A stretch of 64,000 bases of DNA from positions 1-64,000 of the forward strand of contig NIVC01003083.1 of the NCBI GenBank assembly GCA_002269645.1, in the 5' to 3' direction. Source of the stretch: Macrostomum lignano. Lineage: Eukaryota. The notes under the pieces were generated by a model. The model saw only the letters and a program-made list of their open reading frames with translations. It was not told the origin of the DNA and ran no database searches. Each line of letters starts with the position of its first letter. Positions within the stretch are counted from its first letter, which is position 1. Shown here piece after piece: positions 1 through 64,000 of this stretch. Position numbers and translations under genes: made by a program.

Positions 1-1373
1 AAAGGTAGAATCGTGTTTATGCGCATAGCGAATGACTTTGCGACTGTCAATACACATTACTGGACTGGTCACCAGAGGAAATGTGCTATAGCAAATTATC
101 TATGCAACAAACATACTGCGCGAGAACACACTGCCCTTCCATGGGGGCGCTGTATTTGGGAGTGCTGTCTTTGGGTGGCGCTTGATCTCGCCACACTGAT
201 TTTGGGCGAGATTCTTACCAGCCCTCTGAGATCCGCCCTCTCTCCCCGGACTTCACCCAGCAGCGCAAGCCGGTGGTGGGCAGCAGGAGGCCATCGGGCT
301 GCAGAGGCCCCAAACCGGAGCCCCACAGAAGCTGCTGCTCTTCGGTGGCAGAGGAATAGAATAGAATAGAATAGAATAGAATAGAATAGAATAGAATAGA
401 ATAGAATAGAATAGAATAGAATAGAATAGAATAGAATAGAAAGAATAGAATACAATAGAATAGAATATTCTTGGATACTGCACTGTCTAAGAAGAATTAT
501 TTATTCTTTTTTCTCTTTAGACTGTTATTTTTGGCTGCTAAGAAATTATTTTACCTCGCGTACTTCAGCCGCACTACTAAGTAGTGCAAAAAGGATATGA
601 AAGGTAGAATCGTGTTTTATGCGCATAGCGAATGACTTTGCGACTGTCAATACACATTACTGGACTGGTCACCAGAGGAAATGTGCTATAGCAAATTATC
701 TATGCAACAAACATACTGCGCGAGAACACACTGCCCTTCCATGGGGGCGCTGTATTTGGGAGTGCTGTCTTTGGGTGGCGCTTGATCTCGCCACACTGAT
801 TTTGGGCGAGATTCTTACCAGCCCTCTGAGATCCGCCCTCTCTCCCCGGACTCACCCAGCAGCGCAAGCCGGTGGTGGGCAGCAGGAGGCCATCGGGCTG
901 CAGAGGCCCCAAACCGGAGCCCCACAGAAGCTGCTGCTCTTCGGTGGCAGAGGAATAGAATAGAATAGAATAGAATAGAATAGAATAGAATAGAATAGAA
1001 TAGAATAGAATAGAATAGAATAGAATACAATAGAATAGAATATTCTTGGATACTGCACTGTCTAAGAAGAATTATTTATTCTTTTTTCTCTTTAGACTGT
1101 TATTTTTGGCTGCTAAGAAATTATTTTACCTCGCGTACTTCAGCCGCACTACTAAGTAGTGCAAAAAGGATATGAAAGGTAGAATCGTGTTTTATGCGCA
1201 TAGCGAATGACTTTGCGACTGTCAATACACATTACTGGACTGGTCACCAGAGGAAATGTGCTATAGCAAATTATCTATGCAACAAACATACTGCGCGAGA
1301 ACACACTGCCCTTCCATGGGGGCGCTGTATTTGGGAGTGCTGTCTTTGGGTGGCGCTTGATCTCGCCACACTG
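1..1373. repeat. Tandem duplication of a ~575-600 bp unit (2 full copies plus a truncated third) containing an (AATAG)n microsatellite
   Basis: 'aaaggtagaatcgtgttt' starts at 1, ~600 and ~1176 with near-identical downstream sequence. The AATAG arrays (~353-460, ~953-1040) differ in copy number. The third copy stops at ~1373. Confidence 0.95.
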
Positions 1374-1672
1374 ATCCATTGGCACTGGAGTTATCGCAGC
1401 TATTCTTAACAAAATAACTCAGGTTGAAAGAGATCTTGCAGAGTGGATCGCGAATAATATATATTTGCTACTTTTCCTCTGCAGTGCTTGAGGCTCTAGC
1501 TTAATCAGCTTTCCAGATATTCAATGGCGGAGATTCCGAAAAATTCTAATGTATTCAAATGGGGGAATTCGGGAAAATCAATCAGGAATTGCCAAGCTGT
1601 AGTAATAAACTCAGATTTGAGATTCTACAGATCATTAGAGCGTGCCAGTCGGTGTCTTCCGCAGAATGAAGG

Positions 1673-1914
1673 TTCTTGGGTCAGGATAGGAGATTCTTGG
1701 GTGAGGCTATTCTTGGGTCAGCATGGAAGATTCTTGGGTCAGGATAGGAGATTCTTGGGTGAGGCTATTCTTGGGTCAGCATGGAAGATTATTGGGTCAG
1801 GATAGGAGATTCTTGGGTGAGGCTATTCTTGGGTCAGCATGGAAGATTCTTGGGTCAGGATAGGAGATTCTTGGGTGAGGCTATTCTTGGGTCAGCATGG
1901 AAGATTCTTGGGTA
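1673..1914. repeat. 58-bp minisatellite (~4 copies) built from TTCTTGGGT subunits
   Basis: Unit ttcttgggtcaggataggagattcttgggtgaggctattcttgggtcagcatggaaga recurs at 1673, 1731, 1789 and 1847. Confidence 0.9.
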
Positions 1915-2844
1915 CTGACACTTCGATGACATGTTTTATCAGTTTGAAGAATACCTTGCACGGCTTTAGACTCAGTTTTCGAGCTGGTATCTAAGCACAG
2001 TCTCATTCAAGCTGTAGTTAAGCCAGTATTATCTTCACTTCAGCAGCGCATACAACTTATCCGATTTCAGTGGCGTCCTGGTTCATTTTGCCCCTACTGA
2101 GCGGTGGAATCTCCATTGCCCTGTTCTACTTTATCCAGGTCTTCATCCTTATACTAAGGTGATTATGTAAAGCTTTAAAAATGTTTACTTTTAATTTGTG
2201 ATTGTGTGCACAAGCGCGCACTAGCAGAGGCGCACACTGGCAGAGGCGCGCACCGGCACAAGAGCGCAGCAGCACAAGAGCGCACTGGCAGAGGCGCGCA
2301 CTTTTGACACGCTGTAGCATAAGCGCGCTGTCTGTCTGTCTGTCTGTCAGACGGCATGTCTGAGAGAAACCCTACAAACTGAAACACACAGGGAAGGCAG
2401 AAACAAGTATTTGCAGAATGCGAGTAAAAACAGACGCCAGCCTATAAATTGGTCCATAAAATATTTCTTTATATTGTTTGTCACAGATAAGACGCCCAAG
2501 CTAATTACAAAAAAACAGCCGCAAAAAAGATTAAGCTGAAAATTGTCTGCCCAACCAAATTTAAAAACTGTTAAAAGACCAACAATTAAAGTAATAAAGT
2601 TGAAGAGAAAAAATACAATAGTAGGCACTATCTACTGCTATAGGTAAAATTAAACGAGGCACTGATAAGAAAACGATAAAAAATATTTTACGAGCGTACT
2701 ACCAAAGCGAGAGAAAAGTGAGGGATGGAAAAATAACAGATAAAATTGAAAAAGTCCATAAACAGACCGACACCGCAGATAATAGTTAAACAGCTACAAC
2801 TAGCTACTTAAGGACAGTAGTGCAAGCGCATGCTAGTGCAGTTT

Positions 2845-4337
2845 TTAAATAATCGACGAATTCAGCCGGAAATTCGGCTCCGAGTTCAGCTGCTGGTGAC
2901 CAGACAGTGTGGCGTCGAATTCGCCCTCGTAATCTTCGTCATCGTTATCCACTTTGACATCAAGATCGAGGTCGTCCTCGGATTTCGGATCGGCGGAGGC
3001 CTGCAGGTTAGGGGTGGCGACCGAGTTTTTGAAAGGCCATTTGAGGACAGGGAGATGATGATAAATGAGGTCATTCAAGGATGAGGAAATATATGCCATG
3101 AAAGGTCGATATTTAGGGACACGGACAGGGGTCATGTAGGACAAGACAAGGGGTTATTTAGGGACATGAGTATTGGTCATTTAAGGTCACAAACATCATG
3201 ACGGTATCACATGTTTAGTTGCACGCATATAAAGTGGTGAGTCATACATTAACATGGGTTGATAAAATTTCCCAGCTCACCGATCGATTATAGCCTAGCC
3301 GGGAGTCGGTCTCGCCGTCTCGACTATCGTCGTTGCCCCCAGCCAGCGATGCGGCTAAACAAGCGGCCACATCGAAGGCGGTTGTAGCGGCAGCAGCGTT
3401 AGCAGCAGTCCTACTACCCATAGTATTGCTGCCTAACACAGCAGCGCCGGTAGTATTCGCCAGTGGCAAATAAATTTTTCTAGCCACCACCGTCTGCTTC
3501 TGCTGCTGCTGCTGGCTGTCAGAGCCGGTCGCTCCCGATGCCGGGTATCGCCGACGGCCGGAACGGGCGCGCAGCTGCGGCTCCCCTGCACTCAGGCGTC
3601 TCTGCGCGAGAGATAAGAATAGGAAAGGGGTCAAATGAGGACAATAATTCTAAGCAGAGGTCATTTCAGGACAAAAATCAACCCTGGGGTCAGTTGAGGA
3701 CAAAAGTCTACCCAGGGGTCATTTGAGGACAGAATCTATCTGGAGGTCATTTGAGGACAAACTAATATACGTAAAGATCATTTGAGGGCAAACATCTACC
3801 GTGGGGTCATTGAAGACAGAGGTTATTTGGGGCAAAAAAATGCGCAGGGGTCAACTGTCCTTACCTGGCCAACAGTTGTGACGGCGGCGGCGGAGGCGGC
3901 GCACCACCCCGTCGGAACAAGGCGGCAGCGTCAGCGCCTTTGACAGTCGCCGATTGGCCCGCCTGGGTCGGCCGCCGAGATCGCCAAGACTGGGCGACAT
4001 GGACGACGCCTGCTCCGTCGAAGACTGCTGCGGCAGAGTTGTTGTTAAAGAGTCGGTGGCCATCGACGCGGCAGCGGCGACGGCGGCTGCGGCCGTGGCG
4101 TCGAGTAGAGGCTGGTCCAAGACAACGGCTGCCGACAGCTGCTGGCGAGAGCAGACGGCTCGACTCGAAGGCTCTGCTGGCAGGCGCGGCAACAGCGGCG
4201 CCGAATGATGAAGCGCAGTTTAGCCGAACGATCGCGCTCCGCAAGGACCTGCAATTGCAGCTGCATGCGAAGATTGGTCAGGTCCATCTGGAGGTCGTCC
4301 ACACGATGCAGGCGTTTCTCGTAGTGCTGCCGAATCT
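2845..4337 (-). CDS. 3' exons of an unidentified low-complexity / coiled-coil protein gene (exons ~4337-3865, 3601-3281, 3000-2845); first exon may be frameshifted
   Basis: GC-rich segments are bounded by cag| acceptors and gtaag/gtgag donors. The last two exons join in phase 0. The 4337-3865 exon cannot be read in one frame compatible with the next exon. No domain recognised. Confidence 0.4.
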
Positions 4338-4691
4338 CTGGGGGCGAAAGAAATGACAAGAGACTGTTAGGCGGCAAACAAGGACACAGGACTTCTAGAG
4401 GTTAAAGGACACAAAAGGTCTCTTAGAGGTCGAATGAGAACACAGAACTATAAGGGTAAAATGAGGACACAGGACTGTTAGGGGTCAAATGAGGACACGG
4501 GACTGTTGAGGGTCAATTGAGGACACGGAGCTGTTATGGGTCAAACTAGGACACGCGGGGACTGTTGTTGTGATAAGTTTTTGCATCATGTAGCAAACAG
4601 ACCATGGCACATTTGCACTAATGCACCATATCTAGACCAGCAGTATCTGAAATAGAAGCAAAAGCCATTTATAAGATAATATACATGTAGG

Positions 4692-4983
4692 TCAGTGAAG
4701 CAAATATCTAAAATTGTTAACAGAAGTATAAAAGAAAAATGAACAAGAAAAAATGGTGCTCAGTTAGCCGATTCTAAAAGTGAATCGTGGATCCCCTGAG
4801 CCACGAAGAGGCCGAACACCGTTCAGGGGGTTAATCCATAGTTCACTTTGCAGAGCAAAACAAATTCCACAGCACAGTAAACAGTGCACAGCGGTCTTTT
4901 GCAGCATTGAACTAAGGATCAATCCCGCCACTAAGAGCGGGAAGCCACAGCAAGAAATGCAAAGCGGCCAGCTTTTTGAAAGC
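4692..4983. repeat. ~291-bp direct repeat, copy 1 (copy 2 at 8672-8962)
   Basis: Near-identical from 'tcagtgaagcaaatatc' to 'ctttttgaaagc'. One G indel (ggggg vs gggg). Confidence 0.95.
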
Positions 4984-5051
4984 CGATAAAATCTTATAGC
5001 GAACTCCCCATGCAACGGGGGCTGATGGTTTCAGAGAATAAACTTAGCCTT

Positions 5052-7090
5052 TCAGTCTTTAAGCCACGGATGCAGTCGAAGCACATCCGAGCGCCTTTCT
5101 CCATAATCGTAGAGTAGCTCCTCGCCTCGAGCAATGTCTCGAATGGCTTGGAAGACCAGATGCGGTTTATTGTTTACATCAGCAACAATCGGCTTCAAGT
5201 TATTTCTTCGCCGGCTATGGTTAATGTACCGACCGACGTACTGGAAAGTGTTGGTTGCGTCGATGCAATAAGCTTGATCTCGCCAGGAAAAGAAAAACAA
5301 GAAGCAGCATGGCTTCCCTTGCTTTACAATATCTTCCTCCCGGGCGAGGCGTGCTTTTTGTCCTTGGATTAATTCTCCACCGTAAGTACAGACGACAGTG
5401 CCTTTTGGGAGGTCCGTACGGGCAAATGCCCCCAGACCCTCTGCGTCGACGCTACCGGCCTGAACCACGACGTTGCCGGTAGAAATCATTGTCTGTCGAA
5501 CCACATCGGCCATAGTGAGTTGCCTCATAGACGCCATTTCGGTCGGCAGGGATCGCTCTGGACTCCCACGGCTAGCTCGGCCGTGAGGCGTCACGTGAAG
5601 GAGCGGCGTGCATGCTCCGTCCGGAGTTGTGATAGTGTCCGGGACTAGACGCTCGCGATTAGCTGCCATTGCAGGAGGGGCAACCGCAGCAGCGTGGCTA
5701 TTTGAGTCCTCAGGCGAAGTCACAGTCGGCTCGAAAGGCGGATCATTGGACAGGCCATCTTTATTGGCTTCTCCTCTTTGGAGCCGAACGCTAAGGGGAA
5801 CCTGACAGTGAAGAAAATGAAGAGGACAAATGATTCATAGTGGTAACGGCATACAAATGCAGATTAACCCCAACGCTTTAATCTTTGCATTGAATAAACA
5901 TGCAACAAAATTGTTCCTAAGAACACTGTTTCACACAATAAACTGTGGACTTCATTTAGTTTGACCAACTTACTTCATTGGAGGTCGCCGGTACAGCGTC
6001 GGTAGATAAGGCGACGTCTATAGTTGCAGCAGCGGCAGACTCCGGGACCAGAAGCTCGCGATTAGCTGCCATTGCAGGAGGGGCAACCGCAGCAGCGTGG
6101 CTATTTGAGTCCTCAGGCGAAGTCACAGTCGGCTCGAAAGGCGGATCATTGGACAGGCCATCTTTATTGGCTTCTCCTCTTTGGAGCCGAACGCTAAGGG
6201 GAACCTGACAGTGAAGAAAAAAGTACATCATAATGGTTACAACATGCAATTAAAGATGAACGTAACCCTTTGTTATTTTCATTAAACATACATGCAACCC
6301 AGCTGATGGTAAGATAATTGCTCTACACCATAAACCATGGGCCAGCATAAAAGACCCCACCCCTTGTTGTTAATCCCTAATATTTCCTTTTGAGCAAAGT
6401 ATCTAAAAGCTTTTATTTATTCATTTTTCACTTTCATCTTCTCAAATTTACCAAACATTCAACTTTTTAAGAAAAGTTGCGACCTGACCTGACCCGCGAC
6501 CTGATGCTTTCAAGGTTACAGGCCGCAGCGTTTTAACAACAAAAAACCATGGACACAAATTTTAGTTTAACACACCTCATTGGAGGTCGCCATTTCAGCG
6601 TCGGTAGCTAAGTCCGCGTCCATTGTTATAGCGGCGGCAGATTCCGGCAGGCTTTCAAGCGGCAAGGCTGGATTAAGATTTAGTTGAGGCCGGATGCCGT
6701 AAAAGGCCAACAACCGCAGGCCCTCAATTCTGTCATATGCCCTTGCCCTCGCATCAGCTACGGCTGCACGGCCGACAACAAATGCTTCGCCGAAATGGCA
6801 CAGCCGCATGTGTTGTCTCATATTAGAGGCGGCAAATGAGCTGCACAGCTGGCAAAGCTTTAAATCTCTTTTGCCATGCCAACGTTTGTAGAGAATGTAG
6901 GCTTCGACTCGATCGTAGTTTGCTGTATGCTTGCTTCGAGCGTGTCGAAGGAGGGTGGCGGACCGATTGGTGGAATAGTCACACATCGGGCAAATAAACT
7001 GGTCAGGGTCCATATTGAATTGATTCAAGTTTTCAACGTAAACGTTTAGAGTAAAATTTAGTTCTCGATAAAACGTGTCGCGCAAACTTT
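5052..7090 (-). CDS. Spliced C2H2 zinc-finger + SET-domain protein, KMT5A/SETD8/PR-Set7-like (exons 7090-6576, 6204-5974, 5801-5052; ~470 aa from Met 7013, an upstream exon is possible)
   Basis: Both introns are phase 0 with canonical sites (GAG|gtgtgt, tcag|GTT, GAA|gtaagt). N-terminal fingers: CPMC-x12-H-x4-H and CQLC..QHMRLCH. The C-terminal SET domain has GLGAFA, TYGGELI, YCIDAT, GRYINHS and GEELLYDYGERR..HPWLK, matching the SETD8 C-terminus (ELLYDYG.R......HPWLK). Confidence 0.88.
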
Positions 7091-7375
7091 CTGAAAATGA
7101 GGAAAAATCAAAATGAAACCTTTAACTACGGTGAAAGATGAATGAACTAGGCATCTTGGTAATAGGTACTTTACAATGCACTCTTAAAGACTGTCAGACT
7201 GAAAGCAAAGAAGGCATGTTCCGCTCGCTCGTAGTCTCAGGACAATAATAAAAGGCAGCTGAACAGATCAAATCAAATGTTTATTTGAAAGGTTGGGCGA
7301 TACAACGGACTTGATAACGCATTACAGTCCCGAATTTCTGCATAGTAGCATTAGGTTGCCAGTCACACTGAAGTT

Positions 7376-7993
7376 TTAAAGCAAATCGAGTAGTGAAACG
7401 GAATTCGAAATTGTAGGATTTGCATTTTGTTGCAACGAAACGCTGGGAGAAGCTGGATTAAAAAAGCCATTGAAATCATTGTCTAACGTAGTTACACTAC
7501 AACTGTGGCAGGGGCATGTACAATGGCTATCAGGGCAATTGAAAATGTTTGAACGTAAAACACTTGGACCGGAGAGCTGTGAATCGGCACACTTTTCGGA
7601 GGGGTTCCTGGCGGCTAGTGATTGCAGCTTAGAAATTAAAACTTCAGCGTTTTCTTTAGCCTCGTCTAAGTTATAGGTAGATTGCGAATTTCCATTTGTC
7701 TTAGATTGCTTTCCATGTTTTACCCTAACATGGCTTGGTAAATTCGAAGTGATAACACTGCAAACAGGACACTGATAGAGGTAACCCGATTCGGTTCGCT
7801 TCTTTGCCTTTAAAAGTCCAAAAAGGCGGATTGTGGCATCAATTTGCTCTTCAGTGGCATCAGGGTGCTTTCGATTGCAATGTACCTTGAAACCAGATGC
7901 GCGTCCTGTCCAAGCATTGCAGATCAAACAGGAAATCTGCGTATGAACCTGCACCATGTGAGACATTGTCCCGCGGGTGACATTCAAGAGCAT
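7376..7993 (-). CDS. Double C2H2-type zinc-finger protein (205 aa), same finger-pair layout as the N-terminus of the SET gene
   Basis: CLICNAWTGRASGFKVHCNRKH and CPVCSVITSNLPSHVRVKH, followed by a Ser-rich tail with CPDSHCTCPCHSC. Confidence 0.7.
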   Translation of the reverse strand: MLLNVTRGTMSHMVQVHTQISCLICNAWTGRASGFKVHCNRKHPDATEEQIDATIRLFGLLKAKKRTESGYLYQCPVCSVITSNLPSHVRVKHGKQSKTNGNSQSTYNLDEAKENAEVLISKLQSLAARNPSEKCADSQLSGPSVLRSNIFNCPDSHCTCPCHSCSVTTLDNDFNGFFNPASPSVSLQQNANPTISNSVSLLDLL

Positions 7994-8671
7994 CGGGAAA
8001 ACGTTGTGGGCTTATTATTATACTGCTTCCAGGGAGGTTAGGCAAATTAAGTCTTAATTTTTGTATTCTAAGACAATGACGGAGAGGAAATGCTTTAGAG
8101 TATAAAAAATTCTGAATCTCACATCTGAATCTCCTATCCTCTGATCGGAACCAGGTCTATCTTCCAACATGAACATCCTTTCCTCTCAACTGAAACCCTC
8201 GAGTCCGAGTCAATAAGGCTACAGGCCAAGCAGGGTGCCATTAGTTAGTGTGGGCAGTTACATTTTCAATCTCCCCAGCCAAGCCTAAAGTGCTGCTATA
8301 AATGGGATAATGAGTGCATGGCGGGATGGGTCACTGCTATTGCTTATGGTTAACACGTAACAAAAGTAAAAGACAAAAATGTGTATATCACGATTACTAG
8401 TTCCACTTTTATTATACTTTCGCGCTATCTTTGAAGCAGTATGCAAATATACTATTGGCATAGCGGGCGTCTAAACGCAGGCTAACATAAGAGAACTGAC
8501 AAATTGCAGTGAGTGTCAAAGTGTAGTACAACGAAAAGGGACAAAAGTAAGACGCATATGCGCCTCTCGCTGCAACGACAGGCGACTGCATATAAATGCA
8601 TGAAATATTAAGTAATACAAACGAGAGAATAAAACACATTCAAGAAAGTTGCTCGTAGTTATAAATTTCAA

Positions 8672-8962
8672 TCAGTGAAGCAAATATCTAAAATTGTTAA
8701 CAGAAGTATAAAAGAAAAATGAACAAGAAAAAATGGTGCTCAGTTAGCCGATTCTAAAAGTGAATCGTGGATCCCCTGAGCCACGAAGAGGCCGAACACC
8801 GTTCAGGGGTTAATCCATAGTTCACTTTGCAGAGCAAAACAAATTCCACAGCACAGTAAACAGTGCACAGCGGTCTTTTGCAGCATTGAACTAAGGATCA
8901 ATCCCGCCACTAAGAGCGGGAAGCCACAGCAAGAAATGCAAAGCGGCCAGCTTTTTGAAAGC
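8672..8962. repeat. ~291-bp direct repeat, copy 2
   Basis: Matches 4692-4983. On the minus strand this copy begins just after a tttcag acceptor-like site. Confidence 0.95.
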
Positions 8963-9125
8963 TGAAATACTGCTTACTTTGGTAGGCTGTAAACTTTACA
9001 GTAAATTTCTAAGAGAAATCGGTATACGTTTATAAACTGGTTTAGAATTTCATGTAAACAAGCTAGTTTACATCCGAAATATGATTATCCTATGGATAAC
9101 AGTTTCAAGTAATCGAGTTTCGGAA

Positions 9126-11916
9126 TTAAATACTATCAATCCATTCTTCATCTGACTCAGACTGCTCACGACTTGATTCAACGTCTGAATGACTCGGGGC
9201 TTCAACGTCATCTGGCTGATTTACGTTGGTACCAGCGTCGTTTGGATGCTGCGCATCAGCAGCAGCAGCTTCAATGCTTGCGTCAATGTGATCAAAGCGA
9301 AGAGCTTGAAGTTGCTTTAAAATAGTCTGAAAGAGGCATCGAAACTGGGCTGGCAATCCAGGTTGATGATGGAGTGTTTCACAGTGCTGTTCAAGTTTAA
9401 TTTGAACGTCACGCCACTCTTGCACAATAATGATCTTTTCCTCCGCTAGACGATTCAGCTTGTGATACAAGTCAACCACCCGTCGCTTGAACCTCTCAGA
9501 CACATCGATCGAAAGACCGAAGTAGAAGTCTGACTGGAAGTCGCGAAGCTGAATCATAGTGGGCACGCGAAGGCCTGGCGGAAGCGAGCGGGCGGCCATT
9601 CGAATGTCTGCATTTAAAGCCGCAACCTTGCGTAGACATGCTCGATTTTCTTTTTGTCCATCTGAGCAGCCACTCTGACGGATCCAATAGAATCGTTCCA
9701 AAGCAAGTGCCTTAAGCTTTGCGTAAGGTTCCCTGCTCAATGGAGAGTCGCTATTGGGATTTATGGCTTCTGCATGCCATTGTTGAGCAAGATTTAAAAT
9801 GGCTACCTCAGAGATTCCGGCAGGAATAGTTAATTTGTTGTTCCGCATCAAATCGCCAGCTTGTAGAAGCAATTGCTCCATTTCAGCTGAACAAGACGCG
9901 GCTGTGCGAGTTATTAGTTTTAATCGAGCAGAAAACCAATTGGAGGCGTACAACAACTGATTAGCATTGAAGCAATGCAAAATGTAAGACATACAAGCAC
10001 TTCTGCGATCGGACCGCATGTACTTTAAGCTTTTACCAAACGGTCGTAGTGCAGACCAAGCGCGCTCCGTATTCTCCCCGTCGCAAAGACCCGCTCCAGG
10101 AGTTACCCGCACGGAGTACTTTAGTTGGCATTGTCTCTCGTGGCCCAGCACATGAAAGGCGTTCACAGCGCACGTGACACTGTTAAGCTGTACACCAGAT
10201 GCTGACACCATGGACTTGACACGATTGGAAATGCGACAACCTGATTTTAGGAAAAAGTTTTTAAATGAATAAATAATTGAGCTTCGTGTCGCAGTACGCA
10301 TGCACGTACATAAGTAAGCACAAGCATAAGTAAGCACACACTATAAGTGTATAGTGTAAATAAGTGCAGCATGATAGAAACACGATAAAAATCAACTCAC
10401 CAACATCATAGATAAAAATGAGATCCTTTGAGACGGGCTGTGTCATTAGGTAATGACGAAGAGTCTGTTCTGGATAGCACAGGCCCTCACCAGCTGTAAT
10501 AATGTTGCAACCTGTCAGAAGCCTGTTATGCCGGCAAAATAAGCCAAAGAAACCGTTGACATCGTGCTTGCTGGCCCTGATCACGGGTTTTTCTGTTCCA
10601 GCCTTCCAGTTAGTGCAGCCTTCTGCAGACACTTGTGTCGTAGGAGGCGGTACAGTTGCTGGTTCTACATGAATAAGCGGTGACGGCAATGAGCGTTCAG
10701 AATCTGGCACTAGACGTTGCTTCGAACCCATACTTTGTAGTCTTCGCCATCCAAATAGAGCATCAGCACAAACTACAGACTTCCGACTTGAATTTTGGTC
10801 AGGACACAAAAGACAACTAGCAGGCCAGCTTGCTGAACACCTCTGCAACTCTCGAAACCGCAGTAGGACTCCATTACGCTGCAATCTCTGATACACTCGA
10901 TCGGCTAAACCAGGGTTCCAGCGACCTTGTCCTACGACGGAGCCTTTGAAAAGACAGGTAATTGCACGAGACAGTGGCAGTTGACCGTCAAAGCACAAGG
11001 AGTCAAGAGTTGATAGAAAGCTAATTGAAAAAAATGTTAACAATTCGCCAACGCGTGACTCGCTTCCAGGAAAGTATCCTTTTGCTAGCATGGCATCAAC
11101 TTTATCACAGGATTGGCACGTATAAATTCTGGCGCAAACAATTCCGTTGATGTCAATAATCTGAATTTCGGATGATGTTGTATACTCAGAAGACAAGCTT
11201 GATTCGCTACAGCAGAATAGAGAGACAGGCTCTTCTTCTTGAATGTCTTCAAACATTAGCGATTGAGCCTAGGAAAAAGGGTTAAATTTTGTATGCGGTG
11301 TTATAAAAATATTATTCCGTACTAAGGCTATTAGCATTCTAAATACTTTTGTTTCACGTCAAATTTAATACAGCGTTATACTGCCAAATAGGCGTCATTG
11401 TTTTCTTCACAGTAAACTAATATCCTTAGAAATTGCAATTTAGATTTTAAAACAACTTACATTCCACTGGAGGAACTTGTGAGCAGCAAAATTTCCATGC
11501 GTTATCTTTTTACAATCACTGCAGACATCGTACTGACAATGAACGCATCGGAAAACTCCAGGCTGCATGTCGCAACGAACACAGCATTTTAACTCGAATG
11601 ACTGTTTATAACCGGCAGTGTAACTTTCCACAATGGCCGTGTAGTCTTCCCATTCCGTGAATTTAGGCGGCTGTTCAAACTTATTACTAATCTGTTCAGG
11701 CATAGAGTCATGGTTTCCTGCACCCAGATCTTGTGAAAGACTGCCGCCAGTGACTGTGGAACACGAGGAAGCCGTGGCAATCGATGTAGTACTTTCCAAT
11801 GCATTAGGCGCATTAGACGTTCGCAATATCCTTGGCCTTCCGCGTTGGCCAGTCATCAGTACTACTTCAGATTGTCTTTTTCTCGATTTCGCATTTAGTT
11901 TTCTTGACGAAATCAT
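9126..11916 (-). CDS. KDZ (Kyakuja-Dileera-Zisupton) family transposase with N-terminal Cys clusters; 3 exons 11916-11461, 11268-10401, 10240-9126 (~810 aa)
   Basis: Splicing (AAT|gtaagt..ctag|GCT phase 0; GTTG|gtgagt..tcag|GT phase 1) gives one open frame. It contains C..C...C..C....C..C...H...H.F..W, GYFPGS (CxC-type), CADALF, GLFCRH, GEGLCYP, a splice-reconstituted YDVGC, AFHVLGHERQCQLKYS and GAGLCDGENTERAWS, which are hallmark KDZ motifs. Confidence 0.9.
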
Positions 11917-14756
11917 TGCTGAAATTCGTGAGGATCATTCTGAATTGTATATTACATCATATGCTAAGCTCAAAAGGTGTTTATCTATATCAGTGTCTTT
12001 TTAGAGCAGGTGCTTAGCCATCTGCTCAGCCACCTGCAAGGCAACCTGCTCAGGCATTGCAGCTCAGGCAGTGGCTGGCTTGGAGCATCAGCTGATTTGA
12101 TTAAAGTTGATTAAAATCTAGCAGATTTATAGTCTATAATTTGTTATCCATAGCCATATTGCATTGAGTTGTGTTTATAAGTATATAATAAGCAGCTTAA
12201 ATTATTATTTGGTGTAATTGGGATGCTTTGGAATATGTTTTCTAAATTTTCCACTTCATCTTGTATTCTTGATTGTTGTATTTTCTTACAAGTCTTTTCT
12301 GGGTCCTTATGTCTATGAAAAAGGGTAGGCCTACCTGCATATAGTGGCTCTTTGATTTTAATTTATAAATTTTAGATGTATACATTTTTTGTTTTAATAG
12401 TTGCAGTTTAATGAGCCACAACACAAATGCCCACAAAGTTTTTATCAGTTTTATTTTATTTGGAATATTCCAATAAATTATAATATATAAATATATATTA
12501 TTTATCTAACAAAAAGAATTCTATATGAATATTATATTTACATATTTATAGTCACAGAATCATGCACTGAAAAAGTTCTTCTTAGGCTTGATAACAATAT
12601 AGAAACATATAGAAACTAATAGATAAAAGTCTTAAATAACATTTATCATTTTTGATATTCTGTTTTTTAATTTGACTAAGAACATCTAAAGAAATCATAC
12701 TTTTTTATTAGAATATTTAAACTTATTTAAAGGCAACAAAGGTACAAAAGAATAGGCAGCCTTATGGTCATAACATTATGGTTTTAACTTTTTTCTGTCA
12801 ATTCACTAACTTTGAATTACCAATAGATTAAAAATTTAATAGATTATATGGCCATTAATGTTTATATCTAATTATGCAAATACTATAATTTTATCTATAG
12901 TTTGTTTCAATCTTCCAAAGCTTTTTATTTGTTTTCAAAAGGTACACAAAGTTAATGATGTCTTTTGCTTAAAAAAATGTCCAATTTTTTATAAAAATAG
13001 CTTTTTGCCAACTGATATTATACTAATCCAACATTTTACCATTCATTTTTGGCATTTGTTATTTGTCCAATGACTGGACAAATAGCCTTTTTGCTATTTG
13101 TCTGCTTAAATTGCTAACACAAGTATCTGTTTGTTTTATGATGAATATTCTAAATTTTTAAGACCTTTTCTTGTATATTAATTAATATTTTCTTATATAC
13201 TGTTAGCAAAGCAATGTATTCAATTTGGCATAATTTTGTATATAAGACACACTAGTATAACAACATAATAAACTAATAATCAAGATACAAATAAGAAGTC
13301 TTTAAAGTCTAGGAATATTTATCCTTGTAGTTTCTATGAAATAGATTTTTTAGCATTATTAATTTAATTGGACAAATAACAAAATGTCTATTTGTCCAGT
13401 ATTAACTAGATGAATAAGAAAGCATGGTCATAATCCAGTAACTGGACAAATAACAATTGCTTTTATTTTTAGATTGTATGCTAGTATAGGCTTATATTAT
13501 ACATAAAGAACATTTGGCAGAAAAATTAGCTAGCAAGGCAATGGTGAGCAAAATATTGACTTTTTACTATTTTCCAAATATGTCTATCTTATCTGGCTGG
13601 AATGAGCCACCTGACATAGGCCCTACTCACTATATATTCCACTCTTGACTCCAAGGTGCATATAGGAAAAAGATTATTTAAGTGTAAGGTGTGCGATGAA
13701 AAATACAAAGTGGGACTGTAGCCTAAGAGCAATGCTGTTACCTAGCTATTTAAGAAGTAGTACTTCAACCAACCTGCTGTCTAGCAACAAATGAGATCTA
13801 CTGTCACTGACATATGACAAGCATATCTAAGATGCTTGAAGTTTAAAAAAATTCTTAATACTCTGGTCACAGTTGCTGTGTCACTGTCACAGATTCATCA
13901 GTTAATTCATCACAAATAAGCCCTCAAATCTCTAGAAGGTATTCATTTGAAGTAGCCAGGATCACCATATTATTTTTTGTTATTGGCCCTTGCTCTATGC
14001 ACTGCCTACAAACTTGAAGGTCTATATTATATTATTACACAATCTAAATATACTAAATCTCTAAGGTTTGTTTGTATGCTTGAATGAATGTCCATAATGC
14101 TCTAGTTGTATAACTAAATTCATGCAAATATATATCTAGATTTGAAAGGCCTTCTCGTCTCAATTTCAGCACAAAAAGTGCCAGGAATCAGGTCGACAGG
14201 TCATTCGCAAGTCAGTTTCATCACATACTACTATTGTATCAATATTTACACAAACTACACGTCACAATTTACACAATGATGTATGACAAAAAATTACATA
14301 TATTACAAACTACACGTCACAATTTACACAAATATTTACACAATAATTAATATATTACAAAAAAGCTATGCGATTAGCGAATACGTGGCTACACACACAT
14401 CAGCCATAGCTTTTATGATAGCTAGAAGAAAAAATTATTGCCGATGTAACGCATCAGCTATGGTAAACAAAGAAACACTAGGAGAACTAATGACGCAGCG
14501 CGAGAAAAATCTGTTTTAGATTTGCGGCTGTTAGTTTGTTCACATAAGATAGGCATATTAAGTGTTTTAGTAAAATAAAATGCAAATACAATAAATAAAC
14601 GTATTTTTTTCTCCTAAAACAGAACCCACCGATCGCATCAGTTTTTTTTATCAATAAATTATTACATTTGTTATACTACAGATAAATTTCCGGTGGTCTA
14701 AGCCAAGTGTAATAACTAGCGCAACGATCCCTAAATCATCGCTTGTGACGCTTGGA

Positions 14757-17700
14757 ACCCCAAATCAACTCAAGAAGGCCCAAACCAGCCCTAGGAAGCT
14801 CAAACTAGCCCTGGAAAGCTCAAACTAGCGCTGGAAAGCTCAAATTGGCGCGGGAAAGCTCGAATTGGCGCCGGAAGCAAAATTTGGCGCCAGGATCCCC
14901 AAATTGGCGCCAGGAACCCCAAATCAACTCAAGAAGGCCCAAACCAGCCCTAGGAAGCTCAAACTAGCCCTTGAAAGCTCAAACTAGCCCTGGAAAGCTC
15001 AAACTAGCGCTGGAAAGCTCAAATTGGCGCGGGAAAGCTCGAATTGGCGCCGGAAGCTAAATTTGGCGCCAGGATCCCCAAATTGGCGCCAGGAACCCCA
15101 AATCAACTCAAGAAGGCCCAAACCAGCCCTAGGAAGCTCAAACTAGCCCTGGAAAGCTCAAACTAGCGCTGGAAAGCTCAAATTGGCGCGGGAAAGCTCG
15201 AATTGGCGCCGGAAGCTAAATTTGGCGTCAGGATCCCCAAATTGGCGCCAGGAACCCCAAATCAACTCAAGAAGGCCCAAACCAGCCCTAGGAAGCTCAA
15301 ACTAGCCCTGGAAAGCTCAAACTAGCGCTGGAAAGCTCAAATTGGCGCGGGAAAGCTCGAATTGGCGCCGGAAGCTAAATTTGGCGCCAGGATCCCCAAA
15401 TTGGCGCCAGGAACCCCAAATCAACTCAAGAAGGCCCAAACCAGCCCTAGGAAGCTCAAACTAGCCCTGGAAAGCTCAAACTAGCGCTGGAAAGCTCAAA
15501 TTGGCGCGGGAAAGCTCGAATTGGCGCCGGAAGCTAAATTTGGCGCCAGGATCCCCAAATTGGCACCAGGAACCCCAAATCAACTCAAGAAGGCCCAAAC
15601 CAGCCCTAGGAAGCTCAAACTAGCCCTGGAAAGCTCAAACTAGCGCTGGAAAGCTCAAATTGGCGCGGGAAAGCTCGAATTGGCGCCGGAAGCTAAATTT
15701 GGCGCCAGGAACCCCAAATCAACTCAAGAAGGCCCAAACCAGCCCTAGGAAGCTCAAACTAGCCCTGGAAAGCTCAAACTAGCGCTGGAAAGCTCAAATT
15801 GGCGCGGGAAAGCTCGAATTGGCGCCGGAAGCTAAATTTGGCGCCAGGATCCCCAAATTGGCGCCAGGAACCCCAAATCAACTCAAGAAGGCCCAAACCA
15901 GCCCTAGGAAGCTCAAACTAGCCCTGGAAAGCTCAAACTAGCGCTGGAAAGCTCAAATTGGCGCGGGAAAGCTCGAATTGGCGCCGGAAGCTAAATTTGG
16001 CGCCAGGATCTCCAAATTGGCGCCAGGAACCCCAAATCAACTCAAGAAGGCCCAAACCAGCCCTAGGAAGCTCAAACTAGCCCTGGAAAGCTCAAACTAG
16101 CGCTGGAAAGCTCAAATTGGCGCGGGAAAGCTCGAATTGGCGCCGGAAGCTAAATTTGGCGCCAGGATCCCCAAATTGGCGCCAGGAACCCCAAATCAAC
16201 TCAAGAAGGCCCAAACCAGCCCTAGGAAGCTCAAACTAGCCCTGGAAAGCTCAAACTAGCGCTGGAAAGCTCAAATTGGCGCGGGAAAGCTCGAATTGGC
16301 GCCGGAAGCTAAATTTGGCGCCAGGAACCCCAAATCAACTCAAGAAGGCCCAAACCAGCCCTAGGAAGCTCAAACTAGCCCTGGAAAGCTCAAACTAGCG
16401 CTGGAAAGCTCAAATTGGCGCGGGAAAGCTCGAATTGGCGCCGGAAGCTAAATTTGGCGCCAGGATCCCCAAATTGGCGCCAGGAACCCCAAATCAACTC
16501 AAGAAGGCCCAAACCAGCCCTAGGAAGCTCAAACTAGCCCTGGAAAGCTCAAACTAGCGCTGGAAAGCTCAAATTGGCGCGGGAAAGCTCGAATTGGCGC
16601 CGGAAGCTAAATTTGGCGCCAGGATCCCCAAATTGGCGCCAGGAACCCCAAATCAACTCAAGAAGGCCCAAACCAGCCCTAGGAAGCTCAAACTAGCCCT
16701 TGAAAGCTCAAACTAGCCCTGGAAAGCTCAAACTAGCGCTGGAAAGCTCAAATTGGCGCGGGAAAGCTCGAATTGGCGCCGGAAGCTAAATTTGGCGCCA
16801 GGATCCCCAAATTGGCGCCAGGAACCCCAAATCAACTCAAGAAGGCCCAAACCAGCCCTAGGAAGCTCAAACTAGCCCTGGAAAGCTCAAACTAGCGCTG
16901 GAAAGCTCAAATTGGCGCGGGAAAGCTCGAATTGGCGCCGGAAGCTAAATTTGGCGCCAGGAACCCCAAATCAACTCAAGAAGGCCCAAACCAGCCCTAG
17001 GAAGCTCAAACTAGCCCTGGAAAGCTCAAACTAGCGCTGGAAAGCTCAAATTGGCGCGGGAAAGCTCGAATTGGCGCCGGAAGCTAAATTTGGCGCCAGG
17101 ATCCCCAAATTGGCGCCAGGAACCCCAAATCAACTCAAGAAGGCCCAAACCAGCCCTAGGAAGCTCAAACTAGCCCTGGAAAGCTCAAACTAGCGCTGGA
17201 AAGCTCAAATTGGCGCGGGAAAGCTCGAATTGGCGCCGGAAGCTAAATTTGGCGCCAGGATCCCCAAATTGGCGCCAGGAACCCCAAATCAACTCAAGAA
17301 GGCCCAAACCAGCCCTAGGAAGCTCAAACTAGCCCTTGAAAGCTCAAACTAGCCCTGGAAAGCTCAAACTAGCGCTGGAAAGCTCAAATTGGCGCGGGAA
17401 AGCTCGAATTGGCGCCGGAAGCTAAATTTGGCGCCAGGATCCCCAAATTGGCGCCAGGAACCCCAAATCAACTCAAGAAGGCCCAAACCAGCCCTAGGAA
17501 GCTCAAACTAGCCCTGGAAAGCTCAAACTAGCGCTGGAAAGCTCAAATTGGCGCGGGAAAGCTCGAATTGGCGCCGGAAGCTAAATTTGGCGCCAGGATC
17601 CCCAAATTGGCGCCAGGAACCCCAAATCAACTCAAGAAGGCCCAAACCAGCCCTAGGAAGCTCAAACTAGCCCTGGAAAGCTCAAACTAGCGCTGGAAAG

Positions 17701-18095
17701 CTCAAATTGGCGCGGGAAAGCTCGAATTGGCGCCGGAAGCTAAATTTGGCGCCAGGATCCCCAAATTGGCGCCAGGAACCCCAAATCAACTCAAGAAGGC
17801 CCAAACCAGCCCTAGGAAGCTCAAACTAGCCCTGGAAAGCTCAAACTAGCGCTGGAAAGCTCAAATTGGCGCGGGAAAGCTCGAATTGGCGCCGGAAGCT
17901 AAATTTGGCGCCAGGATCCCCAAATTGGCGCCAGGAACCCCAAATCAACTCAAGAAGGCCCAAACCAGCCCTAGGAAGCTCAAACTAGCCCTGGAAAGCT
18001 CAAACTAGCGCTGGAAAGCTCAAATTGGCGCGGGAAAGCTCGAATTGGCGCCGGAAGCTAAATTTGGCGCCAGGATCCCCAAATTGGCGCCAGGA
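14757..18095. repeat. 159-bp higher-order satellite (~21 copies) made of eight ~20-bp subrepeats; 139- and 179-bp variants
   Basis: Period 15091->15250 = 159. The 15581->15720 unit is 139 (one subrepeat missing). Some units carry an extra cttgaaagctcaaactagcc. Confidence 0.97.
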
Positions 18096-19481
18096 TCGCC
18101 GAATCAGCGCTGGAATTTGCCAACGGGCGTAGAAGTGGCAGCATATATCAGCTTGCTACTTTTTGGCGCCGATTTTAATATACCGGCGCCAATTTCAGCC
18201 TTTGGGCGCCCATTTTAGCGCCCTGGCAAGGTCAATGCATTTAGTTCTCACGCGATGGCGCCAAAAAATTTTTTTTTTTTTTTGAATTAGTGCCATGTAT
18301 CTTGCCAACCAATACGAGTCAAGTTCTGGCGTCTGCTTTTCCACAGCCGCCTGGCTGGGTCCCGTCAACAAGCTATTTTTAGCGTGGGAAACTGTCTGAC
18401 TCACTCATTTGATTCCCCGAGTCCACGGGTGCAAGGGCTAGCCAAGGTGGACCCACGGTGGAGCCACCTGGCTAGCCACGTATTTTTTGTGTAGTGGATT
18501 GTCTGGCTAGCCTGGGAATATGCTCTGGAGAATATACGCCCCGCCCCTCAATCCTCTCCCCTCTTTGTGGACATTCTGTCTGCACAGGTGTACAGCCTTA
18601 TTCCCTCGGACTTACAGTCTGATCCTCCCCCAAGCATCCCCGCTCCCGACCCTTCCTCGTAGAAATTTCCCACATTCATTAGGCAGATTGCCTTCTTATC
18701 TAATGCTGTCAGCATTCCCTATTAGTATTTAGAAGTTCCCCATTAGTGTGCTTTCCCAGGCAACTCTGATCCATCGCGAAGCCCTTAATTCCCCTCTCCC
18801 ATCTTTATTCCCTCGGACTAGTTAAGTTAATATAGATTGTGTCTTGCCGCTCGGACACTCACGCCACCAGGAGCAACCATTGGCTTACTCCTATTAGTAA
18901 TAAAACTAGCATATCTATCAGAAATCCCCAAGAATCCCATAACTTACCCTACAACAAATTTGGTTGCAGCAGTGAGATTATTAAACAGAGAGACAGAACC
19001 CTACAACAATTTGGTGTCAGCAATAGGAAAACTTCCCTCCCCCAAGACCCCTGTAACAAATTTGGTAACAGCGGTGGGATTTTCTTAATAATAAACAGCC
19101 CTATAACATGTGAAAAAAATAGGTATGCTGGTGTCCTATATTTAATTTTCCGTAAAATTCAATATTTTTTTTAAATTGTAAATTCTTACGAGCGTATTAT
19201 ATTTTACACCATTTTCTATGTTAAAATCTTGAATTAGCACAACTGTATTTTTTGCAGTGCTGCCAAAAACTACACAAGTGAGCTCGCCTTCAGGACATTT
19301 CCTGTCCAACTGTAATCTGCTCATTAAAAAGTTCCTAAGAAATCAAATAGAAATACCGGACTTACCCTAAAATCATGGATTTGTTGTAATTAAATTTATC
19401 AGATTCAACCAGCTAGGTAATAAAATTAGCATGCAAAAATATGGTTTCTATCTCAAAAATATCTGGTGAAATCTATGTAAT

Positions 19482-19972
<491 letters not shown>

Positions 19973-20954
19973 TCGATATTCTAATCTAACACAACCCTAC
20001 ATGTACATCATGCTTAGTCAAATATACCAAGGGAACTAATCGTCCGCTTCTGCATGTGGTCTGATCTGCGTGAGAAGGAGTGGATCTTCCGAGACGTCTT
20101 AGACTAAAAACTAAATTGGATTGTATACAAACCTAAAATTACGTTGGGAAAAGCAATAGCTAGCTTTCATAGTTGTCAGTTACTTGTCTCATTTATTAGG
20201 CACTTTGTACATGCGTACTTACGTACGTACTTACGAGTAATTATACTGGTAATTTTCTCCCGTCTGAAGTTCTTTATTACTTTTTTAGACGTAAGAACGC
20301 AATTTTACCTCTTTTTATTTTACATTTTGTATCAAATTCGAAAAATAATTGTTATAAATATAAGTATGAACTGCTGATTAAGTGCGCTTAAATATGAAAC
20401 TTTATTGCCTGATTGATATTTAATACATGATGAAAGGCTTGTAATAGTTCATTTTCAATGGTTTGATGCATTTGCCAATTTGAAGAAATGCACCTTGCTG
20501 GCTTGTCGCACTTTAACTACGCAACTCTAAGGTAGCAGCTAAGGTAGTGGTTTAAGACTGCCTTCCCGTCAGTCTCTCCCCCCGTATTTACTATAGCACC
20601 TGGTCTGCATACAGTTGCTGTTGGTCTGCTTAAGCCTGCTTTTGGTTGCTTGCATGTTCCGGTTGGTTAATCATGAAAAAAATAGAGGGAAACAAAAGCA
20701 GATGCTGCTTCTGAAGAGAGTCAAAAAGAGTTAAGTGTCTTCTAAAGATTTGAAGCGACTTGCCTTGGTTTGCGCCTGTTTGACAACTTCATTTCTCTGC
20801 TTTCGGCAGTCGCTTTTTTGGCTAAGAGTTCAACGTATTTTTACCACACGACATCGGAATGGCTGTTTAATATTTTAAATTTAATAGCTCGTACTTTCAG
20901 ATTCAGTGTATGCTAAAGTACTTAACTTTATTCTGAAAGAGTTCTGCATTCTTT

Positions 20955-21009
20955 GTAATAATAATAATAATAAAAATAAAAATAAAAATAATAATAATAA
21001 TAATAATAA

Positions 21010-21078
<69 letters not shown>

Positions 21079-21357
21079 TGATTTCACCTGCCCCAATGGC
21101 CAGATGTGCAACCGACAGCTCAGCCGCAGCTATTGCGCGGCGCATCTGAAGGCTGCGTATGGCTGTTCAGTCCAAGGACTGGGGGGTCGCCACACACAGC
21201 CTCAATTATACCCCAGCTAATGCTGGCACCCATTTTACTGCTGAGTGAACTGAGTTAAGTGTCTTGCGCAAGGACACAAATTGTTCCGAGTTAGGTCGGG
21301 AATCGAACCACCGACCTTTCAGCCGTGAGTCCGGCGCTCTAACGACTAGGCCAAAAC
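20955..21357 (-). mobile_element. tRNA-derived SINE with (ATT)n tail
   Basis: Minus-strand head has A-box-like tggcctagtcgttagagc and B-box ggttcgattcc. The body is shared with the copy at 44340-44640 and ends in a long (ATT)n tail. The core (gtccttgcgcaagacacttaac...gtaaaatgggtgcc) resembles the Meta/MESC SINE domain, from memory. Confidence 0.85.
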
Positions 21358-22221
21358 CCCCAGGCTGGATCTTTATGTAAATGAATGTGTAGAGTGAGCC
21401 GTGGTTTCAAATTATTGATAGTAGTAGATGTTGTAAGAGTCTTGTTGGTTGCTATTGTGGGGCGTTTCTATTTATAGACTCGAAAAGATGCGCGAGAAAG
21501 TTTCGAGTACATTGCCATATATGGCAGATGAGGATCGGGTCTATAAGATTCCGAAACTACGTGAGGCAATATGAGTTAACATTGTAATTAAAAAAAAGAC
21601 AGCATACAAGTTTCTATAGTGCATGTTTCACAGAATTATTGCTCGTACAAGCATATCGACACGACAGAGCTTCTATAAAAATAAAATATTGATTGGCAAA
21701 GAAATTCATTTTTTACCGAATCTTAGTCATCTATTGCGATTTTGTTACAGGAAAACAGACAAGAAAAAAGTACAAAACGTAAAAATCCAGCTATTAACAA
21801 TGCATTCGATTGATAGCTAGGATACACGTTGACATTAGCTAAGAATAAAAAACTAACATTCTATAGCTGTTCAAGTATCTGATTGAAGGATAAAAAAGTT
21901 GAAAACGACCACAAAAAGATTTAGAAGAGTTTTTTAAAATGTTCCAATTGACGTTGACGATTTGAGTAAAAAAAACCGCGCTTTTAAGAGATCGATTTTA
22001 AGAGATCTACAGCGAATACGTTGTGACCAGAACGTCTTCAATTTTTATTTTGATGCAACTTTGCTCTCGCATTGCGGCACATCAGAAAACGACTAATGTT
22101 GATATACGAAGTAGTACTGCCGTCCTTTCTACTATAGCTCAATTATAGATGTCTCTCTAAACAATAAAAGTGTTTATCGACTTTTTAATTCACAAACCAA
22201 GATTTTCCTTGGACAAAAAGT

Positions 22222-24420
22222 TCAGATTAGCATGAGTATCTCCAGCTGCTTGAAGCTATAATAAAATCCATCCGTGATGTTATTTGGAGCATTTCCAGCC
22301 CAGACAATGCCTTGGGCTCGGTAGCTGCCTGGCACGTTCAGCGCTGTCGGATAGTTGAAATAGAGGCCAAACGGGCCGGAGCTGTGGCAGCATTTATGCC
22401 AGTGAGGCACGTAACGGATGGCGCAATTAATATGGCAGTCACTAGCACTTTGTCCGCGATCTCGAGTTACAAACTGTATATTCAGGCCTTTGAACAGGTT
22501 ATTTTTCAGACTTCCACCTTCAGGCGAATAGGTGTAAGCAGAGACTGTGTAGTTGGTGCTCTCTGACTCAATTCGAACGTTCAGGTAGTAGGCGTAGATG
22601 TAGGTGTCGTTCCAGTAAAGCAGGTCGACGCGGAGCCGGTTGCTGCTGGGCTGAGCGCTGGTGCGGCTGTGAAGCCACTGCAGACCTGGCGAGGTACAGT
22701 TCTTGGGCAGTAATATTCTTCTAAATAGCACAGCACACGTGTATCAAGGACCATTGTAGTATAACAGTACGTAAACCTTATGGATCGTGTATTTTAGGAG
22801 GCTAATTTCCTGGAAAAAAATACACTGCGAAGATAGGAAAAGTCATCATTTTTCATCACAAAATCTATGATTGCATTTGATTTGGGGAAGTAAAGATAGC
22901 CATTTTTTTTAGCATGCAAATCATGTTAGCCTGTTGTATTTTACAGAGTTGTGCAGTGAAAATTTCATTTTCATATTGTTTTCTGTTTATTTCATAAGGG
23001 CCAAAGTTGTAAATATGATCACAAGTGAATGTTTTGCTTGGGTTCCTTCTTGAAGCAAGTATTGTTAATGTTGCATACCGGTACTCTTAGCCTTAAGCTA
23101 GGCCTTGGCTTTAAAGTTGGTAGTTTTCTAAAGAAAACAATATGAAAAATGATAAAACACTGTTTACATTTAATTACTTAGACAGGTAATAGGAATCTAT
23201 ATAACTAAATCTAATAGCTACTAAAATGCATTTAAATGGAACTATGCCTACAATAAAGGCTTAAGAGTACCAGAAAGCAACAATTTTTTTTTTATAACTA
23301 TAATATACTTGATTTAATAAAGAACACAAGAAAAAAATTTGTTTGAATTTTTCCTCTCTCCGTGGTGTATTTTTTCTAGGAAATTGGCCTCCTAAAAATT
23401 ATACGATCTTTGAATTTTACATCTTGTACAGTGGTCCTTGATGTCTATATGCGCAGCAGTACGAGCGTACATCAAAATTTACCAGCAAAGTAATTGTCGT
23501 GATAATTTCCGAAGCCGGCCTTGTACTCGGCCCACAGCCGGTCAAAGCTCAGCGCGTCCGACACTCGAAGATTGACAGTTTCGAAGCACTGCTGAGTCCC
23601 AACGGTGTAGAACTCCTTATTTTGAAAAAAAATATAAACGTCAAAAATGACTAAACTTAAATCTCGTTAGTTACTTCAAATTAGAGAATTTCAATCTTTT
23701 CAAGCAAATAAAACCGAATGCACTTAGTTGCGTACTCACATAGACATCCAACTCCAAGCTGTTTAGTGGCTGCTCAAACCAGCGGCACAGCGGGTAGTCG
23801 GTGAGCAGAGAACAGTTGCTAGAGTTGAACACAATCCCGCGACAGACCGGCACTACGCTGCACTTGGCAACACAGCTAATGAGCGATGCGTTACCCGGCT
23901 GGTGCTGCAGCCAGGCGGCGAAGATCTTCACAGAGTTTTTCGGAATATGGAACCGCTTGTGAGTCACGTTTCGAGTTGCCAGGTACTCTGCGTGATGTAG
24001 ATTAATTAGTAATAAAGCTGCTTCATTTAAACATCCAAGAAACCCTGACTTGATTTTACAGTGGCCAATCTCACCAGTTCGGTAGTTCTCCAGTCGATCG
24101 GTGGAGACCCGAGCGGAGAGCACACCGGTGCAGGACGCATTCCAGCCTAGCAGCGCCGTCTCCGCAGTGAACAGTCGGCAGACACCATCAGTATCGAAGC
24201 TCATCGCAGCGCACCAGGATCTCCTGGCGCAGAGCAGGGCGCACTGTTTCTCGCTGTTCAGTTGCAGAGACAGCTGTGTCGAGTTTGAGTCGATTGGGCA
24301 GCCGGATATGCTCGTCAGATTAAGTCTCAGCTGCTGACAGCTGGGGTTAAAGGACTGAGCAGACATGCTCTGCAACGACACCAGCAGAAGAAAAATCACG
24401 TTGTCAGCGTTCATTTTCAT
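22222..24420 (-). CDS. Secreted protein: signal peptide + two PAN/Apple domains + fibrinogen C-terminal (FReD) domain; exons 24420-23740, 23615-23483, 22685-22222 (~425 aa)
   Basis: Hydrophobic N-terminus; PAN patterns QCALLCARRSWCAAMSF..GVCRL and SCVAKCSVVPVCRGIVF..NCSL. The middle exon (not in the ORF track) reads SFDRLWAEYKAGFGN..YFAG. The last exon has GLQWLH, LRVDL, F.T.DR, CA, GIVW and YSFK..E. Phases 0 and 1 fit. Confidence 0.88.
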
Positions 24421-27400
24421 AGGGGATTCAACACGAACTGCGGTTCTTGTGCTTGAGCTTCACGGACACACAGTTTATTTCAGATATTGTAAATGCTACG
24501 AACTATATTCCAGAGTCGGAAACAGAAGACAATATTGCTAAGCCAATCCTTCCTCACTCTGCTGCCATGACAACTGAAGCAATAAAAAGCTATTTTAAAG
24601 CAATTTCATGGTATAGAAAAGCATAGATAGGGTCTTGAGAATTATATGGACCTTAGTTTCCATTGGCCTGAGCCATCGATCGCAACTTTTTGCGCTTGAC
24701 TTTCCCTGCCTACCTGTACGAGCGTACATCTCATGAATTTCCCAGAAGTACTTGCGTCCTGTCCACAGAATAAACCAGGGTTTGAGACCATGATTAAAAG
24801 GCTGGTTTTTTCCGGCAATTGCTTCCGGTTGCATTAAGGATTACATTAATAGAGCTATTATTACTTTCCGAATGAATAGCTACTGTAGTAGTTTGATATC
24901 AACTACCTTGCTGTTGGGAATTGTGAATTGTAAATTGTGACCAGTCCTAATATTAGACAATTGCATTTTACTCCCATATCTTTGTGTTCGTGTACGTGCT
25001 ACTTATAATAGGAGGATTTGCATTTGAAATTAAAAGGCTGCTGCGGTGGGGTTGGAGGCCGGGGCAGGTGACAATTGAACTCACTGCACGAGAAGTATGC
25101 CAGGAGTGCTATTGAGGCGAGACAATATCGTAGATGATTGAACAGAACAATCTGAAAGTTCTGTTAATGAAAGTCGGCCGCCTCAACGCGACTACACGCT
25201 GCTCGTCTACGGTGGAGCACAATAGCTTCTCGCGAAATCCCATAGTCCAGGTCTTGTAGATAGTCCTCGAAATAGCTATCTAGCACTAAGCATAAATGTT
25301 TTAATTAATAGACTAGACAATGCTTTTCAATTATATTTAGGGAAAAAATGAGTTCGAGTTCTCTCTGCTTCCTGCTCTTCTCAGTTGACAGTTACGGGCT
25401 AAGTCGGTCCATGCAGGTCAGTCCTTTACGATGCAGTGACGTCGATCACAGATTCACGTGGTACTAATTAATGAATACGTTATAATAATTATTAATTAAA
25501 TGAATGTTCATAAGCCGCAAAGGAAGTTTTATTGCCCTAAACTGAGATTTCTAGCTTTGCTACTACACAGCAATCTGCGTCCCCTGGGAGCAACAATTAA
25601 AGGACTAATTTTTAATAAACTACTCTTATACATGTAGCTTTGACCTTGTACATGTACATTCGCTATTATTAGGAAACTAAAGGAAACTGCTCTTAAAGCA
25701 GAAAGCATCAGCCCTGAAAGCCAGCTATTATCCTAAGATAAGATAAGATACTGTCAGCATCCTCTCTGTGTGTGAGCTTACTTTTAGTTGCGAACTTGTT
25801 GCGTACTTTTACAGAAAGTAACTATGATAATAATTTCACTTTTTGGTCATGAAGCTAAAATAATACATATTTTCTTTCTTAAAACAAGTTTTTAGAACTT
25901 TTTAAAACAGCCTGCGCAATATATACTTCATCAATTAGTTAATAATTAGTAATTATCATTAAGATGATATTATTTACTCAATTATTTTTCGAATATCATG
26001 CTGCAACTTCTGCAACACTGTCAGCCACTGATTGCCGATCAATTCTACGATTTCTACTATAGTAAATACACTGGTACTACACTAGTAACACAAAAAATTT
26101 AGTGAACGATGCGTGCATGTAAACAATCAGTCAGCAATAAATAAATAAATCCACTATTTTGGGCGAGGCCAAGTTGAGTAAAGCGCAGAGAAGTGACGCG
26201 ATTTGCATGTAGGTTTACATGTATAGAGAGCGCGGAAGGGGCGAGGTGTTGTCCAATCAGAGGTAAGGCTTTAAAGTTGACTACATGTGTATATGTAGGT
26301 GCACCCAACCCAAAAGAACAAGGCTGAGGTTAATTAAGCGTACAGGTGCACCAATCGCAGACTGGCAGGCCACGCACCACACTACTAGCTAAAACAATCA
26401 ATATACTAAATAATAGCACTAATAATAGGCGTAAAGAAGACTGACTACAGTGGCTATAGTAAGTAGTTATAATGATTGACTACAGTGGCAACTGATTGGT
26501 TTTCATTCGATAATTTTATTTTACTTGTTTTACTGAAGGCTAGCTACATCATTTAAAACAATTCTAAGCTTGGTTTCTTCGCCTTAAACGTCCAGGAGAA
26601 TTGGTCTGAGAAGCTTAAATTATATGCATTTATATTCGTTAAACATTTCTGTTTGCAAAAACCGGGTATTGCCCATATCGGAATCAGGGACTACTCAAAC
26701 ACAGTAGTCCCTGATCGGAATAAAGTATCGGAATAAAAGGGGTATCGCCGATACTCAAATTTGGGTATTTGGGTAAGAGCTTTCAAGTCTTGGTCAATAG
26801 TGGACTATAGCAGATCGGCAGTAGTTTTTTCAGAAAGGGTATCGGAGTATCTGTTTTCACGGATCCTTTTTTGAGTATTGATGGGTTCGGCCTTTTTAAG
26901 CCTATAAGCTTCAAGCCTCAGAATTCAGAAATGAATCACTTAGAACTCTGGCCTCTCACTCCTGTCAGATGATCAGCCCCATGGTAGCTAGATTGTGGGC
27001 GAGCAGCAAGGTCCTATAGCTAGGAGAAGACAACGAGAGACAAGCAGGGAGAATTTGAAAGGTAGAGATTAGCTAATCCGCAGATTAACTAACCCGCTGC
27101 CACCAGTCCGTGCGCCCCGGTTCACCAAACCGGAGCTATCGAAATCGGACTTCCGACTAGAGGGGCACTGCACTTACCTGCCATCTAGTGCCTTTTAGCT
27201 GTCTATCTCGAAGTCATAGCCGAATAGAAGGGACGCTGCTGGGACTTAGATCGCATTGGCCATGCAGGGACAGAGAGGACTTCTGCAGGGGGTTCTTGCG
27301 CTGGCGAGCCTCTATACACTACTAAATGTACTATTTCATTACCAAATTCCCAGAAGTACATGTATAAGTACACGTAACTGCACGCTTTTGGCACTAAATG

Positions 27401-28971
27401 TGTTAACACTTCGACAGATAGCGATGATGTAGCTGCATTGTCACTTTCGGAGATCGTTAGACTAATATTTAACTTACTTTAGCCGCTTAACTGCCTGTGA
27501 CCGCGCCAAAGCGCCAGTCTGGCTCTTAATCTGCATGCTTAACATAATGATTTCTGAGATTGACTGATTGACTGGGAACTGTGCCGCTTCCGGTCCACCG
27601 TGACCTCTGCCTCTAGATTTAGCCGCTCATCTCAGCTGGCATTGCGAAAAAGAAAGAAATCGCTAAGTCTTTAACTTCCAAATTTAACTTTCTCACTTAA
27701 TCCGCAATCCTAAACACTTTAGATTGAGTTAGAGCAAATGGCTACTTTTAATATTAACTAACACTTCTGCCTCGAGATTGGCACACAAAAGCAAGTAAGC
27801 AAAAGTGCAAATCCTATCAGACTACCTAGGAAGGGGTCAGACAAAGGGTGCACCCAGTTAAGCAGGTCAGGAGAGCCTCTCACCAAACCAATCAGAGGAC
27901 CTATCTGCCGGTAGCCAAGGCATCCACAGAGACCGAAGCGCTTAGGTGGGATGCTGCTGCTGATCTTGACTGACGATTGCCGCCGCTGCTCTTCACTTGC
28001 CGATAGTCGTTGCTGCTCTTAGATAACTGCCGGGAGATATTGATGATGCTTCTCAGGGGGGACTTAGCTGTTGAAGCCGAAACTGCCGGGGAAAGGGGGA
28101 TCAGGTCGGCAGTGTAGTGTAGTTCAGTGCGATGTACAATATTGGCGCGCAAATATTGTTAGTCACGTGTTGCAATGTATTACGTAAGACTCACGCGCAC
28201 TTACTCTTCGCATATATAAATATACTTGCAGGGCAAGTCGGCCCATTTCTAAGATTCTTCGTGCACTCACAAACCCTCCGATTTTGTCTGAGTCACTACA
28301 GGCAGGACCAGAAGAGGAGGACCAGGGTCCGCTCTTCAGTAAGGCGCCAAATTTTCTGATTGGTCGAGCCGGGGGCAGTCAGGTCGACTCTGATTGGCTG
28401 AGCTCAAGACCCCAAAACCCACCCCACCAGGTGGCCTTCAGACCCCAGGGAAGTTGATAGGTGCGGTCATAAATCATAAGCAAAACATAATAAAAGTCAC
28501 TTGTCTAGACATCCTGGCACCAAAAGTGACAGCAAAACGCCCATAAATCAAAGTAGAAAGCAACAGAGCGAGTGGGGAGAGAGCTGGAAAGACCTCTTTG
28601 ACCCAGACAGGCTGGAGCCAAAAGTGACAGCTAGACGGTCATAAATCACTGAAAACAGTAAAAAAGCCACAAATCTGGGGGTCAGAACGAGGTTGAAAAC
28701 GTCCCTCCCAGACTTAGTGTCGCCTGTCTAGACTGTTGGAGGTCAATCCATCTCAAACCCTGACAGTCTGACCTTCAAAGGTGCGTAAACAATCCAAAAT
28801 TAGAATCCTAAGAGAAGTACATTGAGTACCTAACATAACTAATAGTAATGGCATAAATTAGTATAGAACTTAGCCTAGATGAGAAGAGAATGGAGAGAAA
28901 TTCCTAAGTTAGCCTACTGACAGTAGGGGAAAAGCGCATCGAAGCAAAATGTGCGGTTCTAAGATTGAAAA

Positions 28972-31592
28972 CTTACTTACTTACTACTGACGGGGGGCGC
29001 AGGCGCCGCGAATAGGCCGCGAGGCCCCTATCGCAACCCCAAGGTAAAAGAGCACAAGGATTAGCCTTGGGGGTGCGCCCAGTCCCCGCCAGTAGTCGGC
29101 AGGTCCGCAGTGGAGGCATCGGCGACCCTCATCCGGCCGGAGTCCCGGACGAAGGCGCGGAGGTCTCGGATATTGTCCGCGGTGGTCAGCTCGTCCATCC
29201 GCTGGGGGTGGCCGAGGTATTTGTGCCGCGCCTTGTTGAAGTAAGGGCAGAAGGTGACGTGATGCTCCGCGGTCTCCTCTCCTATGCCACAGAAGGGACA
29301 GGTGGGAGGGCAACCGGTTTGCAACGATATATGTCTCTGGAAGAATCCGTGGCCGGTTAGGACCATGCACATCTCCCTGAGGTCGGTTCTGTTAAGCGAA
29401 ATCAGATAATCAGAGACTTTCCTGTTCAGGTTAGGCATGGCAGAGCGGCTCTGCCTGTACTCGGTGCAGCTGTTCCAGTGGAGCTGGTGCTGCTGATGGA
29501 GCCACCTGTTGATATGGCGGGTGACTTGCGACCTGGGGGTGGGTAGCCTCATCAGACGGTGGTTGCCGTCTGGGTTGCTGCCCTCCTTGGCGAGAGAGTC
29601 CGCGAGCTCGTTGCCCAGGATGTTGCTGTGACCAGGTGTCCAGATAATTCTAATCCTGTTAAGGACTGAGAGAGATTGCACACTGCGGTGGCATTGAGAT
29701 ACTGTAGCAGCGGAGATATTCTCAGTGGTTAAGGCCTTAATAGCAGCTTGGCTATCAGTGTAGAAATTAATGTCAAAATTATTAATGTTCGCCTGAAACA
29801 GTTGCTGGGCACACTGCTCAATGGCGCAAATTTCAGCTTGGAAAACTGAGGTGTTCTCACCGAGGTGCAGACTTTCCTGGAGAAGCATCTTACCCTCGTG
29901 GAAAATGGCAATACCCGCTCCAGCGCGGCCGTTGAACAGCGAGCCGTCGGTGAAGCAGTGAATGCCCTGGCTGCGCCGGTTCACACCGACATCCAGCGGA
30001 ATGTTGTCTCGGCCAGGGATGGCGGTCTTGAAGCCCCTCCTGATGTTGAGGGCGGGAGGTCGACTATCCACATTGCCCAGGTCCATGTGGATGTTGTTAA
30101 GGTCGCGGCGGACAAAGTCCATATGCGGGATTAATGTTTTCATTGGCATAAAGCCAGAGGGCGCGTTATTTAACGTTTTATCTCTGATAAGCCGGGAGGC
30201 AGACTTCATAGCCTCCGCCCTAATAAATAGGTGAAGCGGAGGTAGGTTAAGGATAGTGTTCAGCCCCTCGTAAGGGGTGGACGGGTACGCACCTGTGATG
30301 GCACGGCAAATGCTGCCCTGAAGCTGGTTCAGCCGCTGACGGGCGGCCTTCTGCTCCAGCACGCTAGTCCAGATGAGACTCGCGTATGTGATACTGGGCC
30401 GGATGATGCCGGTATAAATCCAACGGACCGTTCTAGGCGAGAGGCCCCAAGTCGGCCCGATGGCTCTGCGCAGCTGGGCAAAGCAGCGTTTTGCCCGACC
30501 GATGACGTTATCAAGGTGCTTCGTCCAGCGCAGGTCATGCGTTAGCGTCACACCGAGGTATTTGACCTCCTTCTTGAAGGGGATGTTTCTGCCATAGACA
30601 GTGAGGTTTTTCATCTCCCACTTACGGCGCTTGGTGAAAACGACAGCGACAGTCTTAGTGACGCTGATTTTTAGGCCATGCTGTGTAGCCCAGTCGGCCG
30701 CCTTGTCGGCGAATTGCTGCATCAGGTTGCGCAGAGTGGCGGGGTCGGGTCCGCTGACGACCGCGGCAACGTCATCGGCGTAGCCCGCCCTGGTGATACT
30801 GCTGGGAATGTCAGCGGTTAGAAGTTCGTCCATGACGAGATTCCAGAGAAGTGGAGTTAGCACGCCACCTTGCGGGCCGCCTTTCATCACCGCCCGGGTG
30901 AGGGTAACGCCCATAAGTGTGGATGTCACAAACCTTTTGCGGATCATAAAATAAATCCAGCGAACAATGCTGTGTCTTACATTCCTGCGGGAAAGAGAAT
31001 TTCTGAAGGAGCGGAAGAGGACATTGTCAAATGCTCCTTCGAAGTCAACGAACAACCCGCAAGCGAGTTGTTTGCTAAGGATGGCACTCTCAATTTTGGA
31101 GGTAATGGCGTGGAGAGCATGCTCAGTCGTCCTCCCAGGCTGGAAGGCGTACTGGTACTTACTGACAGGGTCGGAGCGCAGGTCGCACTCTCGAAGCCTC
31201 CACAGGATGAGCCTCTCCATCAGCTTAACACAAAAGGAAGTGAGGCTGATGGGCCGGAAGGATTTCACGTTGGTGTAGTCACCCTTAGCAGGTTTCGGGA
31301 TGAACACGACTCTGGACATTCTCCAGATTGTGGGAATGTAACCTGTGGTATAACAGTCAACAAGCAATTTAGAGAAAGAATCAGCAAAGTTTTGCAGCTT
31401 TAGCGCCTCCTGCAGGATACAGGGGGCGATATTGTCAGGGCCAGACGATTTATACGGTTTAAAAGAATTTGCTGCCAGCTGGAGTAGCTGGGGGGTGGCG
31501 CACTGCTGGAAAAGCTTGTGATCACAAGGCCTGTGGTCATCGACCACGTACTCCGGTTCGTCAACCTGCGGAAAGCAAGAAGATTGAAAAAA
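28972..31592 (-). mobile_element. 5'-truncated non-LTR retrotransposon (RT + RNase H; LOA/R1/I-group-like) with 15-bp TSD
   Basis: TSD ttctaagattgaaaa at 28957-28971 and 31593-31607. The 3' tail is (GTAA)n. No endonuclease domain is present in this copy. Confidence 0.9.
29061..31547 (-). CDS. Reverse transcriptase-RNase H ORF (828 aa, uninterrupted)
   Basis: [49 protein letters not shown], RNase [26 protein letters not shown] and a C-terminal CPFC..E..EH knuckle. Confidence 0.95.
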
Positions 31593-32791
31593 TTCTAAGA
31601 TTGAAAAAAAGGTGCGTCCTCATCAGTATCGTGCGCAACACTGCTTGGGGGGGGGGGGTTGGCCCTCAAGGGCGTTAATTGCGCGAACATGCAGACCCAA
31701 GCGGAGATTCTTATGGGATTGATGTGACTGCACTGCACTTAATTAGGGCCGTCAATGTAATGTAAAAGTGCATATTTGTCATAAACGTCAATTATAGACG
31801 TCGGGAATGCATGTTGGCCGACGTCGCTGCGACGTCGGATTGCTGTACGGGAAGTCAGCACTTGCATGTGTAAAAGAGCTGTATACAGCTGTACGAGCTA
31901 AGTACATGTACATGTGTAAAGGCTCGTTCACTATACACCGTACAATAACTAGAGATTTGACGGTCTGCGACCACGATAGTCCAGCATCGGTTTATCCACA
32001 GTGGTACGGTGTATTCATTAACACACTTGTATAGATATCTGTAAATGTGTACTAACTATATGTAATAAACGTACATAATTCAATAAAAAGACATTTATAT
32101 AAAGTATGTACACATATGTACGCAACTTCTTTTCTAATAAAAATATTAGAATATATAAATAAAACTACCAAAATTTAGTTCCGTTACATTTAATAACCTT
32201 TAAATGTCCGCAGAAAACGCAAACCTAAAAAATAATTTGAAATGAATTGTTGACCATAAATGGCCAGCGATGAATAAAGTAGCCTCATATATCAAAAGTT
32301 ACTCATAACTTTTTAAAGCGCTTCATATTTTGTCTGTTCTATTTATATACATATAAATGAATAACCAACGATAATTTTTTATTAATTTATTGATATTTTT
32401 ACTTAAAATTTGTTTAGAAGTGTCAACAATTTTTTAATTTTGACTGAATTTACAAATTTTTAAGCCTCAGTCTGGCTGTTGAGCCTTTGAAGGTGGTGTA
32501 GGTCGAATTGTTTTTTGCCTGACGTAACCTAAGTAATCAATTGAACTTGATTAAACTTGATTAAACTTGTACGAAGTTAATGCATGCCTGCTTTTTCTAA
32601 AATTCGTTGAATCTTTACAACCTCAATCAAATCAAAATGAAATAATTCTACTGCCCCATGCCCCGCCCACTTGTTAGCCTAGGCCTGGATAAAAAGTTTT
32701 GATTCCTGCTGAATTCTACGTTAGTAGTATTTGTTGATCAATGAGATAGACCTAATCAGCCAATATTCAGAGCCTAATTTTTGGCATCATC

Positions 32792-35700
32792 ATGCCTCTC
32801 GGCGATCATATAGACTGCTCAAGACAGGCAATATTTGAGAAGCATCCACAGTTGCTTAGCATTATTAAAGTTTCAGACCCATGGGAGTTCTATATTAACA
32901 TTAGAGAAATTGGAAGTGGTACATATGGTCGAGTTTTCAAGGTAAGTGAGCTATGTATTTTAATGTTAGGAATTTAATATTAATACCTCCCTGGCCTAGG
33001 CCTATAGACTTTAGATATAAGACCAAGGTGGCCTCAAAATTGAATCTCTATTATATCTACTCTTTCTACCAATTATTTTCAACCTAATAGCTATTGTTAT
33101 ATTAAGTATTATGTTTATTTAATCATATTCACAACTATTGTCAGAATTGATACAAAAAATATTTGAAACAAAAAAATATATATAACTAATATAAAAGCTT
33201 GAACCTTTTCAGTTTTACTGCCAATTCATTCAATAATGATACTATCTGAAAAAAGTTTTACATCAAGTAATCAATGTCTATTTGTTTATTAAAAATTCAT
33301 TACTAGGCCTAATGTTGACAAAAAAACTTAAAATGCTATAAGCATTAAAGGTTTTGATTTTATTCTAGGCTGCTTGCTTTATTTAGTAGACAAATACCTA
33401 ATAATAAAAGCTGAAAAGAATGTTATTGTTTGGTTTGGCCTAATATAATCCTATTATAGTATCTATCTTTTTAAAACTTAAAAATCTATACCTAGTACCA
33501 ATTATGACCAATAAGAAATCAGGAAATATATAAACAAATGCTTATTCTTTTCTATTTAGACATTTAGAACTATCTAAACTGAATGTCAATGATAAGCCAG
33601 TTTTGTATTATACCCACCCCTAGCCTAGGCTAGTCAGTTTTACATTATAAAATAATATAATAGCAAATAGACCTAAGTTTCTTTAAAATGCTATGTAGCC
33701 ATATGGGGGGGCAGATTATAATAGCCTATCCCATAGCCCAGAGCATGCTAGGTGCCCACCTAAACAAAAATTGAATAATTACAAATGCATGCCAAAAATT
33801 TAAGGGCTAACATACATGCGCAACCTCTAAAATTCGGTCGGCCATGCGACTTAGTTTTAACAAAAATGCAACGTAGTTTTTGGCCAAAAATGCGACTTAC
33901 ATGTAATAAAAACCCTAAAGCAAATTAACGCAACTTTGGGTAAACGGCAGGAGTAACTATGACTGTCTTATTAGGTCAAAATGCCTCGTCAGCTACTTTA
34001 GTTATACTATTTTGGTATTTTTCGGGTGGGCATTTTTGCGACTTCCTTGTTTGGCTGCCAAATCGGTCGGCCAGATCGGCCGACTCGGCCGACTGTTGCG
34101 CATGTATGAGGGCTAACCTATACTCTCAAATCTAGGTTAGTGTTGCAACAATAAATGACCTTTTTTGCCTTTCATGATAATTTGGTTGATTATTTATCTT
34201 TCTTGTCTACCAGGATGGAATTCTTGTACAAAAGTTGTTATATGTTTGTGCACTTTTGTCAAATTTGTGCTTGCTTGCACTGAAAAGGAGCCTACTTGCG
34301 CGTTCTTAAAGAAGGTATGTGCGCACTCCATTGTATGCACTTGTGTGAGAAACTGTTTGCCGCAGAATCACAGACAGGATTTGACTTTTATATGCATTCA
34401 ACAAGGTTATGTGCCATGTAGCGTATGTGCACTCAAGTTCTCCTACTTTTCATAGTCCAGAAGGTTGTTTTTATGCCAGAAAATTTCAAAACAAAAGTAA
34501 AACAAAGAATAATAGTTTTTAGCAAAAACAGTTACTTTAAAGTTTAGTAAAACTCTTATAATTTTTAAAGAATTTTTTTTCAAAAGAAATATAGTGTTCA
34601 AACTACTTTAAACTTGAAGTACAATTTTTTAAATTTACATCGGCGTAGAATTGAAAAACTAGAAAAATTAAATTTCATTTTTTGCGCATTGGGCTGTGAT
34701 CTGCATAATGACTTATTTTTACAGCTGGCATGCACACTTGTGTGCTGCTTCAGAAACGTGCGCGCATTTTCCTACCCCCAAGCAAGAATTCCATCCTAGC
34801 TTGTCTATACTATTTATAGCAAAAAATTGATATGCATAAATATTTGTTTAAATGCCTATTTACAAGCTTAAAAAACTGGAAAGCTTGAAATTTGTACTTA
34901 AAAATCTACTTTTCAATCTTTTTTCTACTTAATACTAATTCTTCTATGTGATTCTATAAAGTGCCTGCCAGGTGTGCATGCACACTATTTTCTTATGGGT
35001 AATGTACACCAACTGTGCACGCCTAACTTTTGTCATGCAAGGCCTATGCACACCTAAATTTTTGGGCATATACTATATAATCTGGAGTGTAGAGCCTATC
35101 AGATGCCAATATGTGATATGTAGCTTGTTGAGGTTAAACTTGAATTAGGCCTATACTAATAAATAATGTCTTCATTAATTTGTAATAATACACAGTTACA
35201 CATACTGTGATACATGCGCAACCCCCCTGATTTACACTGGCCATGCGACTTACTTTTTGACCAAAAATGCGACTTACCTGTGGAAGAAACTAGAGCAACA
35301 TTAACCTAATTGTGGGTAAATGGCGGGAGTAACTATGACTGTCTTATAAGGGCTAAATGCCTCGTCATCTAATTAGTACTACGTCTATTCTTTGGGGTGG
35401 GCATTTTTGCGACTTACCCCTGGTCCACCACAATTTACGGTGGCCAGATCGGCCAGGTCGGCCAGCAGTTGCGCATGTATGCATACTGTACTTCAATGAT
35501 TGCATCTTTGCTCTATCATAGAAATGCATTAATTTTTTGGCACCAGGCACTATGGGTCCAAATTCTGGGTGCAGCAGGAATTCCCAAATCTACGGGAATT
35601 CTGGGCATCAGTGTGGAGAAGTGGGAAAGTAAAGTTTTTTTCAATGTATCTGCATAAATTTTAAAATAAATCTAATTAAGTCAAGTTTTCCGATTTTGTT

Positions 35701-38700
35701 GTGTAATTGAACTTGAGATTTTGTGGATTCTTCACACTGTCAGTGTCGATAGAAATGAGGCGTTTGAAAGTACATCCCCACATTGTAGAACTTTTTAAAA
35801 GAATGTTCCCCAATTCTACTGTTCTGGAAAACATGAAGCTTTCTCCCAGAAAGTTTTGTACCTCTTGACAGACGGTATTCACATCTATCTAAGCTGATAG
35901 CTACGCGAGCTCATGATTGAGACCAAATTTTTGTTGCTTGTTGATGAAGCCAACAAGGGGCGAAGTTGCCTAGTGGTGGTTACCTGCTGTCTTGATAGTT
36001 GGGAGATTCGCTAGGCCAGCCTACTATCCAAGCAACAGATGCAAAAACAATTGCAGATGCGATCAACAAATGTGTGAACAAACAGTGGAAAGATGAGCAA
36101 CTGTGTTTCCCTTATATTAGACAGCTGTGCCACAATGCGCGGTTCAAGGGCTGGTGCTATAAAATGGGTCCAGGGTGAAGCTTAGCTGGACATTGGAGGA
36201 TGTAGCCTTCACCATGTTCACCATGCCTGGAAGAAGGCCATTAATTCGCTTAATTGCAATCTTGAAGGATTTGCTTCTGATCTGTTCAGCTTCTTTGTTA
36301 CAATGCCCCAACAGAAAACATTACGACCAGCTAGCTAATTTGTTAGAAGTCGAGAAGTTGAAGTTTCTGCGGCCTGTCAAGACTAGGGGGTTGCAGCTTG
36401 CTCCAATTATAAGGCGAATCCTGGATCAGTTCGATTTGCTGAAAACCTTCTTTGACAAACATGGCGACAAGCTCACTGGTGAGAAAGACCGTGCAGCTCG
36501 AATTCAAGCAACACTGCGAGACCCACTTCTTAAGCCACTTCTTCTGCTGGTCAATAACTGCAGCGTCACTATGGAGCGCTTTGAGCAGCTTTTCCAAAGC
36601 GGAGGCATACAGGTTTATGCCTTGTATGATTCTATGGTTGAACTCCACAAGTCTTGGCTGTTGCACTTTATCTTGGTTTTAATTTGTTTATCATTTATGC
36701 GCTACATTAGGAATCTGCGGGAATTTGACCCTAGTGCGGTAAAGTAAAAAAATCAGTTGCTGCGGGGCCTGATGGCAGGCATTTTTGCACAAAAAACCTA
36801 GAGCATATTGTACTTTAAAATTTAGTTTACATTAGTTTGTATTGCAGTTTGTTGTTTATTTTGTTTATAGCAAAAAGTTAGCAAGCCACTTAAAAAATTT
36901 CCAGTCTAATATATGTAAAATACAGCCAGGATTAAGACAATATCGTAAAACTTTTCTAAAATTAATTATGTTTTACCAAATTGGGCCTTGAATATACTAT
37001 TTAGTAAACTTTTGTTTTCCCTAAATGCACTTTTATTTATCTAGGCCAAGAACCGAGTCACTGGTCAGTATGCTGCATTAAAGTGCGTCAAAATTGACCC
37101 CAAAGATGATCTGAAAAGCATCTTAACTGAGCTACATGTGCTGCGCGACTGTCGTCATGCCAACATTGTTGAATTCTTTGGCGCTTACCTCACTGAGAAC
37201 AGAATGCTCAACCATCTCAACCTGTGGCTGGCCATGGAGTACTGTGGAGGCAAGTCGCTTCAGGTAATTATTGTAATGCAGCTGTTCATTCTTTGGCACT
37301 TTCGCCGTCTACAGTGAGATTTCGATCCTAATCACACATGTACTCTGGGTCTAGGCCAGGGGTCAGCAAACTCCGGCCCTCGTGGCCACATGCGGCCTGC
37401 AAAGCTTCTGTATCCGGCCCTCGGGTCCTTTGTGCAGCTTCACAAAAGCAATCCGGCCCGCTCAATGTTTATATCTCTTCTCAGCGCTCTTGTATCTCCT
37501 CTCTTCTCTTCTCTCCTTTCCTTTCCTCTCCTCTCCTCTCTCGTCTCTCTCTTCTCCTCTCTCTTCTCTCTTCTTTTTTTCTCCTCTCTCTTCTCTCTTT
37601 TTTTTTTCTCCTCTCTCCTCTCTCTTCTTTCTTTTCTCCTCTCTTCTATCTTATCTCTTTTCTCCTCTCTCTCTTCTCTCTTCTTTCTTTTCTCCTCTCT
37701 CTTCTCTCTTCTTTCTTTTCTCCTCTCTCCTCTCTCGTCTCTCTTTTCTCCTCTCTCTTCTCTCTTCTTTCTTTTCTCTCTCTTCTCCCTTCTCTCTTCT
37801 CTCTTTTCTCCCCTCTCTTCTCTCTTCTCTCTTTTCTCCTCTCTCTTCTCTCTTCTCTCTTTTATCCTCTCTCTTCTCTCTTCTCTCTTTTCTCCTCTCT
37901 CTTCTCTTCTCTCCTTTCCTCTCCTCTCTCCCTCCTCTCTCCTCTCTCTCTCCCATCTCCCTCTCTCCTCTCTCGTTTCTCCTGTCTCTCCTCTCGTCTC
38001 TCCTTTATTCCCTCGCATCTCTCTTCTCTATTCCCTCTCCTCTCTCCCCTCCTTCGGCCCGCAGTCATGCTTTAGGTTTTCTATCAGGTAATTGAGGTAA
38101 AAAAGTTTGCCGACCCCTGGTCTGTGATAAGATTATGATTCATCCTGATATCACAGCAAGATTCTTCCCCTCGTTAATTCTATTAGATTTTGATTAAGTA
38201 TTGTTTAATTTTTGATGTTTTAAAATTCATGTTCTCCCCGGCGCGAGATTTTTACACAAGTACTCTCAAAAGGTCTAACCTCGCCTTCCCGTATATATCA
38301 GGACATCTACACCACCACTCGCCGGCCCCTGGACGAGGCCTCCATCGCGTTCATCTCCCGCGAGGTGGTTCGCGGCCTGATGCACATGCACTCCAAGCAC
38401 CAGATCCACCGCGATGTCAAGGGCGCCAACATTTTGTTAACCACCGAGGGCCGAGTTAAGCTGGCCGACTTTGGCATTTCAGCTCAGATTACTGAGACTC
38501 TGGGCAAGAGAATGTCCTTCATTGGCACGCCTTACTGGATGGCGCCTGAGGTCAGACTGGGGTTCGAACACACACACCTAATCCGCATCAGTTTCGATAA
38601 TTGCTTGCCCCTCTACTCACAAGAATCGCCCCTTACCCCAATAGGAATAACCCATTACTCCCCATGAAGAATCACCCTTTACCACAATTAAAAATCGCCC

Positions 38701-39375
38701 CTTACCCCAATAAGAATCGCCCCTTATCCCAATGAGAATCGCCCCTTACCCCAATAAGAATCGCCCCTTACCCCAATAAGAATCGCCCCTTACCCCAATG
38801 AGAATCGCCCCTTACCCCAATGAGAATCGCCCCTTACCCCAATAAGAATCGCCCCGTACCCCAACAAGAATCGCCTCTTACCCCAACAAGAATCGCCCTC
38901 CATCGCCCCCTCCCCTTTGACTCGACAGATCGCCGACGTGAAGCGCAAAGGCGGCTACGACGAGCGCTGCGACATCTGGTCGGTGGGCATCACCGCCATC
39001 GAGCTGGCCGAACTGGAGCCGCCCCTGTTCAACATGCAGCCGCTGAAGGCGCTGCAGTACATGACCACCAGCCGGTTTAAGCCGGCAAAGCTGCGAGACA
39101 AAGCGGCCTGGTCCGGCGCTTTTCACGACTTTCTCAAGGCCACTCTGCGAATGAATCCGCGAAATCGACCGGCCGCTAGTGAGCTGCTCAGCCACCAGTT
39201 TTTAGTCAGTCCGGCGCTGGGCGAGCATCTCACTGTGGCGCTGCTCAGGCTGTTCCAGGAGGCCTGCCGCAAGCAGCACAGCAGCTTTGAGCAGCTGCTC
39301 AAGGCTAGCAGGTGCGTTTGCAGTGGACCCGAATAAGTGGGACAGACAGACAGATATATAGATAGACAGACAGGC

Positions 39376-39406
<31 letters not shown>

Positions 39407-39427
39407 TATATAGATAGACAGACAGGC

Positions 39428-39464
<37 letters not shown>

Positions 39465-39695
39465 GCAGGCAGGCAGACAGGCAGACAGACAGACAATAAG
39501 ACAGACACTAATACACTTGGCAGCAGATGACAGAGACAGTCAGCAGCCACTGCTGCAAGAGCTAGTGCAAGGAGACACTAAGACATGCAGTTGCTAAACT
39601 ATCCTTTCAGAGCTGGTGGAGTTTTGCCCGAATCTCAGCAACAACCACAGCAGGGACGTCAGAAGCAACAGCAGCAGCAACAGCAGCAACAACAG

Positions 39696-39729
<34 letters not shown>

Positions 39730-42700
39730 AACAGCAGCAACAGCAGCAACAACAACAACAACAACAGCAACAACAACAACAACAGCAGCAGCAACAGCAA
39801 AAACAGCAACAACAGCAGCAACAGCAACGCGAGCGTCCCGCAGTGCCACCGCCCCGCGGACCTCCCCGAACTCCCCTACCAGTAGAGCGGCCTGACCGGC
39901 CCGTCTCTCAAATTTCTGCGGCTTCAGTGCAACAGCAGCAGCAGCAGCCGCTCCCAGCCACTCCAGGGGGTCGCCTCTCGCCTCTTTTTTCTGCGTCCTC
40001 ATCGTCCGTGTCTTCTGGCGACGCTGCCGTTGATGACGTTGACAATAACGACGACAATGACAAAGAAGCCGACGTCGAGTTGACCGCCGAGCTGCTGGAA
40101 GGCGACGACGGTGTCTACGGCCTGTTGTGGGCGTCTAGCTCTGGCATGGTGGATATCGAGTAAGCCCCGCTTGCTTGGCAAGAAGATTCTTTAAATTAGT
40201 TTTCAGGAGATTAATTAAACGGCGGTTTAAAATCGTCATCATTTATCACTTTCTTAGAAGAAATCAAAAACAAAATGATCAGTTTCTTGGAAAATGAGTA
40301 TTGCCGAAATGATCAGTTTCTTGGAAAATGAGTATTGCCACACTGAGCAGTTCCTTGGAAAATAAAAAAAATTGTCGCAATGATCAGTTTCTTGGAAAAT
40401 GAGTATTACCGCAATGATCAGTTTCTTGGAAAATGTGTATTACCGCAATGATCAGTTTCTTGGAAAATGAGTATTACCGCAATGATCAGTTTCTTGGAAA
40501 ATGAGTATCACCGCAATGATCAGTTTCTTAGAAAATAAGTATTACCGCAATAATAAGTTTCTTAGAAAACGAATATTAACGCAATGATCAGTTTCTTGGA
40601 AAATGAGTATCACCGCAATGATCAGTTTCTTGGAAAATAAGTATTACCACAATAATAAGTTTCTTAGAAAACGAATATTAACGCAATGATCAGTTTCTTG
40701 GAAAATGAGTATTACCACAATGACCAGTTTCTTGGAAAATGAGTATTACCGCAATGACCAGTTTCTTGGAAAATGAGTATTACCGCAATGATCAGTTTCT
40801 TGGAAAATGAGTATTACCGCAATGATCAGTTTCTTGGAAAATAAGTATTACCACAGTAATAAGTTTCTTAGAAAACGAATATTAACGCAATGATCAGTTT
40901 CTTGGAAAATAAGTATTACCACAGTAATAAGTTTCTTAGAAAACGAATATTAATGCAATGATCAGTTTCTTGGAAAATGAGTATTGCCGCAATGATCAGT
41001 TTCTTGGAAAATGAGTATTGCCGCAATGATCAGTTTCTTGGAAAATGAGTATTACCACAATGACCAGTTTCTTGGAAAATGAGTATTAACGCAATGATCA
41101 GTTTCTTGGAAAATGAGTATTACCGCAATGATCAGTTTCTTGGAAAATGAGTATTACCGCAATGATCAGTTTCTTGGAAAATGAGTACTACCGCAATGAT
41201 CAGTTTCTTGGAAAATAAGTACTACCGCAATGATCAGTTTCTTGGAAAATGAGTATCACCGCAATGATCAGTTTCTTGGAAAATAAGTATTACCGCAATG
41301 ATCAGTTTCTTGGAAAATGAGTATCACCGCAGTGACCAATTTTTTATCACTGTAATTACTGCAATCTCTAGAAGAAAACAATAAATGAAAAAAATTGCAG
41401 ATCCTCGGCTTCATCATCAGACTCGCGACAGAAGCAGCAACAGCAACCACCGCCCCGTCCCAGCCAGCCGCCGCGTGTGCATCCGCAGACGCCGCTGCCT
41501 CCGCCGCCGGCTCCGCTGCACCGACCGATCTCCACGCCAGCTTTTGCAGAAGCGGTCGCCGCTGAAGATGCAGCAGCTTCGGCGGCAGCGGTGGCCGCGG
41601 CAGCGAAAGCTGGAGGACGTCGACGCGGCAGCGCCAGCGTCGGAGGCGCAGCAGCGACCGCAGTCAGCTCGAGTCACCTCATCAGCCAGCATCTGCTGCG
41701 AGGGCCCAATCAGCAGCAGCAGCGCCGTCGAGTGTTCGGCAGTCAGGAGAGCCTGCTTGATAATGCCGGAGCTTTCGTGAAGATCCCCGGCGGTCTTCAG
41801 CTGCTTTTCGAGTCCTGCCCGTTGAAGATCAACGACACGGCTAAGTGGACTACGGCTGGTGGCGACCCGCTGCTGCTTTTAGGAGCAAACGAAGGTCTGT
41901 ACTGTCTGGGTCTTGGCCAGCTGCAGGAGGCGGGTGCCATGGTCCAGCTGGTGCCCATGCGCTGTTTATGGCTGTTTGTCCACCGTGGTGTTCTCACTGC
42001 CCTGTGCGGCAAGCACCCGCAGTTGTACAGGTTCGATCTGGGACCGCTGCTGCAGGTGAGCATATTCCGGCTTTTAAACTGCTGAGTTGACTGATGGCTG
42101 AGATAATTTATAGCTGAGATGATTGACGGCTGAGATGATTGACGGCTGAGATGATTGATGGTCGAGATGATTCATAGCTCAAATAATTGATAGCTTAGGT
42201 GATTGATAGCTCAGATGTTTGATTGCTCTGATGATTGATAGCTCAGGTGATTGATAGCTCAGGTGATTGATAGCTCAGGTGATTGATAGCTCAGGTGATT
42301 GATAGCTCAGGTGATTGATAGCTCAGATGTTTGATTGCTCTGATGATTGATAGCTCTGGTGATTGATAGCTCTGGTGATTGATAACTGTAGCTGAGATGA
42401 TTGACAGCTCAGATTTTTGATAGCTCTGGTGATTGATAACTGTAGCTGAGATGATTGACAGCTCAGATTGTTGATAGATCTGGTGATTGATAACTGTAGC
42501 TGAGATGATTGACAGCTCAAATTGTTGATAGCTCTGGTGATTGATAACTGTAGCTGAGATGATTGACAGCTCAGATTGTTGATAGCTCTGGTGATTGATA
42601 ACTGTAGCTGAGATGATTGACAGCTCAGATTGTTGATAGCTCTGGTGATTGATAACTGTAGCTGAGATGATTGACAGCTCAGACTGTTAACTGACTGATA

Positions 42701-44890
42701 TCCGAAAGCTCGAGAACCCAATCTCCGCGTTCCACTCGCCGACAGGAGCGCCAAGCCCTATCAAGCCGCCTGTTGCCAGGCAACCGAAATCGCGGCGGCA
42801 CCAAAGTCCCCGGCACCAAAGGCTGCATCCGGGTGGCTGTGAAGCGACATCCGGGAACAGGTGAGCGCTGGCTGGCTTGCGCCCTGCCCGACTCGGTGCT
42901 GCTGCTCCGCTGGGACCAAGGCCGCCGAGCCTTCCTGGCCTGCCGGCTGACCCGAGCCCACCGCCTGCCGCAGCCGCTGCTCACCTTTGAGCTGCTCATC
43001 AGGCCGGGCAGAGCGCTGCCGGTCGCCTGTCTAGGCGCCGTCAAAACGACATCGGCAACTGGCGGCGGCGCTAACAGTTGGGCCGGCTCGGTCAGGTACC
43101 GGCTGTTGGATCTGTCTCGGACTGAGACCCAGGTGTTCCTCTGGCCCAGTGTTGAAGATGAGCTGCAACAGCTGCAGCAGATTGAAGAGGTTGGAGTTGT
43201 CAGCCTGGCACAGTTGGACATGTCCGCTGTGCTGCTCTGCCACCGGGGCCTGGCCACGGTGCACGACTTGGACACTGGCCGGTTGAAGGCGCCAACACCG
43301 GACGGGCATTTGTCCAAGTTGAGCTTCGATTTTACACTGGAGCGGGCCCAGGTGCTGGACGAGATTGTGCTGGCGTTTTATAAGCACGGCTATCAGGTGC
43401 GTGTTGTCTTTGTTGAGTAGTATATCTAGTAGCATATGTTGAGTAGTATATCTAGTAGCATATGTTGAGTAGTATATCTAGTAGCATATGTTGAGTAGTA
43501 TATCTAGTAGCATATGTTGAGTAGTATATCTAGTAGTATATGTTGAGTAGTATATCTAGTAGCATATGTTGAGTAGTATATCTAGTAGCATATGTTGAGT
43601 AGTATATCTAGTAGTATATGTTGAGTAGTATATCTAGTAGTATTTGTTGAGTAGTATATCTAGTAGTATATGTTGAGCAGTATATCTAGTAGTATATGTT
43701 GAGTAGTATATCTAGTAGTATATGTTGAGTAGTATATCTAGTAGTATATGTTGAGTAGTATATCTAGTAGTATATGTTGAGTAGTATATCTAGTAGTATA
43801 TGTTGAGTAGTATATCTAGCAGTGTATGTTGAGTAGTATATCTAGTAGTATTTGTTGAGTAGTATATCTAGTAGTATATGTTGAGTAGTATATCTAGCAG
43901 TATATGTTGAGTAGTATATCTAGTAGTATATGTTGAGTAGTATATCTAGTAGCATATGTTGAGTAGTATATCTAGCATTGTATGTTGAGTAGTATATCTA
44001 GCAGTATATGTTAAGTAGTATATCTAGTAGTATTTGTTGAGTAGTATATCTAGTAGCATATGTTGAGTAGTATATCTAGTAGCATATGTTGAGTAGTATA
44101 TCTAGTAGCATATGTTGAGTAGTATATCTAGTAGCATATGTTGAGTAGTATATCTAGTAGCATATGTTGAGTAGTATATCTAGTAAAATATGTTGAGTAG
44201 AATACCTAGTAGTATATGTTGAGTAGTATAACTAGTAGTATAATAGAGTTATATCTTCAGTACTATATATAGTGGTATATATTGAGTGGTATCTTTGTAG
44301 TATATACTAAGTAGTATATCGCATTTAGTAGTATAAAAAGGTTGTAGCCTAGTGGTTAGAGCGTCGGACTTAAGACTGAAAGGTCGGGGATTCGATTCTC
44401 GACCCACCCGGAACAATTTATTTCGTTGAGCAGCACACAACTCTGCATTGCTTCAGTTCACCCAGCTGTAAAATGGGTGCCAGCATTAGCTGGGGTAATT
44501 GAGGCTGTGTGTGGCGACCCCCCAGTCCTTGGACTGAACAGCCGTACGCAGCCTTCAGATGCGCCGCGCAATAGCTGCGGCTGAGCTGTCGGTTGCACAT
44601 CTGGCCATTAGGGCAGGTGTAATCAGTTATATTATTATATTATACCGTGTAGAGCCGATCACAGATTTCCCTAAAATCTGCTCCAAACACCACCCCCCGA
44701 CCGGCAGGCCAGAGCCTTCCTACGCGGGCGAATCCTGCAGGAGGTGTCGGACCGCAATCGGGTGTACAGATTCCTGGGCTACGCCGATCGCAACGCGGTG
44801 CTGGAGCGCCGGCCAGTCTCAGATCCCATGGCTAACTGCGATTTAGTGATGGTTGTTGGCGACCTGATCAATGCGGATGTGCCGGCTTGA
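32792..44890 (+). CDS. MAP4K3/5: MAP4K3/MAP4K5-like (GCK-I, happyhour-like) Ste20 kinase with polyQ linker and CNH domain; exons 32792-32941, 37045-37263, 38302-38550, 38929-39311, 39611-40159, 41401-42055, 42746-43396, 44708-44890 (~1012 aa)
   Basis: All introns are GT-AG with compatible phases. Motifs: [70 protein letters not shown] features: KVPGTKGC and a C-terminal RVYRFLG..R..VLE.RP. Confidence 0.93.
33811..34108. mobile_element. MITE (TIR CATACATGCGCAAC, 8-bp TSD agggctaa) carrying a 28S rRNA fragment
   Basis: TIRs at 33811 and ending 34108; TSD at 33803-33810 and 34109-34116. 33938-33991 resembles 28S GGGTAAACGGCGGGAGTAACTATGACT...AAATGCCTCGTCA. Confidence 0.88.
35209..35481. mobile_element. 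Second MITE of the same family (8-bp TSD catactgt) carrying the 28S rRNA fragment
   Basis: TIRs gatacatgcgcaac / gttgcgcatgtatg; TSD at 35201-35208 and 35482-35489. 35314-35377 matches the 28S sequence as I recall it at 56 of 64 positions. Confidence 0.88.
35690..36747 (+). pseudogene. Decayed hAT-superfamily (ZNF862-like) transposase fragment in MAP4K intron 1
   Basis: Frameshifted or stop-broken motifs [33 protein letters not shown] and [31 protein letters not shown] (TRW-type motif). The start is approximate. Confidence 0.7.
37357..38119. mobile_element. hAT-type MITE (TIR CAGGGGTCAGCAAACT) with an expanded internal CT-rich tract
   Basis: caggggtcagcaaact ... agtttgccgacccctg. The flanks gtctaggc / gtctgtga are only a partial TSD match. 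About 550 bp of polypyrimidine lie inside. Confidence 0.75.
38620..38900. repeat. 22-bp intronic minisatellite (aagaatcgccccttaccccaat)
   Basis: Direct reading; lies in MAP4K intron 3. Confidence 0.9.
39340..39510. repeat. (GACA/GATA)n microsatellite in MAP4K intron 4
   Basis: Direct reading. Confidence 0.9.
40270..41340. repeat. 34-bp intronic minisatellite (gcaatgatcagtttcttggaaaatgagtattacc)
   Basis: Period 40381->40415; fills MAP4K intron 5. Confidence 0.95.
42085..42690. repeat. Compound 14-16 bp and 54-bp minisatellite in MAP4K intron 6
   Basis: gattgatagctcaggt units are followed by 54-bp units. Confidence 0.9.
43412..44240. repeat. 26-bp intronic minisatellite (tatgttgagtagtatatctagtagca)
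   Basis: Period 43441->43467; MAP4K intron 7. Confidence 0.95.
44340..44640 (+). mobile_element. tRNA-derived SINE, same family as 20955-21357
   Basis: Head gtagcctagtggttagagcg...ggattcgattctcga; the body is the reverse complement of 21078-21250; short AT-rich tail. Confidence 0.85.
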
Positions 44891-45180
44891 GACTGAATTT
44901 CAGTTTAATTAACCCTTGAATATTATGTTTATAATGCAAAATAATTTACTTAGAATCTGGAGCAATGCTAGCGCCTTGTTTATCAACAGCATAAAGTGCA
45001 GATGACACTGCGCCCGCTCATTGCTCAAGATAGCTCGTATTTGGAAGTGTCAGAATCCCCATTGAAAACTTTACCGCGACAAGAATCGCTCTACAGTCTA
45101 AAGCGCTTAACTTTCTACTGACTCAAGTAGACTAAATAGAGTTGTTATGTAAATGCGACATGCGATTCTGATTCATAAAT

Positions 45181-45670
45181 CAGGTGTCGACAAGCTCTGG
45201 CCCTCGGCTCCTTTGAAACTTCACAATAGCAATCCGGCCCGCTCAAGGTTTGTGTCTCTTCTCACCACTTTTCTCTCTAATCTCCTCTCCTCTCTTCCTT
45301 TCTTCCCTCCTCTCCTCTCGACTCTCTCCTCTCTTCTCCTCTCATCTGCTCTCCTCTCTCCTCTCATCTCCTCTCCTCTCTTCTCCTCTCATCTGCTCTC
45401 CTCTCTTCTTTTCTCTCTCTCATCTCCTCTCCTCTCCTCCTCTGCTCTGCTCTCCTCTCCTCTCCTCTCATCTGCTCTCCTCTCTCCTCTCATCTCCTCT
45501 CCTCTCTTCTCCTCTCCTCTCCTCTCCTCTCCTCTCCTCTCTTCTCTTCTATTAGTCACTCCTCGTCCTCTCTCTTCTCTATTCATTCTTCTCTCTTCCC
45601 CTCCTCTAGCCCGCAGTCACGTGTTAGGTTTTCTATCTGGCCCTTAAGGTAAAAAAATTCGCCAACTTTG
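45181..45670. mobile_element. Degenerate copy of the CT-tract hAT MITE
   Basis: Shares cttcacaatagcaatccggcccgctcaa, the CT tract and ccgcagtca..ttaggttttctatc..aggtaaaaaa with 37357-38119. Confidence 0.65.
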
Positions 45671-47221
45671 TCATAAAGTGACGCAATTGCGCTTTAGATC
45701 GCAACTCCGTGATTCTTCAGCGACTCTAGCACGCCTCAGATGCGACTCTACGGCCCCAGAGTCATTTCAGAGTCGCAGACAATAAAACTGCTCAAATTGT
45801 CTCTTAGGCGACTTGTACTGCGAGAGCATGAATAACAGAAATTATGGAGCTTGAATTATGCAACTTATGGAATTAAGTGACATTGTTTTAAGCGTCCCTG
45901 TTCGTACTTTACAGTTGCCGAAGTTTCGTGCCTGGGAAAATCTCATCACTCATCGTGAGTTTATTGATAAACCCAATTTTAATTAATGCTATTTCAACTG
46001 TTTAAAGAACTGTTCCTTTAATTAACTATTTTTCGGCTGTCAATCAGTAAATGTCTAATCGCAAAATCAATCATTCCACAGCGTCTATTAAAGATAAATT
46101 TAGGTGCCAAAAAAGTAAAATTTAGATATTTTTGTGTTTGAGTTGAAAAACTAAAAGATAATTTCTTTCAATTAATCAATTTGGCTTTTACAAATTTTCA
46201 ATAATTTTATATCGCCATGCTGATATTTGTGTGGGCCATTATATTTTTGGCATTCCAAAGTGTTGCATAAATGTGGTAACTGTTACTTATCTGTATTTAA
46301 TTTATTGTATCCAATTAACTATATTTGCGCTAATAATCGAATTCTTCAATTCCTAATTTTTTCATATTTTCTGTCTTAAATTGCGCTGTGTATTTTTTTT
46401 AATTATTTTACTTGCTTACGCTGTACTACTTTTAATAGAATCAGTAGTATGTAGTGGTTATTTAATCGTTTTTGTTGCGTGTTATTTTAATATATACAAG
46501 TGTATAAAATGGTAGAATGGGAAATATAGTGACATAAAGGCGTAAAATAGAAACCATGAGTTACTCATAATTTGCCATGTAAGTTTATTTTTGTTATTAT
46601 CAGCGTTCTGTTTATTTTTAATTTTGTGCCTTTTTAAATTGGCTGTTAAGAAAGTAAACTGTTAGCTGTGCTTTTGAAAGCAAATATCTATGTAAAAGCT
46701 GTGTCCATAACTGTGAAAATGTATTTATTTAATTCAGTTCGACAGGGTAGTTTTGAATATGATAATTATTAGATATTTATCCCAATCTATGGGATATTTT
46801 GCATTGTACAGTTTACATATAAAATATTGTTTGTTTATATTTTATATTTGTTTTAACCATTGTCAGGCACCAATTTTTAACTGTTTAATTTGAAATTTCA
46901 GACAATGTAATATTGTAATTGTAATAAGCTAAATTGTAATGATTTATTGGCGTTTTCTGTATTACAGGTGACCCGTCTTTGTCCGTAACACATTTGTCTT
47001 TGGCATCTGGGTTTCTTTTATATGAAAAATAAATATAATTTTTAAATAACACTTTTAGCAGCGCTGCCTATAGGAATGTATTATTGCTGCAAATCAAAGC
47101 TTAAGAAGTTTGTCTCATCTGAAGTTTTTTTATCTAATTTGCACAGTCTAATCTTAGTGATAAGCTTCCGTTTATTGCACTTAATTTCCGGTATCTCAAC
47201 TTCTGGACTCTTTAAATTACA

Positions 47222-47822
47222 AGAATGCTCAAGGATTGTGAAGATATGGGAGATGTGAATGCGTAAGGATCGTGAAGATATGGGAGATGTGAATCCTCAA
47301 GGATTGTGAAGATATGGGAGTTGTGAATGCGTAAGGATTGTGAAGATATGGGAAATGTGAATGCTCAAGGATTGTGAAGATATGGGAGATGTGAATGCGT
47401 AAGGATTGTGAAGATATGGGAGATGTGAATGCTCAAGGATTGTGAAGATATGGGAGATGTGAATGCGTAAGGATTGTGAAGATATAAGAAATGTGAATGC
47501 TTAAGGGTTGTAAAGATATTGGAAATGTGAATGCTTAAGGGTTGTGAAGATATGGGAGATGTGAATGCGTAAGGATTGTGAAGATATGGGAGATGTGAAT
47601 GCTCAAGGATTGTGAAGATATGGGAGATGTGAATGCGTAAGGATTGTGAAGATATAAGAAATGTGAATGCTTAAGGTTTGTGAAGATATAAGAAATGTGA
47701 ATGCTCAAGGATTGTGAAGATATGGGAGATGTGAATGCGTAAGGATTGTGAAGATATGGGAGATGTGAATGCTCAAGGATTGTGAAGATATGGGAAATGT
47801 GAATGCTTAAGGGTTGTGAAGA
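47222..47822. repeat. 34-bp minisatellite with alternating variants (gaatgc[tc/gt]aaggattgtgaagatatgggagatgt)
   Basis: Direct reading. Confidence 0.92.
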
Positions 47823-48006
47823 ATCGGCTCGATCTGTACTTGAAGCGTTGGCTCAATAGCAGCAAAAGAATCAAACAAACAGGTAAACAAATAGGCATTT
47901 TTATTTTCCGGGCAAAAAAGTCGATCGTGCCAGATTTGATTCCAGTTGCGCATGTCCCGGTTTGCCACATTAAGCACTCAAAATTGTCTTAGCGCAGAGG
48001 CTTCAG

Positions 48007-48351
48007 TCAAGCCAATGCATGCCATACAGCCATGGGAATTGCTTGGTCGTCAGTGGCACTGTTATTGAAGCTCAGGGCGGCGTTGTCCATGTTCCACTCC
48101 AGATGAGCTCGGGGCTCTCGGAAGCAGCAGCAGCGCTTCTTATAGGCGGCATAGATAACCAGCAGAGGGACAGAAAGGCAGAGCAGCATCGGTCCAAAAA
48201 CTATTCCTAAAGCAAACCAGTCGGCATGCTTGCCTGGAGATTTCGGCCAGTGACGTTCATTATGCACTGGCGCCACGCCAACGGTCACCTCTGCTAAACA
48301 GATCGACAGCGTGACGGCCACTGTCATTGTCTTAGCGATTTTACTGATCAT
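48007..48351 (-). CDS. Small putative type-I membrane protein (114 aa)
   Basis: Signal-peptide-like N-terminus, short ectodomain, TM WFALGIVFGPMLLCLSVPLLVIYAAY, then KKRCCC and LEWN. Confidence 0.5.
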   Translation of the reverse strand: MISKIAKTMTVAVTLSICLAEVTVGVAPVHNERHWPKSPGKHADWFALGIVFGPMLLCLSVPLLVIYAAYKKRCCCFREPRAHLEWNMDNAALSFNNSATDDQAIPMAVWHALA

Positions 48352-48549
48352 GTTTCTTTTTCAATTTTGTCGAATAATTTCGTCGAAGACGATAGCTGAG
48401 ATGAAGGTGAAAAATTCTAGTTGAGAATATTGGCTTTGATTATCATTTTTGGTTCCGGCGCGGCCTGCACTGCAGCCAATCAGCGATCGGCTGTGCGCAT
48501 GGCCAGTGGACGGACGACTGTTCAGGCAGAACAGCGAACTGTTGGGCAA

Positions 48550-48870
48550 CCTCCGGCCCGAGGGTCCTTGAAACTTCACAATAGCAATCCGGCCGGCTTC
48601 ATGGTTTGTGCCTTTTCTCAGCTCTCTTCTCTCTGATCTCTTCTCATCTCCCTTTCCTCTCTCTTCTCCCTCCTTTATCCTCTACTCTCTCCTCTTCTAT
48701 CCTCTCCTCTCTATTCTCTCCGTCCTCGCCTCTCTCCTCACAACTCCTCTCTTTTCTTTTTCCCTCATCTCTCCTTTCTCTTATCTCCATTCCCTTCTCT
48801 CCCCTCCTCTGGACCGCAGTTATTCGTTAAGTTTAATATCTGACGACTTAAGGTAAAAAAGTTTGCAGAT
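48550..48870. mobile_element. Third, partial copy of the CT-tract hAT MITE
   Basis: gggtccttgaaacttcacaatagcaatccggcc, CT tract, ccgcagtta..aaggtaaaaaagtttgc. Confidence 0.6.
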
Positions 48871-48949
48871 ACGTGAAGTAGCAGCAAGATGCTGGCTCAA
48901 AATATCGTGCCTCCAAAATGCAGTGTGTCATGGCATATCGTCAGTGACT

Positions 48950-49200
48950 GTTAGTCTAGGACTAGAGTGACAATAGAATGACTGTGAGAGTCCAGGACTA
49001 GAGTGACAATAGAATGACTGTGAGAGTCCAGGACTAGAGTGACAATCGAGTGACAGTTAGAGTCCAGGACCAGAGTGACAATAGAATGACTGTGGAAGTT
49101 CAGGACTAAAGTGACAATAGAGTGACAGTTAGAGTCCAGGACCCGAGTGGCTGTGAGGGTCAAGGACTAGAGTGACAACCGAGTGACAACAGAGTGACAA
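48950..49200. repeat. ~36-bp minisatellite (ggactagagtgacaatagaatgactgtgagagtcca)
   Basis: Direct reading. Confidence 0.85.
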
Positions 49201-49604
49201 CTCAAGTTACATGTAGGGGATGTTTGCGATCGTGAGTAAAAGATTCGCAATTCTGAAACGCAGAGTCACCCTGAAGTCGTCACTGCTGGCAACAAGCAAT
49301 GGGCGGAGACATTTGCCTTCTTGACATCTCACGGCCACGATCCCAACTACTCCCAGAGCATGCTTCATCCGTGAGCAGCTTCATCAACTCCCTTACAGCC
49401 GACTCAATCTTCCAGGATCCCTAGCTCAATTCTAGGCCTCGGCTTCAATAGCTCACGACAAACTATTGAGGCGTCTAGCTGTACAGGTGTTAGTTAGTCG
49501 TTTCTAGCTGCCTTTGGTTAATTAAATCCCTTCGGTAAAACTGATCGCCTACTAATGAGTAGCTAGTGAAGCAAATTTCCTCTTGGTCTCTCTGTGAAAG
49601 AAAT

Positions 49605-50235
49605 TTTGGCAATCTAGTCACTCTATTCTATTTTGGCAATCTAGTCACTCTATTCTATTTTGGCAATCTAGTCACTCTATTCTATTTTGGCAATCTAGTC
49701 ACTCTATTCTATTTTGGCAATCTAGTCACTCTATTCTATTTTGGCAATCTAGTCACTCTATTCTATTTTGGCAATCTAGTCACTCTATTCTATTTTGGCA
49801 ATCTAGTCACTCTATTCTATTTTGGCAATCTAGTCACTCTATTCTATTTTGGCAATCTAGTCACTCTATTCTACTTTGGCAATCTAGTCACTCTATTCTA
49901 TTTTGGCAATCTAGTCACTCTATTCTATTTTGGCAATCTAGTCACTCTATTCTACTTTGGCAATCTAGTCACTCTATTCTATTTTGGCAATCTAGTCACT
50001 CTATTCTATTTTGGCAATCTAGTCACTCTATTCTATTTTGGCAATCTAGTCACTCTATTCTATTTTGGCAATCTAGTCACTCTATTCTATTTTGGCAATC
50101 TAGTCACTCTACTCGATAGATTATGGTAAGTTTTAGTCATTCTAGTCCCCTTTAGTCATTCTAGTCCCCTTTAGTCATTCTAGTCCCCTTTAGTCATTCC
50201 ATAGTCACTTTTAGTCACTTTTAAGTCATTCTAGC
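49605..50235. repeat. 27-bp minisatellite (ttttggcaatctagtcactctattcta, ~19 copies) plus a 19-bp derivative
   Basis: Direct reading. Confidence 0.93.
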
Positions 50236-50649
50236 CACTTTTTTCATTCTAGTAAATCTTACTCATTCTGATTATGATTAGTATTGCGCTTAAGGTTAAC
50301 TTGATAATCACAGGGATTTACGCTAATCTCTATAATTACTTGATTATAGAACACGCTAAAGGAGGAGTCCCGTGGTCTCCAGATATGTCTGGGGCTGCCA
50401 ACACGTGACTTTTGAAAAGAAAATGCCCGTGACTTAGAGGATGTCAGGATTGGATGTCACACCTGAAACTGATTTGACTGAAATGCGTTTGTTTGGAATG
50501 TGTTTGTAATGTGTTTTTCTGGATTCTCTGGAATGTTGGTTGTGTCAAATGTGTTTGGTACGCTTTAAACTAGTAGCTATCTATCTAGATCGGATAGAAT
50601 CGTTCGATCTAATGTTCAACATCAGAGCAACCTATTGCTCTTGGGATAG

Positions 50650-51514
<865 letters not shown>

Positions 51515-51515
<1 letters not shown>

Positions 51516-51960
51516 GGACAAATGCCCTGGAATCACTGTACAGGTCCATCTATCTATCTATCTATCGAACGCCTTGTAGAATTCCACGAAGACACGGCTC
51601 GTTGGCAGGTCTTGCAGGCCCCGATGACGGTGCGGATGGTCGCGACCTGCTCTGTGGTGGACCTTCAAGGTCGGAAGCCGCTCTGAAGACTCAACAGCAT
51701 CTGGTTGAGGCCAGGTATGAGGCGGTTGCGGAGCGCTGCATTCAGCAGCTTCGCCATGGCGCACTCCAGCGCGATGCCACGCTGGTTGTCCAGGCTTGTA
51801 GAGGCCCCCTTCTTTGGGATCGAAACGATCTTTGTGCTCCATTGTGGTGGGGCACATACAGCCGTGTCGCCTCCAAGACTGCAGTGCTTGTTCAGCAGGC
51901 TGGCGATATGGCATGGGTTTATGGGTTAGCTAGAGCAGCTTCAAGACACATATCCTGGGA
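51515..51960 (-). pseudogene. Decayed non-LTR (RTE/CR1-like) reverse transcriptase fragment
   Basis: Minus strand: RGIALECAMAKLLNAALRNRL, LQSGFRP..STTEQVATIRTVI, FYKAFD and DLYSDSRAFV, with stops and frameshifts. Confidence 0.75.
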
Positions 51961-51999
51961 TGCGTACGCAGTCACACGCACAGGCCCACACTCACACAG

Positions 52000-52187
52000 G
52001 AGTGTACAGCGTTAGGCATGTACACTTCACTGCGCCTTGGGGGCTGGCCCTCGAGGCAGTTAATTGCACAAGCAGAGCCAAGCCGAGATTCAAATTTAAC
52101 CCCAAATTAATGTGACTGCACTTGGAATCGAGCCTGGGCCGCTGGCACATCAGAGCACCGCGCTAGAGCACTGGGCTACGCCGCTCC
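52000..52187 (-). mobile_element. Second tRNA-headed SINE-like element
   Basis: Minus strand 52187-52112: ggagcggcgtagcccagtgctctagcgc...ggctcgattcc (A/B-box-like). The body differs from the other SINE family and its extent is uncertain. Confidence 0.5.
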
Positions 52188-52523
52188 CTCCCCCTCTAGT
52201 TTACACAGAGCACAAAGTTTTTATTAACGCTTTTACTGACGTAGGCAATTTTGATACAATAAACCAAAGCGAATTCTGCCTGTGCACAGGAAACGCATCA
52301 ATGAACACACGTTTAGGTTAAGGTTTAGGTACTCCGGTTGAGAACTCTAATTACTCTTTGGTATCTCTAGCGTGACCAGCTTGTATTTGTTGTATTTGCT
52401 TCATGAACTAGTGGCAAGATTTAGAGTCTCAGAGGACTTATCAGAGTCCTATGAAATCTAACCATTTGTTAAAAGTATGCAGTGTGCACTGACTTTGCAG
52501 TTGGTGTCACGACCAGCTGTCAG

Positions 52524-52844
52524 TCAGAGCGCCGAAGCTTCCACGTCAATTCGAGTTTCTTCGCAGTTCCAGTCCAGAGCCGAGTCGAGGTCCACAACTG
52601 CCGAGTTTTCCCATAGACAACGAAACGGTTGCCAGGGCTCCATCTTGCATTTGACCACGAGGCACACGTAAGTGACAAAAAATATCAGGACAAAAACGAT
52701 TAAGCCCAGTGGCACATATCTCAGTGGGAAATTCATTTCGAAGCCATCCTCCTCCTGCTTAGGCTTACTTGAAGTAGTCCCAGCCACGTCTGAGATAATT
52801 GTTAGTGACAACGCGGTCAACAGTAGACAAGCAGATTTGATCAT
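52524..52844 (-). CDS. Small putative type-I membrane protein (106 aa)
   Basis: ATG, signal-like CLLLTALSLTIISDVAG, short ectodomain, TM YVPLGLIVFVLIFFVTYVCLVV, then KCK and LDWN. Confidence 0.55.
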   Translation of the reverse strand: MIKSACLLLTALSLTIISDVAGTTSSKPKQEEDGFEMNFPLRYVPLGLIVFVLIFFVTYVCLVVKCKMEPWQPFRCLWENSAVVDLDSALDWNCEETRIDVEASAL

Positions 52845-53078
52845 TTTGTGTTCAAACTGAAACTTGATGACGGTTAAACCTACATAGAGATCGAATTCCA
52901 GAGTCTGAATGAGAGAGAGAGAGAATTCTGGCTTGCTTGAAACATGCTTTTAAATTTGCTTCTAGTAGCCAATCAGAAATGGTCATCCCGCAATTTCTAT
53001 AGCTTAATTTCACCTGTCAAATGGTGTCTGGTCATTAGTGAATCCCTCTGATGATTTGTGCGAGTACGTACAATCGTA

Positions 53079-53350
53079 TTGCGCCGTCGGCGACTCCAGC
53101 TCGCAGGCCATCTCATCCGCGCCGAGTCGTACTGCCCACAGCCGGTGCAGGAGGTGCTGCTGCTCACGCTGCAGGCACCCTACCGGCGAGGTCAAGCGCG
53201 AACTCGGCGTTATGTCGACTGTCTGCCGGCTGACGCCGGCGCCCCGGACACTGCCGGTGGCGCGGCCTTTGTTCGCGCCCAAGCCATGAAGCGCGCCCTG
53301 TGACGCTGACTTTTGCCATCCTGACAGCGTATTTTGTTGTTGTTGTTGTT
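53079..53350 (+). mobile_element. Severely 5'-truncated LINE 3' end with (TTG)n tail and 11-bp TSD
   Basis: Encodes RRRLQLAGHLIRAE..RRGQARTRRYVD (non-LTR ORF2 C-terminus pattern). TSD gtacaatcgta at 53068-53078 and 53351-53361. Confidence 0.85.
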
Positions 53351-55134
53351 GTACAATCGTACTTGTATTGTGCCTAAAATCATTAGAATGGCACAGCTCG
53401 ACTCATTGGTTTTATGAATCTATTTAATCATGCTTAGCTTAATGACGCTAGTCTCTCAAGCATTGCGTCATGACCCCGACGCCGTCCGCACCTTCAACAG
53501 ATTACACCAAGCGACTATGGACATCCTGATGCGAAATTCTCTGATGTCACTGATCAAGCTTTTTTCAACTTTATGACTGAAAATCAATTAAAGGAAACTA
53601 AAATTGCTAAAAATAAAAAAATCATCTCTTTTGATCGTCCATACTCATGTTCCCATCTTCTGGAAGGTTGCCGACGGTGTCGGGGTGATGACGGAATGCT
53701 TGAGAGACTAGCTGAGGATGTCCAGCAGTTGAGATTTGCCCATTATTGAAGCTTGATAAAAAATCTGACCTAGTTGCAACAGGATCTTCATAGTCACCTG
53801 GTGTAATCTGTTGAAGGTGCTGACGGCGTCAATTTGATGACGGAATGCTTGAGAGACTAAGCTGAGGATGTCCAGCAGTTGAGGCTTGCCCACTGTCGAG
53901 GCTTGATCAGTGAAACTAGAGACATTTGCAACAGAGTATCCATAGTCACCTGGTGCCACCTGTAGAAGGTCCAGAAGCTCCGCCTGGGTAAAGGCTAGTG
54001 ACCAACGAAGTTACAGCTGGTGCAGACACATGTGGTCGACGTGCTGATGAAATTTGGAGGCTTGGCAAGGCTGCACTGAGGCGCAGTGCTAATTGGCGCA
54101 CAGGGGTGTACTGAATACACTGGCGCTTATGGAAAAAACCCGACCTTCTGGCAGAATCGTCGAATATCTCGACGGTCCGGAGGGCTGAAGACTTGATTCT
54201 TGTGTTGAAAAGGTGCGAAACAAAAAGTTAGCCGCTGTTCTTGAATTTCGTGTGCCTGTGTTGCTCCGTTCCGGCGCAGCAAAAAAAACTGTCGGGGGGG
54301 GGGGTTTATCACTAGCTCCCTTTTGGTAGTTCGATGGGAGGAAAAATGAATTGGTTATTCCTACTGTTAATATGATAGGCCAAATGCCTTTACTTTTATA
54401 TATTGACATTGATAAGGCTTTTCGTTTAGAAAATTAGGATTCTATGTAAATTTTATATCCCACGCTCGTACGTTACAATTGTATGTCCTATGACATAAGC
54501 GGCTGATTTGATAAACTGTACAATTTCCAAACGGACAGCAGTTTGTTTCAAAGGAAAAGTTTTTTTTTAACAGCTAGATTGTAGCGATTTGAAATAAATC
54601 AGACGTGAAGGCGGTGGTTCTTTAAAGATGTTCAATTTTAGAGGAGTAAAAGAGCAAAAGAGAAACCTGTTGGTTATTAGCTGAGTGTCTGGCCTACATT
54701 TACTGTTTCGCGGAAAATTCTAGAATTCGGGAAGTACACTGTATGTGCGGGGGAGTTAAAATTGCCTAATATGGAAAGTGGCTATCTATTTACGCTGAAA
54801 TTTAAAGAATGAAATTTTTATATTGAATTTGGGGTACGAAAAGTTAACGAAGGTCAATAAAAGGTCACTTAAAAAAACTCTTTAAATTAGTCACCCAAGA
54901 GTAACTGCTTATGAAAATCGCCGCTTAAGCTGGTCTGCATGCAGCTGCAGGATAAAGTCAGTGCCTTACGCAGAGGGGCCAGGGAACCGCCCTCCCCCCA
55001 TTCGCCCCCCGCCACAATAATTTCTCTTATTCAAAAACTGAATGAAAGAAGCAGCCGAGCTGGACAAATGATAAGGGAGCTCAACTTTTGCCACATCTTG
55101 GACGTGGCATCCACCGGCAAGGGGCGGGACACCA

Positions 55135-56320
55135 AGTGACAGGGTCGCCCAACATGAGACAGGGTCGCCCATCATGAGACAGGGTCGCCCATCATGAGAC
55201 AGGGTCGCCCATCATGAGACAGGGTCGCCCATCATGAGACAGGGGCACCCACCAAGAGACAGGGCCATGCACCCATGCACCAAGAGACAGGGGCACCAAT
55301 GCACCAAGAGACAGGGGCACCAATGCACCAAGAGACAGGGGCACCCATGCACCAAGAGACAGGGGCACCAATGCACCAAGAGACAGGGGCACCCATGCAC
55401 CAAGAGACAGGGGCACCCATGCACCAAGAGACAGGGGCACCCATGCACCAAGAGACAGGGGCACCCATGCACCAAGAGACAGGGGCACCAATGCACCAAG
55501 AGACAGGGGCACCCATGCACCAAGAGACAGGGGCACCCATGCACCAAGAGACAGGGGCACCCACCAAGAGACAGGGGCACCCATCCACCAAGAGACAGGG
55601 GGACCCACCAAGAGACAGGGGCACCCATCCACCAAGAGACAGGGGGACCCACCAAGAGACAGGGGCACCCATCCACCAAGAGACAGGGGGACCCACCAAG
55701 AGACAGGGGCACCCATGCACCAAGAGACAGGGGCACCCATGCACCAAGAGACAGGGGCACCCATCCACCAAGAGACAGGGGCACCCATGCACCAAGAGAC
55801 AGGGGCACCAATGCACCAAGAGACAGGGGCACCCATGCACCAAGAGACAGGGGCACCCATCCACCAAGAGACAGGGGCACCCATCCACCAAGAGACAGGG
55901 GCACCCATCCACCAAGAGACAGGGGCACCCATCCACCAAGAGACAGGGGCACCCATGCACCAAGAGACAGGGGCACCAATGCACCAAGAGACAGGGGCAC
56001 CCATGCACCAAGAGACAGGGGCACCCATCCACCAAGAGACAGGGGCACCCATCCACCAAGAGACAGGGGCACCCATCCACCAAAAGACAGGGGCACCAAT
56101 GCACCAAGAGACAGGGGCACCCATGCACCAAGAGACAGGGGCACCCATCCACCAAGAGACAGGGGCACCCATCCACCAAGAGACAGGGCGACCCACCAAG
56201 AGACAGGGCGACCCACCAAGAGACAAGAGGACCCACAAAGAGACAAGAGGACCCATCAAAGGACAAGAGGACCCACAAAGAGACAAGAGGACCCACCAAG
56301 AGACAAGAGGACCCACCCAG
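55135..56320. repeat. 24-bp (and 20-bp variant) GC-rich minisatellite caagagacaggggcacccatgcac
   Basis: Direct reading; explains the six overlapping repetitive ORFs. Confidence 0.95.
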
Positions 56321-56321
56321 A

Positions 56322-56707
56322 CAGGGGCGTTGCCATGGATTTTATGGTGGACAAAGCCAAGAATTCAACATGTACATATACAGGACTAAATTCCTCCTAA
56401 ATTTCCATTATTTTGAGAATCGTATTGTCAGCGCTCATTTTGGCACCGCAGGAATTCCTTTTAGCGCCAGAGGCATTCCTTTTAGCCCCGCAGGCACTTA
56501 TTTGGCGCCGCATGCACTCCTTTTGGCGGTGCAGGCACTCATTTTGCCGCCGAAAGCGCTATATTTTGGCGCCCTGAAGAAAAAAATTATTGACTACCAC
56601 AACTAGTCACAAGGTGGGGTGGGGGGACAAAGCAATGGAATGTCCCTCCCATAGCTTTTAATAGAGGGGACACGTCTCCTTTGTCCCCCCCGGTGGCGAC
56701 GCGCCTG
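56322..56707. mobile_element. MITE with TIR CAGG(G/C)GCGT(T/C)GCCA and 8-bp TSD cacccaga
   Basis: caggggcgttgccat ... ggtggcgacgcgcctg; TSD at 56314-56321 and 56708-56715. Confidence 0.8.
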
Positions 56708-56836
56708 CACCCAGAGACAGGGGCACCAACCACGATACCAAATATTGGCGGCCCACTCCCAAAATAAAATCGTGGCGTATGCCAAGGGGATTAAATATTC
56801 GAAAAACGTTTTTTTTCGCAAAAGGTCAAGCATATA

Positions 56837-57798
56837 GCTAGACAGAGGTTGGGGGGGGGGGTTCCAGTGCGGCTGCACTGGTGCTGCTGGTCGCGTACAG
56901 TCTGGCCGCCACACAGCTTCCCCCAGCACCGAGCTAGGCCCCGAACGTCGGGTGGTAGTGGTAGCAGAGGCAGCGAGAGTGCCGAGGAGCGGGCGCCGAA
57001 ATCAGCCGGGCGCCGAAGGCGGTAGGGGCGCAAGGCGGGCGCCGAAGGCGGCAGGGGCGCGAGGCGGGCGCTGAAGGCAGCAGGGCCCCAGGCGGGCGCC
57101 GAAGGCAGCAGCGTGCCAGGCGGGCGCCGAAGGCAGCAGGGCGCCAGGCGGACGCTGAAGGCAGCAGGGCGCGCGGCCGGACCACACCAGAGGCAACCGA
57201 CAGTCAGTTGCCGCCGTGAGCTGGGTCGATGCTTCTGCACAGAGGCTGGGGACGTTAGGCTAGCAGCAGCAGTGCTAACCTAGAATGAGCTGCAGCGTGT
57301 GGCGCTGGTTAGTCCAACGCGGGGGCCGAAAGGCGAGACCCCAGGAGCTACCGGGGGGCGGGCTGACTGGGCCGATTCGTGCTGCGGGGTACTGCTGTGG
57401 CTGCTGGTCTGCGGTGCTGCCGTTGCAGTCGGCCAAGGCGGTTGGCTGCCGGGACCGCACAGGGCCGACGGGTAGGCCCAGCGTTCGGCGCTGGGAGTCG
57501 GGCTCACGAATGAGGCGTAAGGCCTTAATTAGTTCAATAGATGGAATGGAATGGCAGCGAAGATTTTGTGCTGCTTTGCGCGTATATTTATATTTACACA
57601 AACTGCGCGAGATTCATGAGGGGCCAAGGGAGGTGCGAACAAGTGGCGTGGCTCGATAGGATACGCCAACCCCCCCCCCTGGCTTAGCGAGCCGGCTAGC
57701 GCGGTGCGCAACCACCCCACCTCAGCTAGACAGAGGTTGGGGGGGTGTCCAGTGCGGCTGCACTGGTGCTGCTGGTTGCGTACAGTCTGGCCGCCACA
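56837..57798. repeat. ~75-bp direct repeats (56837-56912, 57724-57798) flanking a GC-rich ~810-bp segment with ~20-bp ggcgggcgccgaaggc repeats
   Basis: agctagacagaggttggggggg..tccagtgcggctgcactggtgctgctgg..gcgtacagtctggccgccacac occurs twice. Confidence 0.75.
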
Positions 57799-58946
57799 AC
57801 ATTGTATTTTCCCTGCGCTATGATAGATCTTAAAGACTCTTTGGTTATGTAATCATCTAATCATGTATTAGATTCAGTTATGTGAATGCGTCTCATGCAT
57901 TTCCATGCCAATCTCTTTATTATTGTCAGCCCCCAAAAGAGAGTTTATTATAGTCTGCCAAAAGCTTGAGCGCCAGGCCCGACCGGTGTGTTTACTTCAG
58001 ATAACTTGGACTCGTCTGAATATTGTAAACACATGCGCTTGCTAAAGATGATGTACTCTACTAGAGTAGGCTACAGCAGAATTCTGATTCAGTCTGATTG
58101 TAACTATACATGCGTCGCCCACGAATTGATTACACTCGCTCATTTAAGGGGTTGGCGTTTTTTGGTTCCACTAACACGGAATGGGCCGAGTACTCAAGAT
58201 GCGATGCAGCATCATATAGTGTAGTTCTGCGTTAGTACCCGGCATAAATTACCCGCACTCAATGAACTCAATGTTTACGACAGCACAGTCTATCCAAAAA
58301 GTACGCCAAAGTGGTATTCCAGCTTGGACCGTGCTCAAGGATTCTAGCAGATCCCGCTGCGCGACTGCGACCAGCACTTGACGGCGTTCTCAGTGATTGA
58401 CCGCGGCCAACTCTGTTTTAAAGTTCTACCGATGGGTCTCCACGACAGTCCCGGCAGCTTTCAGCATTGCATCAATAAGCTCCTGGACGGCCTGACGCCA
58501 AAGACTGCGCTTGGCTATATGGACGACATCGTGGTGCACTCAGTGACCTTCGAGGAGCAGCTGGATAACCTGCGGACTGTACTACTACAGCGTATCATCG
58601 CAGCCAACCTCAAGGTCAAGCCGAAGAAATGTCATTTGTTCCTCAATGAGCTGCATTATTTAGGTTACGTCGTGACTCCCGACGGCCTGAAGAACTGTGA
58701 GGACAAGATTGCGCAGATCCGTGATTGGCCCGTGCACTTGATGCACGGGCCAAGTCCGTTACGCAACTGAGAAAATTCTTGGCGAGACGAAGACGTTACT
58801 GCGGCTACGAGAACGGTTTTGGAGAGCCGGATTAGCCCGTGCTACCAAAACCTTCATCAGGAAGTGTTGCACTTGTCTTGAAAGTAAATCGCGAAGGCGA
58901 GAGAGAGAGTTCCGGTCCAGAGCTTCCCAGCCTGCGAAGTTCTAGG

Positions 58947-60029
58947 CACAGATAGTTAAACACTATAAAAAATATTTCACTCTGCATTGAGTTAAGCCAT
59001 TTTTGTGTTATAGTCTATGGCTCAAAAAGTGTCTACTCTTTGGGTGAGCGTCAGCGTTCGCATGGCAAGAAAAATTGCTAGTTGCTCCAAAAAAGAATTT
59101 TGACGCAAGGCTCTGCCTACGGGTACACGAATTCAATTTTTACGAGATCAAACGAAGCGACACCCATTTGGCTACATCAAAGAGTATTGAGGTCGCCTAA
59201 TATAGAGTGCCAATAAGGATGAAAATTTGAAGCCGATTTTTAGAATCCACCCACCCCCTCCGGTCACCAAGCTGTTTAGTCTATGGCACAAGTTGTGGCT
59301 AGAATGGTGTACAAAGCCGATGCTCAAAAATATACATAGAGTGCATGAGAAAAATACAAGTAGCTAATGTAGCTGGACGAATACCATGTATGCTTAAAAC
59401 GTCCTCAAGACTTTATTTCTGTATCTATACTGTAACCGTACGTACATTGATTGCATTGTGTAAGGAGAAAAGAAGTTGAGCAGGATTCTTGCAGCAGAGT
59501 CGGAAAGACAAAAACATAAGTGATAAACAGGCAGAGTGAAGGTCCTTGAAAGGCAGACGAAAGAAGGATACAGATGCATCAGAAACGCAGTTATTGCAAT
59601 TAGCTACCGCGCACTTTAGTGGCATGGCTGTTGTTGTTCAGACGTAAGGGCTATATGGCATGGCTGTTACAGAGTTGTGTATCGACGACGGCAACTGAGT
59701 CTGGTGACTGAGCGATGTTGTCTTGCTTATTTGATACATGCATTTTCTAAGTGTGAAATGTCTTATATTTCTGAGCATCGGCTTTGTACACCATTCTAGC
59801 CACAACTTGTGCCATAGACTAAAAAGCTTGGTGACCGGAGGGGGTGGGTGGATTCTAAAAATCGGCTTCAGATTTTCATCCTTATTGGCACTCTATACTA
59901 GGCGACCTCAATACTCTTTGGGCTACATACTTTTCCCAGCGACTAAGTAGTTCACGCTACTAACCAAAGAGTAGTTGCAAAAATCTAAACAAGAGTGAAC
60001 TACTCGTATCTAGGGTTATAGTATCTGTG
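58947..60029. mobile_element. Non-autonomous DNA element (termini CACAGATA...TATCTGTG, 8-bp TSD gttctagg) inserted in the Gypsy integrase
   Basis: TSD at 58939-58946 and 60030-60037. Removing the element restores QSFPACEVLGRIDCDLVGP. Confidence 0.85.
59178..59920 (-). mobile_element. Non-autonomous P-element/THAP-like MITE with ~155-bp TIRs and 8-bp TSD ggctacat
   Basis: TIR caaagagtattgaggtcgcct... at both ends; TSD at 59170-59177 and 59921-59928. The internal ATG ORF MPLKCAVANCNNCVSDASVSFFRLPFKD is a THAP-domain N-terminus pattern. Confidence 0.85.
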
Positions 60030-63000
60030 GTTCTAGGTAGAATCGACTGTGATTTAGTAGGACCAATCGCACTGAAGAGCAAGAGCGGCAACCGCTACAT
60101 CCTGACCTTGTGCGACACGACGTCGAAGTATCCATTCGCCTACCCGATGAGAAACCAGAAAGCCAGAAAGCCAGGTGTATCCTGCTGGTACACACCGATC
60201 AAGGCACAAACTTCACCGGATCAGCCTTCAAGAAGTTCTGCGACCTGTTTGGCATTCGGCATACGACCAAGACACCGTACAGCCCAGCTTCCAATGGACA
60301 AGTCGAGAACTTCAACAAGCAGCTGAAGAGCGTCCTCACCTGTCTACTCGAGCGCAACCACAACGACTGGGACACCTTTCTCCCGGCCTGTATGATGGCT
60401 CTCCGCTCGTGTCCACCCGGTGACAGATTTCACGCCGCACTACCTGGTGTTTGGCCGCGACTTCCGTCTCCCGATCCACAACGCGTTGAAGAAGCTGCCC
60501 GAGTATGCTGACCTGCCCGACTACGTCAAGGACTTCCAGCGTCGCCTGGACGAGGCGACTGAGCTGGCCAAGGAGCGCCTGCATCTGCATCAGCAACTGC
60601 GAGACGAGCACTACTCAAACCTACCCGCCGCCAAGAAGCTTCAACCCGGTGATCTGGTCTTCATCAACAACCCGGTGCTCGAACCGGACGAGGCAGCGAA
60701 GTTTCTTCGACCTCGCAAAGCACTTTACGAAGTCGTCGAGCCCAAAGGCGAGGTCGTCTACAAGATCCGACGGAGACTGCCCAACCCAAGAGCAAGACGA
60801 GACAAGCTAGTCGTCCATCGCCGGAACCTTCTGCTCGTGCCTGACGCCGACTACAAGAGAACTTCGGACCCCGAAGTCGATAAGCTAAAAAAGCGCCGGC
60901 GACCGCCCGACGTTCCCGACGGTCCAGGACCCGCGACCCTGGCCCCGATCCCCGAGGACGACCAGGACGATCCCGACGATGACGATGGTGACGGCTATGA
61001 CGCAAGGCCGGCCTTCCGATAGCACTTCCGGCCTATAGCGATCCCGGAGGTGCAGCCAGGAGGTGGACCGGTCACGACACCAGCGAACCAGGCAAGTGCA
61101 CTTCGGCGTGAGCCAGTGCCGTATGGTGAATGTCATTTGCACGAGCCTGTTCCTGATGCGTCTATGCCTGCTGTTTCTTTTTCGCCCGTCCCTGCGCCCG
61201 TTCCCCATGATTGCTCAGTCCACGGTCCAGACCCCTGGGCTGTCGCTACGCACCACTCCGGTGGAAGCGCATGAATGACCGGTAGATAGTGGTAGGCCTG
61301 CTAGAAATCGTAGACAGCCTGAACGGTTAATCATTAATCCTAGGGCCAAACCTATGATAGCCGCATTGCCCGCGCCAGCGCCCCGCAATGCGTACGCGTT
61401 TTATCTTCCCATGAGCTGTTGCTCTGATGCAGTTCTGCATCCCCCTTTTCCCCCAGTGACGGGCTCTGCCGGCTGTCTATGGCATCCCGTATATTTAGGC
61501 GCTGTTTTCCGTCGGGCGGGCGCCCCCGAAGACATTTAGGGCGTTAATCATGGCTCTCGCCCAGCCACCTGTTGTACTTGGCCTGTTTGTGGGTTGGCCA
61601 CCCGCCAATACCATCTCTTTTGCTGTTTTAAATAAAGTGTGCGCCGCTTTCACTCCGCCTCTTTATTTGAACGGGGAGAGTGTAGTGGGCCGCCAGTTTG
61701 GTGTCAGGCGTCGCACTATTGTCAGCAGTTTCCCTCGCCCTCGCCCTGGGTTGCTGTCTGCCACTGGGCAGGCTCCCTCCCCATTTTCTGCCTGTTCTCT
61801 GTCGCCCCTCTCCCCTCTTCTCTGCGCTCTTGCTTGCAGCCACGAGCTTCTCTGCTGTGGCCTGCTCTGCGTTTCGTTCCTGTCCTGAGGTCACGCTGGT
61901 GGCCTGTTTCCCTTGTCAGGTGAGCAAGTCACCTGACAAGTCTTGTTTTCTCGAAGTCCGTATTAACTTCCTCAGTCCGTGTTTACTGAGGAATCACGTG
62001 CCCGAGGCCCTTGCGATCTCTAAGGAAAGGAGTGACTCATGTTTCTAAAAATAGACACTGAGTCACAGCCTGGTGCACTCTGCCCGAGGAACCCAAGTGA
62101 CGTCAGTTCTAAAAATAGAACAAAGTCACGAGGTCTTGTGTGGATTGGGGCAGTGGAGAACCCCAGGCTATAAATACGGACCCCCTCACCCTTGGTTCAG
62201 TCAAGGAAGTTCTTAAGTTTCAGTGTTTTCCAGTCTAGTTCTTAGTTTCTCAGTTTCAAAATTTGTCTGACAGTTCTATTGTCCAATCAACTCTCCCTTT
62301 ATTGGCCTGACTAAACTTAGACGCCCAAGCCTAAGGGAGGCTAACACTGCCTTCCCAGCCACCCCCCTGAGCCCGGCGGGATCTGCTGACCAGGATGCCT
62401 TGTTCGTTAATCTGCAAATCTGCAAATCTGTGCGCTGTGCTGAGTTCGTTGACTTGTTTATTTCGTTCAGACGGAAAGCTCACCTCACCGAAGGCCGAGA
62501 CCTGAAGGAACTGGTGGCAGCACTACCTACTCTACTAAGAGCTACGAGGCTTCTGGTTGGGAGGACGGAGAGCCCAAACCACTGTGCTAGATAGCCAGAG
62601 AAGCACAGGTACTACATTGGTGGCAGCGGTGGGATTCAAAGACCTACCAGGCCACCTCGAGACAACCCTCAATATTTCACTTTACATCAAGTTTAAAAGC
62701 AACATAAATCTGAGAGTAAAATTTTAATTGAGACGTAATTTGATTTCTTTGAGTTGCAACTCGCATGCGGTTTTGAGTCAATTTTTCAGACAGGCGGCCC
62801 CGCGGTACCCAACTAGACAGCCGAGAAGCTAGTATATAATTAGTATTGATTAGTAATGATAAGCATTAAAACTTAGATTAGATAAGTTATCAACAGTGAC
62901 CTTGTGGTCCAGGGAGAGTGTAGCGAGTTGTTGCTCGATCAGAATGAAACTGTCCCCTGCAATAAGTTGACAAATATAAGATTTCATTAAATCTAATGTA

Positions 63001-63044
63001 GATACGAGCGTAGCTCCGTTGAATTAGATTTGAGCACGCAAGGT

Positions 63045-64000
63045 TTTCCCTCAGAGAGGTTTTCCCTCAGCGAGGTTTTCCTGCAGCGAGGTTTTCCCTC
63101 AGCAAGGTTTTCCCTCGGCAAGGTTTTAAGGCAGCAAGGTTTTCCCACAGTGAGGTTTTCCCACAGTGAGGTTTTCCCACAGTGAGGTTTACCCTCAGCA
63201 AGGTTTTCCCTCAGTCAGGTTTTCCCTCAGTCAGGTTTTCCCTCAGTCAGGTTTTCCCTCAGTGAGGTTTTCCCACAGTGAGGTTTTCCCACAGTGAGGT
63301 TTTCCCACAGTGAGGTTTTCCCTCAGTGAGGTTTTCCCACAGTGAGGTTTTCCCTCAGTCAGGTTTTCCCTCAGTCAGGTTTTCCCTCAGTCAGGTTTTC
63401 CCTCAGTCAGGTTTTCCCTCAGTGAGGTTTTCCCTCAGTGAGGTTTTCCACAGTGAGGTTTTCCCTCAGTGAGGTTTTCCCACAGTGAGGTTTTCCCACA
63501 GTGAGGTTTACCCTCAGTGAGGTTTTCCCACAGTGAGGTTTTCCCACAGTGAGGTTTTCCCACAGTGAGGTTTTCCCACAGTGAGGTTTTTCCACAGTGA
63601 GGTTTTCCCTCAGTCAGGTTTTCCCTCAGTCAGGTTTTCCCTCAGTGAGGTTTTCCCACAGTGAGGTTTTCCCTCAGTGAGGTTTTCCCACAGTGAGGTT
63701 TTCCCTCAGTCAGGTTTTCCCTCAGTCAGGTTTTCCCTCAGTCAGGTTTTCCCTCAGTCAGGTTTTCCCTCAGTGAGGTTTTTTCCACAGTGAGGTTTTC
63801 CCTCAGTGAGGTTTTCCCACAGTGAGGTTTTCCCTCAGTGAGGTTTTCCCTCAGTGAGGTTTTCCACAGTGAGGTTTTCCCTCAGTGAGGTTTTCCCACA
63901 GTGAGGTTTTCCCTCAGTGAGGTTTTCCCACAGTGAGGTTTTCCCTCAGTGAGGTTTTCCCTCAGTGAGGTTTTCCCACAGTGAGGTTTTCCCTCAGTGA
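63045..64000. repeat. 16-bp minisatellite (gaggttttccc[t/a]cagt) running off the window
   Basis: Direct reading. Confidence 0.97.

What the first reader, a model, noticed from the sequence alone, without database searches (positions are those of the whole stretch)
4600..12100. Intact KDZ transposase co-oriented with a zinc-finger-fused PR-Set7/KMT5A-like histone methyltransferase: candidate transposon-borne chromatin-writing system
Seen: a spliced, stop-free ~810-aa KDZ transposase is followed on the same strand by a double-C2H2 ORF and a spliced C2H2-ZnF-SET gene. The transposase has candidate catalytic D (CADALF), D (YDVGC, formed only after splicing) and E (DGENTER). The three genes are tightly packed and share an internal 291-bp repeat. 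Established: fungal KDZ elements are associated with TET/JBP DNA-modifying genes, and SETD8/PR-Set7 writes H4K20me1. Inference: an animal KDZ element carrying its own sequence-targeted H4K20 methyltransferase, used for anti-silencing, self-marking or target-site chromatin preparation. I do not know of this exact combination, but cannot exclude that it has been described.
Basis: partly seen in the sequence, partly recalled or inferred. Interest (0 to 1): 0.9.

Follow-up and report, generated by a model that had tools for sequence, protein, structure and literature searches.

The report
Flatworm KDZ transposase with SET-domain partner genes
In the flatworm Macrostomum lignano an intact KDZ-type transposase gene is kept together with two zinc-finger genes, one fused to a histone H4K20-type methyltransferase domain, which looks like a mobile-element module with its own chromatin-modifying enzyme, although I could not show that it actually moves.

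Summary
All genes lie on the minus strand of a Macrostomum lignano contig (NIVC01000910.1).

- **KDZ gene:** three exons, 812 aa, with an intact KDZ domain.
- **Finger-only ORF:** 205 aa with a paired zinc finger.
- **ZnF-SET gene:** spliced, encoding a paired zinc finger fused to a SET domain. The SET domain is closest to KMT5A/SET8 in both sequence and predicted fold.

The adjacency is not chance. A second M. lignano family has the same three genes, at 47%, 35-40% and 31% protein identity to the window's. It also has a homologous upstream array of 20-bp repeats and the same habit of repeating the KDZ 3' tail behind the cargo genes. The window family sits on at least 9 contigs. The five copies compared differ by only 0.02-0.5% substitutions.

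The SET protein is not a canonical PR-Set7, because it has zinc fingers at its N-terminus, is multi-copy and always sits next to a KDZ gene.

Transposition is not shown. The copies share long flanks and no 3' end or target-site duplication was found. There is only one sharp 5' breakpoint with unrelated flanks. H4K20 activity and any targeting are inferred.

Cargo of this general kind is already known: TET/JBP genes in fungal KDZ elements and SET genes in oomycete Harbinger and MuDR elements. I rate this a new variant of a known kind, of moderately high interest.

The parts
18107..18527 (-). Outermost 5' segment of the repeated unit. In KDZ orientation it begins CAGAGCATATTCCCAGGCTAGCC... and contains scattered GGCGCC motifs. 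It is a candidate 5' terminus.
   Evidence: Homology between the window and copy L008 starts exactly at window position 18527, and the sequences upstream of that point are unrelated. Neither flank has a long ORF (none was scanned for domains). No inverted copy of this segment was found downstream.
14754..18106 (-). Tandem array of about 21 higher-order units of 159 bp, built from 20-bp subunits close to GGCGCCAATTTGAGCTTTCC. All subunits lie in the KDZ orientation.
   Evidence: TRF found the array. The 20-mer has 63 matches in the 64-kb window, all inside this array and all on the minus strand, against 0.01 expected. The array aligns at 76-78% identity over about 3.3 kb with the array upstream of the diverged L001 family, in the same orientation and at a similar distance from the KDZ start codon. 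Array length varies between copies: 1.4 kb in L008 and at least 6.8 kb in L009.
11917..14753 (-). AT-rich spacer (about 29% GC between 12 and 14 kb) between the array and the KDZ start. It contains MITE-like inverted repeats at 13052-13460.
   Evidence: Composition is and the inverted repeats I1 and I2. The spacer is not conserved between the two families. Copy L008 has a 3.3-kb insertion with an ACTAG duplication at 13251-13256. Copy L010 diverges at 13873 into sequence that encodes a PHD+MULE transposase.
11461..11916 (-). KDZ transposase exon 1. It encodes the N-terminus with an RGRPR motif and a B-box-like cysteine cluster.
   Evidence: B-box hits are weak (E about 0.003). An AG lies 2 nt upstream of the ATG.
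10401..11268 (-). KDZ transposase exon 2. It encodes a CxC-like cluster and the first half of the KDZ domain, including D321 and D388, and ends in YDVG.
9126..10240 (-). KDZ transposase exon 3. It encodes the second half of the KDZ domain (H471, H475, D495, E497, E500) and a helical, acidic C-terminus.
   Evidence: The intron at YDVG|C is at the same position in the L001 family.
8660..8965 (-). Repeat R, copy 1, starting about 160 bp downstream of the KDZ stop codon.
   Evidence: It is 99.7% identical to copy 2. It has no Rfam or tRNA match.
7376..7993 (-). Finger-only gene ('ZnF2', 205 aa) encoding a paired zinc-finger module without a catalytic domain. An AATAAA lies about 90 bp after the stop.
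   Evidence: The ORF is. It matches the profile of the ZnF-SET N-terminal module at E=5e-7. Its 31%-identical homologue lies at L001 11951-12823. The CDS is 100% identical in L008, L009, L010 and L013. It is not annotated in GenBank.
6576..7013 (-). ZnF-SET exon A, encoding the paired zinc-finger module (C2H2 plus C2HC) and the start of the linker.
   Evidence: Pfam zf-H2C2_5 scores 27.3 bits against a cut-off of 27. The annotated mRNA begins at about 7088, just after a tttcag acceptor.
5974..6204 (-). ZnF-SET exon B, a recently duplicated, optional linker exon of 77 aa.
   Evidence: It is included in P0196 and P0197 and skipped in P0001.
5052..5801 (-). ZnF-SET exon C, encoding the rest of the linker and the KMT5A/SET8-like SET domain, ending in HPWLKD.
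   Evidence: Pfam SET matches at 3e-20. PDB KMT5A matches at 2e-26 with the Y245, NHS, Y334 and Y336 equivalents kept. The AF2 model has block-mean pLDDT of 80-97 here, and its top 18 fold hits are all SET8, of which 16 have TM 0.78-0.87 (target-normalised).
4680..4986 (-). Repeat R, copy 2, starting about 66 bp downstream of the SET stop codon.
   Evidence: The L001 family has the same arrangement with an unrelated 553-bp repeat that includes the last 46 nt of its KDZ CDS and an AATAAA.
2848..3421 (-). Downstream 98-aa gene (P0195) that carries the same transcriptional-unit name prefix in other copies. Whether it belongs to the module is doubtful.
   Evidence: It has no counterpart in the L001 family and no Pfam domain.

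Best explanation
**What it is.** This is one copy of a Macrostomum-lineage KDZ (Kyakuja-Dileera-Zisupton superfamily) transposon-type module. In order, the module has:
1. a several-kb array of 20-bp repeats;
2. a gene for a KDZ transposase that looks catalytically intact;
3. two accessory genes that share one paired zinc-finger module. One encodes the fingers alone. The other fuses them to a KMT5A/SET8-type lysine methyltransferase domain.

**Shown.**
- The gene structures.
- The domain identities.
- Conservation of the catalytic residues.
- Conservation of the whole trio plus a homologous upstream array in a second, strongly diverged family.
- Multiple near-identical copies.

**Inferred, step by step.**
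1. The genes are transcribed as one unit and separated by trans-splicing. Reuse of the KDZ 3' tail (repeat R) gives the cargo gene its 3' end.
2. The zinc-finger module tethers both accessory proteins to DNA. The most obvious candidate site is the element's own 20-bp array or its ends.
3. The SET domain then mono-methylates H4K20, or another lysine, locally.
4. This mark benefits the element in one of two ways. It could shape the element's chromatin state. It could also help repair the double-strand breaks made by cut-and-paste transposition, because H4K20 methylation is a docking mark for 53BP1. SETMAR is the comparable case of a SET domain paired with a transposase.

This would be the histone-level counterpart of the TET/JBP cargo of fungal KDZ elements.
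For: **Identity of the parts.**
- KDZ matches Pfam at 4e-34 and has invariant D, D and E residues.
- The SET domain is KMT5A-like in sequence and fold, with catalytic residues kept.
- The finger-only proteins match the ZnF-SET N-terminal profile at 1e-14 and 5e-7.

**Conserved linkage.**
- The L001 family has KDZ (47% identity, same intron position), ZnF-SET (35-40%) and the finger-only gene (31%) on one strand.
- The upstream arrays of the two families are homologous at 76-78% over 3.3 kb. They lie in the same orientation, 2.7-2.8 kb from the start codon.
- Both families repeat the KDZ 3' tail behind cargo genes, although the tails are unrelated in sequence.
- A third KDZ lineage without cargo also has a 3.5-kb array of 20-bp units upstream.

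**Copy number and age.**
- The window family is on at least 9 contigs and the L001 family on at least 5.
- The five window-family copies compared differ by 0.02-0.5% substitutions. The three M. lignano subgenomes differ by 1.4-2.4% (PMC10733133).
- Related proteins span a range of divergence: 100% identical copies, a 78% identical paralogue fragment (P0002) and 35-40% identical homologues.
- Copies differ structurally: a different 5' flank at a sharp breakpoint, array length, a 3.3-kb insertion and a MULE-containing flank.

**Co-transcription.**
- KDZ, ZnF-SET and the next gene share one 'Mlig' prefix with consecutive gene numbers.
- In that annotation, the prefix marks a cluster of transcriptional units that were cut into genes at trans-splice and poly(A) sites (PMC5730564).

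**Precedents.** Fungal KDZ elements carry TET/JBP genes, and SET genes occur in Phytophthora HarbingerS and MuDR elements (PMC12730594).
Against: - No terminal inverted repeats, target-site duplication or 3' terminus were found.
- Four further window-family copies are collinear with the window from the array, through the genes, into a downstream satellite of about 600-bp units. One of them continues beyond that satellite. Large segmental or homeologous duplication can therefore explain most copies.
- The assembly is known to be redundant: 180-312 Mb is duplicated (PMC5730564).
- The GenBank gene set excluded transcripts that overlap annotated repeats, yet these genes were kept. This argues against a high-copy element.
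- The single 5' breakpoint could be a duplication breakpoint.
- No KDZ-SET pair was found outside M. lignano. There was none among 61 KDZ loci from metagenomes. The one metagenomic ZnF-SET gene for which neighbouring genes could be read sits beside an OTU-domain protein, not a KDZ.
- The cargo-less KDZ lineage also has an array. The array may therefore serve the transposase rather than the zinc-finger proteins.
- The substrate and any DNA binding are untested.
Confidence: 0.55

Rival explanations
1. This is a domesticated, immobile gene cluster. An ancient KDZ insertion and two zinc-finger genes became a host gene cluster. That cluster duplicated once long ago, giving the two families. It was then multiplied by the recent polyploidy, segmental duplication and haplotype redundancy of the M. 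lignano DV1 assembly. On this view the KDZ protein and the SET enzyme now serve a host function, for example at satellite or heterochromatin arrays.
For: - The copies share more than 20 kb of flanking sequence, including satellites on both sides.
- No TIR or TSD was found.
- The genes have introns at conserved positions.
- The ZnF2 and ZnF-SET ORFs are open in all five copies checked. The KDZ ORF is open in three of them.
- The genes survived the repeat filter of the GenBank annotation, and the assembly is known to be redundant (PMC5730564).
Against: - At least 9 contigs carry the window family, where three subgenomes are expected. Their substitution divergence of 0.02-0.5% is well below the 1.4-2.4% between subgenomes (PMC10733133).
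- A sharp 5' breakpoint has unrelated flanks in two copies.
- The unit is embedded in repeat-rich sequence, and other TEs have inserted into individual copies.
- Related proteins show graded divergence (100%, 78% and 35-40% identity), which is typical of TE families.
- The transposase catalytic residues are intact, although domesticated transposases can keep them.
Confidence: 0.35
2. The adjacency is chance. A host zinc-finger SET gene, or the true PR-Set7 orthologue, simply lies next to a KDZ insertion, and the whole region was then copied by polyploidy.
For: All window-family copies compared share the same flanks, so within this one family the adjacency could have arisen once.
Against: - An independent family, diverged to 47% identity in KDZ, has the same three genes in the same orientation, with a homologous upstream array and the same 3'-tail reuse.
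- The SET protein has a non-canonical N-terminal paired zinc finger that it shares with the third gene of the module.
- The genes share a transcriptional-unit name prefix.
Confidence: 0.03
3. The module is real, but the SET enzyme acts on a non-histone substrate, such as the transposase itself or a repair or replication factor. Alternatively, the zinc-finger module mediates protein-protein contacts rather than DNA contacts.
For: - KMT5A is known to methylate non-histone proteins as well (established knowledge).
- The zinc-finger module is atypical. Only finger 1 reaches a Pfam C2H2 threshold, and only barely, and finger 2 is of the C2HC type.
- The cargo-less KDZ lineage also has a 20-bp array. 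The array therefore need not be the zinc-finger target.
Against: - The fold and the C-terminal HPWLK helix match the SET8 complexes with the H4 peptide and with the nucleosome closely, at TM 0.81-0.87.
- The catalytic and Phe/Tyr-switch tyrosines are those of a mono-methylase.

Nothing tested here separates histone from non-histone substrates.
Confidence: 0.07

Closest known systems
Fungal KDZ (Kyakuja/Dileera/Zisupton) DNA transposons carrying TET/JBP dioxygenase genes (Iyer et al. 2014; Kojima 2025, PMC12730594)
   Same: - The transposase belongs to the same superfamily (Pfam KDZ, conserved D/D/E, upstream cysteine clusters).
- A chromatin or epigenetic-mark enzyme is encoded next to the transposase and co-inherited with it.
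- The candidate 5' end begins with CA, as reported for Kyakuja termini.
   Different: - The cargo is a histone-type lysine methyltransferase fused to zinc fingers, plus a finger-only paralogue. It is not a DNA-base dioxygenase.
- The host is an animal (a flatworm).
- The module has a multi-kb array of 20-bp repeats upstream.
- Complete ends and the 7-8 bp TSDs that define the fungal elements were not found here.
- The closest fungal KDZ is only 26% identical.
KMT5A / PR-Set7 / SET8, the H4K20 mono-methyltransferase
   Same: - It is the best sequence match (2e-26) and the best fold match. All top 18 fold hits are SET8 and 16 of them have TM 0.78-0.87.
- The match includes the N-flanking helix, the NHS motif, the ELLYDYG motif with both tyrosines, and the C-terminal HPWLK.
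   Different: - Identity is about 30-45% depending on the measure: 31-34% in the structural alignment, and 40-46% in the library search for most of the best hits outside the module.
- It has an N-terminal paired zinc finger in place of the disordered PIP-box region.
- It is multi-copy and always sits beside a KDZ gene.
- It does not group with the two named canonical KMT5A proteins (a coral and a snail) in a rough NJ tree, which is unresolved.
- Activity is untested.
SET-domain genes inside HarbingerS and MuDR transposons of Phytophthora (Kojima & Jurka 2014, as cited in PMC12730594)
   Same: A DNA transposon lineage carries a SET histone methyltransferase gene as cargo.
   Different: The transposase superfamily and the host kingdom are different. 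I could not examine those sequences, so the SET subfamily and any zinc-finger fusion there are unknown to me.
SETMAR (Metnase), a primate SET and mariner transposase fusion
   Same: A SET methyltransferase is functionally paired with a DNA transposase. It has a proposed link to double-strand-break repair and to binding of transposon ends.
   Different: SETMAR is a single-copy host gene in which a host SET gene captured a transposase. Here the genes are separate, the transposase looks intact, and the SET subfamily differs (KMT5A-like rather than the SETMAR type, which matches at only 3.8e-5).
Two-gene DNA transposons with a separate DNA-binding partner protein (PIF/Harbinger Myb-like protein), and VANDAL elements with the VANC anti-silencing factor
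   Same: The element encodes accessory, probably DNA-binding, proteins beside the transposase. The role could be recruitment to the ends or control of the element's own chromatin.
   Different: The protein families are unrelated. No binding data exist for the module here.

Membership tests
KDZ transposase superfamily (Pfam PF18758) | KDZ catalytic domain above Pfam's gathering score | tested here: met
   118.7 bits against a cut-off of 26.6, E=4e-34, covering profile positions 4-212 of 217 on the spliced protein.
KDZ transposase superfamily (Pfam PF18758) | Conserved acidic residues (D, D, E) and the His/Cys motif of the RNase H-like core | tested here: met
   D321, D388, D440, H471, H475, C479, D495, E497 and E500 are invariant across three M. 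lignano lineages and two fungal KDZs.
KDZ transposase superfamily (Pfam PF18758) | N-terminal CxC-type cysteine cluster associated with KDZ | tested here: inconclusive
   CxC1 scores 15.5-17.4 bits and is below threshold (cut-off 26.9) in both cargo-bearing families. CxC1 and CxC2 are also below threshold in the third lineage.
KDZ DNA transposon (complete element) | Defined termini with 7-8 bp target-site duplications, and copies in unrelated genomic contexts | tested here: inconclusive
   There is one sharp 5' breakpoint with unrelated flanks (window 18527 against L008), and the sequence starts with CA. The 3' end was not reached: the copies stay collinear downstream to the end of the held sequence. 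No TIR was found. The tools cannot search the M. lignano genome by DNA.
KMT5A / PR-Set7 / SET8 | SET domain whose closest relatives in sequence and fold are KMT5A | tested here: met
   PDB phmmer gives KMT5A at 2e-26 and the next family at 9e-13. All top 18 Foldseek hits are SET8, best rmsd 2.4 A; 16 of them have TM 0.78-0.87 (target-normalised).
KMT5A / PR-Set7 / SET8 | Catalytic residues: Y245 equivalent, NHS motif, and Y334/Y336 in ELLYDYG | tested here: met
   The alignment to 5teg and 4ij8 gives VCTYGGELI, YINHS and EELLYDYG. These columns are invariant or nearly so in a 40-sequence alignment.
KMT5A / PR-Set7 / SET8 | Canonical orthologue: single-copy host gene with a disordered N-terminus and no zinc fingers | tested here: not met
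   It has an N-terminal paired zinc finger. It is on at least 9 contigs, always beside a KDZ gene. The host's canonical KMT5A could not be identified with the tools.
KMT5A / PR-Set7 / SET8 | Mono-methylation of histone H4 lysine 20 | not testable with these tools
   This needs an enzyme assay.
Transposons carrying chromatin-modifier cargo (KDZ+TET/JBP, HarbingerS/MuDR+SET) | The modifier gene is co-inherited with the transposase across diverged element families | tested here: met
   Two families, at 47%, 35-40% and 31% identity for the three proteins, have the same orientation, homologous upstream arrays and the same 3'-tail reuse.
Transposons carrying chromatin-modifier cargo (KDZ+TET/JBP, HarbingerS/MuDR+SET) | The modifier gene lies between the element's two termini | tested here: inconclusive
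   The 3' terminus is unknown.
C2H2 zinc-finger DNA-binding proteins | Recognisable C2H2 fingers, and DNA binding | tested here: inconclusive
   Finger 1 matches zf-H2C2_5 at 27.3 bits against a cut-off of 27. Finger 2 is C-x2-C...H-x4-C and has no Pfam hit. The AF2 block-mean pLDDT is 70-87 for finger 1 and 56-61 for finger 2. Binding was not tested.

The most novel reading that the evidence does not exclude
This would be a self-contained, transposon-encoded chromatin-targeting system in an animal. The element's paired zinc-finger proteins would read its own multi-kb array of 20-bp repeats. The SET fusion would write H4K20me1 there, and the finger-only paralogue would act as competitor or co-factor. 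The element would thereby set its own chromatin state, or recruit 53BP1-type repair to its excision and insertion sites. This would be the histone-mark equivalent of the TET/JBP cargo of fungal KDZ elements, arising in a lineage thought to lack DNA methylation.
Probability: 0.2. Interest if true: 0.85.

Novelty: new variant of a known kind. Interest (0 to 1): 0.66.

Why it matters
Transposons that carry enzymes acting on epigenetic marks are rare, and they show how mobile DNA and host silencing interact. The known cases are DNA-base dioxygenases in fungal elements and SET genes in oomycete elements.

An animal KDZ module with a KMT5A-type methyltransferase fused to a DNA-binding-like module would extend this idea in two ways: to histone H4K20 methylation and to metazoans. 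The module also has a finger-only paralogue and a large array of short repeats that is conserved between families.

M. lignano is a tractable model with transgenesis and RNAi. The proposed functions could therefore be tested directly: chromatin self-marking, anti-silencing or repair assistance.

If the cluster instead proves to be domesticated, it would be a new example of a transposase and a chromatin writer co-opted together, possibly at satellite DNA.

Tried and rejected
- **Exact look-up of the 205-aa ORF.** Nothing was on record. The ORF is unannotated.
- **TIR search.** I searched for an inverted copy of the 5' terminal 428 bp in all held sequence. There was none.
- **3' end search.** I looked in L008, L009, L010, L013 and the 4.9 kb beyond the window start. 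All are collinear, and the contigs end in satellite.
- **L010 divergence at 13873.** I considered this as the element end and rejected it. The homologous array lies further out, and the L010 flank holds a MULE transposase.
- **Repeat R as an RNA gene or SINE.** There is no Rfam or tRNA hit. The two families' R sequences are unrelated.
- **KDZ-SET pairs elsewhere.** The first metagenome scan found nothing. The second gave 61 KDZ loci with no SET or zinc-finger neighbour.
- **Other ZnF-SET-like proteins.** P0054 lies beside an OTU-domain protein with no KDZ. P0006 lies on a gene-dense contig that looks like a giant virus.
- **Viral contigs.** These gave only SET-only relatives at 33-34% identity, so they give no support for a viral origin.
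- **SET-domain NJ tree.** It is unresolved, with all distances between 0.57 and 0.69. I did not use it for classification.
- **20-mer comparison.** The unit of the third KDZ lineage is not significantly similar to the one here.
- **Downstream 98-aa gene as a fourth module gene.** It is not conserved in the L001 family.
- **dN/dS.** I did not compute it. The copies are too similar, and the families are too diverged (dS saturated).

Full report
**1. What is in the sequence**

Everything in the finding lies on the minus strand.

- **KDZ gene.** It has three exons (11916-11461, 11268-10401 and 10240-9126) with GT-AG introns. They give an 812-aa protein with no stops. My translation is identical, residue for residue, to P0190, a GenBank-derived protein annotated on four other contigs of the same assembly. 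This confirms the splice model independently.
- **KDZ domain.** The spliced protein matches Pfam KDZ at E=4e-34 over almost the whole profile. They are D321 in CADALF, D440 in YDVGC (which spans the second intron) and E497/E500 in DGENTER.
- **Finger-only ORF.** Downstream lies a 205-aa ORF (7993-7376) with two zinc-finger-like motifs.
- **ZnF-SET gene.** Next comes a spliced gene with exon A at 7013-6576, optional exon B at 6204-5974 and exon C at 5801-5052. It encodes an N-terminal paired zinc finger, a low-complexity linker and a C-terminal SET domain. Both isoforms are annotated in GenBank.
- **The repeats.**
  - The 292-bp repeat is real (99.7% identity). Its two copies lie just 3' of the KDZ stop and just 3' of the SET stop, not in all three genes.
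  - A second, 180-bp repeat is a tandem exon duplication within the SET gene.

**2. Organism and identity of the proteins**

The window comes from Macrostomum lignano, contig NIVC01000910.1 of assembly GCA_002269645.1. The ZnF-SET protein is PAA74960.1.

- **Sequence.** The best matches among solved structures are all human KMT5A/SETD8 (about 2e-26, against 9e-13 for the next family). The Y245 equivalent, the NHS motif, ELLYDYG and the C-terminal HPWLK are all kept.
- **Fold.** An AlphaFold model built on a 40-sequence alignment has block-mean pLDDT of 80-97 across the SET part. All of its top 18 PDB fold matches are SET8. 16 of them have target-normalised TM-scores of 0.78-0.87, and the best rmsd is 2.4 A.
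- **Conclusion.** The 'PR-Set7-like' label is justified for the domain. The protein is not a canonical PR-Set7, because it has zinc fingers at its N-terminus, is multi-copy and is always next to a KDZ gene.

**3. The adjacency is conserved, not accidental**

An exhaustive HMMER search found a second M. lignano protein, P0005. It is about 40% identical and has the same zinc-finger-plus-SET architecture. Its loci (L001-L003) have a KDZ gene directly upstream on the same strand. That KDZ is 47% identical to the window's and has an intron at the same YDVG|C position.

Those loci also contain a 290-aa finger-only ORF that is 31% identical to the window's 205-aa ORF. The order of the two accessory genes is swapped between the families.

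The finger-only proteins match a profile of the ZnF-SET N-terminal module at E=1e-14 and 5e-7. The module therefore encodes two paralogous finger proteins, one with and one without the enzyme.

Three genes co-diverging in linkage rules out chance adjacency.

**4. Two further shared architectural features**

*Reuse of the KDZ 3' tail.* In both families the KDZ 3' tail is repeated behind cargo genes.
- In L001, a 553-bp segment is repeated at 100% identity about 66 bp after the SET stop, and partly again after the finger-only gene. The segment includes the last 46 nt of the KDZ CDS and an AATAAA.
- In the window, the 292-bp repeat also starts about 66 bp after the SET stop.
- The two families' repeats are unrelated in sequence. 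The arrangement, not the sequence, is what is conserved.

*Upstream array of 20-bp repeats.*
- The window has a 3.4-kb array (14754-18106) of 159-bp higher-order units built from 20-mers close to GGCGCCAATTTGAGCTTTCC. All subunits are in the KDZ orientation. The motif occurs nowhere else in the 64 kb (63 matches against 0.01 expected).
- The L001 family has a 4-kb array of 158-bp units in the same orientation and at a similar distance (2.7-2.8 kb) from the start codon. The two arrays align at 76-78% identity over 3.3 kb. The best-conserved coding DNA stretches of the two families align at only 69-71%.
- A third M. lignano KDZ lineage (P0183, 33% identical) has no SET or finger gene within 10 kb. 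It still has its own 3.5-kb array of unrelated 20-bp units immediately upstream.
- The array therefore looks like an integral part of these KDZ units. It may be a binding array for the transposase or for the finger proteins. I could not test that.

**5. Is it a transposon?**

*For recent amplification.*
- Database clusters show the window-family KDZ on at least 9 contigs. ZnF-SET genes have adjacent accession numbers on those contigs. The L001 family is on at least 5 contigs.
- The five window-family copies compared differ by only 0.02-0.5% substitutions. The three M. lignano subgenomes differ by 1.4-2.4% (PMC10733133). There are thus more copies than ploidy predicts, and they are younger than the subgenome split.
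- The copies differ structurally:
  - array length varies (1.4, 3.4 and more than 6.8 kb);
  - L008 has a 3.3-kb insertion with an ACTAG duplication;
  - L010 has a MULE-bearing flank;
  - there is a sharp breakpoint at window 18527, beyond which the window and L008 are unrelated.
- The sequence at that breakpoint begins with CA, as reported for Kyakuja termini (PMC12730594).

*Against.*
- On the 3' side, every copy I could fetch stays collinear with the window through a satellite of about 600-bp units and beyond it.
- I found no inverted terminal repeat and no TSD.
- The assembly is known to be highly redundant (PMC5730564).
- These genes passed the repeat filter used for the GenBank annotation.
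- The tools cannot search the M. lignano genome by DNA.

Mobility therefore remains unproven. I give the 'mobile or recently mobile KDZ module' reading 0.55 and a domesticated, duplicated cluster 0.35.

**6. Transcription**

In the M. lignano annotation, genes were cut from 'transcriptional units' at trans-splice and poly(A) sites. Units clustered at 95% identity share a name prefix (PMC5730564).

KDZ, ZnF-SET and the next downstream gene share a prefix with consecutive gene numbers. One number is skipped exactly where the unannotated finger-only ORF lies, for example g2, g4, g5 and g25, g27, g28.

AG acceptors sit just upstream of the KDZ ATG and at the annotated 5' end of the ZnF-SET mRNA.

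This suggests one polycistronic unit. It is an inference from naming and sequence, not from RNA data.

**7. Mechanism**

*Shown.*
- An intact-looking transposase.
- A KMT5A-type catalytic domain with mono-methylase-type residues.
- Two proteins that share one paired-finger module.
- A conserved array.

*Inferred.* The fingers tether the proteins to DNA, possibly at the array or at the element ends. The SET domain then deposits H4K20me1 locally. This either sets the element's chromatin state or aids repair of transposition breaks. Both ideas draw on established knowledge: H4K20 methylation recruits 53BP1, and SETMAR is the known pairing of a SET domain with a transposase. A non-histone substrate, or protein-binding fingers, cannot be excluded.

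**8. Comparison with what is known**

- The literature search found no report of a KDZ element with a SET gene.
- The general idea is established. Fungal KDZ elements carry TET/JBP genes, and SET genes are reported in Phytophthora HarbingerS and MuDR transposons (PMC12730594).
- Outside M. lignano I found ZnF-SET-like proteins without KDZ context. One is a likely orthologue from an unidentified sequencing run (P0010, on a 1.7-kb contig). The others are weaker matches from metagenomes.
- None of the 61 KDZ loci from metagenomes has a SET neighbour.

**9. Verdict**

- **Observation:** confirmed, with corrections to the repeat description.
- **Interpretation:** partly supported. The module is real, conserved and unusual. 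Its mobility, substrate and targeting are open.
- **Novelty:** a new variant of a known kind.

Noticed in passing
L006 6436-9910 (NIVC01001515.1), upstream of KDZ gene P0183: A third, cargo-less M. lignano KDZ lineage (33% identical, with more introns, on a single contig) has its own 3.5-kb array of 20-bp units (CTAGCTACACCCTGCTCTCC). The array ends about 110 bp before the gene. The unit is not similar to the 20-mer in the window.
   Followed up: partly
window 5638-5817 and 6041-6220: A 403-bp tandem duplication of a linker exon plus its intron (99% identical) lies inside the ZnF-SET gene. It gives two annotated isoforms that differ by 77 aa. The end of exon A (6569-6647) is also 80% similar to the end of the duplicated exon.
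   Followed up: yes
L008 5329-8660, inserted at window 13251-13256: One copy of the unit has an extra 3.3-kb insertion flanked by a 5-bp ACTAG duplication. It has no long ORF and no clear terminal repeats. I did not identify the element type.
   Followed up: partly
L010 1971-3709 (NIVC01003192.1): A PHD-finger plus MULE transposase (MuDR-type element) lies upstream of one copy of the unit. That copy loses homology to the window at window position 13873.
   Followed up: partly
window 13052-13460: Nested inverted repeats resembling a MITE (arms of 27 and 45 nt, 82-89% complementary) lie in the AT-rich spacer upstream of KDZ.
   Followed up: no
window 3647-3792 and 4368-4534: Two short arrays, five copies each of related 28-29-bp units (core GGGGTCA..TGAGGACA), lie downstream of the second R copy. 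Their role is unknown.
   Followed up: no
window 1-1913 and about 4.5 kb beyond the window start (L005): The downstream flank is a satellite of about 575-600-bp units containing (GAATA)n, plus a 58-bp repeat at 1668-1913. Contigs that carry other copies of the unit end inside it.
   Followed up: partly
window 22222-24420, minus strand: An ordinary host gene fragment with a PAN/Apple domain and a fibrinogen C-terminal domain lies about 3.7 kb beyond the 5' breakpoint of the unit.
   Followed up: partly
window 29061-31547, minus strand: A long ORF (828 aa) encodes reverse transcriptase and RNase H domains and is probably from a non-LTR retrotransposon.
   Followed up: partly
window 58378-61022, plus strand: Fragments of a retrotransposon pol gene (reverse transcriptase and integrase core) are broken into several ORFs.
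   Followed up: partly
window 38917-43420, plus strand: Exons of a protein kinase with a CNH domain (MAP4K-like host gene) include a very long poly-glutamine tract at about 39585-40163.
   Followed up: partly
L075 (Logan SRR33465455 contig, 51 kb): The SET-only protein P0006 is 46% identical to the window's SET domain. It lies on a gene-dense, intron-free contig with Erv1/Alr and HARE-HTH genes, which looks like a giant-virus genome.
   Followed up: no
L011 1180-7232 (ENA metagenome contig): An intron-less C2H2-plus-SET protein (P0054) follows a 1129-aa protein with an OTU protease domain on the same strand. The organism is unknown and there is no KDZ.
   Followed up: partly
proteins P0003 and P0004: A 4152-aa seadragon protein (Phyllopteryx taeniolatus) and a 799-aa sea cucumber protein (Holothuria leucospilota) match the query's KMT5A-like SET domain in 5 and 8 separate stretches, so they may carry several SET domains or fragments in tandem.
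   Followed up: no
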